A DNA stretch of 64,000 bases, taken from positions 32,001-96,000 of IMG/VR virus record IMGVR_UViG_3300028591_000085, one strand, 5' to 3'. The notes beneath the pieces were generated by a model, which saw only the letters and a program-made list of their open reading frames with translations, was not told the DNA's origin and made no database searches. The stretch comes from a virus. Taxonomy: Duplodnaviria; Caudoviricetes. The translations under genes and the position numbers were made by a program. Positions within the stretch are counted from its first letter, which is position 1; each line of letters begins with the position of its first letter. Of this stretch, positions 1-64,000 are shown piece after piece.

Positions 1-3000
1 AGGCTTCCGAATTTTTTATCCTTATCATTATAAGTATATTTATAATTATATCCACCATTATTATCTCTGGTTAATGTTCCTTTATATTTAACCTCATCAG
101 ACTTGTATCCATCACCGAAACCACCATATTGTCCATTATCAAATGACCAGGCTTTACCGGTTCTATTTACAATATCATTAAGTTTGTATTTCTTGTTATA
201 AGATTTTCCACGAGGATCACTTATATCAACGTTACCATTTGAATCAATACCAGTAGCAACTACATAATGTCCAGCGTCAGTATAAGGATCATCTCCCCTA
301 CCACCATAACGTCCATTACCAGATGCTCCTGAAAGAATCATAGGTTTACCACTCTTTAATTCAGATGAAATGAATTGAGAGCTAGGCATGAATTCTTCAG
401 TAGTATTAATACCATATGCATTTGAAGCATTATCTATAAAATTCCAATTTGTTCCAGTATCATCTCTGTCTCCAGTCATTTCAGCAAGTGCTGCTGTTTC
501 AGTAGGTAATACAGATTGACCGGTCATCTTGGATGCTATCATAGACATTGCGGTAGGACCACATCCGGTATCATCCATGGTCGCTCCATCATTACCATAC
601 TTATTTGAACTCCACGCAGAGTCAGACTGTGAGTAATACGGAACACCATTTACATCGTCAGGTCCTCTACCACCCTTAGGAAGTTTCTTTCGAGATTTAG
701 ACCCCTTACCATTACCTCCCCATAATGATGTGATGTTTTCAATGTAACCAGTAGTAGTATCCTTAACTTCATTCCAAATACCAGTAGCATGCTCTTTGAT
801 TCCTGAAATAAAGTTATTAATACCTTCAGCTATTCCATCGACAATTTTCGAAACAGTCGGGAATTTTTCGTGTATAGTTTCATATACAGACGACATAAAG
901 TCGCTTGCCTTATCAAAGAATTTGCTAGTTGCTTCTGTAGTTTTATTCCATAATTCTTTTGCTCTATCTTTAAAATTCTGAAGAGAATTTTTAGCAGTAT
1001 TTTTCAACGGAATCTTTTCTTTAGTTAATAAACCTAATTTTATCTTTTCATTAACTTCATCAGCATTTACTGTTTCGTCAATCAGGTCACCATTAGCATT
1101 ATAATGCTTATAAGTTTTACCATCAGCAACATAATAGCTACCATCAGACGGATCAAACCATCCATACTGATTTGTCAATTTAAGTATCCCTAAACCAGCT
1201 CCTGCTATAGGATTTATTAAACTAAACGCAGCAGTTACGCCCTCTCTAACTTTATAGAGAACTGAATCTCTATTGTTGAACATATCGGTCCATGCATTAG
1301 ATAATTTTTCTTTGAGCTTTGCGCCAGTTTCTTTAATCTTGGTGAAATCAAAATGAGAAGTAACATCCTTAATGAATATACCAGACTTAATAGACTGCTC
1401 AACTTCTTCGTCTGTTCTGGGATTTTCAAGAACTTCATCAGTTGCTGAATAGTAAACATATTTACCATTTTCGTTCTTATAATATGTACCATCACCAACT
1501 AAATACTTCTCATCAGTTGACATTATCTTTGATACAAGCCCGTTACCCTTACTAATAGCATCTGCTAATTTAGAACTTTTCCTGATATTATCTAATAATT
1601 TTTCACCTAAAGATGTTGCAATTTTAGCAGAATTTTCTTGATTTTCATCACGCTTTTTAAATAAACTTGACCAGGCCTCAGCAGCATCATTTAATATAGT
1701 ATGTGCTATAGCAGTAGTTTTACCCATTATTTTTATATTTGTCGCTTTTATTATTCCCTGTTGGATAAGACTTGTAAGTTCTTCATCTGTTATAGGTGGA
1801 ACTTCTTGATCATATCCATCTGCATCACATAATGACCATTTACCGTTACTAGATTCATGGTAATAATAGCCAGCATACTCGCCACTCAAAACTTGATATG
1901 CGGTAACCTTTCTTGATCCAATTAGTTTTCTACCATAATCTCCGCCAGTAAAGAAATCACCGACGCTTTTAATTTTATCACCAACTATTGATACTGCTTC
2001 ATCGGTAACACCTCTGATATGTCCACCTATTTTAGCAGCTTTTTCACCGACCTTATCGCCAATGGTCTTATTCTGTTCCAAGTTCCAATCATCAAATGAT
2101 TTATGTTTAATTACTTCATTATTTTCTTCAGCCCATTGTTTATATTCATCGACTGACATATTCTTATCAACTTTACCAGATTTTTTAGCTTCTTCTAGGG
2201 ATTTTTCAGTTTGCTCAAGAACATAACTGTTATATTCATCCATAAAATTAGTTTGAGCATCCTTTAATCTAGCTTCATCAGAATCACCGGCAAATAAATT
2301 ATATAATGCATTTGCAATGTTATGCCAGCCATTCCAACCACTTAATGTATTAATAATATCAAAGATAACATCAACTATTGCACCGATTGTAGTTCCTGAA
2401 AAACCTCCAAGAATTGCAGCAATTATTTCCATTCCAGTATCAACATCATCTTGACTTACTTGGAATAATTTAGCAGCACCAGCTTTTCCACCACGTGCTA
2501 TCATGCCTAATATGCCACCACCAACTTCAAATACAATGGTACCAACTCCAAGAGTTGCAGCACCTGTTGCAGTTTTAGCTTCAGCTTCAGCAGTTACCTT
2601 TTCGACCTGTCCGACTTCTTTCGGACCAAATTTTTCAACAGCCTCCTTAATAATTTTTTCAGCTTCATCAACCGACTTAGTGGTTCCTTTAGCACCTTTA
2701 TGTTTAACAAGATCCACTATCTTTTTAAAGAAATTTTTAATTGTTTCTTTAATTCTAGTAATCATATTTTTAAGAACACCACCGGCACCCTTTTCAGTCG
2801 ATGCTAATGATGCACTATTAATTTCAATATTTTTAGCATGTTTTAATACAGCTTTTTCATACTTAGCAGCTTGTTTACTTAATTTTTTAGATTTCTTAGT
2901 TAATTTGGCAGCTTCTTTTTCTAAGTCAGTTAATGTTTCAAGTCCTACCTTTTCTGCACCACGTCCAAAACTATGAGAGAATCCTGCCATCGCTGCTTTT

Positions 3001-6000
3001 TTTGACGCTTCCTTAGCTTCAGTTTCTGCAAGTTTTGCTGCTGCCTCAGCAGCAATTTTCTTTTCTAGTGCTTTAGCGCCCTTAGCAGTAGCATGTTCCA
3101 TACCTTTTGTACCAAGATAGTTTAATCCACCACTAACAGCTCTAAAACCAGATGCACTCTTAGGATTAAAAATATCAGCTGCAGAATGTATATTTGCACC
3201 TTTTGATAAAACTTTACCCACACCCTGAGCAGTACCACCAACTATTTTAGTTCCGACGGTTGGAATTACTGATGCTCCTTTTCCAACAACTTTCAGTGTA
3301 CCACCCATAACTGCAGCGGTACCTCTAATTGCACCAGGATGCATTAATAAATTAGCTTTAGCTTGAGAGTGAGAATCCCATTCACCGTCTTTATTAGTCA
3401 CAAATGTCATAGGAGCTGCTAATGGGTCATAATTTTCTCCAGGAAGTAGTTGTTTAGCTGCAGCAACACTATTTTGGGCTTCGTCTTTAATATTATCTAT
3501 ATTACTCTGCCCATTAGTATTTCTATCATTTTTATTGCCTAAGAAATTAATTACGTCGGCCACTTTATTTACTAGATCAGCTGCAACATCAGCAATTTTT
3601 ATAACAGCACTTGAAAATGCTTCCCAATTAATTTTTTTAACAAGTTCAGCTGTACCATCTGCAATTTTTGTTCCGATGAACCATATATTCTTTGCTAAAC
3701 TTGAAATACCATCTATATACGGTTTAAGACTACTATTTTCATATTTTTCTTTAATCCATCCAGTGAATCCCTTTTCTTTAATATCGTTAATAGCTTGAGT
3801 AGCACCCTGTGCCATTTCAGAAAAATACGATTCCCCAGTTTTCTGGTTAACAAAAATATTTTTAATCTTTTCACCTAAAGTTTCACCTATACCATCACCC
3901 TTTAAGAATGACCAGATATTTCCTAAGATTCCACCTAAAGGTGAAGAGGCTAACCATTTAAATGCTTTTATAAGAAAAGGAGAAGCAAGTATTAAAGCAG
4001 TTGCAAGTTTTCCTTTTCTACCAAAAACACTCTTCCATTCAGCAAAATGGTCACTTGCTCTCGATTTGATAACAGCAGTATTTTCCTTTATTGCTGTAAA
4101 TAACTTCTCTGTTCTATCTCTGGTTTGTTCAGCTATTCTATGAGCAAGTCGTTGACCTCCCTGATGCACATTACTAAGTGTGGACATGATCGGATTAGGG
4201 TCAATCGCTGCTGCTCCAGATTCAAAGCCTTTACCACCTCTAACAACACGTACAATAGGACCATGGCCGCCAAAATTTATTTTTCGTCTAGTACCATTTC
4301 CACCATTTGCTGTCGCAGAGGCATTATTTTCATTTATTAAACGTTCAAGCCTATCAAGTTTTTCAGAATCTCCTGTAAGCTCAAAATGTATAGTCTTAAT
4401 TCCGTGTTTAAGATCAACCTGTAATGTGTCAGAATCTTGCCGACTACATCCACTACATCTCTTTGCTAAATCTTCTAAAGAACCGATATCGTCAATTTCA
4501 ACAGTACTATTTTCTAATTCATCTAAATTTTCCAACGGATTATTAGTTTTACCATTATTGGACATCATCTTTTTCCTACCCTTATTTCTAAGAGAGGCTT
4601 CCGATTTTTTAGCTTTATTACGTAACTGCATTATTAAATTATTATCATCATAATTATCATAAGAGCTGACATCTTCCATATTCTCACTGAAATCAGCGTC
4701 TTCATCTTGATATCCTTTACTATATTTACTATAGCTATCTTTTAATCCAGCGGTTGAATCCATATTTCCTTCTTGCAATTTATTACCGTCCAAATCTATG
4801 AGTTCACCTTTAGTATTACGTAAAATACCGGTTTTTAAAACTCTATTAGCTACAGTAACTACAGTTTCGCCAGGATCAAGATATATAATTTTTTTAGATA
4901 ATAATTTAGTAAGTTTATCCTGTACTTGTTCTGCAATATTATCTGCTCTATAATCGTATATATATTTAGCATGACCTGATGTAAAGTTCAATATTCCTTC
5001 ATTAAATTTATGACGTAAAAATCCTTTTACACCACCATGCATTGATACTTCGTCACCAAAGAACCGTGATGATGCAGCCTTTGCTATAACTCCACCTTTA
5101 GTTTTAGCTTGTGCAAGTCTTAACTTAGTAGCACTAAACGCATAATCTAAACCACTATGATCGCCGGGAGTATTATCAATAGTATCTTTTACTTCACGTT
5201 CAACAGCATCATAATCAATATTACCAGTAGCATCTTTATGCTTATTGATAATTTCAGTGAGTTCGGTATATCCTTTTTCACGTTCAGCTTGACTTGTATT
5301 ACTAAATCTACGTTCAAGTTCTTTATCATTTTTATCAGAGAATCTGTCTGAATCATCATCATTGCCAGAAATCTTATCATATATTTTCTTTAATACATAA
5401 GCTATCTGAGCATTCTCACTAAGTTTTGAGAACGGTAATTTTACTATATCTTTAAATCCTTTACCGATTAATGAAATACCTTCAGTTTGCTCACGCGCTC
5501 TTCTAGTAAGTGCATCTTCGGTTTCAACCGTAGTATCAAGATATTTACTTGCCTTACCGCCACTCATTACTTTAGCCATATAACGAGCTTCAGCTGTATC
5601 AGACGAATATTGACCTTTAGTATATTTCTGAATTATTTTTGCGTTCTTATCACGAATTTTTTGTTCTTTATATTCTTTATTAATTTTAGCACGAGCTTCT
5701 TTTTGTTGTTTTCTACGCTCACGCCATCTTTCAGCTCTGGTCATACCATCAAGCTGTTCCTGAGTTCTACTTGTTGGTGCTGTAATACCAAATGCTTTAC
5801 CAAACTTAGTATTACTTAACCATTTCATACCTTTTTTAGCACCGTATACACCTAACTGTAATGCAGTACCAATACCTTTAAACGCAAGTTTAATAGGTGA
5901 AAATGCTAATTTAGTAAGACCAACAATTTGTCTACCTATTGATTTAATCTCAGTTTTAATAGTTCGCTTAAGCCAATCTTTTCCTGTATCTAAAGCTGCT

Positions 6001-9000
6001 TTAAGTTTACTATTACGCCATGCATCTGAAAGCTTATTATATACAGTAAATTGTATTGCTTTAATTAATTTAAACGGTGCAAGAAGTATATGTTGATTTA
6101 CTTCATAAGCTAGTTTAGCAGCTCCAGAAATGACTTTCTTAACGGGAGTTACTATAGTTTTATTAAGTATTTCAGCAAACGGTACTAAAATACTATTTTT
6201 AATAAATCCTGAAATATCATTTGCAACTTCATCAAATTTTGATTTAACTGCACCAACTACACCTCCAACTTTTTCAGAGATCGCCTCTGCCATAAATGAA
6301 AGTGAGTCACCAACAGTATATTCCAAATTAAGTGCAATTTGTTTACCCCAATATACAAACTGGGTCTTCAGAGGTCTTAAGAAGTTTGCATTAAGCATAT
6401 TTCCAATACGACCGAATAATCCATGCTTATGCTTCTTTTCACCAGTATATTCGTCTATATAATCTTCACCAAATAAGAATTTCTTAAATGCTGAACCATT
6501 TGCAGCAATAGAAGCACCGAGACCCATTAATGCACCAAACACAGGTCCACCAGGTAAAACAGCACTAGCTAAAGCACCACCTAAAATACCTAAACCTGAC
6601 ATTGAAAGAATCTTGGTGTCTTGGCTTAAATTAACACCTATAGAACCAGCAAACTTATCAGCGCCTTTTCTAAATGCATCTCTTATTCCAGGAAGTAATC
6701 CTTTTTGAGCAGTGTCAGGATTTCCGAATAAGAAGTTTTTCATTTTCTCAGATCTAGCCACTAACGTTGTAGCTATACCGAGACCAGCACCTACAATAGG
6801 ACCGCCCACAAGAGTGCCAAGAAGACCTCCACCTTTTCCAAAAAGGGAATGTGTCAGCATTCCGATTGCTCCACCACCAATGATGTCAAGCTTATGTTTC
6901 TTTAAATAATCTTGAGCGCCCTTGCTAATGAAACCACCAATACGGTCACCATTTTCATCTTTTTCGCCGAATAACCAATTTTGGAAAGATTCATTCTTAG
7001 CTAAAATACTACCAGCTATACCAAGACCTACACCTGTAATAGGACCACCAATGATAGAACCTAAAAGGCTCGAACCTGCAAATATACCAAAACCGGCACC
7101 TATAGCACCGCCAATAGTAGCATCCTTGGTATAACTATTCACTTTAGCTTGTACTTTTTTCTTTATATCTTCTTCACTCTGACCTTCAAGAGGTTCACCT
7201 ATAATTTTTTCTTTCCATGCATTAAGACCCTGACTAAAGAAATCTTTAAACTTGGAGAATAATCCACCTTTACGTTTACCAGTAGGATTTCCATTTTCAT
7301 CAAGTTCTTCAGGTCCAAATAATTTAGTCAAAATTCCTCGTTTAATTGTACCAAATACAGAATCTTTATTATCAGCATACTCAGTACCATCACTAGAAGT
7401 ATAACCTGTACCAACTAAAGTGTACCTTATATGTTTAAAAGTATCACCTAAGTAATTACGTACTTGAGACAATAAACCATTTTGGTAATTACCGTTTTCA
7501 TCTTTAACACCTAATATAGCTTCCTTAAGAGGATTAAATACATTATTTTTAAGACTAGTACCAATATCACTAGCACCAGACTTAAAAATTCTTTGAAACT
7601 CTTGTCCAACTAATCTAATATCAAGCGGACCAGACATAAGTCGATTCATGCTTCCTTTTAAGGTATCTACTGTATTAGTGAAAAAGCTACCAACTTTACC
7701 ACCATGAGTAGCTAACCATCCAGCTTTACTTGGGTCGCTTTGCTGAAGAGCATAGCTATAATCTCTGAGATTTGCAATACTCTTATTTTTAAGACTTTTT
7801 TTAATTTCAGTATTATATAATGATGAATTAGCGCGAAGCCATTCATCGTAATTCTCAATATGAGTATCTCCAGTTGCAAAATATCCAGACCTTATCGGAT
7901 CATTTTCTATTTCTGATAAGAACTTAGTTTGATCAGCTTGAGTACTTCTTAACTGAGCAGTTAATTGTCCAGCTATATCTTTATTTTGCTCTGAAATTTT
8001 TAATAGCTCTTTAACAACTAAATCAATATTCTTATCATTTTTTCCACCAGAAAAACTCTTGGCTTGTTTAATAGCTTCAACAAAAGCTTCATTACCCATA
8101 TCCAGACTTAAATGAGATCTTTGCTCAGCCATTGATTTGAGTAATTGCTTTGCTGTAATGATAAGAGCATCTCGTTCTTCTTTAGCTTTATCTTCTGTTT
8201 GAGATTTAGTAGCTTGGGTAAAAGCATTTTCGAGTTCTTTGAACATTCTTCCATTATACAGTGGCTCCATTATTTTATTAAGTGCAGCATCTGCATTAGA
8301 ACGTCTCTTATCTTTTACCTGTATATAACCCATAGTATTAAAATCAAACATTTCAGAATCGTCTTTAGCTGTTTTAGTTTTTTCAGATTCGAAATGTCCG
8401 CTAATTATTTTCAGATACTGGGTTTGTTCTCTAAGCTCCTTAGTGATAATTTCGGTAATAGCAAATTTAGTTTCTTTATCAAAACGAATCGGACTATTCT
8501 CAAATTCATCAATTGATAACGTATTTTTCCTATTAACTCTAACACCGAATGTTTGAGCAAGGAATTTTTTAAAGTGTCCACCAATATCATGTTCACCGAC
8601 TACTACATTTTCTCCATACTCTGCTAATCTATCCAATATGACTGGTACAAAATTTGAAAATGCCGTCTCAAGACTTTGCATAGTAGAACCAAATACCTTA
8701 CTCATTAAGGTAGAACTAACCATACTTGAAACCATGCCCAGAGGATTCTCAATAAACATCTCAATCAAACTATCATCAAGATTAACTATTTCACCAATAA
8801 AAGGAACTTCGCTTAATGCACGTTTTGCATTCTTCTTGATTACATTCTTATATCGTGATAATTCTATACCACCTTTAGTACGATCCCTTAATGCCGCTAA
8901 CGGGTCATCTTCATTTTTTAATATGGATGCACCATTATCTTCTCGTTTACCAACGGCTTCATAATACCCTATACTTTTTTGAATGAATTCCTTCATGGAT

Positions 9001-9560
9001 TCATTATTGAATTTTACAATAGATTCAAGAGAATTTGTTACATTCTTTAAGTGAGCGTCTATCATGCCATTCATTTTTTCAAGTTGCTGCATACTTACAG
9101 CATTCATTGAAATTTGGGCATCCATATTAGCTTTAGCAATTTTTACAGTTGCTTCACCTTGACGCTGTATATTTCTATTTAAATCGAGAACAGCATCTCT
9201 AGTACCGTTATCGACATTTATATTATAACTACCTTCACCTTCACCCACATCATCTGATCCAAATGTAATATCTGATGATTCATCATCATCAGCAAACATA
9301 CCCCCAAAACCAAAATCAGAGTCATGACCGGCTATGTTACCAGCTTTTATATCTTTCCATGAATTTTTGAGAGCTTGATATGAAGCCTGAACATATTTGT
9401 TCTGCTTCAATGATGTAGCAATCCTATTTGTAGTTGCTTTTGTCTGTCTTATAGATGTAATTATTGATTTTGTAGCATTAATGCCAGCTGACGTAACATC
9501 AGATATATTAGGATATAATTCACTAAAAGCTGATGACGTGCTAGCTCCTATACTCTTCAT
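1..9560 (-). CDS. Giant tape-measure-like tail protein (>3,180 aa, runs off left edge) with a C39-like papain-fold peptidase domain near the window edge
   Basis: Frame spot-checked as open at 9000, 6000, 3000, 1260-1410 and 3-130. Ala/Gly/Lys-rich helical and hydrophobic GxxxG segments; VPYYSQSD..W..GCGPTAM..GHYVVATG..DP at about 220-650. The RBS-bearing ATG at 9628 is out of frame (see findings); first in-frame ATG is 9560. Confidence 0.8.
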   Translation of the reverse strand, partial: MKSIGASTSSAFSELYPNISDVTSAGINATKSIITSIRQTKATTNRIATSLKQNKYVQASYQALKNSWKDIKAGNIAGHDSDFGFGGMFADDDESSDITFGSDDVGEGEGSYNINVDNGTRDAVLDLNRNIQRQGEATVKIAKANMDAQISMNAVSMQQLEKMNGMIDAHLKNVTNSLESIVKFNNESMKEFIQKSIGYYEAVGKREDNGASILKNEDDPLAALRDRTKGGIELSRYKNVIKKNAKRALSEVPFIGEIVNLDDSLIEMFIENPLGMVSSMVSSTLMSKVFGSTMQSLETAFSNFVPVILDRLAEYGENVVVGEHDIGGHFKKFLAQTFGVRVNRKNTLSIDEFENSPIRFDKETKFAITEIITKELREQTQYLKIISGHFESEKTKTAKDDSEMFDFNTMGYIQVKDKRRSNADAALNKIMEPLYNGRMFKELENAFTQATKSQTEDKAKEERDALIITAKQLLKSMAEQRSHLSLDMGNEAFVEAIKQAKSFSGGKNDKNIDLVVKELLKISEQNKDIAGQLTAQLRSTQADQTKFLSEIENDPIRSGYFATGDTHIENYDEWLRANSSLYNTEIKKSLKNKSIANLRDYSYALQQSDPSKAGWLATHGGKVGSFFTNTVDTLKGSMNRLMSGPLDIRLVGQEFQRIFKSGASDIGTSLKNNVFNPLKEAILGVKDENGNYQNGLLSQVRNYLGDTFKHIRYTLVGTGYTSSDGTEYADNKDSVFGTIKRGILTKLFGPEELDENGNPTGKRKGGLFSKFKDFFSQGLNAWKEKIIGEPLEGQSEEDIKKKVQAKVNSYTKDATIGGAIGAGFGIFAGSSLLGSIIGGPITGVGLGIAGSILAKNESFQNWLFGEKDENGDRIGGFISKGAQDYLKKHKLDIIGGGAIGMLTHSLFGKGGGLLGTLVGGPIVGAGLGIATTLVARSEKMKNFLFGNPDTAQKGLLPGIRDAFRKGADKFAGSIGVNLSQDTKILSMSGLGILGGALASAVLPGGPVFGALMGLGASIAANGSAFKKFLFGEDYIDEYTGEKKHKHGLFGRIGNMLNANFLRPLKTQFVYWGKQIALNLEYTVGDSLSFMAEAISEKVGGVVGAVKSKFDEVANDISGFIKNSILVPFAEILNKTIVTPVKKVISGAAKLAYEVNQHILLAPFKLIKAIQFTVYNKLSDAWRNSKLKAALDTGKDWLKRTIKTEIKSIGRQIVGLTKLAFSPIKLAFKGIGTALQLGVYGAKKGMKWLSNTKFGKAFGITAPTSRTQEQLDGMTRAERWRERRKQQKEARAKINKEYKEQKIRDKNAKIIQKYTKGQYSSDTAEARYMAKVMSGGKASKYLDTTVETEDALTRRAREQTEGISLIGKGFKDIVKLPFSKLSENAQIAYVLKKIYDKISGNDDDSDRFSDKNDKELERRFSNTSQAEREKGYTELTEIINKHKDATGNIDYDAVEREVKDTIDNTPGDHSGLDYAFSATKLRLAQAKTKGGVIAKAASSRFFGDEVSMHGGVKGFLRHKFNEGILNFTSGHAKYIYDYRADNIAEQVQDKLTKLLSKKIIYLDPGETVVTVANRVLKTGILRNTKGELIDLDGNKLQEGNMDSTAGLKDSYSKYSKGYQDEDADFSENMEDVSSYDNYDDNNLIMQLRNKAKKSEASLRNKGRKKMMSNNGKTNNPLENLDELENSTVEIDDIGSLEDLAKRCSGCSRQDSDTLQVDLKHGIKTIHFELTGDSEKLDRLERLINENNASATANGGNGTRRKINFGGHGPIVRVVRGGKGFESGAAAIDPNPIMSTLSNVHQGGQRLAHRIAEQTRDRTEKLFTAIKENTAVIKSRASDHFAEWKSVFGRKGKLATALILASPFLIKAFKWLASSPLGGILGNIWSFLKGDGIGETLGEKIKNIFVNQKTGESYFSEMAQGATQAINDIKEKGFTGWIKEKYENSSLKPYIDGISSLAKNIWFIGTKIADGTAELVKKINWEAFSSAVIKIADVAADLVNKVADVINFLGNKNDRNTNGQSNIDNIKDEAQNSVAAAKQLLPGENYDPLAAPMTFVTNKDGEWDSHSQAKANLLMHPGAIRGTAAVMGGTLKVVGKGASVIPTVGTKIVGGTAQGVGKVLSKGANIHSAADIFNPKSASGFRAVSGGLNYLGTKGMEHATAKGAKALEKKIAAEAAAKLAETEAKEASKKAAMAGFSHSFGRGAEKVGLETLTDLEKEAAKLTKKSKKLSKQAAKYEKAVLKHAKNIEINSASLASTEKGAGGVLKNMITRIKETIKNFFKKIVDLVKHKGAKGTTKSVDEAEKIIKEAVEKFGPKEVGQVEKVTAEAEAKTATGAATLGVGTIVFEVGGGILGMIARGGKAGAAKLFQVSQDDVDTGMEIIAAILGGFSGTTIGAIVDVIFDIINTLSGWNGWHNIANALYNLFAGDSDEARLKDAQTNFMDEYNSYVLEQTEKSLEEAKKSGKVDKNMSVDEYKQWAEENNEVIKHKSFDDWNLEQNKTIGDKVGEKAAKIGGHIRGVTDEAVSIVGDKIKSVGDFFTGGDYGRKLIGSRKVTAYQVLSGEYAGYYYHESSNGKWSLCDADGYDQEVPPITDEELTSLIQQGIIKATNIKIMGKTTAIAHTILNDAAEAWSSLFKKRDENQENSAKIATSLGEKLLDNIRKSSKLADAISKGNGLVSKIMSTDEKYLVGDGTYYKNENGKYVYYSATDEVLENPRTDEEVEQSIKSGIFIKDVTSHFDFTKIKETGAKLKEKLSNAWTDMFNNRDSVLYKVREGVTAAFSLINPIAGAGLGILKLTNQYGWFDPSDGSYYVADGKTYKHYNANGDLIDETVNADEVNEKIKLGLLTKEKIPLKNTAKNSLQNFKDRAKELWNKTTEATSKFFDKASDFMSSVYETIHEKFPTVSKIVDGIAEGINNFISGIKEHATGIWNEVKDTTTGYIENITSLWGGNGKGSKSRKKLPKGGRGPDDVNGVPYYSQSDSAWSSNKYGNDGATMDDTGCGPTAMSMIASKMTGQSVLPTETAALAEMTGDRDDTGTNWNFIDNASNAYGINTTEEFMPSSQFISSELKSGKPMILSGASGNGRYGGRGDDPYTDAGHYVVATGIDSNGNVDISDPRGKSYNKKYKLNDIVNRTGKAWSFDNGQYGGFGDGYKSDEVKYKGTLTRDNNGGYNYKYTYNDKDKKFGS

Positions 9561-9677
9561 GACATTATCTAGCCATGGAGTTTTAAGTTTTGTACTATTC
9601 TTTCTTCAACATTTCGTTTAGAAGCCATAATTGACTTTTCACTCCTTTCCTCATAAAAAAAGAAGAGGTTTAAACTT

Positions 9678-9689
9678 TAAATTATTGTT
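9678..9689 (-). promoter_or_regulatory. Late-type promoter motif AACA-N6-TA
   Basis: AACA-ATAATT-TA upstream of the giant tail gene. Confidence 0.6.
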
Positions 9690-9709
9690 TTTCTATATAA
9701 ATAATAGGA

Positions 9710-9752
9710 AAAAAATAAGAGATACGGTTATTTACAAATAACCGTATCTCTT
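9710..9752 (-). terminator. Intrinsic terminator
   Basis: 16-bp inverted repeat aagagatacggttatt/aataaccgtatctctt with U-tract on minus strand. Confidence 0.75.
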
Positions 9753-9782
9753 TAAATGGGAGTAATGAGAGTAAAAATGGGC

Positions 9783-10343
9783 TTACTTAATCTTCTTCCT
9801 TTCCTGTAACCATGACGGGCAGGAAGACTTAGAAGCAACTTCCTTATGCTTCTTCTTCTTGGTCTCATAGGTGCCAAGATACGATCTATCCTGAGGACTA
9901 TGTGCATCAGTTACCGTGGTCTTATCACCAACATCCTTCAGATAAATCTTACCATTAAAATCTTTTCTAGGCAGGAATTCGAACTGGTTACCTGCACCCA
10001 TATATTCATAGAGTGCAGTCGCAAAGAACTCATACATTCCATCCATAGACGGAATAATGAATGACTTATCCAGAATCTTTACGGATTCTGACTTATCCAT
10101 ACCCGCCTTTTCGAGAAGCGACTTACACCACTTTCTGAATTCCTTAGAAACCATAATCTCCTCAACATCGTCAAGGTTACCCTTCTTAATCTTAGCAACC
10201 TCGGTAGTAAACTCTACATCATTTGCAAGAGCAGTAAGGAGCTTAGTGAAATTCTTTTTGTTAAAACGATTTACAATCGTTTTTCCGTTCTTAGTCTTAG
10301 CCTTCATTTCAGCCAGGGCTTCTTCAACTGTTAATACTTTCAT
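9783..10343 (-). CDS. Basic phage protein, possibly HU/IHF-like DNA-binding
   Basis: GGAGG RBS, 186 aa, Lys-rich; C-terminal beta-arm-like segment (SPQ..G..ETK) only loosely HU-like. Confidence 0.6.
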   Translation of the reverse strand: MKVLTVEEALAEMKAKTKNGKTIVNRFNKKNFTKLLTALANDVEFTTEVAKIKKGNLDDVEEIMVSKEFRKWCKSLLEKAGMDKSESVKILDKSFIIPSMDGMYEFFATALYEYMGAGNQFEFLPRKDFNGKIYLKDVGDKTTVTDAHSPQDRSYLGTYETKKKKHKEVASKSSCPSWLQERKKIK

Positions 10344-10459
10344 GATTTTTTCCTCCTTGATTTTTCTTTCTTGTCTTTTTTGATTTTCTTACGTTCTTTT
10401 ACTAACCGTAAAATATCATCAAGACAAAACGATTCCAGGTTGTCGATTTTGATTTTCAT
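10340..10459 (-). CDS. Small basic protein (39 aa, MKIKIDNLESFCLDDILRLVKERKK...), not in ORF track
   Basis: AAAGGG RBS; its TGA overlaps the ATG of the next gene (ATGA coupling). Confidence 0.55.
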   Translation of the reverse strand: MKIKIDNLESFCLDDILRLVKERKKIKKDKKEKSRRKKS

Positions 10460-10556
10460 CTTCATCAACCCTTTCATTACAATATTGTGTAGTGTATAAT
10501 AAAATAATATAATAAAGTATATAACTTCTACACAATATAATATTATATAATAAAAA

Positions 10557-10588
10557 CCGTAAAGTCGGTTTTTTCGATGATATACTAT
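10557..10588 (+). promoter_or_regulatory. Early-type promoter (CCGTAAAGTC-N10-ATGATATACTAT)
   Basis: Same arrangement recurs on the minus strand near 51846-51877 and 53789-53820. Confidence 0.65.
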
Positions 10589-10606
10589 TTATGTGCCATA
10601 ATGATA

Positions 10607-10687
10607 TTGTCAATAATATCATTACCAACTTACGCATTCCGATTGATGGAAAGTAAGACGTAAGGTTTCGTGTAATGATTGAGACAA
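10607..10687 (+). ncRNA. Conserved structured 5' leader motif, copy A
   Basis: Core CAACTTACG CATTCC GATTGAT GGAA AGTAAGA CGTAAGG TTTCG inside outer stem atcattac/gtaatgat; five copies in window. Confidence 0.75.
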
Positions 10688-10712
10688 AATAAATTTTAAA
10701 GGAGGAATCATT

Positions 10713-11066
10713 ATGACAAAAATCGTAAACCTCACTCCCCACATGGTAACCATCATGGGCGAGGGCAACAAGTTTGCCCTCAATATCGAGCCATCTGGCA
10801 AGTTGGCTCGTGTATCCGCTACGACCGTAGTCGTAGGTGAGATAGAGGTGAGGACCGACATACGGACGACGTTTAAGGTACCCATAACGACAACCCGTTA
10901 CGGGGAGGTTGAGGGACTCCCCGATCCCGCGCCTGATACTATCTACGTAGTATCCTCCCTTGTCGCGGGACGTGTCCCCGACAGGGAGGATGTTTTCATC
11001 CCGAACGAGTCCGTTCGGGATGACGAGGGGAGGATCATCGGATGCCGTTCCCTCGGCCACATCTGA
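10713..11066 (+). CDS. NLTPH-family small protein; possible Crn4-like cyclic-oligoadenylate ring nuclease
   Basis: GGAGG RBS; motifs NLTPH, PSG..ARV, GLP, YVVS..VA, R.D..P, VRD..G.IIGC; GC much higher than flanks. Crn4 link is from memory and unverified. Confidence 0.55.
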   Translation: MTKIVNLTPHMVTIMGEGNKFALNIEPSGKLARVSATTVVVGEIEVRTDIRTTFKVPITTTRYGEVEGLPDPAPDTIYVVSSLVAGRVPDREDVFIPNESVRDDEGRIIGCRSLGHI

Positions 11067-11074
11067 TGACCTAA

Positions 11075-11410
11075 ACCACATGAAAGGAGGTGATTAACAT
11101 GTGGAATTAATTAGCACCCATCCCCAAAGGGTGAACGTGGTTTCTATACTGACACGTAAAAAAGTATAGCGTTGATAGTTTCGTAAAACTATAGATATCC
11201 GTCATACTTTGTATGGTCCAGAGCTCGCTAGTGGGAGTAACTGGTGAAAAGGAAGAAAGAAGTAATACTATGCGAGTTAGTATTATGAGCGCTCACTAGA
11301 AATGCCGAACATCTTGGGGTGGAAGATACGTATAAGAATCAGAAATGTACGGCGCATTTCTGTTACATAACTAAAAATAAGTTGAAGTTCTCGCATCAAC
11401 TTATTTTTTT
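11075..11410 (+). ncRNA. Unannotated highly structured RNA (about 335 nt, multiple hairpins and pseudoknots)
   Basis: No long ORF; at least 8 hairpins and 3-4 loop-to-distal complementarities; ends in a terminator. Confidence 0.65.
11373..11410 (+). terminator. Intrinsic terminator
   Basis: aaaaataagttga/tcaacttattttt plus T-run. Confidence 0.75.
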
Positions 11411-11463
11411 ATAATTTTTTATATAATCAAATTTACTCATTCGTATTTTGTTTTTTTGTATAT

Positions 11464-11472
11464 ATATATTAT
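11464..11472 (+). promoter_or_regulatory. Early-type promoter motif
   Basis: ATATATTAT just upstream of leader copy B. Confidence 0.55.
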
Positions 11473-11494
11473 TTATTTAGTCATATTGATAATA

Positions 11495-11570
11495 TACCAA
11501 TAGAACTATACCAACTTATGCATTCCTAATAGAGGATATTAGTCATAAGGTGTCGAGTATAGTTATGGTA
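11495..11570 (+). ncRNA. Conserved structured 5' leader motif, copy B
   Basis: CAACTTATG CATTCC TAATAGA GGAT ATTAGT CATAAGG TGTCG; outer stem aactatac/gtatagtt. Confidence 0.75.
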
Positions 11571-11594
11571 AATAAAAAATAAGGAGGTATCATT

Positions 11595-11903
11595 ATGACT
11601 GATAAGAACATATTCGAAATAGCCTCAAACGATGCTGAGGCTAACCAACTCATGGAGAAGGTTTTTTATGCATCAAAAACCTTCAACGACACTCTGTTCT
11701 CGATCAAATATTTGATCGAGAACAGATACAATAATAAAGCTCCTGGATCAATGATTGAGCTGCTCTATCAGCTCAAAGGTATGGCAGAAAAGTTAATAGT
11801 ATCTGCCGAAATCATTTCCGACTTCGGTCATATGCTGGCCGAAGTCAAGGCTTTGAGCGAAAATGATTCAGTCGAAGCTGAGGAAGCTAAGACTGAGGGC
11901 TAA
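11595..11903 (+). CDS. Hypothetical helical protein (cassette cargo)
   Basis: AAGGAGGT RBS, 102 aa, own promoter, leader and terminator. Confidence 0.8.
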   Translation: MTDKNIFEIASNDAEANQLMEKVFYASKTFNDTLFSIKYLIENRYNNKAPGSMIELLYQLKGMAEKLIVSAEIISDFGHMLAEVKALSENDSVEAEEAKTEG

Positions 11904-11908
11904 AAGAT

Positions 11909-11956
11909 AAGGACTCCCCGAACAATCTGGTGTTCGTTCGGGGAGTCTTTTTTTTT
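11909..11956 (+). terminator. Intrinsic terminator between convergent genes
   Basis: ggactccccgaac/gttcggggagtc plus T9. Confidence 0.8.
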
Positions 11957-14900
11957 AATCTTTTTTGTCATAAATTTCTTTTAAGCTTCTTTTTAATTCT
12001 ATAATGCATTTATTACCAAGTGCTGTTAACAATATACTCGGTGTCATACGTTTTAAAATACTATTAGAAGCTATTATTGTACTAACTTCTTCTTCGGGTC
12101 TATAACTACTCCAGGGTTCATATCCTGCAGGAATTATTTCACCAATGGTATTCTTAAGAGCAGTAAAATTGGCTATCTTGGAGCCAACTTCTAGAGGTTC
12201 AGAGTGTTTTACATAGAACTCTATAAGTACTCCACCCTCTTCAATTTTTTCTCCTTTAATAACACCAAATTTATTGGGTTCAATTTTTTTACTTGTTTCA
12301 TTAACAAGTAAACCACATTTAACTATACTACCAGCTGAGTCCGGATCATACTTTTCTAAGAACTTTTTCTTAGAATTTATAGTACTATAATAATTACTTA
12401 CAATCTTTCTTAATGAAGGTGAAAGCTCATCAAGTTCAACTGTAGAATATATCTTAATTTCTTCAATTACTCCTGAATATTTGGAATGAATGTCATTCCT
12501 ACTCCCTTCAAGAATAGTAGATTGTTCCTCTTGACTAAGATTTGCAAGTAAAGTATTCAATGAATTATCTTCAAATGAAGTATCAAATTGAATCAAGCTG
12601 TCTCCTACTTTTATTTCTTGACCTTTTTTAACCATATATTCAACGTTAGCATTTTTACCAATTACAACACTCTTTAAGAAACACATCTCTGTTGCAGCTT
12701 CATCTGATAATTTTTCAGTTATCATTGTAGCATCTTGATAAGTGTTATAAGTAGACATGATTGCAACTTTAGTAAGTGTTCCCATGTTCATTCTGCAATT
12801 ATTAAACTTATCATTGGTAAAGAAGTCTTTATGATAAGCTAATACAGAATCTTTCTTAAACTTATCTCCAACTTTTAATGTAGTAATTAATTGGTTACTC
12901 AAGAAGAAACCACCGCCACCATTTTTAACAATAGTATGACCTAGGTTAACAGCTTGACATTTCCCAGAGTTATATTTAACTATCATTATATCATCTTTAT
13001 AATCTACTACAATACCATCTTCAGCAGCATTGACAGCAAAGTCTGATGATAATTGGAAACGACAAACTTCTTCCATACCATTAGATATTAATACAGGGGA
13101 TGATTTCTTTACAGGAATAGTATGTTTAGATTGTTTTAATGCGTGTCCAAGACGAGTAGGGTCATCATTAGTAGCACCTAAAGGTATAGTTAATTCAGCA
13201 GGTGAGAATACATCTACATCGTGTAACGTATCCAATTTTTCATTTTTTGAATCAACGTAATTTAAATCAACATATCCACGTAACGACGTTATTGAAGGAT
13301 TAAACGTAAGAGTCTTGCTTACACCACAAGAACCGTCAGGAGATGTTGACGGTGATATAACACCTATCGAGGTCTTATCAAAAGTTCTTTTAGGAACTGT
13401 ATAAGATTCATCAAGGTTAGCACCTCTAAATCCTTTACTAGAAATACCACGGAACATTTCCATTTCAAGTGTTGGATTAAGTGTGGAATAATCTTCAACA
13501 GTTTTTAATGCAATAAGTTCTTTTATTACACAATCCTGAGGTACTGAATATGCTTTTTTACCGTTACTATTTCTATATAAAATATATTTCTTAGCAAGAC
13601 GCTCATAAAGAATAGCAGGTATTATTTCATTACATCTAATTCTTGATAGTCCCTGATTTATTTCAGGAGTATATTGAGAATCAGATAATAATGATACAGC
13701 GTATATGATTATCTCTATTAAGTCATAAGGAATATTAATATCTTTACATACTTCCACAGTTATGGGGTCCATCATAAATTCATACACGTTAAGTAATGCA
13801 TTTGCAATTGCAGCTTTACCCCAAACTTTTATTAAATATGGCATATATGGTTCTTTAGTATCCATTTCAGAGATTTTATAATTCTGAGTATCTAAGAATC
13901 TGTATCCATTTATTAATAAATCAATACCAACTGTAGATTCGTATACAAGATAGCAATCTGCAAATCTTAAATAGCTTTCATTAGGTTTAAGCTCAGGAAA
14001 CTTATCGTCAAGTCTATATTTAACTTTTCCTTTTTTAAGTAATGATGATAAACCTTCCCAAAATCCCAATAATAAACCAACAGCAACATACTGTTCAAGA
14101 ACTTTTGCTCTGGTATACATAAGTCTCTTAGGAGCTCTAGTAGATTCATATACATGTTTTTCTTCATCAGATAAAGCATTTAACATAATATAAACTATGG
14201 TATCATTATTATCAGTTTTTTGAGTTTCCTCATTTATATAAATAGGAGAACCGCTTTTATCTAAACCAATAAAGATATATCCTTTCTTCATGGGTATATC
14301 TCTTTTTTTAGCAAATTCTATTGCTTCATTCTGGTTAAATAAAATTTCAGTCTTTCCTTTTTTAAACTTTATCGCAATCTTAGAAAGTTCATCATACTCT
14401 ACTGTAGTAATAAACTTATTGTTTATTGAGATACAGTTTCCATATGTAAAGTATTTCTTTATTTCATCTGACTTTTTCAATACAGTTTTAAGTCTTTCTA
14501 TAGATGATAAAGATTTAGTTCCAACTCGTTCAATAAACATCTTATTGTAGTTAGTTGTTAACTGAACTATATTTGAACTAGTCTTCACAACTGGATATAA
14601 TAAGTTTTGTTTTTTGATAACTTTTCTATTGCCACCTATATAAATAAATTTATCTTCTATAAATTTAGGTATATCAACCTTAATTGTATGACGTTTTCTA
14701 TTAGTATCTTCAAGATAAATAGTATATGTATCTTTATAATTTAACTCATCAGACGAATCTTGAATTTTTATATCTCTAACAAACATGGGAAGAGACTTAT
14801 TATTTAATGAAAGAATTGCATCAGTTATATCTTTCGGCATTAATTTTTCATTATATTCCTTATCAAAATTATCAAATTTCAGTTGCGTCACATTTTTATT

Positions 14901-16307
14901 ACTTGTTCTAACAGATGCCGATACATCGTGAGTAGGTATTTGGATATGAGAAGCTTGAATTTTCTCAATTTCTTTGATTGTCATTCCTTTTATTTTAAGA
15001 TCAGCTTGCGCTTTCCTAAGTTCTTCATCTCTTGCTGTTGATGCAGTCTTCTTAGGAACAACGGGTGAAATCACTTCATCATAAATTGTATTTAATAATT
15101 CTTTATCAGAATCTATGTCATTTTCCAATTTAGTCTGTACTGCTGTTTTTATATTATCGGATGTTAAACTCTTAGTATATGCATCCGGAGCAATCTTCTC
15201 AACTTCATTTCTTATCGCAACAGCTTTTGCTCTAATTGCATTATAAACTTTATCACTACCAGTTATAACTTTTCTATCACCAAGAGTAGATTTTGAAACA
15301 GTGGGTCTTTCAACCTTATTTGACGATGGTTTATATGTTGCTTTAGATTCATCTTGTTTAACTTCATCTAAAGATGTTATAATAGTATTATTTTTAGTAT
15401 TATTAATACTATTATTCAATTCACCAATAGTATTTTCAACAGCTTCATCCTTCTTAATCTGCTCTTCATTAACTGCGTCATTAAAGAATGATACATTTGA
15501 ATATAGTCTATTCATTTCTCTACGGAAAATTGTATATGTTTTCTTATCACAATTATATGGATTGAACTTTAAGCTCTTTTTATCAGTAAACATATAGAAA
15601 TCAATATTTAATGCTGTAATCATATCAGGATATTTAAGTAATGTATAGTATAGCATAAAGACAGGATTTGTCATATTCTCTTTCAAATTTTTATACATAG
15701 GATAATTTGAAACATCAATTAAAACAAATCTATTTTGATATGCTGTCAGATTAGGAGCAAATAATATACTTCTTAAATAATCCCAGTACATTTTAATCTT
15801 TCTAACTGGTGAAATTTTTTCACACAGTGTTAAAAAGATATTCATATGCTTTGATAAATCATAGTATAGATTCCTATCATCTTTACCATCAATAGCAAGT
15901 TTTATATAAGGATGAATTTTATTTTGTGATTTTGACAATACCTTTTTATATAATTCTTTACGTAAATCAAGCTCACGTATTCTAAATGTTTTTCCATACA
16001 ATTTACCACTATACATCGGGTTATAATAGTAATAGAAATATTTATTTGCATTGACAAAGTTTATGGTATTTGTCATTAAATTAAGAGATTCATCTGTATT
16101 ATTGGTATATAAAAAACAAAGGTTTCCTCTATTCCCATTAGTACCTTTAGGTAACGTAATTTTTTTATTTATTAATTTTAAATATGGTACATTATCAGGG
16201 TAAACTGCTTCCATCATTACATCATTTTCGCTATCAATATCTGTAACAACTTCAGTCATGAGTTCTTCTTCCTGTTTACCATTTATAACATCGAAAAATA
16301 AACTCAA
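11955..16307 (-). CDS. Phage multisubunit RNA polymerase beta-type subunit (probably virion RNAP)
   Basis: STSPDGSCGV (ETPEGxNxG-like), HALKQSKHTIP (NMQRQAVP-like), TYQDA, GSKIANFTALKNTIG (GDK...KG-like), ILKRMTPS; about 480-aa N-terminal extension. Confidence 0.88.
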   Translation of the reverse strand: MSLFFDVINGKQEEELMTEVVTDIDSENDVMMEAVYPDNVPYLKLINKKITLPKGTNGNRGNLCFLYTNNTDESLNLMTNTINFVNANKYFYYYYNPMYSGKLYGKTFRIRELDLRKELYKKVLSKSQNKIHPYIKLAIDGKDDRNLYYDLSKHMNIFLTLCEKISPVRKIKMYWDYLRSILFAPNLTAYQNRFVLIDVSNYPMYKNLKENMTNPVFMLYYTLLKYPDMITALNIDFYMFTDKKSLKFNPYNCDKKTYTIFRREMNRLYSNVSFFNDAVNEEQIKKDEAVENTIGELNNSINNTKNNTIITSLDEVKQDESKATYKPSSNKVERPTVSKSTLGDRKVITGSDKVYNAIRAKAVAIRNEVEKIAPDAYTKSLTSDNIKTAVQTKLENDIDSDKELLNTIYDEVISPVVPKKTASTARDEELRKAQADLKIKGMTIKEIEKIQASHIQIPTHDVSASVRTSNKNVTQLKFDNFDKEYNEKLMPKDITDAILSLNNKSLPMFVRDIKIQDSSDELNYKDTYTIYLEDTNRKRHTIKVDIPKFIEDKFIYIGGNRKVIKKQNLLYPVVKTSSNIVQLTTNYNKMFIERVGTKSLSSIERLKTVLKKSDEIKKYFTYGNCISINNKFITTVEYDELSKIAIKFKKGKTEILFNQNEAIEFAKKRDIPMKKGYIFIGLDKSGSPIYINEETQKTDNNDTIVYIMLNALSDEEKHVYESTRAPKRLMYTRAKVLEQYVAVGLLLGFWEGLSSLLKKGKVKYRLDDKFPELKPNESYLRFADCYLVYESTVGIDLLINGYRFLDTQNYKISEMDTKEPYMPYLIKVWGKAAIANALLNVYEFMMDPITVEVCKDINIPYDLIEIIIYAVSLLSDSQYTPEINQGLSRIRCNEIIPAILYERLAKKYILYRNSNGKKAYSVPQDCVIKELIALKTVEDYSTLNPTLEMEMFRGISSKGFRGANLDESYTVPKRTFDKTSIGVISPSTSPDGSCGVSKTLTFNPSITSLRGYVDLNYVDSKNEKLDTLHDVDVFSPAELTIPLGATNDDPTRLGHALKQSKHTIPVKKSSPVLISNGMEEVCRFQLSSDFAVNAAEDGIVVDYKDDIMIVKYNSGKCQAVNLGHTIVKNGGGGFFLSNQLITTLKVGDKFKKDSVLAYHKDFFTNDKFNNCRMNMGTLTKVAIMSTYNTYQDATMITEKLSDEAATEMCFLKSVVIGKNANVEYMVKKGQEIKVGDSLIQFDTSFEDNSLNTLLANLSQEEQSTILEGSRNDIHSKYSGVIEEIKIYSTVELDELSPSLRKIVSNYYSTINSKKKFLEKYDPDSAGSIVKCGLLVNETSKKIEPNKFGVIKGEKIEEGGVLIEFYVKHSEPLEVGSKIANFTALKNTIGEIIPAGYEPWSSYRPEEEVSTIIASNSILKRMTPSILLTALGNKCIIELKRSLKEIYDKKD

Positions 16308-16337
16308 AAGAAAACACTCCTTTCAAATAAAAAATAT

Positions 16338-16349
16338 TATACCAATGTT
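16338..16349 (-). promoter_or_regulatory. Late-type promoter motif
   Basis: AACA-TTGGTA-TA. Confidence 0.6.
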
Positions 16350-16368
16350 TTGGGGTCGGTTTTTCAAT

Positions 16369-16405
16369 AAAAAAGATGTAGGGATTTATGTAAATCCCTA
16401 CATCT
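16369..16405 (-). terminator. Intrinsic terminator
   Basis: agatgtagggattta/taaatccctacatct with U-tract on minus strand. Confidence 0.75.
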
Positions 16406-16410
16406 ATTAA

Positions 16411-18351
16411 TTAATCGTTGAAATAATTCATATTAATGCTACTCATCATATCATCATACATTTCTTCTAACGACTCTTGAACTTGCATTCTGCCTTTTCT
16501 ATCAGCAGTGACAACTTCACTATCACTCTTATTTTTATCAGGTAAATTATCAACCCACGTTTTTAACGTGCTCATATACTTACCCTTCCACTTAGTGAAA
16601 GCTTCGTTAGGAGTACCATCAGAATCTCTGTAAGGTTCAGGAATTATATCCAGATAATCTTTAGAGCCATTAACTTCTTTCCAACACCAATACTTAGGAG
16701 CAGGAGGGAAATCATAATCCTGGTCAAATTGTATTCTAGCATCAGAATAAAGTTTATTATAATAAACCCCATCTCTTTTATCGTCTTCTTTTTTCCTTAA
16801 ACCATGATGGCCTGCAGATGAGTATTTGGTCTTATAACCTTTTTGATTTAATACTTCGATAATGGGTTTCATATCATTATCAATATTAGCAGCTTCATTA
16901 ATAGATTCAGTTGCTACCATTTCTTGAGCTACATCATTTATATGATTTTTGATATATCGAATTTTATTAGTATATGCGACTATAGCATCGATATTATTAT
17001 CATTCATAGCTTCATCGAGTTTAGATTCGTATAACGAAATAATTTGTAATTCAGGAGTTAAATCGTTATTACCATCACGCAACTCATCTAGTTCAGATAT
17101 CATGCTCTCAAGCGCAGTTTTATCTGTTTTACTCGTTGACTTATTGTCTTCTTTCTTTTCATCTTTATTCTTTTCATATTCCGCAAAATCTTTACCTATT
17201 TTTTTAATCTTTTCTTTATCTTTCTTTTCGTTCTTTTCTCTATTTTTATCATTCAATTCTTTTTCTGTTGTTTTAATAAAAGCATTAAGTTCTTTTACTT
17301 CATCATTAGTAAGCTCTTTTTGTAACTCTCTCAGCTTCTTCTCTTTTTCAATTAAAGATCGCTTTAATTCAGCAAGTGTCTTTTCATCTAAATTAAATTT
17401 AGATTTAAACTTAATTTTGTTTTTAATAATTGCTTTATCTAAAGCTACCTTTTTAATTTTAGCAGGAAGAACTATACGAGTTTTAACTTTAGCTGCAAGA
17501 CTCCTGATAACATCTTCTGTAGTATAGTTATATTCTATTTCATCATTATTGATGTAATCGAGTACAGATTCTATTTCAACATCATCAGGTAACTCAATGC
17601 CTTCATAATTATCCGGATCAGTTTGAGTTTTATCTTCAATAGAATCATCTAATGTTTTCACATCCTTTATTACAGATTCAGGATCTCCTAATCCCTCAGT
17701 AGACCCCGTCTGAGGAAGCATATTAGCAATAAAATTCTCATCTATAGTAGGTTCTGAAGTTTCAGATTTTATATTTGAAGGTTCATTTAAGTCAGTATCA
17801 TCAGACGATAAATATTCATCATTATCATCATCAGAATCTTCTACAACTAAATTAGCTATATTTGATAATATAGTTGTGCCATTTTCAAGAATAAAATCAG
17901 AAATACTACTTTCCATAATTTCATCTCTCTTACTCTCCTTAGCAACAGCGGGTGGCTTTATAGTTGCAAAATAAACACTTCTAGGACCGTAATCAACACG
18001 ACATTTGTTTTCATATTCATTTATAATATCACGAACCTTATCGGTTTTAGCGGCTGATATCATAGATTTATAAAACCCATTAACTTCATCAAGTTCCTTT
18101 TTCATAGATACTATCATATCCTTATATTCGGGATACTTTTCCTTAAACTTCTTAATCTTCATCTCTAACTTAACTTTTTTAACTATGATTTTTTTAGCGT
18201 CACTATCTATTGGGTATTTAATTTGATTAGTAACCGATTTACCAGCTGCAGTAGTAACAGCACTCATCATAACCGATTCATTAAATTTATCTGAAGAATT
18301 GCGTCTAACTTCATTAATAATACTATCAAGATATTTATCAACGTTAATCAC
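16411..18351 (-). CDS. Putative virion head protein
   Basis: 646 aa; many xxE-S/A sites (FNES, IMES, ALES, LYES, ATES, INEA, VQES); coiled coil; C-terminal globular domain (LNQKGYKTKYSSAGH). Confidence 0.6.
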   Translation of the reverse strand: MINVDKYLDSIINEVRRNSSDKFNESVMMSAVTTAAGKSVTNQIKYPIDSDAKKIIVKKVKLEMKIKKFKEKYPEYKDMIVSMKKELDEVNGFYKSMISAAKTDKVRDIINEYENKCRVDYGPRSVYFATIKPPAVAKESKRDEIMESSISDFILENGTTILSNIANLVVEDSDDDNDEYLSSDDTDLNEPSNIKSETSEPTIDENFIANMLPQTGSTEGLGDPESVIKDVKTLDDSIEDKTQTDPDNYEGIELPDDVEIESVLDYINNDEIEYNYTTEDVIRSLAAKVKTRIVLPAKIKKVALDKAIIKNKIKFKSKFNLDEKTLAELKRSLIEKEKKLRELQKELTNDEVKELNAFIKTTEKELNDKNREKNEKKDKEKIKKIGKDFAEYEKNKDEKKEDNKSTSKTDKTALESMISELDELRDGNNDLTPELQIISLYESKLDEAMNDNNIDAIVAYTNKIRYIKNHINDVAQEMVATESINEAANIDNDMKPIIEVLNQKGYKTKYSSAGHHGLRKKEDDKRDGVYYNKLYSDARIQFDQDYDFPPAPKYWCWKEVNGSKDYLDIIPEPYRDSDGTPNEAFTKWKGKYMSTLKTWVDNLPDKNKSDSEVVTADRKGRMQVQESLEEMYDDMMSSINMNYFND

Positions 18352-18400
18352 TATTAATCATTCCTTTCTTGGAAATATCTTATTCTTTTGTTTTTCACGT

Positions 18401-20716
18401 TCATTTGTTAAGTAATGTTTCTAAATTTTTTATACTGGGTTTTATCACAGTATCCATGATGGCAGATATATATTGTGATTTCCCTAATGCATTTATAACA
18501 CCAGTTGTTGAATTATTATCATCATTTACAATATATGAAAACTTAGTGTCAACTGCTTTCGATGATTTATATGTCGATTCCATATCATATTTAAGTTTAT
18601 ATAACTCATTTTTTTTCTTTTCAAATGGTTCTTTAGCTTTAGAATTTTTAAGTCTATCAAAGAGTTTGATAGATACTTTAAAATCTGTCATCATCATATT
18701 TTTATATAAATTAATATATCTTAAATCTTCAGATGATTTAAGTTTATTTATAGTATCATTTGAATGAGTAAAATAAAATTTTAAAACTTTATTAGAATTA
18801 GAAATTAACGAATCCATAGTTTTTATATATTCAGATAAAAAACCCGAAATTTCTGTTTCTGAATAACTATCATCATTTTTAAGATATACTGATGCATATG
18901 TATTAAGTTTATTTTTTTCTCCAATAACTGAACGAGAAACATTATATTTTTTCATCGCCTTAAAAATATTTATAGCAAGTTCTTTTTCATACTTAGAAGG
19001 CGCTTGATTAAAAAATCTTATTGCTGAAATGACATGAGCTTTATCAGTTAAAGGATATTTGCGTAATTCAGGAATTCCAAAATCTGAATCTTTTAATTTA
19101 TTTCTTTCTTTTGAGCTTAATGCAGCTTCCGTAACATCCACTTTATTTTCAATCTCCCTTCTAATTTCAGCTATTCTTTGAGGCATATATAAACCTGTAA
19201 AATCATCAGTATCATCATGTGATAATTTATTAGTATTGAAACTCTCGTCCCAATCCCAATCCCATTCGTATAACTCCGCAGATTTATCATTACCATAAGT
19301 AAATTTATGTCCATCTTTATTGGATGCTTTATTTACTTTAATTTTACCTATACATTTTATCTTTATAGGTTTTTTTACCCAAACCTCTTTAGTAATTTTA
19401 CAATCGGGAACTTCATCAGTATTAGGTTTGTATACATCAATGTTCTCTAATGGAGTATGAACATATAATTCTTTATCCTTAAGATTTTTAGATAATCCCA
19501 TTAAAGCTCCATCTATAGACATAGAGAAACAAACTCTTTTAGTAGAATTATCTTCAAACCCATTTTGTGTAAAATAGTTGCTTGGAATTTTAGGTTGTAA
19601 AGTTTCACCATTCATATTTTTATCAGATATAAAATAAACTTTAGCATCCCTTTGTGTAGATGATTCAGTTGTATAATCGTCTAAACAAGCATCTACAAAC
19701 TCTTGTAAACTCATACCTTCTTTAACTCCCTTAACGGATGAAAAATATAAAGTTGGATAAGTTTTCTTTTTATTCCATTTATCTTCAACAGCTTTTTTCA
19801 TACTGGATATAGAATTATATGGACCATGTATTCCTATATTAGAATCCCATGCAGACTCAAACCAATAGTAATTCTTCTTTCGTATAAAATATGTGAATGA
19901 ATGAGTTTCCCCACCCTGACCTGTTTTATCATTTACTTCAATAATAAACATACGACCTTTTTTCAGGTGAAGTTTATTAAATACATAAAATACAAAATTC
20001 GATTGGTCATGACACGAACCTTTCTTTTGTTCATATACTTCTTCCGGAGACATTAACTTATCAAAATTCGAATATTTAATATTGGATTTCATATATGATA
20101 ATAAATCTTCAGGAGTTTTAATATTATTGTGAATAAACTTATTAAGTCCATCTTTATATACAGACTCTGTTACAACCCCATCACCTGAATAATTTTTCAA
20201 ATACCATATTAATGCTTCTCTATGTTCATCTTTAAAAAATGATAGACATTGTTTTACTGGATAAAATTTACCACTCAATATAAAGGGATCTTTATCAGTA
20301 GCTTTTATTTTACCTTTATACATTGATTCATACTGAGCAACGTATATATCTGTTACAGCTCCATCCCACATATAATTATCTTCATTTTGTTCGTTTATAT
20401 GTTTTAACGAAATTCCTGTCGGTTCAATATGTGATATTACTATTCTAGCTTCTTCTCGGCATTCATTTTCAGCTTGAACTATATCGGGAATATCTTTTTC
20501 TTTAGATCCGCCTGGTAGAAAATATTCACCGTCAGGCTTTCTCTTAACAAATACATCTTTATTTCCTCTAATTATAATTGTTTCAACTCTATCACGATAC
20601 ACGTGATTATCAAAAGGAAAGACTTTCAATGCGTTCCATATATGATTTTTATCATAAAATCCACCATTAGTTTTAGCAAGCAGTCTTCCTCTTTCAAGGC
20701 TTTTCAATGTAATCAC
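18401..20716 (-). CDS. Multidomain putative head-packaged protein: NUDIX-like, transglutaminase-like, ART-like and small C-terminal module
   Basis: LPGG..NECREEARI; GSCHDQ..THSF..WFES; RVCFSMSIDGAL..VPD..ITKEVW; LKDSDFGIPELRKYPL. Start may be TTG at 20707. Confidence 0.65.
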   Translation of the reverse strand: MITLKSLERGRLLAKTNGGFYDKNHIWNALKVFPFDNHVYRDRVETIIIRGNKDVFVKRKPDGEYFLPGGSKEKDIPDIVQAENECREEARIVISHIEPTGISLKHINEQNEDNYMWDGAVTDIYVAQYESMYKGKIKATDKDPFILSGKFYPVKQCLSFFKDEHREALIWYLKNYSGDGVVTESVYKDGLNKFIHNNIKTPEDLLSYMKSNIKYSNFDKLMSPEEVYEQKKGSCHDQSNFVFYVFNKLHLKKGRMFIIEVNDKTGQGGETHSFTYFIRKKNYYWFESAWDSNIGIHGPYNSISSMKKAVEDKWNKKKTYPTLYFSSVKGVKEGMSLQEFVDACLDDYTTESSTQRDAKVYFISDKNMNGETLQPKIPSNYFTQNGFEDNSTKRVCFSMSIDGALMGLSKNLKDKELYVHTPLENIDVYKPNTDEVPDCKITKEVWVKKPIKIKCIGKIKVNKASNKDGHKFTYGNDKSAELYEWDWDWDESFNTNKLSHDDTDDFTGLYMPQRIAEIRREIENKVDVTEAALSSKERNKLKDSDFGIPELRKYPLTDKAHVISAIRFFNQAPSKYEKELAINIFKAMKKYNVSRSVIGEKNKLNTYASVYLKNDDSYSETEISGFLSEYIKTMDSLISNSNKVLKFYFTHSNDTINKLKSSEDLRYINLYKNMMMTDFKVSIKLFDRLKNSKAKEPFEKKKNELYKLKYDMESTYKSSKAVDTKFSYIVNDDNNSTTGVINALGKSQYISAIMDTVIKPSIKNLETLLNK

Positions 20717-20734
20717 CTTCTTTTAGAAAATCTT

Positions 20735-20746
20735 TATTTATTTGTC
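20735..20746 (-). promoter_or_regulatory. Late-type promoter motif
   Basis: GACA-AATAAA-TA. Confidence 0.55.
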
Positions 20747-20780
20747 ATCAGAAGAATTATTCAAGTATACAAAAACTATT

Positions 20781-20827
20781 AAAAAAATCAGCCTATAACT
20801 CATTACGAGCATAAGCTGATTTTTTTT
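20781..20827. terminator. Intrinsic terminator (bidirectional-looking)
   Basis: aaaaaaatcagc...gctgattttttt. Confidence 0.65.
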
Positions 20828-20845
20828 AAATTATTACATATATTT

Positions 20846-21382
20846 TTATGCAAGAATATACGCAATTGGTCTATTATCAGTACTCATTAAGCAAACTCCA
20901 TGTCGGTCGATATCCGTTGCAAAATTAACAATAGCTTTACCTTCATCAGTAGTGATAAGATTTTCAAATTTCTTAAAAGACATTCTTATACCTTTTAAGG
21001 TGTTTCCCATCGCGTTACTTTTGGTGTACATAGAATTCACTATTATACCTCCAGTCTTTTCCATAATTGAAGACACATCCATCGCAGAGGGAATCGTTAT
21101 TATTACGGATTCACACCCCTTTAAACTCACAACATACTTTTTCTTACTAATGAGCTTAGTCTTATAATTCTGCTCATTGTAAGCCAACTTACAATACCTC
21201 ACGTTTTCACGTGTTGTAATTACATCTTCCAAGAAGATATACTTGTTAACAAGTACCTTATAGTTCTTAATCTTCTTCTTAACCTTGTACAAGGTCTTGA
21301 AGTTAGCCAAGCTCTTGGTCTTCTTGTTAACTACTTTCTTGGTGTTCTTTTCCTTTTCAGTTTTCTTTTTAGCTTTCGACAT
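20846..21382 (-). CDS. Hypothetical Lys-rich protein
   Basis: GGAGG RBS, 178 aa, in operon. Confidence 0.75.
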   Translation of the reverse strand: MSKAKKKTEKEKNTKKVVNKKTKSLANFKTLYKVKKKIKNYKVLVNKYIFLEDVITTRENVRYCKLAYNEQNYKTKLISKKKYVVSLKGCESVIITIPSAMDVSSIMEKTGGIIVNSMYTKSNAMGNTLKGIRMSFKKFENLITTDEGKAIVNFATDIDRHGVCLMSTDNRPIAYILA

Positions 21383-21385
21383 TTT

Positions 21386-21862
21386 TTATTCCTCCTGATT
21401 TTTTATTTCATCCTTATTCAAATTATAGATATAAGGATAATAATCCATTTCAGACTTTTTCAAATCTTCATATGACATAACAAATGAAATATCATCTGCT
21501 AAGATTTTATCAAAAATCTTTATAGTTTTAATTATAGTCTTTAATTCTTTTTTACTAAAATCATAACTACCAAGAGATCTTTCTAAAATTTCTTTAACTA
21601 GACGATTCTCATATATAGATCCACCTGTAAGAATTTCTTGATATACATAATATCTATTCTGAACATACGTATCTGCATATCTTACAAGATATAAATCATC
21701 AAAGTTCTGAAGATTTCGACATTTCTTATTAGGCAACTTTAATAACGAGAGAGAGATATCTTTATAATTTTTCTCTATATTAGAAATGTAGCATTTCACT
21801 ACACGTTTCTCATCATGAAATGCTACAATTTCTTTCTTAATCATATCATATGCTGCCCACAT
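21386..21862 (-). CDS. Hypothetical protein
   Basis: 158 aa, TAATG overlap with upstream gene. Confidence 0.75.
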   Translation of the reverse strand: MWAAYDMIKKEIVAFHDEKRVVKCYISNIEKNYKDISLSLLKLPNKKCRNLQNFDDLYLVRYADTYVQNRYYVYQEILTGGSIYENRLVKEILERSLGSYDFSKKELKTIIKTIKIFDKILADDISFVMSYEDLKKSEMDYYPYIYNLNKDEIKNQEE

Positions 21863-22287
21863 TATTTTTTACCTATTTTAAGTGCAGCTTCGTATATAGA
21901 CTGGAACTTAGATAAAGTCTCAGGTTTAATATGAAGCTTTATCGGTTCAAATGAAAGAATCGATAAAATAAGTGATGCTATCAATCTCGCAATTATAACT
22001 ACGACTGGCACTAAATCTTTAAACGATCTTTCAATTCTATCCAAAAGATTATCTCCCTCTATTTTCTGGATTATCTGCTGTCTCGCTTCTAACCTTTCAG
22101 TTGAAGTTCCAAAATAATTAGGATCTTGCTTAATTTTCTTCCGTGCTTTCTTCCTAGCCTTTTCTTCAGCTAAATATAACTGAAGTTGCATATCTTGGAC
22201 CTCCTCCATTATGTTGTCATAAGTGTTGTTGAGAGTCTTGTCTATTTCACTTATAACACTCACTTGTTTCTTTTTTGATTTTGACAT
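21862..22287 (-). CDS. Hypothetical protein with coiled coil and hydrophobic helix
   Basis: AAGGAGG RBS, 141 aa, LVPVVVIIARLIASLILSILSF. Confidence 0.75.
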   Translation of the reverse strand: MSKSKKKQVSVISEIDKTLNNTYDNIMEEVQDMQLQLYLAEEKARKKARKKIKQDPNYFGTSTERLEARQQIIQKIEGDNLLDRIERSFKDLVPVVVIIARLIASLILSILSFEPIKLHIKPETLSKFQSIYEAALKIGKK

Positions 22288-22397
22288 AAAGAATTCCTCC
22301 TTGTAATATTATATTAAAAATAATATAGCATAAAGCTAAAAAAATGATGTATAATCTAAGATAAAATTTGCTATTAAATAATAAAAAATAATTTAAC

Positions 22398-22409
22398 AAC
22401 ATTTAACTA
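22398..22409 (+). promoter_or_regulatory. Late-type promoter motif firing into a non-coding region
   Basis: AACA-TTTAAC-TA followed by a G6 tract. Confidence 0.45.
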
Positions 22410-22610
22410 ATGTAGGGGGGAAACGAAATAGAACAGAAAAGGGAGCTGGAGATAGAACAGAAATTGATGAAAAAAAAAATAAAAAGAATAAATAAAATAA
22501 ATATAATAAAAAACCAATTTAGATAATATAGAGAAAAAAAATCTATATTATCTAACATTTTATTAATTAAATAAGTATTATACATTGTAAAGTCTCCTTT
22601 CAAAAGTAAG

Positions 22611-22654
22611 AAGAAAAGAAATAGAAGAATCAACTTCTATTTCTTTTCTTTTTT
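22611..22654. terminator. Intrinsic terminator
   Basis: 17-bp inverted repeat aagaaaagaaatagaag/cttctatttcttttctt plus T-run. Confidence 0.65.
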
Positions 22655-22670
22655 ATTATTGTAATATTAA

Positions 22671-23882
22671 TTAATTTAAGTTATTAGTAGATGATAGCAT
22701 TTTATAAATCTTTTTAGATGAATTAATAATCTGATTAAGAATATTAAATATATTATTACTAATAAGATCTTTATTATTATCAATAGTATAAAAATATTTA
22801 AGTATTGTAGAAGTAATATCATCTAATGAAAGTTTCATATTAAATTTAAATGCTGAATTAAGCATAATATAATAAAACTTACGTAACGGTTCAGTTTTAC
22901 TACTAGCCATTTCATCTCTAATTTTAACAAACTCATTAATTTTAGTATTTAATCTAATTTTATATTGATTAAGATTTTCAGGAAGTAATAAAACAGCATC
23001 TTTAGATAATAATGTTTTAACATCCTGAAAATCTACAAAAAATCTAATAGGTAATGCCATAAACATCTCTAGGAACGTATAAAAATTACAATTGATTGTA
23101 AAATAAGCAAATGTATTTTTATATTGACAATCATGTGTAATATATTCATAATCAAATAATGAGTGACAACGGTTTATATCCGCTTTATTATCTTCCATTT
23201 TTTTGGTACAATCTATATTTGCATATGGAGTATGAATATCCATAAGAGTTACATTTTCAGATGTAGTTTTTACTTTAGAAAAATATTTACTATATATAAA
23301 TGAATCTGTTAATATATCTACTGAATTTACATATGATTGATAATATTTATAGAAATTAGTAACAAACTCACTTATTATTTCATTTTTAAGAATCTCTTCA
23401 TCAGGAATAGTTTCTGTAAAATCTGTATCTTCTTTAAATTTAAATACCTTTTTAAAAAAGATATCAGGTAAACTTCCAAAAACTGAAAAAAGATGAGTTC
23501 CTGATAAAACAACTTCAATATCTTCATATACATATTTAACTGGAAAGAAATAGTTATTAATATTAGGTATCTTAGTATTTTCATTAATTGAATTTACTAA
23601 TGAAGTCATATCTTCAGCTAAATTTATTTCTTTTTTTGAATCATTATTATATTCAAAATCACTATATTTATTTCGAATTATTAATTCAGAATTTGTAAAG
23701 AGTTTCATGATAAATGATTCAAATAAGTTTATGTGGTGTATACCAAAAGAAATTTGAACATGAGATAATATTTTATTTAAGTTATTTCCAGCATTATGTT
23801 GATAATTTTTACTTAATTTTCCAGATGCTATTAAATTATAAAGCATATCCATATTAACAAGAGTAACATAATCGACAACCAT
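22671..23882 (-). CDS. Hypothetical protein
   Basis: GAGGTG RBS, 403 aa. Confidence 0.75.
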   Translation of the reverse strand: MVVDYVTLVNMDMLYNLIASGKLSKNYQHNAGNNLNKILSHVQISFGIHHINLFESFIMKLFTNSELIIRNKYSDFEYNNDSKKEINLAEDMTSLVNSINENTKIPNINNYFFPVKYVYEDIEVVLSGTHLFSVFGSLPDIFFKKVFKFKEDTDFTETIPDEEILKNEIISEFVTNFYKYYQSYVNSVDILTDSFIYSKYFSKVKTTSENVTLMDIHTPYANIDCTKKMEDNKADINRCHSLFDYEYITHDCQYKNTFAYFTINCNFYTFLEMFMALPIRFFVDFQDVKTLLSKDAVLLLPENLNQYKIRLNTKINEFVKIRDEMASSKTEPLRKFYYIMLNSAFKFNMKLSLDDITSTILKYFYTIDNNKDLISNNIFNILNQIINSSKKIYKMLSSTNNLN

Positions 23883-23901
23883 TTTTAATGCACCTCATTT
23901 T

Positions 23902-24060
23902 TTATTTTTCATCTGAATTGTTAATATAATCACATGACATCGTTCCATCCTCATATACTAAGTGAGGACATTTATTACATTTTTTAATGCTTTCATCACT
24001 TTCACCAAAGTATTCAGTAATATCTGAAATATTGGTATAGTTATTCAAGCAATCGTTCAC
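23902..24060 (-). CDS. Small Cys-containing protein (52 aa), not in ORF track
   Basis: AAAGGA RBS, GTG start; ...KKCNKCPHLVYEDGTMSCDY... Confidence 0.55.
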   Translation of the reverse strand: MNDCLNNYTNISDITEYFGESDESIKKCNKCPHLVYEDGTMSCDYINNSDEK

Positions 24061-24132
24061 ATTTATCATCCTTTCTTGTTATTAATATTTATTAGAACGT
24101 CCAGTTAAAAATTAATAGTTAGATAAAAAGTT

Positions 24133-24141
24133 ATATATTAT
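24133..24141 (+). promoter_or_regulatory. Early-type promoter motif
   Basis: ATATATTAT at start of plus-strand operon. Confidence 0.55.
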
Positions 24142-24171
24142 TTTTATAAAAATAAGGGAGGTTCTTTTAGA

Positions 24172-24381
24172 TTGACTAAATTTGATAAAGATAAAAGAAA
24201 TGTTTTATATGCCATAAATACGATTCTTCATTATTCTAGTTATCTATGTTATTTACCTGAAGAAGAAAAATTAAAACGTATAAAACATCTCAAGAAAATT
24301 AAGAAACGTATTGAGAAAGAAAAATATGATGGTATTATGAGAAAGGAATGGTTAGATGACTACCAAAGATGGATTAAATAA
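24172..24381 (+). CDS. Hypothetical protein
   Basis: GGGAGG RBS, TTG start, 69 aa. Confidence 0.7.
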   Translation: MTKFDKDKRNVLYAINTILHYSSYLCYLPEEEKLKRIKHLKKIKKRIEKEKYDGIMRKEWLDDYQRWIK

Positions 24382-24898
24382 AGTTTATATATTTTATTTA
24401 ATGAATGATGATAAGGAGCCAGAGGTATATGCATACACTGACGATAAATTATTAGCAACTGAATTTGAAAAATTTAGAGATGCTAGATTATTTAAGAAAG
24501 TTAAGACATACTTAACTCACAGTGAACTCATGAGCTTGTATAAAGATTATCCTAAAGGTGAATTAACAGTGTTTGATACTACTACACGAGATGTTAATAA
24601 TCCGTGTAAATCAGTAGAGGTGATGATAGTTGTAACTGAGCTTGAGAGAATGTCAATCATTAATAAATATGATGCGTTAATGTATTATGAGTTACCCGCG
24701 ATGGCATCAAAAGTAAGACCGGATATATTTAATGATGAAATAATGAAAGCTCTTAAAATTATTGATTATGATTATCATTATAATTTCTATAATGATCCTG
24801 AGGGAGTGGATCCAATGTATCAATACGATTACTCAATGGATGGGTTCGCTTTATTCTATGACATATATAAAAATTTTATTGTGAAAGGTTCTGAATGA
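24356..24898 (+). CDS. Tandem paralogue family member 1
   Basis: YAYTDDKLLATEFEKFR ... IFNDEIMKALKIIDY. Confidence 0.8.
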   Translation: MTTKDGLNKVYIFYLMNDDKEPEVYAYTDDKLLATEFEKFRDARLFKKVKTYLTHSELMSLYKDYPKGELTVFDTTTRDVNNPCKSVEVMIVVTELERMSIINKYDALMYYELPAMASKVRPDIFNDEIMKALKIIDYDYHYNFYNDPEGVDPMYQYDYSMDGFALFYDIYKNFIVKGSE

Positions 24899-24901
24899 AT
24901 A

Positions 24902-25555
24902 ATGACTATTTATAAAGTATACATTTCAGTACCCGCTAAGATTGTAACATTTGATTTTAAAATGTTATTACCTGACGAGGGTTCGTATTTAGAATATGAT
25001 AAAAACACTGATAGGTTTTACGGGTTATATGGATGGACAAATGATAAGAAGATAATGTCAGATTTTAAAAATTGGCGATGTGAGTGTAAATATTATAGAT
25101 ATACTCGCGAAGAGGTAAGTTCGGATGATTATAAAATGTACAAAGAAAATTTTAAACTATGGAGAATTAAGTATCGTAAATTGATTGTAAATCAGGATTC
25201 AGAAAAGTATAAAATCGTTCCACTAACGTTGCATGAAAAATCTATAATGGATGACGATGCAACTATTTATACTTTCATACTTGATAGTGGTAAATACTTT
25301 GTAGTTGATTATTATCCATTGAATGATGAGATAACTGATGCTCTTGATATCTTAAATTATACTAGTGAATATGACGGATATTTAGGCGGAGATCCAAGTG
25401 CGTTTACTGATGGTGAACGTGAAGAACGTACTGAACTGGCTTTTTATAATCGTGGTTATAATCTTACAGTATTTAATAATAAATACTTTGATTTATTTGA
25501 AAATAAATTAGGTATATTTATGATAATTTATAAAGAACTACTTTATGGAGGTTAA
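24902..25555 (+). CDS. Tandem paralogue family member 2
   Basis: YGWTNDKKIMSDFKNWR ... LNDEITDALDILNY. Confidence 0.8.
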   Translation: MTIYKVYISVPAKIVTFDFKMLLPDEGSYLEYDKNTDRFYGLYGWTNDKKIMSDFKNWRCECKYYRYTREEVSSDDYKMYKENFKLWRIKYRKLIVNQDSEKYKIVPLTLHEKSIMDDDATIYTFILDSGKYFVVDYYPLNDEITDALDILNYTSEYDGYLGGDPSAFTDGEREERTELAFYNRGYNLTVFNNKYFDLFENKLGIFMIIYKELLYGG

Positions 25556-26162
25556 AATGAAATTATATCGTATATTTATTCATGGAGTAAATGTTAATAA
25601 TAAAGATTATCCGGCTATATCAGACTTTAGTCCTAGAGATATAGGTGATGATAATATTTATTTATATGCATTTACTAACAAAAAGAAAATTGCAAAAAAA
25701 TTTATGGAATCTCGAATTCATGATTTGTTTTATGTTACAACATCAAATATATCTGATGATGATTATAATGATATCTGTGATAAATATGGAGATTATGAAT
25801 TATCCTACCATGAATACAAATATCAAACTTTTCAAGGAAATAAATCTGTAAGTAAAAACTTAAAGATTTTGTCAACTGAAAAGGAATTTGATTTAGTATT
25901 TTATGATGCACCTGTTATACTTTCCAAGATTGGTAGAAAATTAATAGATGTGATGGATAAAATTCAGTTTAATTTATTAAATGATACATTATATGACATA
26001 TTAACAAACACGATTCCGTCACGTGACATTATAGAATGGATGTATGAAATTGAAGATGCGCCATTCGGTGTATATGAAATAAATACAGTAAATTTATATT
26101 TTCACGAATTTGGAAATACGTATAATATTGAAAGGATATGTGACGCTTATGAAACTATTTAA
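25545..26162 (+). CDS. Tandem paralogue family member 3
   Basis: YAFTNKKKIAKKFMESR; true start probably the second Met after GGAGG. Confidence 0.8.
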   Translation: MEVKMKLYRIFIHGVNVNNKDYPAISDFSPRDIGDDNIYLYAFTNKKKIAKKFMESRIHDLFYVTTSNISDDDYNDICDKYGDYELSYHEYKYQTFQGNKSVSKNLKILSTEKEFDLVFYDAPVILSKIGRKLIDVMDKIQFNLLNDTLYDILTNTIPSRDIIEWMYEIEDAPFGVYEINTVNLYFHEFGNTYNIERICDAYETI

Positions 26163-26730
26163 ATTTTATAAAATCCCATCAGAAGATGCGGATACAGATG
26201 AAATGCATATAACGGACAAGTACCCGTTATATGCATTTACAAACGATAAGAACCTTGCAAAAAAGTTTGAGAAAGAAAGAAGAAAAGATTTATTTATTAA
26301 GATAGTAGATAAAGGTCTTTCTCGTGAAGAGTACGCTCAGTTTGCCATTAATAATAGAGGGTCAGATCTTAAAATTCAAAAATTAGTTACTTCTAGTAAT
26401 AAGAATACTAATAAGCAAGTGATTAAGAAAATTCCAATATTGTTAACTCAAAATGAGTATGTTAGTTGTAATGAACCGATGCTATTAATTATGGATGAAT
26501 CATGGTGGATAGATGTTACTGAATGTGTATTAGCAAATCCGTATATATTTAATAATGAAATAAGAGAAGCATTGAGAATTTTACAATATAACGTGTCATT
26601 TAAAGTATATAATCAAGATATCAGACTCATGGATATTATAGATGAAGAAGATGACGATTATTCTGCTCCTGAAATTGAAATTGATGAAGTTGAAATTTTT
26701 ATAAAGTTATATGGAGATACATTCAAATAA
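26110..26730 (+). CDS. Tandem paralogue family member 4
   Basis: YAFTNDKNLAKKFEKER ... IFNNEIREALRILQY; true start probably MKLFKFY. Confidence 0.8.
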   Translation: MEIRIILKGYVTLMKLFKFYKIPSEDADTDEMHITDKYPLYAFTNDKNLAKKFEKERRKDLFIKIVDKGLSREEYAQFAINNRGSDLKIQKLVTSSNKNTNKQVIKKIPILLTQNEYVSCNEPMLLIMDESWWIDVTECVLANPYIFNNEIREALRILQYNVSFKVYNQDIRLMDIIDEEDDDYSAPEIEIDEVEIFIKLYGDTFK

Positions 26731-26735
26731 AGGAG

Positions 26736-27413
26736 ATGGTTCAAATGAAGAAAAAATCTATATCAGACTATGTTAAAATTATGAATATTGATACTCCTGA
26801 AAATATGGAGTATCATGTTAATATTGAAACGGGGAAAGATAGACAAAAGTTTATTGAGCAAATTAAAAAAATCATCAGAGGTTCTACAGAATACAGGGAT
26901 TATATTCAATTTCTGAAAGAAAATATGGATTTAAATAAGTGCACATTCTTTCAGAATATAAATGGAGAAAAGACAACCCGTGGAAAAGTATCTATTGAAT
27001 TACATCATGAACCATTTACATTGCAAGACTATGTGGATGTGATAATTGAAAAGTATTTGGATAATGGAACAGAATTGAATGCTTTACTAATAGCCGATGA
27101 AGTACTCGAACTTCATTATGAAAATAAAGTTGGGCTAGTCCCTTTGTCTAAGACCATGCATGAAGTTGTTCATAATTCAAATAAAATTCTAATTCCATTG
27201 AATATGGTGTATGGTGAATATTCTAAATTTCTTGAAGAATATGAACCGTATATTTCGGATGAATTGTACGATAAGCTTCAGAAGAAAATAGATATGACTA
27301 AAAATCTTACTGCTGATTCATTTGATGCAATTCGTAAAGAATTCACATATATTGATGTTAAAGGATTTGATGATGTTACTAAACTTGAGAATGCCAATTC
27401 TCAAGCTGTATAA
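26736..27413 (+). CDS. HNH-like (His-Me finger) protein, paralogue of 35507-36133
   Basis: C..F...IELHH.PF ... H..N.VGLVPLSKT.HE.VH. Confidence 0.6.
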   Translation: MVQMKKKSISDYVKIMNIDTPENMEYHVNIETGKDRQKFIEQIKKIIRGSTEYRDYIQFLKENMDLNKCTFFQNINGEKTTRGKVSIELHHEPFTLQDYVDVIIEKYLDNGTELNALLIADEVLELHYENKVGLVPLSKTMHEVVHNSNKILIPLNMVYGEYSKFLEEYEPYISDELYDKLQKKIDMTKNLTADSFDAIRKEFTYIDVKGFDDVTKLENANSQAV

Positions 27414-27456
27414 AAAAATGAAGATTAGTTCGTAATTGAACTAATCTTCATTTTTT
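27412..27456 (+). terminator. Intrinsic terminator
   Basis: atgaagattagttc/gaactaatcttcat plus T-run. Confidence 0.75.
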
Positions 27457-27570
27457 AAACGGACGTGATTCGTAAGCGTTATAAATTTCTCACTTATTTC
27501 TTTGTTATGATTTAAAAAATATAAATATTAAAACCTCATAATAACTTTCATAGAGATTTACTCATTATTT

Positions 27571-27579
27571 ATATATTAT
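27571..27579 (+). promoter_or_regulatory. Early-type promoter motif
   Basis: ATATATTAT. Confidence 0.55.
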
Positions 27580-27627
27580 TTTTTGAAGTCATGTACTAAA
27601 ATTATTAAGTGAAAGGAGTAATTATAC

Positions 27628-28827
27628 ATGGTAAAATTAGTATTTGGTGATAATGGTAGTGAAAGACCCCGTGAAGATGAAGAACTCCAAGGAGAGAAAC
27701 TTCAAGTCACACTGGAGAATATGCCTAAGATTAAAGCAGTGCATATCTCTGAGACACAGCGAGAGGCTTATTTAAAAGCTTACGATTGTGTGGTAACGCA
27801 TGATTTCGGGGATGAGTATCATTTGACCGAAGAAGAAAGGAAGAAGAAGAATCAGTATTATGAGGTCTTCAAACCGATAAGAAAAATGCGTCATACTATT
27901 AGAAAGATAGACGAATATGTTATAGCTATGCGTCAGATTCTACATTGTATTGATGTAATTGCTGAAAATAATGGTTTGTATGATCCTCAAGAATTTAAGA
28001 AAATGGTGATGAAAGGTGAAGTAAAAATATTTGGTTTATCGTTTCCTAAGTATAAAGGAAAGAATCGAAAGACGTTATCCGCAGAATATTTGACAGAGTT
28101 TATTTTGTCAGATAAAGATCCTAAAGAGCTGATGATGAGCTCGAACAATGTAACGACGATTGCTAGTAAAGAGCATATTAGAAATACTTTGTTCACACCT
28201 GAAGAATTGAAGGATCTCACTGATACGATTAGAAGTGATCGTGAGGAGTATGTTAATCCTGAAGAATGCTGGGTTGTCGAAGGATTATCTAAGAAAAAGA
28301 ATGCGGCATTAGTTCGTAATTCTCCTGAAATAGTATCGGCAGCTAAAGCGATAAAGCGTCAGTCATCTGAGAAATCTAATATGGATAGATTAATCTATGA
28401 TATGTCAGTAACTGATATCAGCAAGATTCAGCAGTATGACATGGCGAGAGGTTATCGTAGAGGAAATTCTGATAAAATTCCGAAGTATAAAGGAGGAAGT
28501 GTTGATAAATATATTGCGGAGTTAGATGATTATGAGCGTACACAAATTAAGTTCAATTATCATGGAAAGATGTTATCGATTGAAGAAATCGAAGAAATAG
28601 AACTTAAGGATATGCTTAGCGATAGCGGTTGGAATATAATGGCATTTGCGACCAATCGTGACGAGACTAAGAAATTAAAGAAGATACGAAAGGCTGATGA
28701 AAAGCGTTGTAGAAAACTTAAAGCGAAACTTGATAGTACAACTAAAAGGCTTGAGCGTACTACTGGAGCATTAGCTATTCGTAAGAAAAAGAAAAAGAAA
28801 AATAAGAAGAAAGGGGGTGATGATTGA
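27628..28827 (+). CDS. Hypothetical protein with basic C-terminus
   Basis: AAAGGAG RBS, 399 aa. Confidence 0.8.
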   Translation: MVKLVFGDNGSERPREDEELQGEKLQVTLENMPKIKAVHISETQREAYLKAYDCVVTHDFGDEYHLTEEERKKKNQYYEVFKPIRKMRHTIRKIDEYVIAMRQILHCIDVIAENNGLYDPQEFKKMVMKGEVKIFGLSFPKYKGKNRKTLSAEYLTEFILSDKDPKELMMSSNNVTTIASKEHIRNTLFTPEELKDLTDTIRSDREEYVNPEECWVVEGLSKKKNAALVRNSPEIVSAAKAIKRQSSEKSNMDRLIYDMSVTDISKIQQYDMARGYRRGNSDKIPKYKGGSVDKYIAELDDYERTQIKFNYHGKMLSIEEIEEIELKDMLSDSGWNIMAFATNRDETKKLKKIRKADEKRCRKLKAKLDSTTKRLERTTGALAIRKKKKKKNKKKGGDD

Positions 28828-28999
28828 AAAAGATAAATTTAAAAAATCGGTTAAACAGTATAAGAAAGATATAAAAGAGAAAACTGATATTATCTTACTG
28901 CATACTGTTGGAAAATCAGATATGGAGTTTCGTGATTATAAAGAAGAATCTTTAGATTGGTCATGGGACTCGATTACAGGGAGCGATAATGATGAGTAA
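28817..28999 (+). CDS. Hypothetical small protein
   Basis: 60 aa, overlaps both neighbours, GGGGG RBS. Confidence 0.65.
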   Translation: MMIEKDKFKKSVKQYKKDIKEKTDIILLHTVGKSDMEFRDYKEESLDWSWDSITGSDNDE

Positions 29000-29882
29000 A
29001 AAGATTCAAAGAAGTATGATACTTCAGTATTTTAATGATGATTTATATATTAAAATAATTGAAGTAACAAGAACATTTGAGTGGGATAATAATCAAAGGG
29101 CAACTCAGATAAAGAAGCTATTGACTGAGTTTAATGTTCCGTATACTCCACTCGGTTCTGGGACGAATCGAATGGCTGTTTTAATAGATGGATATGCTGT
29201 TAAAATAGCACTGGATTCGGATGGTATGATTGATAATCGTCGAGAGTTTTTGTATACGACAATACTTCAACCGTATGTTGTAAAGGTATATGAATGTATG
29301 CCTGGTGGTTTAGTTGAAGTGTGTGAATATGTATCGTTGTTTACTCTCGATGATTTTCATACACGTCAGGATGATATGAGAGAAATACTTGGGTATATCT
29401 CGAATCAGTTTCTCCTTGGAGATGTTGGCGTAACCTCTAAGAATTATACTAACTGGGGAATTAGATCAAATAATGAAATATGCATACTTGATTTTGCGTA
29501 TATTTATGATATAACGTATAAGTTATTTGTATGCTCGTGTGACAATTCTACATTAGTACGATATGATAAAGATTTTGTTAAACTAAAATGCCCGAATTGT
29601 GGTAGGGTATATACGTTTGGCGAAATTAGAAAGAAGGTAACGCGAGCGGCACAAGAAAAAGAGATTGGAGATATTAGAACGAAAGGATATAATTTAACAA
29701 GTTCAGTTCAGGAAGTTGAAATAAATCCCGAGTTTGAAATATCTCATGACACTAAGACGAAAAAGAAAGATAAAGAAAAGTTAGAAAAGAAAGCTGAGAA
29801 AGACAATTTTAACGAACGATTTGAAGAATTAAACGGTATATCGTATAAAGAATACCGTAAGATTATGAAAGGTAAAATGTAA
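28989..29882 (+). CDS. Protein-kinase-like fold enzyme with C-terminal Zn ribbon
   Basis: LGSGTNR (Gly loop), AVKIA (Lys), N..E, D......N, LDFA; CSC...CPNCG. Confidence 0.7.
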   Translation: MMSKKIQRSMILQYFNDDLYIKIIEVTRTFEWDNNQRATQIKKLLTEFNVPYTPLGSGTNRMAVLIDGYAVKIALDSDGMIDNRREFLYTTILQPYVVKVYECMPGGLVEVCEYVSLFTLDDFHTRQDDMREILGYISNQFLLGDVGVTSKNYTNWGIRSNNEICILDFAYIYDITYKLFVCSCDNSTLVRYDKDFVKLKCPNCGRVYTFGEIRKKVTRAAQEKEIGDIRTKGYNLTSSVQEVEINPEFEISHDTKTKKKDKEKLEKKAEKDNFNERFEELNGISYKEYRKIMKGKM

Positions 29883-29890
29883 ATAATTTA

Positions 29891-29929
29891 GGGTGTGATT
29901 AATTTAGAAAAATATTAATCACACCTTTT
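29891..29929 (+). terminator. Probable terminator hairpin
   Basis: ggtgtgattaat/attaatcacacc plus T-run. Confidence 0.6.
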
Positions 29930-29932
29930 ATT

Positions 29933-29941
29933 ATATATCAT
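29933..29941 (+). promoter_or_regulatory. Early-type promoter motif
   Basis: ATATATCAT. Confidence 0.5.
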
Positions 29942-29983
29942 TTATGTGTCCCATATAAAAAATTTTATAGGAGGTATATTAAA

Positions 29984-31456
29984 ATGGGAAAGAATAAGAA
30001 ATGCAAGGATAAGGTTACCTGGGCTGCTGACTCTGAGTCTACGTTTTTCGATAATATCGCTCGGTTGGAAAAGGCTAAAGAGCGTAAGAAAAATGATAAA
30101 AATGATAAGGACAAGGATAAAGACAAGTTCGAGGGTAAGAAGAATTTTAACAAGAATAAGAAGGATAAGCGTATTCGTCGTGATGATGATGATTTACCTT
30201 CTTATCTGATTATTAATCAGCGGAAGCAGGAAGCTAAAGAGAGAGCCATGAGAGCTATGGCAAATCTGAACGGTTCTAATGATGAAAACCCTGCTGATAA
30301 TTTAACCGAGACGAGTACGTCTGATAAATCTGTTAATCATGTAATGACTGCTAAGACAGTAGAAAATCGTATGACTAACAGGCCGTCTCATTATAATACA
30401 CGTGTACAGAAGAATGATAAGAATCTGTTGTTATCACCCAGAGTAGTGTTTATACCTGGAATGAATAGAGTTATAATTAACGACTCTATTAGTCCTCATT
30501 CTATAGATATGAATGATTTGGAAGATTATAAGATAACGATAGATACTACTAAGTTAACATCTGATGAATTTCATGACTATCGATATACTTTATTCAGGTA
30601 TATAATAGCGTCGACTCATCCGACTCTGGTGATAGGTAGAGATGATTTCCTGAAGAAGTTTAGGAAGTATCAGGATATAAATCCTAATAGATTCTTAATA
30701 TTGGAGTCTGATGATAGTGATTATTTTGCTATATGGTATATTCCTACCATAGTAGAAGATAATATAATGGACACGATTCCTAATTATTATAAAATGGGGA
30801 TTGGACAGTTATTAAGATTCCTTGCGGTATTAGCTGTTGAGGGGAATAAGATATCTAATGTATTCAAGATGTCTTCTGATGCTAAGTCTAAAGAATATGT
30901 TGCTGCATGGGTTAATTATCTGGATACCAGATTTAGTATTGATAATATAACAAGACAGTTACTCGATATGATTGATAATGATCCCGAAACAGTTATCTAC
31001 GATGAAAACACCAATACGCCAACTGATGTTGCTAAATTATTGGCGTTTACTAATCTGGAAATGAAGTCGGACGCACATGATTTAGCAACTAGCATTTGCT
31101 ACTTCCAGGAAATGGATTTGTACGAAGATGACGATGATAATACTATACCGGTATTTATACCAAATAGTATTGGTGAGTATCAGTTAGAGAATGATGACGA
31201 AGAAGAGGAAGAAGAAGACACGGAAGATGATGCAGAAGAGTATGAAGATGAATCAGATGACGATGATGACTCAGAAGAGGAAGAGGAAGACACCGAAGGT
31301 GATGAATCAGACAACGATGAAGGGGAAGAAGAAGACGAATCTGATTCAGAAGAAATCGTTGATATAACTGATGATATGGAATTGAATATTGCTACTTCTT
31401 CATCAGATGATGACGATGAACTTCCTACCGATTTTCCTGTCAGGTCTAAATCGTAA
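29984..31456 (+). CDS. Hypothetical protein, basic N-terminus and very acidic C-terminal tail
   Basis: AGGAGG RBS; 490 aa; about 85-residue D/E/S tract. Confidence 0.8.
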   Translation: MGKNKKCKDKVTWAADSESTFFDNIARLEKAKERKKNDKNDKDKDKDKFEGKKNFNKNKKDKRIRRDDDDLPSYLIINQRKQEAKERAMRAMANLNGSNDENPADNLTETSTSDKSVNHVMTAKTVENRMTNRPSHYNTRVQKNDKNLLLSPRVVFIPGMNRVIINDSISPHSIDMNDLEDYKITIDTTKLTSDEFHDYRYTLFRYIIASTHPTLVIGRDDFLKKFRKYQDINPNRFLILESDDSDYFAIWYIPTIVEDNIMDTIPNYYKMGIGQLLRFLAVLAVEGNKISNVFKMSSDAKSKEYVAAWVNYLDTRFSIDNITRQLLDMIDNDPETVIYDENTNTPTDVAKLLAFTNLEMKSDAHDLATSICYFQEMDLYEDDDDNTIPVFIPNSIGEYQLENDDEEEEEEDTEDDAEEYEDESDDDDDSEEEEEDTEGDESDNDEGEEEDESDSEEIVDITDDMELNIATSSSDDDDELPTDFPVRSKS

Positions 31457-31459
31457 AGG

Positions 31460-32128
31460 ATGATCATAATGATATTCATTATGAATTCGAAAATGCTTCA
31501 AGATCTTTATCTCGTTCATGAACGAGATAAAGATATCTTGAACACACAATACATTATAGTTTCGTCCAGGATTAGAAAAAGAGAGAGTGTAAAAAATATT
31601 CTGTATGCATATAACTCTTTATATCCACCGTCTGAAGTTATGATAAAAAATACTGAAGAGGATAAAAAAGAAGCCTACATGGATTTTCTGACAAAAAATA
31701 ATATAGGTTTACTAAGTTCCTTAGTATTATTATCTCTTGAAAAGAATTTTACAATAGTTTTTATTTGTACACAGAATGAATGGAAACTCAGACATCTGCA
31801 ATATATTGCAGAATTTATTGAGGATAAATTTAAATATCCCGTGTATAATTATAAAGAATATTATAAAAACTTTATAAAGAAAGATAATGAACCTATTAAG
31901 GTTAATGAAGTAAAATGCCGAAGAAAAATTAAAGCTTGGGAAAAGTATTTTAAGAATAACCAGACAGCAGAAAACATGAAGACTGAAAAAGGACGGAAAC
32001 TTATAATGTCTGATTTTAAAAGTAAAAGCAAAAAAGAGAAAAGAAAAATCCTGATTGAACGTAATCTGTATTATAACGGTATGGATAATAGTGAGATGGA
32101 TGAAGTATTTGAGTTGTTTTTACGATAA
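31460..32128 (+). CDS. Hypothetical protein
   Basis: 222 aa ORF in operon. Confidence 0.75.
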   Translation: MIIMIFIMNSKMLQDLYLVHERDKDILNTQYIIVSSRIRKRESVKNILYAYNSLYPPSEVMIKNTEEDKKEAYMDFLTKNNIGLLSSLVLLSLEKNFTIVFICTQNEWKLRHLQYIAEFIEDKFKYPVYNYKEYYKNFIKKDNEPIKVNEVKCRRKIKAWEKYFKNNQTAENMKTEKGRKLIMSDFKSKSKKEKRKILIERNLYYNGMDNSEMDEVFELFLR

Positions 32129-32130
32129 AT

Positions 32131-32169
32131 AAAATGTGTAACGATTTATAAATCGTTACACATTTTTTT
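32131..32169 (+). terminator. Intrinsic terminator
   Basis: atgtgtaacgattt/aaatcgttacacat plus T-run. Confidence 0.75.
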
Positions 32170-32199
32170 AATAAAAAATGAAAGGATAGTTACTTTAAA

Positions 32200-32961
32200 A
32201 TGAATTCGAAGATATGGGAAAAAGATCTATATATAAATGATAATATATTTTATTTATTCAATAAAGAGATTATTGAATACGATATGAGAGAAGCAGGTTT
32301 TTCTCTCATAAAAGAATATCATTTATTAGATGATAAAACTATAGAAGAATTAAAAAAGATGGGTAAAGACCAACGAAAAATAAAAATAGGAAAAATACAA
32401 ATAAAGAATGATAACCTAAAGTCAGGATTAAAAGAAGCATTTAAGAATGCTAGAAGAAGATTCTTTGAAATCAATGACTTATCAGATGATGATATCATTT
32501 CTATAAAGAAAGATGCTATATTCGCTACTAAATATTGTAAGACTACAAAGTTTGGCGATTATATAGAATTTAGACCTAAACATGAATATAGTTCATATAT
32601 CAGATTAAATAAAAAAGTTGAATTTTATTATAATCCCACCGAGCTTTCGGTAAAAGGTATAGGAAATGATAAAGTTCAGCTTCATTCTGATTATTTAATA
32701 AAATTCATTAATTTATATTTTAAAAAGATGGAAACAAGTGATAATAAAGATGTAATTATATTTTTACGTCATTTTATAGATAAGTATAAAAATAGGGAAT
32801 TAGACGTTGGTTATTATAGAAATTTTAATCACGAATCTAATTTTACCGTTTTTAATGATGATAATATTTATATGGAATATTGGGATGAGGATAAAATGTC
32901 ATTAGATATTTCATATAATTATTTTAATATATTATTAAAATTAATCAAAATACCATTATGA
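32200..32961 (+). CDS. Small family-B-like DNA polymerase palm-domain protein
   Basis: Motif A-like IIEYDMREAGFS and motif C-like ISIKKDAIF; 253 aa. Confidence 0.55.
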   Translation: MNSKIWEKDLYINDNIFYLFNKEIIEYDMREAGFSLIKEYHLLDDKTIEELKKMGKDQRKIKIGKIQIKNDNLKSGLKEAFKNARRRFFEINDLSDDDIISIKKDAIFATKYCKTTKFGDYIEFRPKHEYSSYIRLNKKVEFYYNPTELSVKGIGNDKVQLHSDYLIKFINLYFKKMETSDNKDVIIFLRHFIDKYKNRELDVGYYRNFNHESNFTVFNDDNIYMEYWDEDKMSLDISYNYFNILLKLIKIPL

Positions 32962-32970
32962 AAGGAATTA

Positions 32971-33858
32971 ATGATTATGAAGCAGTTTAATTTAGTTGAT
33001 GAAAATGGAAATGAGATTAAAGCTGAAGTAATTCCCGAACCCACGGAGGTTACTATCAATCATAGTATATTAAAAAATAAAAACGAAGGTGAAATAGAAA
33101 TAAGTAATACAAACCACTCAATTAGTATTTCTGGAAAACATTATGAAAATGGGGTTGCGGCTGTTGACCCTTACATTCCTGAACCAGATGATGGAGACGC
33201 TGGGGAAGACCTTTCTGACTACTTATTTCCAGCAACTTTAGGTCAACCTGATTGTTACATATATTTTGATATGGAGTTTACTGGGTTAAATCGTAATGCT
33301 GATCCTATTTCTATAGGATTAGTTGATAATATTGGTAGATCATTCTATGCAGTATTTAACGATTATGATGATAATAAGATTACTGATTGGTTGAAAGAAA
33401 ATGTAATTCCTTATCTGGATACTCCCACTGAAAATGTTACAGATGGAAATGATTGGAGAATTACTGGAAACAGGTCTGAAATAAGTGCAGCACTTAATGA
33501 GTGGGTTAAGATTCTCGCCGAGGGAAAAGTTACAGTTCAGTTTGTTGCAGATGTAGGTCATTATGATTTCGTATTATTAATTGACTTACTTCTTAACGAC
33601 CCCAATAAAACAGCACTTGATTTACCTGAATATATTTCACCGTGTTTATATGATATAAACCAGAATATGTCATCATATGTATTTGTCAATCCGAAGGAAC
33701 CAATTGGATTGGTTCCTATAAGAGCTGCATTTGATATTGATAGAGATAAGGCTGTTAAAGATATGGGTGCTACCATGCCCGAAGGTACTCAGCATAATGC
33801 TCTGTTTGATGCTAAGGTAGCTAAAGCAATACACAATCAGTTATGGAATATTAAATAA
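32971..33858 (+). CDS. DEDDh 3'-5' exonuclease (Rv2179c/RNase AS-like)
   Basis: YFDMEFTGL, ISIGLV, W..ENV, YD, HNALFDA. Confidence 0.8.
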   Translation: MIMKQFNLVDENGNEIKAEVIPEPTEVTINHSILKNKNEGEIEISNTNHSISISGKHYENGVAAVDPYIPEPDDGDAGEDLSDYLFPATLGQPDCYIYFDMEFTGLNRNADPISIGLVDNIGRSFYAVFNDYDDNKITDWLKENVIPYLDTPTENVTDGNDWRITGNRSEISAALNEWVKILAEGKVTVQFVADVGHYDFVLLIDLLLNDPNKTALDLPEYISPCLYDINQNMSSYVFVNPKEPIGLVPIRAAFDIDRDKAVKDMGATMPEGTQHNALFDAKVAKAIHNQLWNIK

Positions 33859-33863
33859 ACGAC

Positions 33864-33910
33864 AAATAATCAGACATGGAAACATTTATAGTGTCCATGT
33901 CTGATTATTT
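33864..33910. terminator. Bidirectional terminator between convergent genes
   Basis: aaataatcagacatgga/tccatgtctgattattt. Confidence 0.75.
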
Positions 33911-33913
33911 ATT

Positions 33914-34426
33914 TCACCCCGTGCTAGCAACTGGCATCTCATTCCTTTTCGCTTCATTTAACCTTAATGCTTGACCTATTAGCTCAATTGTAGTTTGTTG
34001 TGAAATATATTTCATTAGGTATTCATCTTTAAGAAGAATATTCGGATTACCAAATACATTATCTGGATTTAAACCTTCGTATACTGTGGTGGATATATTT
34101 TTTATATCTTCCGTAGCATTTGTAAATTCGTATTTCTGATTTAAGACTATATTAGTTTTCATGGTATTATTACACTCAATCTCTATTAATTTACTTATAA
34201 ATATCAACATATTATTCGTTACTTCAATTTGTTTATCAGTAGTTAATAAATTTTTAGGTTGTAATAATTGATTATATTCAACGAGCGTCTTTTGCTTTAA
34301 TCTTATTCTCATTTGATTAAGTAAAGTCATTATGACTACAAACCCAAACATAATTGTGACTACTCCCAGAGTAGATAATATTAATATCATGATATCTATA
34401 AATTTACTATCGTGTAAAAAATTCAT
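33914..34426 (-). CDS. Hypothetical membrane-anchored protein
   Basis: AAGGAGG RBS; N-terminal hydrophobic helix. Confidence 0.75.
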   Translation of the reverse strand: MNFLHDSKFIDIMILILSTLGVVTIMFGFVVIMTLLNQMRIRLKQKTLVEYNQLLQPKNLLTTDKQIEVTNNMLIFISKLIEIECNNTMKTNIVLNQKYEFTNATEDIKNISTTVYEGLNPDNVFGNPNILLKDEYLMKYISQQTTIELIGQALRLNEAKRNEMPVASTG

Positions 34427-34485
34427 ATGATAACCTCCTTAAAATTCATTGGTTATATATATGTGTAAATGATGAAAAATGAATT

Positions 34486-34494
34486 ATACATCAT
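34486..34494 (+). promoter_or_regulatory. Early-type promoter motif
   Basis: ATACATCAT just upstream of leader copy C. Confidence 0.45.
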
Positions 34495-34501
34495 TATATT
34501 G

Positions 34502-34575
34502 TAATTATTATGAAGTCTACTTATGCATTCCTAATAGAGGAAAGTAAGACATAAGGTGTCGACTTTATAGAATTA
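34502..34575 (+). ncRNA. Conserved structured 5' leader motif, copy C
   Basis: CTACTTATG CATTCC TAATAGA GGAA AGTAAGA CATAAGG TGTCG; outer stem tatgaagtc/gactttata. Confidence 0.75.
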
Positions 34576-34603
34576 TAAATTTTCAAAGAAAGGATCTGAT
34601 TAT

Positions 34604-35464
34604 ATGTATCAGATTATCGAAAAAAATAACACTGCTACCACAATGTCCTCATCCTCGTTGTCGTCGACTGCAATTGTTAAAATTGCAGATAAGATTGGCT
34701 CTGCTAGAACAGCAGAAGCCGCTGAATATAAAGACCGGAGGGTATCTATATACGCCCCATCAATTGGGCGCATAAAAGATGCGCTGACATCAAAAGACAA
34801 ATTTGTCGTGCTCTACGATATGGACGAAGATTTGTATCGGAGACACACTAATGAGGAGGTGATTCGAGCGGTTCACCTCTATTTCCTATCTGTAGATTCA
34901 TCTACTGAGAGGAGGCATCGTGATGCGATGCGACAAGTGGAAATTGCCGTAAGAAATGATTTATCTTACGGCAACGAAAATTATGCCAGGTATTACGAGA
35001 AGTATAAAGAATACTTCAATAAATGCTTGGACAGAGGTATAGAAGCTTTACATATAATCGAGTTTCTTGCGATAGAAAAACAATATCGCAAGAAATTAGT
35101 CCTATACCGAAAAATTAAAATGAGAGTAAAAGTCATATCAATATTGTTATTAACAGTATTGATAGGACTGTTAGTTTTCGGTATAGGACGAGCGATAACT
35201 CGTCCGACTGAAGAACAACGATTACTCTCAGACGGGATGACTGCAGAAATCATTCAGATAAATCCTCGGGATTTAGACCGGGTGTCATTCCCGGGAGTAT
35301 TAGATTACATACGTGTAAAATACCCGTATACCATGAAATATTATTCAGAAAAGGAGGTGATCTCCAATATCGGAGATTTATCCGGAAAGATCAACATTTG
35401 TGCTGAGGTAGAAGAAGGCTCTGTCCAGTACATACCTGTGCGGGTAGTACACCCGATTAAGTAA
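34604..35464 (+). CDS. Membrane protein with C-terminal degenerate LysM-like domain (cassette cargo)
   Basis: TM helix VISILLLTVLIGLLVFGIG; C-terminus IQINPRD...EVISNIGDLS...VEEGSVQYIPV. Confidence 0.6.
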   Translation: MYQIIEKNNTATTMSSSSLSSTAIVKIADKIGSARTAEAAEYKDRRVSIYAPSIGRIKDALTSKDKFVVLYDMDEDLYRRHTNEEVIRAVHLYFLSVDSSTERRHRDAMRQVEIAVRNDLSYGNENYARYYEKYKEYFNKCLDRGIEALHIIEFLAIEKQYRKKLVLYRKIKMRVKVISILLLTVLIGLLVFGIGRAITRPTEEQRLLSDGMTAEIIQINPRDLDRVSFPGVLDYIRVKYPYTMKYYSEKEVISNIGDLSGKINICAEVEEGSVQYIPVRVVHPIK

Positions 35465-35508
35465 AAAATCAAGCTGTGGCGTTATTTCTAACGCCACAGC
35501 TTTTTTTT
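35463..35508. terminator. Bidirectional terminator
   Basis: aagctgtggcgtta/taacgccacagctt flanked by A- and T-runs. Confidence 0.8.
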
Positions 35509-36133
35509 ACATTAATTTTTTATTTAATTCAAGTACACCAAAATCATTTGAATCATATAGTAATGATCTATCAATATACCTATTTAATTGCTCTCTATAT
35601 TCATCACTAATAGCATCTGCATATTTATCAATAAATTCTTCTAAGTTACCATAAGCTTGTCTATAATTTATAAATATATTACCAGCATGTATTTGTTCAT
35701 GAATTGAAGAACTGACCATTACAATCTGTATTCTATTTTTTTGGTGTTCGTCTAAAACCATATCTGCGATTCTTGCTGTACTTATTTTCCATTTTTTTAA
35801 TATAAAATATTCTAATATTATTGCACAATAATCAAACAAATTAAATATTGGTCCATGATGCATTTCAATATCCGCATCTTCATCACTTATATTTTTAAGA
35901 ACTTGACAATGGTCTAGTTTGATTTCTTTTTTTAAATATCTTATATATTTATTATACCTATCATTTTGTCTTACTAATCTTTCACATCCTTTTATGAATC
36001 TAACATAGCTTTCATAATTAGCGAAATAATCAATATTTTTATAATAAGGAATATTATAAAATGAATTATGAGAATCAATTATTATATTATTGGGTGTTTT
36101 ACTATATATAATATCAGGTAAAGATTTAGGCAT
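35507..36133 (-). CDS. HNH-like protein, paralogue of 26736-27413
   Basis: CQV...IEMHHGPIF ... H.KN.IQIVMVSSSIHEQIH. Confidence 0.6.
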   Translation of the reverse strand: MPKSLPDIIYSKTPNNIIIDSHNSFYNIPYYKNIDYFANYESYVRFIKGCERLVRQNDRYNKYIRYLKKEIKLDHCQVLKNISDEDADIEMHHGPIFNLFDYCAIILEYFILKKWKISTARIADMVLDEHQKNRIQIVMVSSSIHEQIHAGNIFINYRQAYGNLEEFIDKYADAISDEYREQLNRYIDRSLLYDSNDFGVLELNKKLM

Positions 36134-36202
36134 TAAAATTCTCCTCTCACTTATAAATTTTATTTATAAATTTGTAAGTCCACAAAAAAGTAAAATACCG
36201 TT

Positions 36203-36214
36203 GACAATTCTTTA
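36203..36214 (+). promoter_or_regulatory. Late-type promoter motif
   Basis: GACA-ATTCTT-TA. Confidence 0.55.
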
Positions 36215-36251
36215 ATAAACCTTTTTATTACTCTAGGGAGATGAAAAAAAA

Positions 36252-39200
36252 ATGAGTTTAGATTATTTAAATCCAATGGCAAATTTATATAATGAATTTC
36301 TAAAGATATTAAATAATATAGTTATTAAATACACATCTAAAGCTATAGCATGTGAAACTGAAGAGGAACGAAGAGATGCTGAATCATATATGGATGCTAT
36401 AGAAAAGACTGATACATTTGATACATATGCTGAATTCACTGATGATGAATTAGTTGAAGTTGGTATATATGATTATAATATGAGAAAAAAATGTGTTGCG
36501 GATAAATCAAATATTCCGTTTGATAATTATAATGCTGAAACTGGTGAAGGAACTAGTTATAGACATGATTTAGTAGAACTTCGCCGTAAAGAAATAATTG
36601 AAAATTATGTAGAAAAAAATAAGTACTATAGAACATTGAATGGATTACCTGAGCTAAACACTAATCCTGAGTTTTTTGATTATGTCCCGGGTATGATAGC
36701 AGTTCAATGTGGTATACCTTTTGAAGATTTAATATTCGATACTCCGTTTTTGAGAGAATCCGATCTTGAGAGAATGACCTTTGAAGAATTAACAATACCT
36801 GAAGATATGGATGAATTTAATATGTTGCTTAGTAATTATGCTAAATATCGTACTGATTATACAGATTATGCATATAAATATATAATTGAAGATGGAAGGT
36901 TCGTACCTATTGAAAATCTTCATACACGATATGCTGGTAAAACTGTTAAGTTATTAACAAATCTTGGAGATATGGATTTGAACACAGTGACTAATTCAGT
37001 TTATCCTATTCATGAAATTCAAGACCATTATAATAATTTAGATCCTGATTTTCCTGATATGGGAGATCAGATAATGTCTAAATTAGAAGGTATTGGTTTT
37101 ATTGAAAAATTAAAAAAAAATCCTAAAATGTTTGGCATTACTATAAATCCTGACACGGGTGAAGAAATAGAAGACCCTAATAAAATACTTATATACGGAG
37201 GTGCTCTATCTGGTCCCGCTGTGGCTCTTACAGATAAAGCAAAACGGAGAATTTCTAAAAACTCTGGAGTTACTAATTTTTCAAATGTTATAAGAATATC
37301 TGATGATAATAATCCAATAACAGGATATGGGGATAATATCAATATATATTATTCAGTGTCGATTGCTACTACATTTGCTGGTATGAATTTAATTCCCGGT
37401 GACCATATTATGTCAACTGGAATTGGATGGGAAAAAATTTCTATTGAAGAAAAAAGACGTGATGGAGTTAATAGAGAATATCTTAATTTTTTAGGTTCTC
37501 GAAGAATAAGTATAACAAATGCTAGAAAAGCTAAAAATTTTTCAATTCTGCGCTTGGATAAAAATATTGTCAATACGAATATATATGAAGCGTTTATTTC
37601 GATATATGAAGAGTGCAGAGATTATATGACCGTCGTAGTATATCAATATAATTTTTCTGAGTTTATTGCGTATTACGATAATTTCATCGCAATGTGTATC
37701 ATGTTAATGGCTGAGATGCATTTGATAGTACAACAGATACCGTTTGAAATAAGAAGAAATTTCTTTGATCCTTATGCGATACGTATGCTTTATGAAGCAT
37801 ATGATATTCCTTACGATATATATGTCGATATTGAAACTCAGAATATAATTGCTAAAAATTTGAATCTTATAATTCTTCATAAAGCTACTGATAAAGTATT
37901 TTATGATATTTCGCATTTATTAGGATTCAAGAATATCCAAGTATATAAATATTATTTAGCGAAGCAACATCAGTTTGACCCGTGGGGTAATCCGGTATTT
38001 AGTACTAAACAAAAATTCAATAATGATACCGGTAAACTTGAAACGGTTGATGATTATGATTTAATGTATGATATCTATTTTCAAAAAGAAGAACTTAGAG
38101 AAAAAGATTTTATACGAACTTTTAATACATCAGTAAATAAGGTTGATTATCACAGCGTAACATCTGGTGACCCTTATTGGTGGGAAGATCAACATGTTGT
38201 TGATATGAAGAATAAATCTGAGTATAATTTTGTTGAAAGTAAGTATCTTGGACTTACAATGTCATATAAAATGACTGAAGTAATGTTTGAGAATATAGTT
38301 CTTCTCAAAGCATTATTATATTATAGGAAAGAACTTAGAGAGATAAGTGTGAATCTTTCAAGAATTATGTCAGGCGCGTCAGTATCTATCTTTGATGCGA
38401 TAATATTACTTCTTGCTATGATGAGTAGTGTACATCGTCTTAAAGGTGAGATTATTACAGTACCATCTGATATTGTAAATGTATTAGATTATCTCAATAA
38501 TATGGGAGCAAGTAATCATGTTGGAGAATATGATTCATTTGCTTTTGATTTTGATTTCTTTAAAAAAGATATCAATGGTGAAAGTAAATCTGATGCATTA
38601 GTAGAAAGAGTTAAACGCGCTCTTAGTAAAAGAGTGAAAGGTTATATAGTTGATGATACAACGTTTGAAGAAAAACAACAATATATTCTTGATTATTGCA
38701 TGAGGACTGGTGCAACTCCTCCTGTTGATATGAATAATCGCGAAATTATTGAAGAAGATTATTACGAGATATATCAACCTAATTATTACGTATATGACAA
38801 TCCCCCGTATTATACTTTATATTCGGGTGCTATCAAAACATATAAACGTAATACTTATGGTAATGCTAAAACGAAACAAGTTGTTCCTGATAACTTTAAA
38901 AACTTTGATCCTGAAACGATGGTCCACAAATCCGATGTACGTCAAGATATCTTTGATGTTAGATTATACGAATACGTTTCAGAAAACAAAGAGACAGTTG
39001 TTCAAAGGAATGTAGACGCGTTTAAGGTTGAGAATATGCTTAAACGTGGTGAGCTTAAAGAAATCCAAATAGATCATCATGATATTGATGTAGATACATT
39101 TGAAAAATATCTTTCCGTTCTTTCATTTAGTAGTGAGAAAACTCGTGCTGAAAAAATTGAAACATTCAATCTTATATATAGAAATATAAGAAATCTTTAT

Positions 39201-41063
39201 GAATTTATTAATGCTAAGATGGTAGATGAAAATGATCATGAAAGATATGAAGCATTAAAAGCATTTTATAAAGCTGCATTTTATGCAAAGGAAATGCGGA
39301 ATGTTTTCCAGATATCATATGTTGATAGGAATCTTCATACCACGAGATATAGAACAGCAAGAAATATATTCGAGTATCTATATTATCAAAATATTGCATT
39401 GTATTCAGCTATCTTTCATGTTGATTTAGATGAGGAATATAAAAAGTTCTTATCAAATAGGACGTTTCCAACGTATATACGTAGTTATATTCCGTCGGAT
39501 GATAATCCTGACAACTATCCGAATTCAATATTAGTTGTTGATGATAATGACTTAAGTTCTGATAATAATCCTTCAGTAACGCATAAGATTGCACATAGTA
39601 TTGTGGTTGAGCACATTCCATCAATTCGAGTAGGAGAACGTGTTGAAATATTTGCTATAGAAGAGAATGATACTGATGCTAGTATTAAAGAAAGATTCTT
39701 ATCGAAAGTTGATGAAGGTCTTATAGATATTCCTTATGATAATCTCAAAAACACAACTGACGGTGAGAATAAGAATACTAGTTATTTGTCATCATTGCTA
39801 TATTTCTATATCAACCACATAATTTTTGAACTTAAACGAATAATTGTAGATGTAAACTTTGATCATTTATTAAATAATAGTGCAGTTCTATTACAAGATT
39901 TGCTTATCAAATTTATTGAGTATGCAAAATCATTCACTGTAGATTTTGTAGGTTTAGATATTCTATTTGTATGTGATTTTAAACCTGAAAACTATTTAAG
40001 AATGATAGATGAAGTTTCATATATTGAAAAAACTATTGTTCCTAGAGAGACTATGAACTTTAGTTTCTACGACAGAATGTATACATTTGATAGTATGAAT
40101 ATGAATGAAATGTTACGGATGCATGATCGTATAGCCGAACCATGGTTTACCGATCCTGATAATATTACAACATTACCATCTAAACGTGGAATTGTTGGTT
40201 GGTATGATATATCATCACCAATTGAAGTCATTTCTGGAGTAAATAATATTAAAACAGTTCAAGCATCTCAGTTAGTTGATTCGCCAGCATCTACATTAAC
40301 GTTAGCTGCAAATGTACCAGGTTTAACTAACGATCATTTCTATAATTTACAATATGCAAACACTGATTATTTTAGCAATGGTAATAATTATAAAGGATTA
40401 ATACCTAGATTTTCAGGAGATTCTCATTTAGTAATACCTGATAGTTATGAATATACAATATACATGGTTTGCAGGTCAACTGGAATTGCTGACGTAATCG
40501 GTTTCCCAGTTGCTATTGAAAATGTGGCAAGATTCCATTCTGAGCATGGTGATATCATAGGTTCATCAGAATATAGGGAAGGTCCTAGTATACGCTTCTT
40601 GAATACACCATTGGTTGATATATACACCGGTGTAGGTTCGACCAATATGTGTATAAGAGAGTATGTTCCAACTAGTAGTAGAATTAAGAGAGGTAATTAT
40701 TTTATAGATATAATAACTCCTAAGGATGCGAGAGAATGGCATGTTATTGGAGTAGCTCAAACCAAAAATACTGTACGAGTATATATAGATGGTGAGAGAT
40801 GCTTAGACCATACATTTGCTGAAAATGGAGCTTTTGATGATGGAAGTACCGCAGATTTTAATGTTGCTATAATGCCTAATAAGAATTTTGGTCAAGGATT
40901 CCCTGATGTTAAGGATGGATTCTCATATTATTTATGTGATATGCAATTATTAATGGTTGCTATAGCAAATACAAATCATAATAATGCTGAATTAAAAGAA
41001 AATAGTAAATGGATAGCTAATAGATATGGTATTGATATTACACATAATATTCCAAGACCATAA
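36252..41063 (+). CDS. Large virion structural (baseplate-like) protein with C-terminal ConA/LamG-like domain
   Basis: 1603 aa; YVEKNKYYRTLNGLP, KATDKV, DPYW motifs of phiKZ-like structural proteins; WHVIGV....VRVYIDG. Confidence 0.65.
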   Translation: MSLDYLNPMANLYNEFLKILNNIVIKYTSKAIACETEEERRDAESYMDAIEKTDTFDTYAEFTDDELVEVGIYDYNMRKKCVADKSNIPFDNYNAETGEGTSYRHDLVELRRKEIIENYVEKNKYYRTLNGLPELNTNPEFFDYVPGMIAVQCGIPFEDLIFDTPFLRESDLERMTFEELTIPEDMDEFNMLLSNYAKYRTDYTDYAYKYIIEDGRFVPIENLHTRYAGKTVKLLTNLGDMDLNTVTNSVYPIHEIQDHYNNLDPDFPDMGDQIMSKLEGIGFIEKLKKNPKMFGITINPDTGEEIEDPNKILIYGGALSGPAVALTDKAKRRISKNSGVTNFSNVIRISDDNNPITGYGDNINIYYSVSIATTFAGMNLIPGDHIMSTGIGWEKISIEEKRRDGVNREYLNFLGSRRISITNARKAKNFSILRLDKNIVNTNIYEAFISIYEECRDYMTVVVYQYNFSEFIAYYDNFIAMCIMLMAEMHLIVQQIPFEIRRNFFDPYAIRMLYEAYDIPYDIYVDIETQNIIAKNLNLIILHKATDKVFYDISHLLGFKNIQVYKYYLAKQHQFDPWGNPVFSTKQKFNNDTGKLETVDDYDLMYDIYFQKEELREKDFIRTFNTSVNKVDYHSVTSGDPYWWEDQHVVDMKNKSEYNFVESKYLGLTMSYKMTEVMFENIVLLKALLYYRKELREISVNLSRIMSGASVSIFDAIILLLAMMSSVHRLKGEIITVPSDIVNVLDYLNNMGASNHVGEYDSFAFDFDFFKKDINGESKSDALVERVKRALSKRVKGYIVDDTTFEEKQQYILDYCMRTGATPPVDMNNREIIEEDYYEIYQPNYYVYDNPPYYTLYSGAIKTYKRNTYGNAKTKQVVPDNFKNFDPETMVHKSDVRQDIFDVRLYEYVSENKETVVQRNVDAFKVENMLKRGELKEIQIDHHDIDVDTFEKYLSVLSFSSEKTRAEKIETFNLIYRNIRNLYEFINAKMVDENDHERYEALKAFYKAAFYAKEMRNVFQISYVDRNLHTTRYRTARNIFEYLYYQNIALYSAIFHVDLDEEYKKFLSNRTFPTYIRSYIPSDDNPDNYPNSILVVDDNDLSSDNNPSVTHKIAHSIVVEHIPSIRVGERVEIFAIEENDTDASIKERFLSKVDEGLIDIPYDNLKNTTDGENKNTSYLSSLLYFYINHIIFELKRIIVDVNFDHLLNNSAVLLQDLLIKFIEYAKSFTVDFVGLDILFVCDFKPENYLRMIDEVSYIEKTIVPRETMNFSFYDRMYTFDSMNMNEMLRMHDRIAEPWFTDPDNITTLPSKRGIVGWYDISSPIEVISGVNNIKTVQASQLVDSPASTLTLAANVPGLTNDHFYNLQYANTDYFSNGNNYKGLIPRFSGDSHLVIPDSYEYTIYMVCRSTGIADVIGFPVAIENVARFHSEHGDIIGSSEYREGPSIRFLNTPLVDIYTGVGSTNMCIREYVPTSSRIKRGNYFIDIITPKDAREWHVIGVAQTKNTVRVYIDGERCLDHTFAENGAFDDGSTADFNVAIMPNKNFGQGFPDVKDGFSYYLCDMQLLMVAIANTNHNNAELKENSKWIANRYGIDITHNIPRP

Positions 41064-41107
41064 AAACAATATAAGTAATTTCCAAATTAGAATGGAGGAT
41101 AAAGTTA

Positions 41108-42199
41108 ATGGATAAGATTATATCTGATAAGCTTAATATTAGTGATAAGCCCAGGAGAATTCCTATGCCGGATTTTCCTGATGAAATGAAACGAGACCCT
41201 ACATTATGGAGAAAAACAGAAGTTCTCGTTAGTAATGGTGAGGTAATAAACAATCCCAAAGGGAAATCAACATTTGCTCCCGGCGCACCATTTACAGTTT
41301 CTACTAATATGGTTCCCTGGGGCGGAGTTCAGTATGTAATGGAACAGTTATTTGGTATCAAAGGTGATATAGCGATACCAACATTACATGATGTGACAGA
41401 TGAGACTAACGATGGTTTATCTCATTTTGGAACATATGATAATCCAGTTGGACCCCCTAATTCTCAAATACTTACTCTTAATGATACTGAATGTACTTAT
41501 ATCACGCCCGATAGTTATATATCAGGTAAACCCAAAAAACTTATTCCATATAGGAATGGGCATGTTGTTCAGCTTTTTGGAATAGGCGTTACAGGTACAG
41601 CAGAAAATGATATAACAGTATATCCTGTTAACTATAGGGAGTTTTCAATTGATAGTACTATAGCATCTGAAGATGAAACTATGCAGCCCATACAAGGCAC
41701 TATGGTTCCATTTAGATATAGTAATACTCAATTAGCACTTACTGGCGAAAGACCTAAGTATTTTGGTAAAGTAATTGATGGAAATGGTATTATTTCATAC
41801 TATCTTAAGACATTTGAGAATCCACCTGTTATAAAGCATATGTGGAAATTGTCTGAAGATGATGAATTTGAAGAGACTAATAATGATAACTTAGTGTCTG
41901 AAGAAGACTTTCTCATCAATACAAAGAGCTTAAATAATGTAGAAACCTTTACAGAAATTATTCTTAAGATAAGTAAGAAAGACGCTAAGGAATGGTTTGC
42001 TGCAATAGGTCAAGAGGATAGAGCTCGTGTAAATACAATAGCACTATTCTCAGGAAGATATATAACTAATTATGAGGGCTCTATAGATAATGATGGAGAT
42101 TTTGAAGACGTTATGTTGTTCTCAAAACTTAATATTCCTGTAGAATATTTGACGCTTTCAAAAGACTTAAATATAATTTACAGAGTTTATGGAGCATAA
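41108..42199 (+). CDS. Putative baseplate/structural protein
   Basis: 363 aa; LFGIG..G, VPFRY, YYLKTF, C-terminal IIYRVY; follows the large structural gene. Confidence 0.55.
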   Translation: MDKIISDKLNISDKPRRIPMPDFPDEMKRDPTLWRKTEVLVSNGEVINNPKGKSTFAPGAPFTVSTNMVPWGGVQYVMEQLFGIKGDIAIPTLHDVTDETNDGLSHFGTYDNPVGPPNSQILTLNDTECTYITPDSYISGKPKKLIPYRNGHVVQLFGIGVTGTAENDITVYPVNYREFSIDSTIASEDETMQPIQGTMVPFRYSNTQLALTGERPKYFGKVIDGNGIISYYLKTFENPPVIKHMWKLSEDDEFEETNNDNLVSEEDFLINTKSLNNVETFTEIILKISKKDAKEWFAAIGQEDRARVNTIALFSGRYITNYEGSIDNDGDFEDVMLFSKLNIPVEYLTLSKDLNIIYRVYGA

Positions 42200-42218
42200 A
42201 CTGAAAGGAGAGTAATAA

Positions 42219-43364
42219 ATGTTACAAGTTGGAGTAATTGGTATCGGTAATACAGGAAATCAGATAGCTACGCTTGCTATGAATGAATTAAAGATACCTG
42301 TGTTGGCAATAAACAGTAGCGAAAAAGATTTGGAGACGGTTCCTGATTCAGTTCCTAAGAAACTTATTTCGAGCACGAAAGGACTTTCTCAGGGTGCTGG
42401 AAAGAACAGATCTCTTGCAAAAAGTTATTTGAAAGAGTCTATAATGAAGGTTCTTTCGAGTGATGAAACTAATAAGTTTTTAAATGATATGGATATAATT
42501 TTTATAGTTAGTTCTACTGGCGGTGGAACCGGTTCAGGAACAGCACCGTTATTAGCGAATATAATTAAGTCTGCTTATGCAGATACTAAAGTTATACTCA
42601 TAGGTGTACTCCCTGTTAACAACGAAGCATTAAGTGCTCATGTCAATACACTTGAATATTTAAATGAACTATACTCAGTTCTGGAAAATCAGACATATAT
42701 GCTCTACGATAATGACAGATATGCTAAGTTACCGTCATATCTTATGATGGAGAAAGTAAATCGTGAAATTGTAGAAGATATCAATGTCATAAGATGTACT
42801 TACAATTTAACAACTCGTTTTGATTCTATTGATGAGCAGGATATGATGCGTTTAGTATCATTCCCTGGACGAATTGTTGTAAGCAGACTTGAAAAAATTC
42901 AAGAAAAGGATATCGATGGTAAATCTATTGAGGATATGCTGATTGATAATCTTAAGACTAATGCTCATGCAGAGCTTCAGAGAGATAGAAAAGTTATTGC
43001 TTCAGGCATTATAACGAACCTTTCACAAACTCTTACTGAAAGTTTTGATAATCATATTCCCAAGGTTAGAGAATTTGTCGGTGATCCTATTCATGATTTT
43101 AATCACATATATATCAATGAAGATAGAAAATTGCCCAATAATGTATTCTTAATCTTATCTGGTCTCGCTAAAGTAAATGATAAGATTAATCGAATAACTG
43201 ACCGAATCAATGAAATTGAAGATAGTCAGAAAGTCGATGATGCCGATGATGCTTTATCTGATGTAGATGTAAATGCTCTTAGTAGTATGGTGTCGTCGAA
43301 TGACTTATCTAAAACAAAGACTGATACGGTTGATATTAAGGGTATTTTTGATAAATTTATGTGA
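42219..43364 (+). CDS. Tubulin/FtsZ-family GTPase (PhuZ/TubZ-like)
   Basis: GIGNTGNQ, INSS..D, GAGKN, signature GGGTGSG, YDND, T7-like IDEQD. Confidence 0.9.
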   Translation: MLQVGVIGIGNTGNQIATLAMNELKIPVLAINSSEKDLETVPDSVPKKLISSTKGLSQGAGKNRSLAKSYLKESIMKVLSSDETNKFLNDMDIIFIVSSTGGGTGSGTAPLLANIIKSAYADTKVILIGVLPVNNEALSAHVNTLEYLNELYSVLENQTYMLYDNDRYAKLPSYLMMEKVNREIVEDINVIRCTYNLTTRFDSIDEQDMMRLVSFPGRIVVSRLEKIQEKDIDGKSIEDMLIDNLKTNAHAELQRDRKVIASGIITNLSQTLTESFDNHIPKVREFVGDPIHDFNHIYINEDRKLPNNVFLILSGLAKVNDKINRITDRINEIEDSQKVDDADDALSDVDVNALSSMVSSNDLSKTKTDTVDIKGIFDKFM

Positions 43365-43378
43365 TTTTAATTGAAGTG

Positions 43379-43444
43379 ATATATTATATTAGTAGACTAA
43401 ATGTGAGATGCGTGAATAATAATTTATCACGCATCTCACATTTA
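43379..43444 (+). promoter_or_regulatory. Early-type promoter motif followed by long hairpin (5' leader or terminator)
   Basis: ATATATTAT at 43379; taaatgtgagatgcgtga/tcacgcatctcacattta. Confidence 0.55.
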
Positions 43445-43477
43445 TCTAATAAAATATTTTTAAGGAGGAACCTTAAT

Positions 43478-44461
43478 ATGTCAAAGAAAAACAAGAATAA
43501 GAAGTCCGAGGTAAAATCTGAGATAAGAATCCCGGAGGACGTGAGAAAGTTTTCTTCGATGACTTTGAAAAAGTTTAAGAAGAAAAATGGTGATCTGTAC
43601 GATGGTAAGAAAGAGCTTCGTAAAGGCTTCTATCAGGAGCTTACAGATTACATGGGTGGAACTATAGAGTTCCTGGTGAAGTTCGGGTATATTAGAAAGC
43701 CCGAGGTAATAGAAACAAAGAACGGCTGTTTGGAAAAGTTCTATGACGAAGACTTTGTTAAGTATCTTATCAAAGAAATTAAAAAGAACGATGATTCGGC
43801 GATAGAGAACATCAAGCTACTGCCGATAGTTCTTAAGGATGTTTTAGCTGAGATACTCTCGGTTAATACGAAGAGACTCGCCGAAGATCCGAATGCAGCT
43901 CAGATGTCGACTGCAGAACTTTGCGACCTGATCAAGGTTATCACGAAGTCGAAGTTCAAAACGTTGACAAAGGCTGGGATTGATGAAGGTCTTGCGTTTG
44001 ATATCGTTATGATAGTTCCGTGTAATAAAGCATGGAAATACTCAAGGACCTTCAGAATAAAATCGTTGGTAAATGTGTTGTATGAACATGCAAAGACTAA
44101 GAAGATTGCATTTGCTGATATAATACAGCATACACTGAAAGAAGAAGATATACCGTATGTAATCACATATTGTTTATCTGAAAAGAAAGAACGGTTTGGG
44201 AATCTTTCCGATTCCCAGAAAGAGTTTTATATGTCAATTACGACATGGTGCTTTGATACCATGGAGAAAATGAATAAGAATGACATAGAAACTATAATTG
44301 ACGGGTTCATTAAGATTCGTCGTAATGATGAAAGTAGGGGTCTTGACGGTAACAGACGTTATGCGCTGTCAGGATTATCTGAAATTGATTATCCGAAGAT
44401 TTCGAAAGTCATAGGTTCGATGCTTTCGGATAATGAAAGTATTCGTAAGTATTTGAATTAA
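43478..44461 (+). CDS. Hypothetical helical protein (327 aa; start corrected from track)
   Basis: AAGGAGG RBS precedes ATG 43478. Confidence 0.8.
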   Translation: MSKKNKNKKSEVKSEIRIPEDVRKFSSMTLKKFKKKNGDLYDGKKELRKGFYQELTDYMGGTIEFLVKFGYIRKPEVIETKNGCLEKFYDEDFVKYLIKEIKKNDDSAIENIKLLPIVLKDVLAEILSVNTKRLAEDPNAAQMSTAELCDLIKVITKSKFKTLTKAGIDEGLAFDIVMIVPCNKAWKYSRTFRIKSLVNVLYEHAKTKKIAFADIIQHTLKEEDIPYVITYCLSEKKERFGNLSDSQKEFYMSITTWCFDTMEKMNKNDIETIIDGFIKIRRNDESRGLDGNRRYALSGLSEIDYPKISKVIGSMLSDNESIRKYLN

Positions 44462-44495
44462 CGAATTAAAAAAAAATAGTCAATAAACTTATTAT

Positions 44496-44532
44496 TAATC
44501 CCGCAAATGGTGTATATACATTTGCGGGATTA
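44496..44532. other. Intergenic hairpin
   Basis: taatcccgcaaatg/catttgcgggatta; no immediate U-tract. Confidence 0.55.
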
Positions 44533-44581
44533 GTGATAATTATTTTTTTCATTATTAATTAAAGAAAGAAGGATAACTACT

Positions 44582-45646
44582 ATGATATGCAGATTTAACA
44601 TTGGTTCGTTTGAGGCTGACAAGTCTAACGATCTTATTATAACCTATGACCAGTATGGTAACAAGTATTTCTCTTTTGAAGATATTGAGCAAAAGATTAA
44701 TATTCGTGCTAATACTAAAGCATTTCGTAACATTGAAACTAGTGACATCACTTGCGCTGCTATGAGCGAGGATGTTGTTATTGAGAAGAATGAAAAGAAT
44801 ATTCCTTATTCTTGGAAGAAATATCAACTTCCTAAGGATCTGGACAAGAAGTATCGGTGGGCTAACAATATAAAGAACCTCAATCCGATGTTTCTTATTA
44901 ATAACTATACTAAATCTGAGGATGGTACTGAAGAGTATTCTCCTGAAAACTATGTTGTGTACATAGCTATAGAATCGCCCAGATATAAGATTCTTGGGTA
45001 CTATACTAAGTATGCAATTCTGAATACATTTACTCACAATGATAAATTCACTGGCGCAACTATTGTATTCACTGAAGATGAACATCTTGCCGCTGATGAT
45101 GATAAAATTATTGAGATTAAGTTTTTTGATAATGTCACCAAGGTATATAGAGTTTGCACTATATCTATTGATGGTAATGGTAATCCTGAAATGGATATGA
45201 GATATGCAGAAGGACCCGAAGTTGGTAAGCTTAAGACTCTGAATAATCGTTACAAGTTCTCTCTTAAGATGAGAATTAGACCTTTAGCAGGTTCTCTTAT
45301 TACTCAGCATTATATATTCCCTGTAACTAACAGTGAATATGAAGCAGGTTCTGATGACCCTGAGAAGTATATTGCTAATAGTGAAGTTGAAAAGTTGGTT
45401 TCTGATCACTTTAACAATAACTTCCCTGAAGGCACCGAATACTACATGTCACCTATTCATATTGATGAAAACGGTGAGCCTAATGTTGAAGAACTGGAGG
45501 CAGCTATTGGTGATATTGTTAACTTCAAGTCTAAGGTATTTACAACATTCGGTGTTAAGATTCCTTATGATCTTATTAAGAAGTATAAGATTAAGAATGT
45601 TTTTAACTATGATCTTGAGACAAATAAGATCACACTTGTTAAGTAA
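44582..45646 (+). CDS. Hypothetical protein with high-expression codon bias
   Basis: 354 aa; AAG/GAG/TTC-rich codons like the capsid gene. Confidence 0.8.
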   Translation: MICRFNIGSFEADKSNDLIITYDQYGNKYFSFEDIEQKINIRANTKAFRNIETSDITCAAMSEDVVIEKNEKNIPYSWKKYQLPKDLDKKYRWANNIKNLNPMFLINNYTKSEDGTEEYSPENYVVYIAIESPRYKILGYYTKYAILNTFTHNDKFTGATIVFTEDEHLAADDDKIIEIKFFDNVTKVYRVCTISIDGNGNPEMDMRYAEGPEVGKLKTLNNRYKFSLKMRIRPLAGSLITQHYIFPVTNSEYEAGSDDPEKYIANSEVEKLVSDHFNNNFPEGTEYYMSPIHIDENGEPNVEELEAAIGDIVNFKSKVFTTFGVKIPYDLIKKYKIKNVFNYDLETNKITLVK

Positions 45647-45668
45647 AAAACATTTTAGTACTTTATTT

Positions 45669-45677
45669 ATATATCAT
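45669..45677 (+). promoter_or_regulatory. Early-type promoter motif
   Basis: ATATATCAT. Confidence 0.5.
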
Positions 45678-45738
45678 AAATGTATAAGTCACTAATAATA
45701 TAGTGATTTGTTAAAAATTTAAAAAGGAGATTTTTACC

Positions 45739-46215
45739 ATGAAAAAAATCACAGCAATTTCGAAGACAACTGCTGCCTTGAAAAAGGGTAAAACCTTAAA
45801 GGCAAAGAAGAAGAAGGAAACCGTGGTTCTTAGGGCGGAGTGTCCTCATCATTATTATGATGGGAAGAAGTTGAAGAGCCGAATTAAGAACAATGGCGAT
45901 GGAACCTGCACCTGCAAGTTGTGTAAGGAGCAGTTTAGGACAATTCCATTCACGTTCGATGAGATTGATGAGGCCTATGAGAACGTTAAGGAAATAACTA
46001 ATCAGGCTAAATTCATGGCTGCTCGTCTTGGTATAGCCAACAACTGCGACTACTTATGCAGTGTATCGGGTAATCTCACAAAGTGGCCGAAGGTTGTTGG
46101 TAAAACCATCAAGGCTGCCAAGAAAGAAGACGGCGTGAAAAAGAAGAAGAAGGGCGGTTCTAATTCTGGTATGTCTAACCAGTATGGACAGTGGAGTATT
46201 GGTAGACATCGTTGA
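45739..46215 (+). CDS. Basic putative Zn-binding protein
   Basis: CPH...CTCKLC; Lys-rich termini; AAGGAG RBS. Confidence 0.7.
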   Translation: MKKITAISKTTAALKKGKTLKAKKKKETVVLRAECPHHYYDGKKLKSRIKNNGDGTCTCKLCKEQFRTIPFTFDEIDEAYENVKEITNQAKFMAARLGIANNCDYLCSVSGNLTKWPKVVGKTIKAAKKEDGVKKKKKGGSNSGMSNQYGQWSIGRHR

Positions 46216-46248
46216 TGTTCCGAATCTAATCGCTTCTTCAAATGAAAT

Positions 46249-46288
46249 AAAATACCTAAGGGAATGAGATTCCCTTAGGTATTTTTTT
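46249..46288 (+). terminator. Intrinsic terminator
   Basis: aaaatacctaagggaat/attcccttaggtatttt. Confidence 0.8.
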
Positions 46289-46343
46289 ATTGCATATTTT
46301 CTATGTTCCTATAATGGTAGGAATAGGATAATATTTTAATAAA

Positions 46344-46355
46344 AACATTAAAATA
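46344..46355 (+). promoter_or_regulatory. Late-type promoter motif
   Basis: AACA-TTAAAA-TA. Confidence 0.55.
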
Positions 46356-46408
46356 AGCATATTAATAATAATAAATATGCTTATTAAAAAGAAAGGTTGT
46401 GAATAAAA

Positions 46409-48883
46409 ATGGCAAAAGATGTGCAGATGTTCTATATAGAATCTGACATCAAAAAGATTCAAACAAAGACTAATCTGTATATTCAGAAATATGGTCCTGC
46501 TGGTGCATTCCATTTAGCAAGAGAAATTATTCAGAATAATATAGATGAGTGTATTGACCCCGAATCAAATGGGTCTGTTATTCATATCACATATGATAAA
46601 TTAAGTGATATGTTAACTTGTGAAGATAATGGAAGAGGATTCCCTGAAAAGGATTATCCATTAGATATCTTCTGTACAAAAAACCAATCAGGTTCTAAAT
46701 TCTTTAGAGATCAAGGGGGAGATTCTGCCGGTGAATTTGGAGTCGGCCTTACAGTAGTAAATGCTCTCTCTGATAAATTTACAATAGTTAACTATAGAGA
46801 AGAAGAAGGCTATAAGCATACTATTGTATTTGAAGATGGAGAGAAGATAACGGACGAAACTAAGCCGTTAACTAAATCAGATCCTCGGCATGGCTCGTGT
46901 ATATCTTTTATTCCATCAAAGAAATATCTTGGGGGAAACACAGTAATTCCTTATAAAGAAATGATTGAATGGGTAGAAAAGATGTTATTCTTTGTAAGAA
47001 AGAAGAAACTAAAGATAACAGTAGATGTGTTTAAGGGAATGAAATTAAAGGAGTCTTATACATTTAAGCCGAAACCTTTTGATGAACTTCTCGATAAAAT
47101 AGCATCTACTGATAAATATTCTCCCAAGTGTAATTTTTCGGGTGATGATATAATAAAGGAAAACGTTAGAAAATCATCCATGGACTCAACAGGAAAAGTT
47201 GTAACTAAGAATACTGTAATATCGAAAAACATTCACGTTGACGTTGCATTACGTTATGTTCCCGAAACAATTACGTATTATGATAGTTATTGCAATTATA
47301 CTAATACTATAGATGGTGGAATTCATCAAGACACATTTGAGAAGTGTTTCTGCAATTATATGCAGAACAAAACAAAAGCAACAATGACAGAATCTCAAAG
47401 AGATAAGACTCCGATATTATGGGATGATATTAGGTCAGGATTATGCTGCGTTATTAATTTATCTACTAATGCACAAGTTGGGTTTGTTGGTAATGCTAAG
47501 ACTAAAATAGGAAGTGATGAATTAGTTCCGTATCTATCAGCAATATTCTCAAGAGAAATAGAGAAATTCTTTAGCAGTAATCAAACTTGTTTAAATGAGT
47601 TTATTAAAATTATAAAGTTAAATGCTAAAGCTCGTATTGAGGCAAACAAAGTTAAGAGTGCCGTTAAGAAAGAAAGAGTAAATTCATTCGATGAGCATAT
47701 TATGAAGAACTTTATTCGGTGTAATAATACTGGTAAAAAGTTTAAAGAATTATTCTTAGTCGAAGGAAACTCTGCTTCAGGTTCTGCTAGAAATGGTTGT
47801 GACCCTGATACTCAAGCATTCTTTCTGTTTAGGGGTGTCGTAGCTAATTCGTTTAAGTGTTCATTAGCAGAAATTATGCAGAACCGAGAGCTTCATGATT
47901 TAGTTACGGTTATGAGATGTGGGATTGGTCCAACATTCAATATGAACAAACTGTATTTCGACAGAATAAATATCTTTACAGATGCTGATATTGATGGTGC
48001 ATATATTAGTAGTGGAATGCTTGCATTCTTCTATAAATATTATAGACCTCTTATAGAAGCAGGTAAGATATATAAAGTATTCTCACCGTTATATGCATTG
48101 GAAGATAAAGATCATCCATATGTAGCTAATAAAGCAGAGATGGTTGAATTGTATCATAAGAAGTTGGCTAAGAATTATAAGATAAGAATCAAAGGCGAAA
48201 AGAAGTTTATGAATAAGGATGAACTTTATGACTTTTTGATGGATACCTATGATTATCGAGAAAATCTTATAAGGGTAGCTAAAGATATGGGTAATGTTAA
48301 TAAGTTCCTAATAGAATCTATTATAGCATATCTTGTTCTTATGGATGTTGTAAGAAGTTCTGATGATTATGACGATTTAATCAAAGTATTCTCTGATCAA
48401 AACTTTATAAAGGTATTTATGAGTAATCTTCAAATACGTTTTAAAGAAGTAACATTGGAAGATACCACGGTAATCAATGGTATTGTTGACGGTAGGTTCT
48501 GTTCTATTAATGTGACGAGCAGATTCATAAGAAAGAATAATGGAATTATTCCAGTTATATCTGATTATGGTTATATTCTTGAAGTACAAGAGAAAGATAA
48601 ACCTGTTCGTGAAATGACAATAGGAGAATTCCTTGACGATGCTATGAAGTATTCGTTAAAGATAAAGACTAGATTTAAGGGACTTGGTGAACTTTCCGGA
48701 AAACAACTACGGTCTACAACACTTGATATGAATAATCGTGTATCAGTGCAATTTACTGTAGAAGATTTTGAACGAGAACTTGGTATTATGAATATGATTC
48801 ATGGTCCAGGAAAAACTGACTTGGAAAAGAGGAAAGAACTAATGAAACGTTATCAGATAAAACGTGATGATTTGGATAATTAA
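46409..48883 (+). CDS. gyrB: Type IIA topoisomerase B subunit (GyrB/ParE-like)
   Basis: GHKL motifs EIIQNNIDE, DNGRGFP, GEFGVGLTVVNALS; Toprim EGNSA, TDADIDG; RFKGLGE. Confidence 0.92.
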   Translation: MAKDVQMFYIESDIKKIQTKTNLYIQKYGPAGAFHLAREIIQNNIDECIDPESNGSVIHITYDKLSDMLTCEDNGRGFPEKDYPLDIFCTKNQSGSKFFRDQGGDSAGEFGVGLTVVNALSDKFTIVNYREEEGYKHTIVFEDGEKITDETKPLTKSDPRHGSCISFIPSKKYLGGNTVIPYKEMIEWVEKMLFFVRKKKLKITVDVFKGMKLKESYTFKPKPFDELLDKIASTDKYSPKCNFSGDDIIKENVRKSSMDSTGKVVTKNTVISKNIHVDVALRYVPETITYYDSYCNYTNTIDGGIHQDTFEKCFCNYMQNKTKATMTESQRDKTPILWDDIRSGLCCVINLSTNAQVGFVGNAKTKIGSDELVPYLSAIFSREIEKFFSSNQTCLNEFIKIIKLNAKARIEANKVKSAVKKERVNSFDEHIMKNFIRCNNTGKKFKELFLVEGNSASGSARNGCDPDTQAFFLFRGVVANSFKCSLAEIMQNRELHDLVTVMRCGIGPTFNMNKLYFDRINIFTDADIDGAYISSGMLAFFYKYYRPLIEAGKIYKVFSPLYALEDKDHPYVANKAEMVELYHKKLAKNYKIRIKGEKKFMNKDELYDFLMDTYDYRENLIRVAKDMGNVNKFLIESIIAYLVLMDVVRSSDDYDDLIKVFSDQNFIKVFMSNLQIRFKEVTLEDTTVINGIVDGRFCSINVTSRFIRKNNGIIPVISDYGYILEVQEKDKPVREMTIGEFLDDAMKYSLKIKTRFKGLGELSGKQLRSTTLDMNNRVSVQFTVEDFERELGIMNMIHGPGKTDLEKRKELMKRYQIKRDDLDN

Positions 48884-48898
48884 TGGAGGTGATGAAAT

Positions 48899-51289
48899 AT
48901 GTCCGAAAAAATAACTCAGCAGAATATTGCTGATGCAGTTCTTGAGTATTCTTGTTTGTTTGGAGCGAATAAGAATGTGTATAGAATAGCCCCATCTATT
49001 CAGGACGGATTAAAACCTGGTAAAAGACGACTTTATTGGTCTTGGTGGTTGAATGAAAAGAAACCTAAAGACACAAGTAAAGAAACTTTGAAAAAATTAA
49101 GGTTTATAAAAGCAGGTACAGTATCTTCAAATGCTATGGCATATCATCCTCATGGCGATATAGCAATGAGCGAATTAATAGTTAGAGAAGGCCAGTATTG
49201 GAATAATAATGTAATGAGTATTGTTCCTCAAGGTTCTTATGGAAACATCAGAGGAGACCAAGCAGCAGCAGGTCGTTATGCTGAAGCTAAGATTGGTGAA
49301 TATATGATTGATTGCTTCTTTGATGATTTTGATAAATATTGTGTGCCGATGAAACTGGCATATGATGGAGAATCTCCTGAACCTGAATATCTACCTGCTA
49401 AGTATCCGCATATACTATTTAACCCTCAAATTTCTGGTATAGGGTTTGCATTGGCATCTAATATACCTCCGTTTAATATAACGGAGGTATTGAAGACTAC
49501 AATTGCTTTAATGAAAGACCCTGATACTAAAGTATTACTCATACCGGATTCACCTACAGGAGCAGATATTATTGATGAGGGTAATTTTAAAGAGATAAAC
49601 AAAACTGGTAAAAGTAAGTTTACATTAAGAGCAACCGCTTCGATTGATTATCAGAATAATGTAATTACTTTTACGAGTCTCCCTCTTCAGATGACTACGA
49701 TGCAAGTAATTGATAAGATTATTTCATTGAAGTTACCTGAGATATATGAGATTAAAGATTATACAAAAGAGGGAGAAGTTAATCTTCAAATTTTCTTGAA
49801 ATCTGATGTTAGACCTGATAAGATTCTTGAAACTCTATACAAGAAAAATACAGGTCTCAAGATGACTTATCCGGTTGGAATCACTGTGATTGATGACTAT
49901 GTATCATTTGAATATGGTGTGAAAGATTTATTATTAGAATGGATTGAATATCGTAGAGATATAGTAAGGTCCATGTTCTTGAATAATCTTCAAATCACTA
50001 TGGAAAAACTTCATATGAATAAGGTACTATTAATGGTATTCAATAAAGACAATATTGAAACTACCATTAAAATAGCCAAGAATAGTTCATCAAGACAAGA
50101 TACTATCAACAAGCTTATGAAGAGATATAAAATAACATCGTTGCAGGCGTCTACTATTGCTGATATGAGAGTATATAACTTTAATGCGGATTCTTATAAT
50201 CGATATAAAGAAGATAAGAAAAAGCTTGATGAAGAACTTAAATATATACAAACGACATTGAAGCATAGTAATAAAATTGACGAGTTTATTATTAGTCAGC
50301 TTGAAGAAGGTATTAAGAAATGGGGTCATCCCAGAAAAAGTAAAGTTGTTAAAGAGAAAGATGATGCAAAGAAAGATATTCCTAATACTGAGCATATTAT
50401 TGGAATCAGCGAAAGCGGATATATTAAGAAGCTTTCTCTTAAAGAGTATAACTCAATAGGGTTAGTTGGTAAAGAGAATGGAAATCTCACGGTGATGCAA
50501 ATTAATAATAAAGAAGATATTATTGTTATTGATAGTTCCGGTAGAGTATCCAGAATCTCAGTATCGGCTATTCCCGATATGAAATTTGAAGATATTGGTG
50601 TTGAGATTAATAGATATTTTACTTCACAAGGAAGAATAGTATCATTAATGAAGTTGCCATCAGTAGATATTTTAAAATCTAAAGATGAAGAACTTTGTAT
50701 AATCTTTGTCACTAAAGATGGATATGCAAAAAAGGTTCCTATATCAGAGTTTAAAAAGATAAGTGATTTTAAAATTGGTATTACTCTTAATCCTGGTGAT
50801 GAAGTTGCTTCAGCATTATTTTCATTTGATAAGAGTTCAAAAGATTGTATAATTTGTACGAACCTGGGTGATGGTATCAGGATAAGTATTAATGATATTA
50901 AAACCTTAAGCAAGAGTGCTAAAGGGGTGCGTCAAATAACTCTTAAAGAAGGTGAGTACGTTGTCAATGCGTGTAAGATAAATCCGAATAAGAAGCTACT
51001 ATTCTATGTAACATCTGCCGGAAAAGTTAAACTTACTGAGACAAAGTATTTTCCGACAATGCAGCGTAAGGATGAACCATTATCATTAATAGGGCTTGAT
51101 AAGAATGAAATTCTTGTTGGTATATCTTCAGTATCTAAAAATGATGTTGTAATGGTATATAGAAAAAATTCAGAACCCGAAGAGATATCTTTAAAAGATA
51201 TAAAGGTAAGTACTAGAATTGCAAAAGGAGAAAAAATAATAAAAACTCCTAAAGGCGATAAAGTAATTGCATATAAAGTATTCGGATAA
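48899..51289 (+). CDS. gyrA: Type IIA topoisomerase A subunit (GyrA/ParC-like) with beta-pinwheel CTD
   Basis: DGLKP, YHPHGD, AAGRY (catalytic Tyr), GIGFALASNIPPFN, C-terminal blade repeats. Confidence 0.92.
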   Translation: MSEKITQQNIADAVLEYSCLFGANKNVYRIAPSIQDGLKPGKRRLYWSWWLNEKKPKDTSKETLKKLRFIKAGTVSSNAMAYHPHGDIAMSELIVREGQYWNNNVMSIVPQGSYGNIRGDQAAAGRYAEAKIGEYMIDCFFDDFDKYCVPMKLAYDGESPEPEYLPAKYPHILFNPQISGIGFALASNIPPFNITEVLKTTIALMKDPDTKVLLIPDSPTGADIIDEGNFKEINKTGKSKFTLRATASIDYQNNVITFTSLPLQMTTMQVIDKIISLKLPEIYEIKDYTKEGEVNLQIFLKSDVRPDKILETLYKKNTGLKMTYPVGITVIDDYVSFEYGVKDLLLEWIEYRRDIVRSMFLNNLQITMEKLHMNKVLLMVFNKDNIETTIKIAKNSSSRQDTINKLMKRYKITSLQASTIADMRVYNFNADSYNRYKEDKKKLDEELKYIQTTLKHSNKIDEFIISQLEEGIKKWGHPRKSKVVKEKDDAKKDIPNTEHIIGISESGYIKKLSLKEYNSIGLVGKENGNLTVMQINNKEDIIVIDSSGRVSRISVSAIPDMKFEDIGVEINRYFTSQGRIVSLMKLPSVDILKSKDEELCIIFVTKDGYAKKVPISEFKKISDFKIGITLNPGDEVASALFSFDKSSKDCIICTNLGDGIRISINDIKTLSKSAKGVRQITLKEGEYVVNACKINPNKKLLFYVTSAGKVKLTETKYFPTMQRKDEPLSLIGLDKNEILVGISSVSKNDVVMVYRKNSEPEEISLKDIKVSTRIAKGEKIIKTPKGDKVIAYKVFG

Positions 51290-51293
51290 ATAT

Positions 51294-51338
51294 AAAAAAG
51301 ATACGGCAGCGTCTCGCCCCCGCTGCCGTATCTTTTTT
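51294..51338. terminator. Bidirectional terminator
   Basis: aaaaaagatacggcagcg/cgctgccgtatctttttt. Confidence 0.85.
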
Positions 51339-51357
51339 AGATAGAAGTTACTAACCA

Positions 51358-51687
51358 TTAGTAACTTCTCTCTAAACTGAACACCTCCTTGTAATCGAAA
51401 TTTACGTTAAATGCCTTTAAACACGCCCTTAATTCAAAGAGCATATAGCTTAACGCTACCAGCCCATACCCAGAGGGTGGATTATTAGATAACAGCCAAT
51501 TTTTTACATCGGCTGCTATCGTTGTCACTGCTATGAGATCCGCCGTCGATTTGGCGAACGTTCCTCCTTCGTATGCTGCTTTATCTCCGTATGCGTTATC
51601 GCATGCGGTATCTACAGCTTTATCTATAGCACATACGAGTTCATCGATAGTATCAGATGTAAGATCCATGATTATTGAGTATTTCAT
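51358..51687 (-). CDS. Hypothetical protein (stand-alone early cassette)
   Basis: AGGAGGT RBS, 109 aa, GC above flanks. Confidence 0.75.
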   Translation of the reverse strand: MKYSIIMDLTSDTIDELVCAIDKAVDTACDNAYGDKAAYEGGTFAKSTADLIAVTTIAADVKNWLLSNNPPSGYGLVALSYMLFELRACLKAFNVNFDYKEVFSLERSY

Positions 51688-51840
51688 ACTATTACCTCCT
51701 AGGTAATTTACTTTATTTTTATTGACTAGGGATAATAAAGCCTGGTGACATCCAGTGAAAAACCCTATAATAATTAACGGTTTGAATACTAATAGTTATT
51801 TTAAACCGACACGCCAGTGTGGTATAACTATTCATATTCA

Positions 51841-51918
51841 CAGAGATAGTATATCATTGAAATAATAGACTTTACGGATAAAAGTAGAAGCAAAACAAAT
51901 AATTAAGTTAATAAATTA
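51841..51918. repeat. 78-bp direct repeat copy 1: back-to-back early (-) and late (+) promoters
   Basis: 72/78 identical to 53784-53861; ATATACTAT on minus at 51846-51854, AACA-AATAAT-TA on plus at 51894-51905. Confidence 0.85.
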
Positions 51919-51931
51919 TATAAATGAAAGG

Positions 51932-52846
51932 TTGATGAATATGGATGATAATTTATCACTTTTTCGAGAAGAAACTATTTACAGTGGCACTAATAATAAA
52001 TATCCAGTTTTTATAGTTCTTACATATAGCGATAATCCTATTGGGATAGCTATTCGTAAATTTACTGGAGCTGAATGGAGCCATTGTCTAATTGCGTTTA
52101 ATCCTGAATTAGACCCCATGTATTCATTCGCAACACGTACTCAACTTAGTAATGAAAAATTATCAAAAATGGGTTTTGTATATCAAAATAGTAAAGATAA
52201 TTTTTATGCATTAAAAAAATCTAAATATGTTGTATATGTGATGTTTGTAAATAAAGCTGCAATAACTGCTATGAAAAATCGGTGCCAGTATTTTATGAAT
52301 CATGAAAAAGAAAGTAAATATGATTTTAAAGGATTAATTGATATATTTAGAGGAAAAGATACCGAATCGCACCAGAAATATTTCTGTAGTAGATTTGTAG
52401 CTGAAATATTAGCACAGGGTGTTAAATTGGATAAGTTACCATCATTATATCAACCGGAAGATTTTAAAAATTTTAATAATATATCACTGGTCAATGCTGG
52501 TAATGATTTATATTTTTATAACCCTAATGTGACTAAAAAAAATTTAGAATATATAAAACATAAAAAATTTATAAAGGTTGAACCACAGGGTGAACAAATA
52601 TTTTACAATAATAGAATTATTGGAGAAGGGTCTGATAATACAATGAATGAATTTAATGAAAGAATAATATTTAAAGAATATGCTCGGGGGATAATTGATA
52701 AAAACCATTATGATATGCTAATTGAATCATTATCTACACCTGCTACACCAATAGAAATTCGAGTTAACTCTTCAAAACTTAATGATGATTTTATTGGGAA
52801 AAAGTTTATAGAACTAAAAGATGATTCAACAGTTCTCGTTAAATAA
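51932..52846 (+). CDS. Permuted papain-like (YaeF/YiiX-type NlpC/P60) enzyme, probably virion-associated
   Basis: IRKFT..WSHC, YDF.GL, YFCSRFVAEIL (His before Cys). Confidence 0.75.
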   Translation: MMNMDDNLSLFREETIYSGTNNKYPVFIVLTYSDNPIGIAIRKFTGAEWSHCLIAFNPELDPMYSFATRTQLSNEKLSKMGFVYQNSKDNFYALKKSKYVVYVMFVNKAAITAMKNRCQYFMNHEKESKYDFKGLIDIFRGKDTESHQKYFCSRFVAEILAQGVKLDKLPSLYQPEDFKNFNNISLVNAGNDLYFYNPNVTKKNLEYIKHKKFIKVEPQGEQIFYNNRIIGEGSDNTMNEFNERIIFKEYARGIIDKNHYDMLIESLSTPATPIEIRVNSSKLNDDFIGKKFIELKDDSTVLVK

Positions 52847-52867
52847 GTAAGGAAGGGTGAATGGTTT

Positions 52868-53416
52868 ATGATAGATATAAACATGTATCAAGTGATGTTT
52901 GAGAAATATATTGATGATAAAATTGACGAAACACATTTCGATAAATTTGTTGAAAGTCTAAGTTCCCCAATTTTTCTTGGATGTAAAGTTAATTTAATTA
53001 GTAGTAAAGTTGAGAAAAAAGTTAATCCAAAAAAAGAAACTGTTGAAAATATTAATAGAGCTATTGGAATATATAATTCTAACTTAGCGATGAAAAAAAG
53101 ACTTGATGATGAGCTTGCAGATTCAGTTTTTCAGATTCTTCAATTAGAAGATAATAAAGACAGTTCTTCTGTATGGAAATATATAAAAATTAAAATGATA
53201 GATAGCTCGATTAAAGATAGTCAATATGTGATATTTACTTGTTATGCTGAACCAACAGCTATTTTTTATAAAACTTTAGCTGAAAAAAAATTAATTAAAA
53301 ATGTTGGTAAAGTTTCTTTTATTATTACTGCTAAAGTTCCATTAGTAAGTGATGCAATAAATGATAATTACCTAAATAGTGAATTCTGTAGTGTAAGTGT
53401 AAAAAAGAAAAAATAA
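52868..53416 (+). CDS. Hypothetical (possible head) protein
   Basis: 182 aa; N-terminus resembles the tail of the upstream ORF. Confidence 0.7.
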   Translation: MIDINMYQVMFEKYIDDKIDETHFDKFVESLSSPIFLGCKVNLISSKVEKKVNPKKETVENINRAIGIYNSNLAMKKRLDDELADSVFQILQLEDNKDSSSVWKYIKIKMIDSSIKDSQYVIFTCYAEPTAIFYKTLAEKKLIKNVGKVSFIITAKVPLVSDAINDNYLNSEFCSVSVKKKK

Positions 53417-53418
53417 TT

Positions 53419-53457
53419 ATAAAGGCTCCGTATACAATATGTATACGGAGCCTTTAT
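53419..53457. terminator. Terminator between convergent genes
   Basis: ataaaggctccgtatac/gtatacggagcctttat. Confidence 0.75.
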
Positions 53458-53469
53458 CTTTCATCGATC

Positions 53470-53649
53470 TCATTTGACGAAAAAGAGCTCGATGAGGTCG
53501 TTGATAAATATCATGACCTCATCGAGCGTTATGGTCTCCTTTCTGTCTCCTTTTAACCATATCATTAATCTCTCGATGGTCATTATCGTCCATACAAAAA
53601 CTATGATGGCTGCAACCGCTGTTGCAAGAATAACGTTGAGTATCGTCAT
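53470..53649 (-). CDS. 59-aa membrane peptide (cassette cargo), not in ORF track
   Basis: AAAGGA RBS; MTILNVILATAVAAIIVFVWTIMTIERLMIWLKGDRKETITLDEVMIFINDLIELFFVK; downstream of leader copy D. Confidence 0.75.
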   Translation of the reverse strand: MTILNVILATAVAAIIVFVWTIMTIERLMIWLKGDRKETITLDEVMIFINDLIELFFVK

Positions 53650-53703
53650 AATATGTCCTTTCTCCCCTTGACGCTGGGGATGACGAAATTATATATGTGA
53701 TGA

Positions 53704-53768
53704 ATTCATTATACGAAACCTTACGTCTTACTTTCTTCTATTAGAAATGCGTAAGTTGTATAATGAAT
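53704..53768 (-). ncRNA. Conserved structured 5' leader motif, copy D
   Basis: CAACTTACG CATTTC TAATAGA AGAA AGTAAGA CGTAAGG TTTCG; outer stem attcattatac/gtataatgaat. Confidence 0.75.
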
Positions 53769-53783
53769 ATTATTCATTATACA

Positions 53784-53861
53784 CGGAGATAGTATATCAT
53801 TGAAGAAATTGAGTTTACGGATAAAAGTATAAGCAAAACAAATAATTAAGTTAATAAATTA
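53784..53861. repeat. 78-bp direct repeat copy 2 (divergent promoter unit)
   Basis: Matches 51841-51918; late motif at 53837-53848. Confidence 0.85.
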
Positions 53862-53898
53862 CTTTAATAATATTTTTTTAGATTGGAGTGAATCAAGA

Positions 53899-55731
53899 AT
53901 GTCGTATATAAATAAAGAACGGATTCTTAACGAATCTCCGATTAAAAGATTATTAATCGGATATGACAATTTGAAAGAAAATTATACAAAAGAAAATGCT
54001 GAAGAATATTCTCATTTATACGAGAATCTTCCTCTATCTACAATTTTAGAATACTCTGAGTATATTTTTAAAGAGCCATTTTATGGTTATGAATTTTATT
54101 CGGATATTCTTACTGGGGATGAGGACTATGCGGCATTTCCTAAGTATGAAGTTGAGCTGGATAAAATCAATAGATACATAGATGAGAATCAGGATAAGAT
54201 GAGTTCTGAGCAACTTAATATGTATACTAATTTAAGAGAAAAAATAATCAATAAAATGAATGAAAGCAAGAATACTACAGTAATTACTAAGTGTATAGAC
54301 GAAAAGATTCCTAGGGAAAATGTGGATACATTAACAGCAGTATCTGATGCTCTTTATGATTATAAAAGAGGATTAGTTAATAATGATTATCAAAAGTGTG
54401 CACAAGCAAAAGAAGTTCTTGCAAAGACTATAGGGAATAACGATAAAGAAACATTTTTTGTATATGCACCTTTTGCTGCTAAAGTAATATCAGATTCATC
54501 TATTATAGATGATAATATAAATAAATTCTGTAATGATCATAGTGATACGCAGTCTATAAAGGAGTCTGTTTTATTTACAAATGATATGGAAAATATTGTT
54601 TTGCTAAATAAGCTTTATTCTGATAAGTGTTATAGAGAAGCTGTTTCAAGCATTCCTAATAAATATAGTAAAGTTATTTTTACAGAATTAGCATCATGTG
54701 ATATAGCTCCTAATATCGATGAAATTATAACTGAAAAAGTTGATACTTTGGAGACATACTATACAACTCCACATAATGCAGTTAATGATATTTTTAATGA
54801 TGACTTTGATAGAGTGATGTATCAAGACGAATATGATGATTATCTTAAAACTAACTATGGTGCAAGATTAAATATTTTTGAAAAGATGCGCGATTATATA
54901 ACAAAAGAATATCAAACGTGTGATGATACAAATGCTAATATTGTAGGATATTCTAATTTCTTTAATGAAGGTACTACAATTGAAGAAGCATTTAAAATAA
55001 TAAATGAGAAATGTGAAGAAACTGAACGGATGGTTTATTTATATACTGAAAAACCCATCGATCCTAATGAGGAAGTATCTGACGAAGATATAGATGAGAT
55101 GGATAAAAGTATAAATAATGATGAACCTGATGAAACATCTAATAAATCTGGTGTTGATGTTAAGTCTGATAGTAAATCTATCGAAACGCCAAAAAAACTT
55201 AAAGCCCCTAAGCCGACTGATACTGCAACTGGTATACAGAATAAAGCTATGGATATGGAAGTGCGGCAAAATAAACTCAGAGCTAATATTAAGCAAAAGG
55301 GGCAGACTATCATGAATGCCGCGAAGGCTGTTGCACAGCTTCCTAAGAATATTATTGGTGACATCAAAGAACAGATTAAAATGGTCGATGATAAAGATGA
55401 TGTTCGTAGAGAGAAGTATATGCGAGAGCCGGGATTTAGAAAAAAAGCATTTCGTAATTTAAAACTTGCTTTATTGTATGGTAGTGCTGCTAGAGTTAAT
55501 TTAGGTTTAATTCCGGTAGTTGGTATATGCAGGCATTATAGCAAACAAAAAGACGTAAGAATCAGAAATCAGTTAGTAACTGAAATTGAAACTAATATTA
55601 AGATATGTGAAGAAAAAATCAATGACGCTAATGCTGAAGGTGATAAGAAAGAAAAATATCGTTTAATGCGTATCAGAGATCAGCTTACTACTGAAAGAAA
55701 TCGCGTTAGATATAATAGTAAATATATTTAA
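53899..55731 (+). CDS. Putative virion head protein
   Basis: 610 aa, late promoter, capsid operon, xxE-S sites; C-terminal ICEEKINDA...KYRLMR helix. Confidence 0.6.
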   Translation: MSYINKERILNESPIKRLLIGYDNLKENYTKENAEEYSHLYENLPLSTILEYSEYIFKEPFYGYEFYSDILTGDEDYAAFPKYEVELDKINRYIDENQDKMSSEQLNMYTNLREKIINKMNESKNTTVITKCIDEKIPRENVDTLTAVSDALYDYKRGLVNNDYQKCAQAKEVLAKTIGNNDKETFFVYAPFAAKVISDSSIIDDNINKFCNDHSDTQSIKESVLFTNDMENIVLLNKLYSDKCYREAVSSIPNKYSKVIFTELASCDIAPNIDEIITEKVDTLETYYTTPHNAVNDIFNDDFDRVMYQDEYDDYLKTNYGARLNIFEKMRDYITKEYQTCDDTNANIVGYSNFFNEGTTIEEAFKIINEKCEETERMVYLYTEKPIDPNEEVSDEDIDEMDKSINNDEPDETSNKSGVDVKSDSKSIETPKKLKAPKPTDTATGIQNKAMDMEVRQNKLRANIKQKGQTIMNAAKAVAQLPKNIIGDIKEQIKMVDDKDDVRREKYMREPGFRKKAFRNLKLALLYGSAARVNLGLIPVVGICRHYSKQKDVRIRNQLVTEIETNIKICEEKINDANAEGDKKEKYRLMRIRDQLTTERNRVRYNSKYI

Positions 55732-55745
55732 GGGTAGTGATCTAG

Positions 55746-57110
55746 ATGATAGAACAGATACTCCATGAAGAAAAACCAAAGTATGGAAAATATTTTTTAG
55801 CAACTGAGGCTCCAAAAAAGAAGGCTAGTAATTCTAATGTTAAAATTACAAGGAAAAAAAATACCTTTGATAATTTCGCACTTAATGATGCAGAAGATTT
55901 AGCAGTCGATGATATGGATTTTGATGGAACTGATGATTTAGATGATGTTGATTCTTTTGATGGAATGTCATTAGATGATGTTGTTGAACCTGATCCGGTT
56001 GAAATCCCTAATCCTAATAGCCGACAAAAAGTAGTAAATTCAGTTGCAGATATTAAAAAGAAACCCAAAGTAACTGAAAATGATTTAGATAAATTTGATG
56101 GGCCTGATGAAATACCATCACCAATTGAAGCTCCCAGTGAAGACAATGGTCCTGCTCCAATTGAAACACCTAATCCTGGACCTGAGCCAATTGAATCTCC
56201 CAGTGAAGACGATGGTCCTGCTCCGATAGAGTCACCGGATGGTGGTGGGGGAGATGGACCTGCTCCAATTGAAGCTCCCAGTGAAGATGATGGTCCTGCT
56301 CCAATTGAAACACCTGATCAAGGTCCTACTCCAATTGAAGCTCCGTCTGATGTACAAGTAGATACCCCATCAAATAATGAGGAACCTGCTGCAATACCAC
56401 CTCCTGAAGATGGTGGAGATGGTGGTCCTGAGCCAATTGAATCTCCCAGTGAAGATGATGGTCCTGCTCCGATAGAGTCACCGGATGGTGGCGGGGGAGA
56501 TGGACCTGCTCCAATTGAAGCTCCGTCTGATGTACAAGTAGATACCCCATCAAATAATGAGGAACCTGCTGCAATACCACCTCCTGAAGATGGTGGAGAT
56601 GATGGTCCGGCACCTATAGCATCACCTGATAATAATGGTGATCCCAATAATCAGCAGCCTGATAATGGAGATGGTCCGGCACCTATAGCATCACCTGATA
56701 ATAATGGTGATCCCAATAATCAGCAGCCCGATACCAATTTTAATAATCAAACTGATAATCAACAAAATAATCCTAATAATCAAAATCAAAATAATCCTCC
56801 TGGTGCTGAATATGATTCTACCAGAAAGTATTTATTATTTAAAGAATATATGTCTTTATATAATGCTATTGATAATTATATATTTAAATTAGAAGATAGT
56901 ATTAATGATGATTTAAAAGCAAATCAAATTATTAAAACTGCTGTAAATAAATTAAGAGAAATAAAAGAATTAATTTATGACTATATACTAATTAAATTTG
57001 ATAATAATACTTATGTGCAATCTTTACTATTTTATCAAAATCTAATTGTATCTGTGCAGATAGTATTTAGATTTTTAGGTGATATAGAAAGACAAAATAA
57101 ATATGATTAA
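55746..57110 (+). CDS. Acidic Pro-rich repeat protein upstream of capsid gene (scaffold/core-like)
   Basis: Repeated GP(A/E/T)PI(E/A)(S/A/T)P units; helical C-terminal domain. Confidence 0.65.
   Translation: MIEQILHEEKPKYGKYFLATEAPKKKASNSNVKITRKKNTFDNFALNDAEDLAVDDMDFDGTDDLDDVDSFDGMSLDDVVEPDPVEIPNPNSRQKVVNSVADIKKKPKVTENDLDKFDGPDEIPSPIEAPSEDNGPAPIETPNPGPEPIESPSEDDGPAPIESPDGGGGDGPAPIEAPSEDDGPAPIETPDQGPTPIEAPSDVQVDTPSNNEEPAAIPPPEDGGDGGPEPIESPSEDDGPAPIESPDGGGGDGPAPIEAPSDVQVDTPSNNEEPAAIPPPEDGGDDGPAPIASPDNNGDPNNQQPDNGDGPAPIASPDNNGDPNNQQPDTNFNNQTDNQQNNPNNQNQNNPPGAEYDSTRKYLLFKEYMSLYNAIDNYIFKLEDSINDDLKANQIIKTAVNKLREIKELIYDYILIKFDNNTYVQSLLFYQNLIVSVQIVFRFLGDIERQNKYD
56099..56731 (+). repeat. Intragenic nested tandem repeats
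   Basis: Near-identical DNA blocks, e.g. gagccaattgaatctcccagtgaaga x2, ctccgtctgatgtacaagtagataccccatc x2, gatggtccggcacctatagcatcacctgataataatggtgatcccaataatcagcagcc x2. Confidence 0.85.
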
Positions 57111-57150
57111 AAAAAGTTAATTACCTTGAAAATACGTAGATTAAACAATA

Positions 57151-57162
57151 AACATTAAATTA
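57151..57162 (+). promoter_or_regulatory. Late-type promoter motif
   Basis: AACA-TTAAAT-TA upstream of capsid gene. Confidence 0.6.
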
Positions 57163-57271
57163 ATTATAGTTAATTCGAATGGATTAGCTACCGACTTGTG
57201 TTTATACTTGTCGGATTGTACACAATTTTATTTTTACACTAATCTATTTTTTATGAAGGAGTGAATTATAA

Positions 57272-59077
57272 ATGCTTACATTTTTAAGTGAGTCGGCTAA
57301 GGATTTTAAAGAGACTGCTACTGTAGGTGGTTTTACCTCTGGACATTCCAATGGTTTCGACGATATTTTTACTGAGGCCTATGATTCAATGCTCGCAAAT
57401 GGTATTGATGTAATGGTCGACATTAATCCGATGATTCGGAATAAGGCTAAGCTGAATGCATTCAAGGACGCTCTCATTGGTGAGCTTAAAACTGAATGTG
57501 CAAACATGGCTGATACTGAGGGTGAGTTTGGTACTCATGCCCATCTGTATGATCAGGTATCTGATATGTTTGATAACTGTGTGGAGGACTTCTATAAGGA
57601 GTCAACTAAGGTTCCTCAGCTTCTCCCGATTAAGGCTATTGATTTCCCGATTCTGGTAAAGCAGCAGCTTAAGCTTGCTACTAAGGATATTATCCAGACC
57701 GAGGTTACTAAGAGCCCCATTATCAAGAAGCATATTGAGCAGACCTATATCGTTGATAACAATGATAAGACTAGAAGATGGAAGTATCCTCAGTGCTTCT
57801 TCACTGATGATTTCAAGGAGATCTTCAAGGCTGGTAAGGGTCTTCCGATTAAGAATACTCCTGTAAACCTTCCTGTTTCTAATCTTAATGTACCTGCTGT
57901 TCTGACTGATGCGGATGCAGTTGGTTCCAAGACTAATTCAGGTCGTGAGAATTTCACAATGGATCTTAAGATCACTAAGGTTCTTGTAGAGGATCCTGAT
58001 GATGATACTAAGACTATTACTGTAACTCTTCCCCGTCCCATGAGAATCAATCTTTCTGATAATCAGTGGCTCGGCGGTAAGATTGATACTACTGTTATCG
58101 GTTCTAATGGTACAGAAGCTCATATTACTGACCATATTATGGGTGTTGCAGACTTTGTTGCTAATACTACTTCTCTTGCAGCAGTAGAAGGCAATGTAAA
58201 GGCTGTTATCTTTGATGGTTATCTCTCGAATGAGAAGAACGAGAGACACGTAACGTTCGATTATGCACGCGAAGAGATCGAGTGGAAGATCGAAGACGGT
58301 ACTCGTGTAAACGTTCCTTACTCCCTTGAGGAGCTTGAGGACGCTAAGGCTCTTATGGACATCGACCTCTATAAGAAGACTTACAATAATCTGTCTGACT
58401 ACATGACTCAGATGGAGGATTCTACTATTCTCGCATGGCTCGACGATCAGTTCAATCTCTACGATGGTGTTGAGATTTCTCAGGACGATATCCTCGGTTG
58501 GGGTTCGTTTATCACCAAGAGAGTATTTGACTGCGATTCTACTTCGCTGACTACTGCTCTGCCTAATGAGTACATTGAGAAGATGCTCAAGTTTAAGATC
58601 GACAGACTTATCATCGATATCTGCGATAAGGCTAAGCTTGAGGATATGACTTTCGTTATCTACGGTAACCCGAGATTCATTTCTCTCCTCAATCCCGTAG
58701 TTAACTGGATTACCAGACCCGGTTCCACCGCTAATGGTGTTAAGCTTGATTATAGCTATGGCATCATGACTTCCGGTGATGTTAAGGTACAGGTTGTATC
58801 TACTAAGAAGGTTAATGCTTCTTATGATGACGACAAGAAGGAGTTCTCTGGTATCAGAATTATTCCGTTCCCGCTGTCTAATGAGCAGTTTACCTTCAAG
58901 CACTACAAGTACACCACTCATATTCTGACCGCTCAGAATAGTGCGTACCGTGCTCCTGATCTCCCGGGTGGTTCTATGACCAACCTGATGGGTGTATCTC
59001 GTTATACGAATGCTGCTATCCAGGGTATCCAGGCGCAGCTTAAGTTCGCTAACGCTGAGACTTACATCGAGATCTAA
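57272..59077 (+). CDS. Major capsid protein precursor
   Basis: 601 aa; strongest high-expression codon bias in window; propeptide ending YKE-S followed by QLLPIKAIDFPILVKQ as in T4/phiKZ-type capsids; own promoter and terminator. Confidence 0.75.
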   Translation: MLTFLSESAKDFKETATVGGFTSGHSNGFDDIFTEAYDSMLANGIDVMVDINPMIRNKAKLNAFKDALIGELKTECANMADTEGEFGTHAHLYDQVSDMFDNCVEDFYKESTKVPQLLPIKAIDFPILVKQQLKLATKDIIQTEVTKSPIIKKHIEQTYIVDNNDKTRRWKYPQCFFTDDFKEIFKAGKGLPIKNTPVNLPVSNLNVPAVLTDADAVGSKTNSGRENFTMDLKITKVLVEDPDDDTKTITVTLPRPMRINLSDNQWLGGKIDTTVIGSNGTEAHITDHIMGVADFVANTTSLAAVEGNVKAVIFDGYLSNEKNERHVTFDYAREEIEWKIEDGTRVNVPYSLEELEDAKALMDIDLYKKTYNNLSDYMTQMEDSTILAWLDDQFNLYDGVEISQDDILGWGSFITKRVFDCDSTSLTTALPNEYIEKMLKFKIDRLIIDICDKAKLEDMTFVIYGNPRFISLLNPVVNWITRPGSTANGVKLDYSYGIMTSGDVKVQVVSTKKVNASYDDDKKEFSGIRIIPFPLSNEQFTFKHYKYTTHILTAQNSAYRAPDLPGGSMTNLMGVSRYTNAAIQGIQAQLKFANAETYIEI

Positions 59078-59110
59078 TTAATTTATATTTTAAGAATTTT
59101 ATAACATGAT

Positions 59111-59153
59111 ATCGTGGCTAAATGCAATTAAGCATTTAGCCACGATTTTTTTT
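59111..59153 (+). terminator. Intrinsic terminator
   Basis: atcgtggctaaatgc/gcatttagccacgat plus T-run. Confidence 0.85.
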
Positions 59154-59167
59154 AATAAAAAAAATAT

Positions 59168-59203
59168 AAAAAAATCCTCCCCCGAAATGTTTCGGGGGAG
59201 GAT
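59168..59203 (-). terminator. Intrinsic terminator
   Basis: atcctcccccgaaa/tttcgggggaggat with U-tract on minus strand. Confidence 0.85.
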
Positions 59204-59245
59204 AATAAATTGAAACTGAAGGTGGATAAAGTAATCTGAATAAAT

Positions 59246-59740
59246 TTAGCTAAGCATAGCAGATAATTTAATTAAAATATTAGTTATCCTATCACCATTA
59301 ACAAGATTTTCACCAAGATACCCTTCATAAGTATCCATATTTAATCTTTCACCATTAAAGGATATCTCACTTATCTTTCTTTCATGAATAAATGACATAG
59401 AGTCACCATCCAATGTTAATGAAACGGTAATAGTCATGCCGAAATCAGAATTAGTTATCCCGATTATAAATACCGAATCAAGATTACTGTATTGGGTGTC
59501 ATTATAGAACGCAGAATATGATACGGTGATCGAGGATTTAGTTCCGTTATTTTCTGTAACAATAAATGGAGCTGACGGAAAATACCTAAAACCGATTAAC
59601 TTTGAGTCGTCACTCAAAAGATCCTTTACTTCACTACACGAATCGTCATTGATCAAAGTTTCAGAACCTTTTTTGTACAGCTTCCATATTGCGAGCCTTA
59701 AAGCCAGCTCAAATTCATCCATCTTCTTTATACCATTCAT
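59246..59740 (-). CDS. Hypothetical protein (cassette cargo)
   Basis: AAGGAGGT RBS, 164 aa, downstream of leader copy E. Confidence 0.75.
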   Translation of the reverse strand: MNGIKKMDEFELALRLAIWKLYKKGSETLINDDSCSEVKDLLSDDSKLIGFRYFPSAPFIVTENNGTKSSITVSYSAFYNDTQYSNLDSVFIIGITNSDFGMTITVSLTLDGDSMSFIHERKISEISFNGERLNMDTYEGYLGENLVNGDRITNILIKLSAMLS

Positions 59741-59768
59741 TGAATAGTACCTCCTTATAATATTTACT

Positions 59769-59842
59769 TAAAAATATCATTCTGAACTTTACGAGTCTTA
59801 TTATCCACTAATTGGATTGCGTAAATTAAAATAATATTTTTA
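59769..59842 (-). ncRNA. Conserved structured 5' leader motif, divergent copy E
   Basis: AATTTACG CAATCC AATTAGT GGAT AATAAGACT CGTAAAG TTC with compensatory changes. Confidence 0.6.
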
Positions 59843-59871
59843 GCATACGTCCTTTATATTAAGACTAAAAA

Positions 59872-59880
59872 ATAATATAT
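59872..59880 (-). promoter_or_regulatory. Early-type promoter motif
   Basis: ATATATTAT upstream of copy E. Confidence 0.55.
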
Positions 59881-59883
59881 AAT

Positions 59884-60612
59884 TTAATTCATATTGTCAT
59901 ATATAAAATCAGGAATTACCGATACATCTTTAATATTATTATTCATTAAATTATATACTTTTAATGTGAAAACGATATGGTGACGATATTCGATTATAAT
60001 GGTAACTCTGACATATCTACACATAATATCTACGTCGCCAAGATAATCTTTATATATATTATATAAAGCAATTCGCCTATCATCATCTTTGTGTTTGTTT
60101 TTAATCCAATTTAAAAAATTTATAGGTAATAATTTACCGTTTATAACTTGGTTTTTAGCGATATCATCCATTGTTGCTGATATATCATTTGCATATATTG
60201 GAAAAGATATTTTTCTAATATTAGGGATTAATATTCTATCATACCCAAGTCCTTTTCTATTAATAATCATTTGATATGTCCACTCATCAGTAAACTCTTC
60301 ACTGATAGATGGAAGTGCTATATTTTGAATTATTTCTTTTTCACATTTATTAGCATTAATGGGAAATAGTCGTTTTATATCATCAATGTCTTGTAGAAAC
60401 GCACTAATTTCATTCATCTTTTCACATAATGTATTGCGGATATCATTTATCATAATTGCAATGCTAGTGCTGTCAGCTTTCATATTTACATTAGGATAAT
60501 TTTCAGCGATTTCACATCCTCTTGTTAACATTTCATTTGCAAGAGTTGCAACAATGTAACATTTTTCAATAGCATCCTTAATGTTTATTCCTTCGTAATT
60601 ATTTTTTTCCAT
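59884..60612 (-). CDS. Hypothetical protein
   Basis: GGAGG RBS, 242 aa. Confidence 0.75.
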   Translation of the reverse strand: MEKNNYEGINIKDAIEKCYIVATLANEMLTRGCEIAENYPNVNMKADSTSIAIMINDIRNTLCEKMNEISAFLQDIDDIKRLFPINANKCEKEIIQNIALPSISEEFTDEWTYQMIINRKGLGYDRILIPNIRKISFPIYANDISATMDDIAKNQVINGKLLPINFLNWIKNKHKDDDRRIALYNIYKDYLGDVDIMCRYVRVTIIIEYRHHIVFTLKVYNLMNNNIKDVSVIPDFIYDNMN

Positions 60613-60706
60613 AATAAAAAACCTCCAGTAATATAAATATTATTTCTTTGTGTAGCAATATTTAAAAATCCATTATAGTAATAGTGATTGATAATATTTT
60701 AATAAC

Positions 60707-60718
60707 GACATTAACATA
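60707..60718 (+). promoter_or_regulatory. Late-type promoter motif
   Basis: GACA-TTAACA-TA. Confidence 0.55.
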
Positions 60719-60742
60719 ATAAAATTATTATGAAAGGAGATT

Positions 60743-61996
60743 TTGCGAATGAACTTCAACTTAAATAAAGATAAATTTCTCTCTATAGATGATGCTTTTT
60801 CAGTATTAAAAGAAGATAATATGAATAAAGCTGCATGTGAAATGATAGAAAAATCATTAGAGGGTTGCTTTAAAGGGAAGTTTTCCGTAAGACTTATAGA
60901 TGCTGATTCTAACTTACCACTTTTTATAATGTCTGTATTTCCTGAGATGGATACCGTAATGAAAATAATTACAGCAGTTTCATCTAATGACGAAAAGAAA
61001 GAATCTGTTGTTAGAAAATTGTGGGAACAAAATACATCTTGGATAATTGAAATAGATAAACGAATTTTAACACCTAACCTTAATTTTACTAATAGAGAGC
61101 TTACAGCTCTATTAATGCATGAGATAGGACATACAATATTCTCAAATTCGATTCCTCATAGAATAACTACAATTCTTCAATATGAGATTGCAGTTTCAAA
61201 GATGGAAGATAAAGCATTACTTAAAGATAGATTCTTTAAAAAGTTATTATCTCTTCCTGTATTAAATGCATGTATTGCGGATAACAAAAATAAAGAGTCT
61301 GTAAAAATTGAAATAAAAGCTGATAAATTTGCTCAAAAAATGGGATATACTAAAGAATTAAATTCGGTTCTTACTAAGTTAATTAAGCTCTCGAATAATT
61401 CTAATACCATGGATGAAAATATGAAACAAATGGCTAGATTCTCAATTGATACTGTTGACCAGTTAAGACAACGTCAAGATAAATTAGTTAAAAGAAATCT
61501 TTTAACTATTAGAAGAGAATGTGCTAGCCCATATATTGATGGAATCATAGACGAATTCTATTCTTCAATGTTCGAAGATCATGAAGATAGCTCAGTTACA
61601 GATGGTAAGAAGTTTAATTTCATGGTTGAACGTGCAGATAGAATTATTCAAGATGGAATAATGTCTGAAGCATTTATCTTAGGAACTAAAAAACTTAAAA
61701 GAATTGATCCTGCGATATTTGATTACATCAGGTTGAAGAAAGATAATATTCAAACCGATGGAGATAAAATGATGTTAATATCTTATATTCATAGTAAGCT
61801 TGACATAATAGAATATTATTTATCCATTTTATCAAGTCCAGTGTTATCAAAAAAATATATAGTTCCTGAAAGTGTAGAAGATTTGAATGTGATGAGGGAA
61901 ACATTAAATGTATTGAGAAATGATATTATTAATTATAGGATTCCTCAAAGAGTAAAAGGTATGTATATTGCATGGCCTGATAAATATTATGGATAA
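60743..61996 (+). CDS. Zincin-like (HExxH) metalloprotease-domain virion protein
   Basis: ALLMHEIGH ... EIKADKFA..GY..EL.S.L.K (M48-like arrangement). Confidence 0.7.
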   Translation: MRMNFNLNKDKFLSIDDAFSVLKEDNMNKAACEMIEKSLEGCFKGKFSVRLIDADSNLPLFIMSVFPEMDTVMKIITAVSSNDEKKESVVRKLWEQNTSWIIEIDKRILTPNLNFTNRELTALLMHEIGHTIFSNSIPHRITTILQYEIAVSKMEDKALLKDRFFKKLLSLPVLNACIADNKNKESVKIEIKADKFAQKMGYTKELNSVLTKLIKLSNNSNTMDENMKQMARFSIDTVDQLRQRQDKLVKRNLLTIRRECASPYIDGIIDEFYSSMFEDHEDSSVTDGKKFNFMVERADRIIQDGIMSEAFILGTKKLKRIDPAIFDYIRLKKDNIQTDGDKMMLISYIHSKLDIIEYYLSILSSPVLSKKYIVPESVEDLNVMRETLNVLRNDIINYRIPQRVKGMYIAWPDKYYG

Positions 61997-62018
61997 ATTA
62001 GAAAGGAATGATTGGTAT

Positions 62019-62909
62019 ATGAATACATTATCTATGGAATATGCTGTTGATATGAAAAGAATTGATAATTTTTTTGAGACATCAATTTCAAATTATATTA
62101 ATGATTTAAACTATGCCTATTTAGTAACAGAAACTAAACATGACGACGATGAATTTAGAATGTTATATATTGAAGCTGAAGGACAATTAATTGGAAAACT
62201 TAAAAAGACATTTGAAGCAATAATTCAAGCAATAAAGTCATGTATAGAAAAAATTAGAAACGCTGCTAATACAGAAGCTCAAAAAATGAAGCTTAAGAGG
62301 ATTGCTAAGAAGATATCATCAAAAAATATCAAATATATTCGTAAAGAATATGCTAATGGTCATGTTACTAAAGATGCTAAAAGAGATGCTATTCAGAGCA
62401 CACAAGCTGATTATAAAAAATATATTGTACTTATTAATCGCGTATGTGGATTAGCGAAAGAAATAAATAAAGCTAAACCTGGTGATGATTTGAGTGAATA
62501 TGAAAAACAACTTGATGAGTGTATTCGTGTATTTAAACTTTCGATAACAGGATGCAACATAGCACTGAAGCTCAATGTTAATGAAAATGTTAATTCTATC
62601 GTTAAAGATGTAAAAGTTCTTGACGAAACACTTTTAAAGATATCAGAAGAATCAAAAAAACGTATTGAGGAAATAGAGAAATACGCAACTGAAGGTAATA
62701 GTGAAAATACTAGTCCTGAAAAAATTAGATTAATGAAACGATGTGCAACATCAATTGGAATAATTTCTAAAACAACTTCTCAGTCAATGGTAACATCTGT
62801 CAATAAACGAATTGATGTGTTGGATAAAGCAATTGATGATGCTATTGCTAATGGAGTTGAATCAGGTCTTAAACAAAAGACTGATGATATCAACGATGAT
62901 GAAGATTAA
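62019..62909 (+). CDS. Putative internal head protein (start corrected from track)
   Basis: AAAGGA RBS before ATG 62019; acidic propeptide ending YIE-A then amphipathic helix. Confidence 0.6.
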   Translation: MNTLSMEYAVDMKRIDNFFETSISNYINDLNYAYLVTETKHDDDEFRMLYIEAEGQLIGKLKKTFEAIIQAIKSCIEKIRNAANTEAQKMKLKRIAKKISSKNIKYIRKEYANGHVTKDAKRDAIQSTQADYKKYIVLINRVCGLAKEINKAKPGDDLSEYEKQLDECIRVFKLSITGCNIALKLNVNENVNSIVKDVKVLDETLLKISEESKKRIEEIEKYATEGNSENTSPEKIRLMKRCATSIGIISKTTSQSMVTSVNKRIDVLDKAIDDAIANGVESGLKQKTDDINDDED

Positions 62910-62926
62910 TATCATTTTTTAAATAT

Positions 62927-62972
62927 AATATAAGCACTATATGCAGTATTGGCATATAGTGCTTATATTTTT
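62927..62972 (+). terminator. Intrinsic terminator
   Basis: aatataagcactatatgc/gcatatagtgcttatatt plus T-run. Confidence 0.8.
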
Positions 62973-63022
62973 ATAGGATAAACTCATTTATAAATTATAA
63001 ATGAAAAGAGGCTGAAAGTATC

Positions 63023-63922
63023 ATGACTGATAATAAATTTTTTGAACGGATTTATTATACTTTACAAGATGAAGGATTAAATAGAGAAAGTGCACTTCAA
63101 ATTTTAAATACAGATGATAAAGTTTTAAAATATTTCAATGCTAAAACTTTTCCAAGTATTGATAATCATAGCAATAAAACAAAAACAGAATTAATATTTT
63201 CTGAATGTAAAAAAAATATATGGTTTTTCTTTAGAGAAATTATTAGAATACCAGTTCCTGGACAACCTCATGCATATGATTCATCAATGTATTTTCCATT
63301 GAATATGACATCTTTAAAAATGATATGGTGTTATAAACACCATATTCCGTTTTTTGTATGTACTAATGGAAATGACTATATTAGAGATATAACTTTAAAA
63401 TTATTATGGGTTTATGATTATATAACTAAAATATCAAATGATAAAGCTTCGTTTTCTATATTATTTACAAATGATAATGATATTAATCTATTTATATCTC
63501 AACTATATGAAATTATTGCAATTAACTCAGAAATATTACCTAGTTTATTTTCATTAGATGTAAATAATATTAAAGAACGAATACAAACTGCAAATAATCA
63601 AATACTTGAATCAAAAATAACAAACGATGTTATATTTGGTTTTAATATGCATAATTATTCTGATATATTCAATATTTTTAAGTTAAACCGAGATTATGAA
63701 AAAAAATCATTTTTTGTATTAGAAGGAGATTATAATAAAATTATAAATAATGATTTACGTATATATCTTTCATCGTTAATGACTAAAATGAAATTATCAT
63801 ATTTAGAATTAAGCGATGAGGATATTTCAGTTTTACAAACTATGATGCTTTATATATACGACGATGAATATTCGCTGGGGTATGATGCAAGATCAATAGA
63901 ATATCGAAAAAAGATATTATAA
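63023..63922 (+). CDS. Degenerate paralogue of the terminase large-subunit N-terminal/ATPase region
   Basis: IFSECKKNIWFFFREIIRIP...FPLN..L..WC matches phiKZ-like TerL N-terminus; no Walker A. Confidence 0.6.
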   Translation: MTDNKFFERIYYTLQDEGLNRESALQILNTDDKVLKYFNAKTFPSIDNHSNKTKTELIFSECKKNIWFFFREIIRIPVPGQPHAYDSSMYFPLNMTSLKMIWCYKHHIPFFVCTNGNDYIRDITLKLLWVYDYITKISNDKASFSILFTNDNDINLFISQLYEIIAINSEILPSLFSLDVNNIKERIQTANNQILESKITNDVIFGFNMHNYSDIFNIFKLNRDYEKKSFFVLEGDYNKIINNDLRIYLSSLMTKMKLSYLELSDEDISVLQTMMLYIYDDEYSLGYDARSIEYRKKIL

Positions 63923-63944
63923 AAATGAAGGGAGGTTAAATATA

Positions 63945-64000
63945 TTGAAAGGACGAATTGCCCGTATCAATAATCATTTAATTGATTTAGGGACTTACAA
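63945..64000 (+). CDS. Start of next gene, possibly terminase large subunit (partial)
   Basis: GGGAGG RBS, TTG start, MKGRIARINNHLIDLGTY; only 18 codons visible. Confidence 0.4.
   Translation, partial: MKGRIARINNHLIDLGTY

Follow-up and report, generated by a model that had tools for sequence, protein, structure and literature searches.

The DNA analysed here, referred to as the window, is a stretch of 64,000 nucleotides (positions 32,001 to 96,000 of IMG/VR record IMGVR_UViG_3300028591_000085) from the 203-kb genome of an uncultured jumbo phage. The phage is a distant relative of AR9 and PBS1 and has its own multisubunit RNA polymerase, whose beta subunit shares about 30% identity with its counterparts in PBS1, S6, LPJP1 and phiR1-37. 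In jumbo phages of the AR9/PBS1 group the early genes are transcribed by a polymerase that is injected. Several very large reading frames occupy the window, including one of more than 3186 codons and unknown function at 3-9560 (minus strand), a 1450-aa RNA polymerase beta-like protein at 11955-16307 (minus) and a 1603-aa virion structural protein at 36252-41063 (plus); a topoisomerase II gene pair lies at 46409-51289. Scattered among the window's genes are five copies of a structured leader element, each lying between a predicted early promoter and a gene. These features are listed below, with scores from R1, a covariance model that was constructed from eight aligned copies and covers the inner two stems and the closing pair.

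10579-10595, plus strand: predicted early promoter of copy 1, matching the AR9 consensus (box 10579-10588, 6-nt spacer, +1 G at 10595)
10597-10605, plus strand: S1 of copy 1, a 5'-terminal segment complementary to the start-codon region (9 bp, -10.0 kcal/mol)
10607-10687, plus strand: copy 1 hairpin (P0-P1-P2-P3; model core 10619-10677, 73.2 bits)
10707-10715, plus strand: S1', the partner of S1 in copy 1, containing the ATG at 10713-10715
10713-11066, plus strand: gene of copy 1, a 117-aa ORF
11463-11479, plus strand: predicted early promoter of copy 2, from box to +1 (11479)
11480-11491, plus strand: S1 of copy 2, pairing with 11588-11599 (-13.3 kcal/mol)
11495-11570, plus strand: copy 2 hairpin (model core 11505-11562, 74.9 bits)
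11588-11599, plus strand: S1' of copy 2, containing the ATG at 11595-11597
11595-11903, plus strand: gene of copy 2, a 102-aa ORF
34485-34501, plus strand: predicted early promoter of copy 3, from box to +1
34502-34575, plus strand: copy 3 hairpin, starting at the predicted +1 (34501; model core 34510-34568, 71.9 bits)
34604-35464, plus strand: gene of copy 3
51700-51840, minus strand: a second, different leader element
53470-53649, minus strand: gene of copy 4 (59 aa)
53704-53768, minus strand: copy 4 hairpin (model core 53707-53765, 75.8 bits)
53769-53798, minus strand: predicted promoter and 5' segment of copy 4 (box 53789-53798, +1 at 53782)
59246-59740, minus strand: gene of copy 5
59769-59842, minus strand: copy 5 hairpin, the most divergent (model core 59775-59835, 64.9 bits)
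59865-59881, minus strand: predicted early promoter of copy 5 (box 59872-59881, +1 at 59865)

A first-pass annotation of the window had described these five hairpins, and their coordinates and strands are all correct. It spoke of five copies, and all five are real, but the genome as a whole contains ten. A degenerate pattern applied to the 203-kb genome returned the five known sites and one extra, with none in the reversed control; simple regular-expression searches revealed two further copies; and R1 recovered two that lie outside its training set, at genome positions 141430-141489 and 136166-136223, both on the minus strand. The copies score 55-78 bits in the R1 scan of the genome (E values of 1e-11 to 1e-17), and the best match that is not a copy reaches only 11.6 bits with an E value of about 10. 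The two untrained copies bring new compensatory inner stems, CCTACG/CGTGGG and CTTATG/CATGAG. A single strict-pattern scan of the metagenome collection identified 14 loci with 19 further R1 matches at 59-76 bits; some of the contigs that carry the motif are from near-identical strains (94-97%) and others are as distant as the relative G001 described below (65-80%). Two other sites in the genome, both outside the window, are noted: a partial look-alike at 100756 is not recognised by R1 and was treated as a chance match, and at 127207 (minus strand) there is a divergent copy of the long type, which has an inner stem of only 4 bp (CCTG/CAGG) and an insertion of 13 nt. As R1 misses this last copy, the family is wider than the model.

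The placement of the element is constant: in 29 of 29 copies it is sense to the gene and lies between the predicted early promoter and the ribosome binding site, as the first-pass annotation had it. The conserved structured unit lies 0-30 nt downstream of the predicted start site, within the 5' untranslated region. The early virion-polymerase promoter of AR9, as outlined in the published account, consists of an AT-rich box ending in TATATTAT, six bases and a G at +1 (PMC5312081). The promoters predicted for the copies have the corresponding features (a TATATTAT-type box, a 6-nt spacer and a purine start), and a box of the form TATA[TC]A..AT-N6-R is present at the correct distance in nine of the ten genomic copies and in most of the metagenomic ones; the same box expression also recovers the published promoter class in PBS1. 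All start sites referred to here follow from this promoter rule. We note that the promoter consensus, equivalent to the virion-polymerase class of AR9, is found genome-wide, at the five window sites and about 35 others. About 40 promoter-plus-ORF units are predicted, and those without the motif mostly have short untranslated regions.

The element is, on well supported grounds, a long irregular hairpin on the sense strand of early leaders. From the outside inwards it consists of a variable outer stem, a conserved asymmetric AA/GNNUC internal loop, a covarying 6-bp stem, a second conserved asymmetric loop (CA/AGUAAGA), and a 5-bp stem closed by a pentaloop. Single-sequence folds of the copies agree on this architecture, and each of the window copies forms the three-stem hairpin that had been proposed for it, with z scores of -1.9 to -3.9. 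The element is longer than first described: the hairpin stands as it was given, but many copies have in addition an outermost stem of 3 bp (P0), which encloses a conserved 3x3 loop and leads into an A/U-rich linker with a strong Shine-Dalgarno (SD) sequence after it, and the 5' end of the leader can pair with the start-codon region, as discussed below. The unpaired loop nucleotides are better conserved than the stems, and the outer stems diverge freely. Inspection of the loops against the definitions of the K-turn, sarcin-ricin loop, hairpin ribozyme and boxB shows that the defining nucleotides do not fit, and a three-codon mini-ORF seen in T variants of the inner stem was dismissed, being absent from the C variants.

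Alignment A5, with 29 rows and 24 distinct sequences, provides the main evidence for the fold. Standard pairs make up 96.9% of its paired cells, compared with 34-56% when the 3' partners are slid as a control; double changes occur at six of the 12 pairs, and no shuffle reaches the observed covariation score. The inner stem is paired in all 24 distinct sequences while its pairs vary (CG in 15 and UA in 9; UA in 16, UG in 5 and CG in 3; CG in 22 and UA in 2), and in copy 5 it is TTTACG/CGTAAA, with a U-A closing pair and two U-G wobbles in the outer stem. Covariation of the apical stem, also proposed in the first-pass annotation, holds for copy 5 (ATCC/GGAT) but not for copy 2, in which TTCC/GGAT leaves a U-U mismatch; copy 4 retains its apical stem through a register slip of one base. 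The outer stem is copy-specific and yet paired, with a mean of -9.8 kcal/mol for cognate flanks and -3.8 kcal/mol for flanks of other types; there are about 12 outer-stem sequence types, and the cognate flank is the best partner in most rows. Even the leaders of orthologous genes in different phages (the pairs c6/m7 and c11/m11) have different outer stems that still pair. Compensatory changes are present in every stem. The independent substitutions behind them are modest in number, since a single phage clade is the source of all of the copies.

The distribution of wobble pairs indicates which strand is folded, since a G-U wobble on the sense strand is a C-A mismatch on the opposite one. In P2 and P3 there are about 13 wobble cells and a single C-A cell, the latter accounted for by the register slip in copy 4, and we conclude that the folded strand is the sense strand, as the first-pass annotation had suggested. 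Whole-hairpin folding energies of the sense and antisense strands do not discriminate between them (12 of 23), and the assignment is based on the wobble counts together with context. These same observations bear on the idea that the element acts as DNA, in the form of an operator, a recombination site or a miniature transposon. The arms of the inner stem are indeed inverted repeats, and the element is dispersed in the genome, but what distinguishes the copies of one genome are compensatory changes and G-U wobbles, the latter being mismatches in DNA and on the opposite strand; the outer arms are unique to each copy, the orientation is always sense to the gene, and there are neither target-site duplications nor terminal repeats; we regard a DNA-level role as the least credible of the readings considered here.

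The genes that follow the element are unrelated to each other, as had been noted. The ten genomic proteins have no pairwise similarity, and 27 readable downstream ORFs from all copies fall into 17 clusters. None of the ten matches Pfam or NCBIfam, and the copy 1 product is the only one with a PHROG match, to families of unknown function (phrog_30542, phrog_21731). The copy 1 gene (10713-11066, plus strand) is also far more GC-rich than the genome, and in contig L060 it has an orthologue with 61% identity; we considered whether L060 carries a replacement gene behind the same leader and dropped this idea, as the gene in question is that orthologue. Between the copy 1 gene and its terminator lie about 300 nt of non-coding DNA (11067-11410, plus strand), 86.5% conserved in L060. 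The accessory character of the genes is borne out by comparison with G001, which has a homologue for none of the ten motif genes and for 17 of the 33 other predicted early genes (Fisher p=0.003). With no fewer than 17 unrelated ORFan families behind it, the element is a marker of the early accessory genes in a clade of uncultured rumen and gut phages.

The cassettes are monocistronic, each with its own terminator, and promoter, leader, linker, SD sequence and start context are conserved together. Whole cassettes are gained and lost as units between relatives: the copy 4 cassette is missing from contig L062, and contig L057 has an extra cassette beside copy 2, with its boundaries in the T-runs of two terminators. 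At the positional counterpart of copy 11 in G001, the promoter has been kept and the leader is different.

The closest IMG/VR relatives were located through the topoisomerase gene, and among them is G001 (250 kb), which is 85% identical at the amino-acid level and 65-80% identical at the nucleotide level across 37% of the genome. R1 has no significant match in the sister contigs G001-G004, and a weak match in G002 (13.8 bits) does not resemble the motif. There is a shorter variant, however, in at least nine early leaders, each of about 170 nt, of G001 (L035, L039-L041) and two related contigs (L108 and L109/L111). It is a long hairpin starting at +1, with a covarying closing pair (C-G or U-A), and it keeps the AA/GNNUC loop and a CUU...AAG stem that is capped directly by the pentaloop, without P3 and the bulge. 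The apical stem and the 7-nt bulge are thus dispensable, and the asymmetric AA/GNNUC junction is the constant, being the only part common to the long type and the short variant of the sister lineage.

A second leader element is found just upstream of ribosome binding sites, where it forms a pseudoknot-like structure with a GGG/CCC-type stem crossed by a CUUUAUU/AAUAAAG-type stem. Besides the window copy at 51700-51840, it is present at genome positions 173909 (plus strand) and 127102 (minus strand), downstream of copy 8, and in about nine G001 leaders. It often stands in tandem behind the first motif or behind another long hairpin, of a third kind, whose first base is at +1; in G001 the short variant is followed by the pseudoknot-like element, and the same tandem is seen in copy 8 and its orthologue.

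Both variants have a stem of 4-5 bp capped by a pentaloop, and the element lies shortly after early start sites, which might bring to mind an RNA signal of the nut/boxB or put kind that modifies elongation or termination by the virion RNA polymerase. Against this, the cassettes are monocistronic and have their own terminators, and on inspection the pentaloop is not GNRA-like and there is no boxA-like element; we consider this explanation very improbable.

When the leaders are folded in full, from the inferred +1 as far as the start codon, a further feature emerges. All 12 leaders of the main (P0) subtype have a minimum-energy fold in which their first 9-12 nt form a helix with the region of the start codon, and this 5'-end:AUG helix encloses both the hairpin and the SD sequence. 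The helix occurs in three covarying versions, with -11.5 kcal/mol for same-type and -5.6 kcal/mol for cross-type pairings, these values having been scored by per-sequence energies since MAFFT sets the three types out of register. Copies 3, 4, 5, 10 and 11 lack the helix or have local hairpins in its place, and it is thus not a universal feature. Compared with other predicted early leaders, those with the motif have a higher predicted cost of opening the SD sequence (6.7 and 3.6 kcal/mol, p=0.0007) and the AUG (4.9 and 3.6 kcal/mol, p=0.03), with the length of the untranslated region confounding both comparisons. At the inferred starts, the 5' end is paired (at least two of the first three nucleotides) in seven of nine motif leaders and in 12 of 33 other early leaders.

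Copies 1, 4 and 8 carry, just after +1, a repeat of the outer stem's 3' arm (for example at 53769-53782, minus strand, and 10597-10608, plus strand), so that a competing 5' hairpin of near-equal stability is possible. This raises the idea of a riboswitch or other ligand switch, in which the conserved loops would form a pocket and the outer stem a switching helix in competition with the AUG-masking 5' segment. A variable P1 with conserved junctions is what such a switch would lead one to expect, and in these three copies the 5' arm of P1 is a possible partner for the 5' segment, which in copy 1 has the AUG region as an alternative. But the competing pairing, found in copies 1, 4 and 8 and their orthologues, is missing from most other copies and is no conserved trait of the family, the short variant is merely a 4-bp hairpin plus loop, the cargo genes have no common pathway, and the element is confined to one phage clade and lacks an Rfam relative. 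A ligand switch therefore seems to us quite improbable.

We give rather more weight, while still thinking it unlikely, to cleavage by host RNase III of the interrupted helix of about 23 bp, which would remove the AUG-masking 5' segment or generate a stable processed 5' end. The helix totals about two turns, has internal loops, as do phage RNase III sites such as those of T7 and SP82, in which these loops are conserved, and sits in an early leader; moreover, cleavage would free the AUG in the 12 leaders in which it is masked by the 5' arm. Against this, the enzyme does not require sequence-specific conservation of loops, the short variant keeps the junction loop in a quite different helix geometry, SPO1 is without an R1 match, and no gene for an RNase III or a dsRBD protein was found in the phage.

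It is similarly doubtful, and to us a shade more so, that the element is a passive 5'-terminal stabiliser or insulator with no partner, copied along with its promoter and perhaps providing homology for cassette shuffling as the PeSL elements do. Pairing of the 5' end at or near +1 in most copies, the coming and going of whole cassettes with lineage-specific cargo, and the joint conservation of promoter, leader, linker, SD sequence and start context are all consistent with it. Against it, the loops are more conserved than the stems while the outer stems diverge, and a sister lineage with 65-80% nucleotide identity has retained the junction loop although the remaining hairpin has been rebuilt; and the one indel boundary examined lies in terminator T-runs, outside the motif.

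No known RNA family accounts for the element, in agreement with the first-pass annotation: Rfam 15 gives no matches when the window is scanned at gathering scores, and three copies searched at E<=10 return only chance miRNA and sRNA matches that lie elsewhere in the loci. A tRNA/tmRNA scan yielded nothing, comparison of the leader with GenBank phages by megablast and blastn gave chance matches of 27-31 nt, and two IMG/VR pattern scans for the long type produced either nothing or chance matches to the apical stem alone. R1 has no significant match in PBS1, LPJP1, SA1, phiR1-37, S6 or SPO1. A relaxed pattern applied to 185,579 prokaryote genomes (one per species) returned 20 matches, none of them confirmed by R1, which indicates that at that stringency there is neither a host copy nor mimicry of a CRISPR repeat. 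As an RNA family the element is new, although its kind, that of phage early-leader hairpins, is familiar; so far the family is restricted to one clade of uncultured AR9-like phages.

Our preferred interpretation, which we hold with about even confidence, is that the element is a cis-acting module for post-transcriptional control and stabilisation of early accessory cassettes, recognised by a putative trans-acting factor. The fold would bury the 5' end and so shield the message from 5'-end-dependent decay, and it would keep the initiation region structured. The AA/GNNUC junction would be the docking site for a putative trans-acting protein, of phage or host origin, which on docking may tune translation or decay of all of the early accessory cassettes together; promoter, leader and ribosome binding site would also constitute a portable expression module for newly acquired ORFans. 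The conserved loops could alternatively serve tertiary folding or ligand binding. A more specific version, in which the leader is a sensor or operator and a dedicated phage RNA-binding regulator or a small-molecule signal docks on AA/GNNUC and opens or locks the 5'-end:AUG helix, thereby switching the early accessory genes, strikes us as speculative and on balance unlikely. Were it true, it would imply a post-transcriptional regulon specific to virion-polymerase transcripts, with lineage-specific pairs of RNA and partner (long and short), and the genes so switched might be involved in counter-defence. The rivals to the preferred control-module interpretation are, in order of probability, RNase III processing, the passive stabiliser or shuffling module, the ligand switch and the polymerase-directed signal.

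To our knowledge almost nothing is known of the post-transcriptional control of early messages in the AR9/PBS1 group. The element offers a defined RNA, supported by covariation, with clear mutational targets in the junction loop, the outer stem and the 5'-end:AUG helix, and regulation of the early accessory gene set thereby becomes testable. R1 provides a means of annotating early cassettes in jumbo-phage contigs from metagenomes, and the leader may be of use as a compact portable 5' UTR module.

The first-pass annotation had pointed to the SP82/SPO1 leaders and the PeSL cassettes as analogues, and the analogy is one of function only and does not extend to relatedness, as R1 has no match in SPO1 and the element is not a terminator-promoter composite. 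RNase III hairpins, such as the T7 R sites, the SP82 and SPO1 Bs-RNase III sites and the lambda N leader, are likewise repeated, sequence-related and interrupted, and lie in early transcripts, here those of a large virulent phage; both they and the element described here have conserved internal loops, and both could unmask or stabilise a downstream message. The differences are that the SPO1 genome has no R1 match at E<=5, that the RNase III hairpins lie between cistrons whereas ours are 5' leaders of monocistronic cassettes, and that the transcripts here are predicted to come from the phage virion polymerase.

The PeSL elements of T4-like phages are also short, conserved regulatory modules flanking lineage-specific ORFans of variable regions, with cassettes that are gained and lost whole (PMC2839356, PMC4122927). 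A PeSL joins a terminator stem-loop to a sigma-70 early promoter and provides homology at the level of DNA (PMC2839356, PMC4122927), whereas in our element the conserved part comes after the promoter and its covariation is that of an RNA, the terminators upstream of promoters are not conserved between cassettes, and the one indel boundary that we examined is within terminator T-runs. At the 5' end, the closest parallels are the stem-loop stabilisers of E. coli ompA and B. subtilis aprE and of model leaders, in which the helix is likewise at or within 2-3 nt of the terminus; few unpaired 5' nucleotides are present at our inferred starts too, and the short-type hairpins of G001 start at +1. Those stabilisers need no conserved loop sequence and belong to single genes, while the element here is a dispersed family. 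The masking hairpins of T4 genes e, soc and I-TevI share with it the pairing of an upstream segment of the early transcript with the initiation region; in T4 the masking is relieved by a second, late promoter inside the hairpin, and we identified none in our element. From the phage group itself, the early transcripts of AR9 are described as having long 5' untranslated regions with a predicted shared motif, unnamed and unexplained in that account (PMC5312081, Fig. S3), and this motif belongs to the same phage group and promoter class as the element reported here. Insofar as that description allows comparison, the two appear to differ, for R1 finds nothing in PBS1, a near twin of AR9, and by eye the PBS1 early leaders have no such hairpin.

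What the first reader, a model, noticed from the sequence alone, without database searches (positions are those of the whole stretch)
11075..11410. Unannotated ~335-nt ornate RNA with several pseudoknots downstream of the NLTPH gene
Seen hairpins: ccacatg/catgtgg (11076-11104), caccc/gggtg (11115-11133), acgtg/cacgt (11135-11157), atagttt/aaactat (11175-11192), catac/gtatg (11203-11215), ccag/ctgg (11218-11244), taatacta/tagtatta (11263-11285), atctt/aagat (11311-11327), cagaaatg/catttctg (11340-11362), then a terminator. Seen long-range pairings: loop ctatact (11144-11150) with agtatag (11163-11169), a classic H-type pseudoknot with an A-rich linker; ctagtggg (11228-11235) with ctcactag (11292-11299); loop ccccaa (11122-11127) with ttgggg (11314-11319); gctcgc (11223-11228) with loop gcgagt (11272-11277). 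It is GC-richer than other intergenic DNA and has no long ORF. Inference: a compact tertiary-structured ncRNA co-transcribed with a probable anti-defence gene, acting as decoy/antitoxin mimic, ribozyme or RNP scaffold.
Basis: partly seen in the sequence, partly recalled or inferred. Interest (0 to 1): 0.85.

Follow-up and report, generated by a model that had tools for sequence, protein, structure and literature searches.

The report
Structured RNA tail behind phage Crn4
A hairpin-rich, roughly 340-base untranslated tail follows a phage anti-CRISPR ring-nuclease gene and stays almost unchanged while the gene itself varies enormously, so it is probably a functional RNA of unknown role.

Summary
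Perfect local hairpins are enriched: 5 against 0.17 in shuffles, top 1% of genome windows. Overall folding energy (z about -2.6) is ordinary for this genome, and the pseudoknots are not shown by covariation.

The stretch 11067-11410 (+) is the 3'UTR of a self-contained cassette in a rumen jumbo phage: promoter, dispersed 5' leader, 117-aa gene, 3'UTR, terminator. The gene is a Crn4b-type ring nuclease (PDB 9r7b, E 7e-16), so "anti-defence gene" holds.

The cassette holds the longest ORF-free gap of the 203-kb genome. Contigs from three metatranscriptome libraries carry gene and tail together.

I found 9 variants in 22 loci, all 95.7-99.5% identical, behind five very different crn4 alleles. In one relative, flanking synonymous sites differ by 10-45% but the tail by 2.3%.

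Variation gives one compensatory pair, four pair-preserving one-sided changes (three to G.U, one U.G to C-G), two disruptive changes, and indels only in loops.

There is no Rfam family and no homologue outside this phage group.

Best guess: a cis-acting stability and insulation module, possibly yielding a stable 3'UTR-derived RNA. Decoy, ribozyme or scaffold roles are untested.

Earlier scan notes exist on this same stretch only, not on other DNA.

The parts
10580..10623 (+). Promoter region of the cassette (inferred), paralogous to the region before the 102-aa gene
   Evidence: Alignment of the two upstream regions. Position inferred; the sigma-70 scan gave nothing above chance.
10624..10712 (+). 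Conserved 5' leader, a dispersed element with a second copy at 11510-11594; runs through the RBS to ATGAC
   Evidence: Motif ACCAACTTAYGCATTCC occurs twice, 0 expected. 92-100% identical in relatives. Many other contigs share block 10626-10671.
10713..11066 (+). crn4b-type ring-nuclease gene (117 aa), hypervariable between otherwise near-identical phages
   Evidence: PDB Crn4b 9r7b, E 7e-16 single sequence and 5e-21 with a profile; H10 and R102 invariant. Alleles are 56-84% nt identical over the CDS, 45-95% by CDS thirds.
11064..11069 (+). Double stop TGATGA
   Evidence: Sequence; invariant in the first five variants aligned (A5).
11076..11104 (+). Hairpin 1. The loop shows GAAAGGAGGTGAT (11082-11094), a 13-14-nt match to a Firmicute-type 16S 3' end. 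ATG 11099 in the 3' arm opens a 2-3-codon ORF (MWN* here, MW* in 6 of 9 variants).
11105..11114 (+). (T)AATTAATTAG block; in the six variants that carry the extra T it gives stop codons in all three frames
   Evidence: Sequence. Kept despite a 1-nt indel at 11104.
11115..11133 (+). Hairpin 2 (CACCC/GGGTG, loop AUCCCCAAA)
   Evidence: The only compensatory change seen: C11119>T with G11129>A in the L066 class, C-G to U-A.
11135..11169 (+). Candidate H-type pseudoknot: stem 11135-39/11153-57 and stem 11144-50/11163-69, with an A-rich third loop
   Evidence: In L063 a 3-nt deletion (11142-44) and a 1-nt insertion (A-run) fall in the loops and keep stem 2 with a U.G. The same deletion removes 3 pairs of the rival MFE helix 11140-46/11297-303.
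11175..11192 (+). Hairpin 4 (7 bp, 4-nt loop), invariant
11202..11216 (+). Hairpin 5, extended by the pair 11202/11216
   Evidence: T11202>C turns U.G into C-G in 3 variants. T11205>C breaks the middle pair in L063.
11218..11244 (+). Hairpin 6 (4 bp) with a 19-nt loop that carries the 5' strands of two proposed long-range pairings
   Evidence: invariant.
11246..11262 (+). 17-nt all-purine single-stranded tract
   Evidence: Sequence. Unpaired in both models. One A>G in L066.
11263..11285 (+). Hairpin 7 (8 bp, loop UGCGAGU)
   Evidence: C11268>T gives U.G in two variant classes.
11292..11299 (+). 3' strand of the proposed pairing with 11228-11235
   Evidence: C11296>T in L002 gives G.U, so the pairing is kept.
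11311..11327 (+). Hairpin 8 (5 bp, loop GGGGUGG), invariant
11328..11339 (+). Variable linker, the only mutation-tolerant stretch of the tail
   Evidence: 6 of 12 columns vary among 9 variants.
11340..11362 (+). Hairpin 9 (8 bp). The terminal pair is lost in 3 variants.
11373..11410 (+). Terminator-like hairpin (15 pairs) with a U-run; the conserved block ends here
   Evidence: Fold. 97-100% identical in all variants, and identity drops to 52% just after it in L063. Not listed by the consensus scan.

Best explanation
11067-11410 (+) is the long, hairpin-rich 3' untranslated region of a moron-like early cassette in a rumen jumbo phage. The cassette consists of a phage promoter, a dispersed 5' leader, a crn4b ring-nuclease gene, this tail and an intrinsic terminator.

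The tail is made as RNA together with crn4 and is under constraint as RNA.

Most likely it works in cis as a stability and insulation module (inferred). The double stop and the (T)AATTAATTAG stop block keep ribosomes off the folded part. The very strong Shine-Dalgarno plus 2-3-codon ORF, displayed on hairpin 1, parks a 30S subunit or ribosome at its 5' edge, which in Firmicutes blocks 5'-to-3' decay by RNase J1. The stack of hairpins plus the terminator blocks 3'-to-5' decay. The outcome would be a long-lived crn4 message and/or a stable 3'UTR-derived RNA of about 300 nt.

Shown: anatomy, hairpin enrichment, presence in RNA libraries, conservation pattern, identity of the gene. Inferred: ribosome parking, stabilisation, any processed species.
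For: - Cassette anatomy and paralogous leader.
- Crn4b identity (PMC12830947).
- Longest ORF-free gap of the genome.
- 5 perfect hairpins of at least 7 bp against 0.17 in shuffles, top 1% of genome windows.
- Metatranscriptome contigs from three studies span gene plus tail: X2 10688-11321 at 100% identity, X19 10627-11356 at word depth 57 against 3-7 for neighbouring pieces, X23 11032-11331.
- 9 variants in 22 loci are 95.7-99.5% identical, behind alleles whose third codon positions in the last third of the CDS are only 55-81% identical.
- Identity jumps at the stop codon and ends at the terminator.
- In L103 the tail differs by 2.3%, against 9.8-44.6% at flanking third codon positions and 15.9% in other non-coding DNA (p 5e-4 to 1e-39). 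In L002 it is 2.0% against 5.3% (p 0.02).
- One compensatory pair in hairpin 2.
- Four pair-preserving one-sided changes: three turn a Watson-Crick pair into G.U (11078, 11268, 11296), which only holds on the + strand, and 11202 turns U.G into C-G.
- All indels lie in loops or linkers.
- The SD loop pairs about 14 nt with a Bacillus-type 16S 3' end.
Against: - Folding energy is not unusual for this genome.
- Covariation is statistically insignificant, and the nested MFE model fits the substitutions almost as well.
- Against the closest relatives (L066, L068) the tail diverges like backbone synonymous sites: 1.5-2.9% against about 3%. Its constancy there needs no selection.
- The contrast in L103 could be a recent recombination patch.
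- All copies come from one phage group, and no distant homologue exists.
- Logan contigs cannot show RNA ends, strand or level, and DNA carry-over in RNA libraries is possible.
- Stabilisation and ribosome parking are untested.
Confidence: 0.45

Rival explanations
1. Trans-acting non-coding RNA. The tail, whole or processed, acts on something else as a second anti-defence or regulatory part: a base-pairing sRNA, or a decoy or sponge for a host protein or for Crn4 itself.
For: Near-invariance of the primary sequence, not only of pairs, including loops and the purine tract. Always linked to crn4 alleles. The ribosome-parking element at its 5' edge would suit a separately stable species.
Against: No discrete RNA species has been shown. 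No complementarity above chance to the rest of the phage genome. Other Crn4 genes, 1394 homologues, lack it. No known family.
Confidence: 0.2
2. No RNA-level function. The block is a constant linker of the phage backbone that serves, or merely survives, as a homology arm for swapping crn4 alleles and neighbouring cassettes. Its constancy comes from frequent recombination.
For: Backbones of L066 and L068 are 98.4-99.2% identical to the window, and the tail diverges like their synonymous sites. The slot between the 186-aa and 1450-aa genes is a cargo hot spot: GNAT genes in L047 and L049, empty in L061. The 5' leader is likewise constant.
Against: Hairpin density is in the top 1% of the genome. 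Substitutions are pair-preserving on the + strand and indels lie only in loops. A 340-nt spacer is never trimmed in a genome that is 93% ORF. The tail is less diverged than every flank in L103.
Confidence: 0.2
3. Ligand-sensing or catalytic RNA: a riboswitch-like aptamer, for example for cyclic oligoadenylate, or a new self-cleaving ribozyme.
For: Only context: it sits next to a cOA-degrading enzyme, has a compact candidate pseudoknot with an A-rich loop, and its sequence is highly conserved.
Against: No match to any Rfam riboswitch or ribozyme at E up to 10. It lies downstream of the gene, so it cannot gate that gene's transcription. A terminator and a separate promoter and leader stand between it and the next gene.
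Confidence: 0.05
4. Decayed remnant of a second gene that once followed crn4, with the strong RBS and ATG at 11099 as its start.
For: A perfect RBS and ATG with no real ORF. GC content lies between that of the gene and of spacers.
Against: Stops of all three kinds interrupt all frames. A pseudogene should decay, yet this is the least diverged segment. The -strand small ORFs are frameshifted in L063.
Confidence: 0.05
5. RNA anti-CRISPR (Racr): hairpin 2 mimics a host CRISPR repeat.
For: The 12-mer ATCCCCAAAGGG also occurs in CRISPR repeats, for example a Tissierellia array.
Against: There is no similarity beyond the 12-mer, and that search was built to find tandem arrays. No Rfam CRISPR-DR hit. 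The L066 double change keeps hairpin 2 but weakens a CCCC/GGGG repeat-like stem.
Confidence: 0.03

Closest known systems
STAB-SD and ribosome-protected stabilisers of Firmicute mRNAs (B. thuringiensis cryIIIA leader; B. subtilis hbs, PMC5737220)
   Same: A very strong Shine-Dalgarno with no real ORF behind it. Bound 30S subunits or ribosomes are known to block RNase J1 and so protect the RNA downstream.
   Different: Those elements sit in 5' leaders. This one opens a 3'UTR just after a stop codon and is followed by about 270 nt of hairpins. No decay data exist here.
Long regulatory 3'UTRs of Gram-positive mRNAs (S. aureus icaR, PMC3868564)
   Same: A 3'UTR of more than 300 nt with a C-rich hairpin loop, belonging to a single-gene transcript.
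   Different: icaR works by 3'UTR-5'UTR pairing at the SD. Here leader-tail pairing is no better than shuffles.
Flavivirus xrRNA/sfRNA (works-like analogy only)
   Same: A virus 3'UTR with compact pseudoknotted hairpins that could leave a stable 3' fragment with an immune-evasion role.
   Different: No sequence or family relation, a different nuclease, and no evidence of a resistant fragment.
RNA anti-CRISPRs (Racrs, PMC10651486)
   Same: A phage non-coding RNA in an anti-CRISPR context.
   Different: Racrs are solitary CRISPR-repeat mimics. No repeat likeness was found here.
Phage morons and accessory cassettes (promoter-gene-terminator units between core genes)
   Same: Own promoter and terminator, inserted in a variable slot, carrying anti-defence cargo.
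   Different: Morons normally lack a long conserved structured tail.

Membership tests
Any Rfam 15 RNA family | Covariance-model score at or above the gathering threshold | tested here: not met
   0 hits in the window at gathering scores. In 10500-11650 the best E-mode hits score 10-20 bits against thresholds of 36-200.
H-type pseudoknot (11135-11169) | Two stems in which the loop of the first pairs downstream, with loop lengths able to span the grooves | tested here: met
   5-bp and 7-bp stems with loops of 4, 2 and 5 nt. The L063 variant has loops of 1-2, 2 and 6 nt and still pairs.
H-type pseudoknot (11135-11169) | Covariation or probing support for both stems | tested here: inconclusive
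   All 12 pairs are invariant apart from the C-G to U.G implied by the L063 deletion. The MFE alternative is not excluded.
STAB-SD-type stabiliser | Extended complementarity to the 16S rRNA 3' end without a real ORF | tested here: inconclusive
The ORF is 2-3 codons.
STAB-SD-type stabiliser | Raises the half-life of downstream RNA in an RNase J1-dependent way | not testable with these tools
   Needs decay assays.
Racr (RNA anti-CRISPR) | Sequence and structure mimic of a host CRISPR repeat | tested here: not met
   No CRISPR-DR hit. Only a 12-mer is shared with unrelated arrays. The host's own repeats are unknown.
Crn4 ring nuclease (the upstream gene) | Sequence homology to Crn4a/Crn4b across the whole length | tested here: met
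   9r7b E 7e-16 over residues 1-116; profile E 5e-21.
Crn4 ring nuclease (the upstream gene) | Catalytic His (NLTPH) and Arg (the xVRD motif; NESVRD here), shown essential in Crn4a (H15, R112) | tested here: met
   H10 and R102 are invariant in 22 homologues and aligned to Crn4b.
Crn4 ring nuclease (the upstream gene) | Homodimer fold and cOA cleavage | not tested
   No structure prediction or assay was done.
Diversity-generating retroelement target (as cause of crn4 variability) | A template repeat matching the variable region, with changes at A positions | tested here: not met
   The genome has a DGR, but crn4 has no second copy in the genome and its alleles differ at all bases, with indels.

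The most novel reading that the evidence does not exclude
The invariant tail is an RNA partner of the viral ring nuclease, a second RNA-based layer of defence evasion. It could be released as a stable 3'UTR-derived RNA. It might bind cyclic oligoadenylates or a type III / CBASS effector or Cas protein. Or it might shield the early crn4 transcript from type III targeting, while the coding part escapes spacers by wholesale allele replacement.
Probability: 0.12. Interest if true: 0.85.

Novelty: new variant of a known kind. Interest (0 to 1): 0.55.

Why it matters
Viral Crn4 ring nucleases were proposed as anti-CRISPRs only in late 2025, and how they are expressed is not described.

This locus shows a wild phage population that keeps the same 5' leader and the same roughly 340-nt structured tail around at least five crn4 alleles. 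Those alleles differ as much as distant family members do.

If the tail controls message life or acts as an RNA in its own right, it would be the first RNA element tied to a ring-nuclease counter-defence gene, and a compact portable expression module for Firmicute phages.

If it is only a recombination linker, the locus is still a clean natural example of allele swapping inside a fixed non-coding frame.

Tried and rejected
- Rfam at gathering and E-value thresholds: nothing.
- tRNA/tmRNA scan: none.
- blastn against the phage collection: no match.
- IMG/VR pattern scans with two 19-20-mers and one split pattern: none.
- GTDB genomes: a 20-mer gave none, and the split pattern gave two hits that are probably chance.
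- JGI metagenome 20-mer: only L062 (the same contig as L002) and L063.
- blastn and nhmmer of the tail against 39 other Crn4 loci and 15 loci of more distant kin: only chance-level hits. Those loci have no long gap after the gene.
- Stop-codon recoding: rejected, since all three stops occur in all frames.
- Small ORFs on the - strand: frameshifted in L063.
- DGR as the source of crn4 variability: rejected.
- 5' leader-3' tail pairing: not above shuffles, P 0.33.
- Racr mimicry: not supported.
- RNA ends: the RNA-library contigs stop at 11321-11356 and start at 10606-10688. These places coincide with the variable linker and the repeated leader, where assembly graphs branch, so I draw no conclusion on transcript ends. 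The lack of RNA-contig cover over 11357-11410 is not evidence of anything.
- A 6357-nt DNA contig in run X4 carries a diverged copy of 11224-11311 only (12 mismatches, 4 gaps). I could not fetch it.
- The careful tree did not finish. The quick tree leaves a single origin of the RNA-linked alleles open.
- One script was killed and rerun.

Full report
WHAT IS THERE

The window is bases 32001-96000 of a 203-kb IMG/VR virus record, about 32% GC and 85% complete. An identical copy of the 117-aa protein lies on a 273-kb contig. The sequence is found in sheep, cattle and goat gut metagenomes from 15 studies.

The finding lies between a 117-aa gene (10713-11066, +) and a 102-aa gene (11595-11903, +). 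Two of the long-range pairings contain a G.U, and two pairs of claims overlap by 1-2 nt.

IS IT MORE THAN CHANCE?

- Energy: no. MFE z is -3.3 with the terminator and -2.3 to -2.8 without it. Random 291-nt windows of this genome average z -1.24 (sd 1.75), and 7 of 44 are as low as the target.
- Hairpin density: yes. There are 5 perfect hairpins of at least 7 bp, against 0.17 in 2000 dinucleotide shuffles, and only 1% of 697 genome windows have as many.
- Other features: the region is GC-richer than other spacers. All three stop types interrupt every frame. 11082-11594 is the longest ORF-free gap of a genome that is 93% ORF.

CONTEXT

The 117-aa protein is a Crn4b-type ring nuclease. It matches PDB 9r7b at E 7e-16 alone and 5e-21 with a profile. 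The catalytic His (NLTPH) and Arg (NESVRD) are invariant. Chi et al. 2025 (PMC12830947) showed that Crn4 degrades cyclic oligoadenylates, and proposed the phage copies as anti-CRISPRs. An earlier scan note gave me this lead, and I verified it here.

The gene has its own promoter and 5' leader. These are paralogous to the ones in front of the 102-aa gene, and the leader is dispersed in the genome. A terminator-like hairpin at 11373-11410 closes the unit.

In more distant kin (1450-aa protein 59-71% identical), the slot between the 1450-aa and 186-aa genes holds other cargo or nothing. So this is a moron-like cassette, and 11067-11410 is exactly its 3'UTR.

TRANSCRIPTION

Contigs assembled from three metatranscriptome studies carry the gene and tail together:
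- X2: 10688-11321, 100% identical.
- X19: 10627-11356, word depth 57 against 3-7 for neighbouring pieces.
- X23: 11032-11331.

Contigs cannot give ends, strand or level, and their break points coincide with the repeated leader and a variable linker. I claim only co-occurrence on RNA-library contigs.

RELATIVES AND CONSERVATION

No homologue exists in Rfam, the phage collection, IMG/VR or GTDB genomes. The tail is not found behind 39 other Crn4 genes.

Through close Crn4 alleles and one metagenome pattern hit, I collected 22 loci with 9 distinct variants. They are 95.7-99.5% identical to the window.

The crn4 alleles in front of them fall into at least five classes. Whole-CDS nucleotide identity to the window is 56-84%, and 45-95% when taken by CDS thirds. 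Third codon positions in the last third of the CDS are only 55-81% identical. Identity jumps to about 98% right after the stop codon. In L063 it falls to 52% right after the terminator.

One caution applies. The backbones of L066 and L068 are 98-99% identical to the window, and there the tail diverges like synonymous sites: 1.5-2.9% against about 3%.

In L103, however, flanking third codon positions differ by 44.6%, 34.8% and 9.8%, and other non-coding DNA by 15.9%, while the tail differs by 2.3% (p 5e-4 or lower). In L002 the figures are 2.0% against 5.3% (p 0.02).

So the tail is the least diverged segment of the locus. The cause is either purifying selection or repeated patch-wise recombination.

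STRUCTURE FROM VARIATION

Variation is scarce:
- One compensatory change, in hairpin 2: C11119>T with G11129>A.
- Four pair-preserving one-sided changes. Three turn a Watson-Crick pair into G.U, which would be mismatches on the - strand: 11078, 11268 and 11296, the last in the 11228-35/11292-99 pairing. The fourth, 11202, turns U.G into C-G.
- Two disruptive changes: 11205, and the terminal pair at 11340.
- All indels lie in loops or linkers.
- There is one clearly free linker, 11328-11339.

The 3-nt deletion in L063 fits the H-type knot 11135-11169 and removes three pairs of the rival MFE helix.

Formally the covariation is not significant: 76 of 500 shuffles reach it. The nested MFE model is almost equally compatible.

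FEATURES THAT POINT TO A MECHANISM

- A TGATGA double stop.
- Nine nt later, hairpin 1, whose loop is a 13-14-nt match to a Firmicute-type 16S 3' end, with an AUG in the 3' arm.
- A 2-3-codon ORF, kept despite a 1-nt indel.
- A TAATTAATTAG block that, in the six variants carrying the extra T, gives stops in all three frames.

This arrangement suits parking a ribosome at the 5' edge while keeping the folded part untranslated. It resembles the known STAB-SD and hbs-type protection against RNase J1 (PMC5737220, listed; otherwise my own knowledge).

Leader-tail pairing of the icaR/hbs kind is not supported.

VERDICT

This is a real, transcribed, hairpin-rich and unusually constant 3'UTR of a phage Crn4 anti-defence cassette. 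'Ornate, several pseudoknots' is unproven.

- Most likely (0.45): a cis-acting stability and insulation module, possibly giving a stable 3'UTR-derived RNA.
- Rivals: a trans-acting RNA (0.2), a recombination linker without RNA function (0.2), a sensor or ribozyme (0.05), a gene remnant (0.05), a Racr (0.03).

It is a new RNA element without a family, confined so far to one rumen phage group.

Noticed in passing
window 10720-11063; L002, L003, L004, L063, L066, L068, L103: The crn4 coding sequence is hypervariable between phages whose backbone is 98-99% identical. There are at least five allele classes (58-85% aa identity, indels in the beta-hairpin region), with boundaries at the start and stop codons.
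   Followed up: partly
window 10624-10712 and 11510-11594; further genome copies near G000:C1 66519, 83685-83877, 85686-85820, 141414-141494, 152387-152571, 174442-174512: A dispersed promoter plus 5' leader unit stands in front of unrelated accessory genes. Block 10626-10671 is shared by many other contigs in rumen runs (word depth 193 in X4).
   Followed up: partly
G000:C1:167766-170092 (L065), outside the window: A diversity-generating retroelement: a 355-aa reverse transcriptase (RVT_1, E 1e-20), and a 103-nt repeat pair at 169006-169108 / 169262-169364 (85% identical), the second at the 3' end of a 286-303-aa target gene.
   Followed up: partly
L047 9325-9948; L049 9732-10854; L061 9830-10330: In more distant kin, the slot between the 1450-aa and 186-aa genes holds what look like acetyltransferase (GNAT-like) genes by their sequence motifs (no family search was run), or only about 500 nt of AT-rich spacer with a terminator. 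It is an accessory-gene hot spot.
   Followed up: partly
window 11224-11311 against a 6357-nt contig of run X4: A diverged partial copy of the tail (88 nt, 12 mismatches, 4 gaps) lies in another DNA context. It could not be fetched.
   Followed up: no
window 11693-11726 and 11657-11684: A perfect 34-bp palindrome (17+17, no spacer) and a 28-bp near-palindrome lie inside the 102-aa gene.
   Followed up: no
window 3-9560 (-); L066-L070: A giant gene, more than 3186 aa in the window and 4776-4790 aa in relatives. The called product in L067 carries lysozyme, CHAP and lipase family hits.
   Followed up: no
L068 3718-4231; L073 1490-2779; L066 3890-4183: The cassette after the tail differs between near-identical phages: a 102-aa gene, a 97-aa gene, a 430-aa gene, or no called gene.
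   Followed up: no
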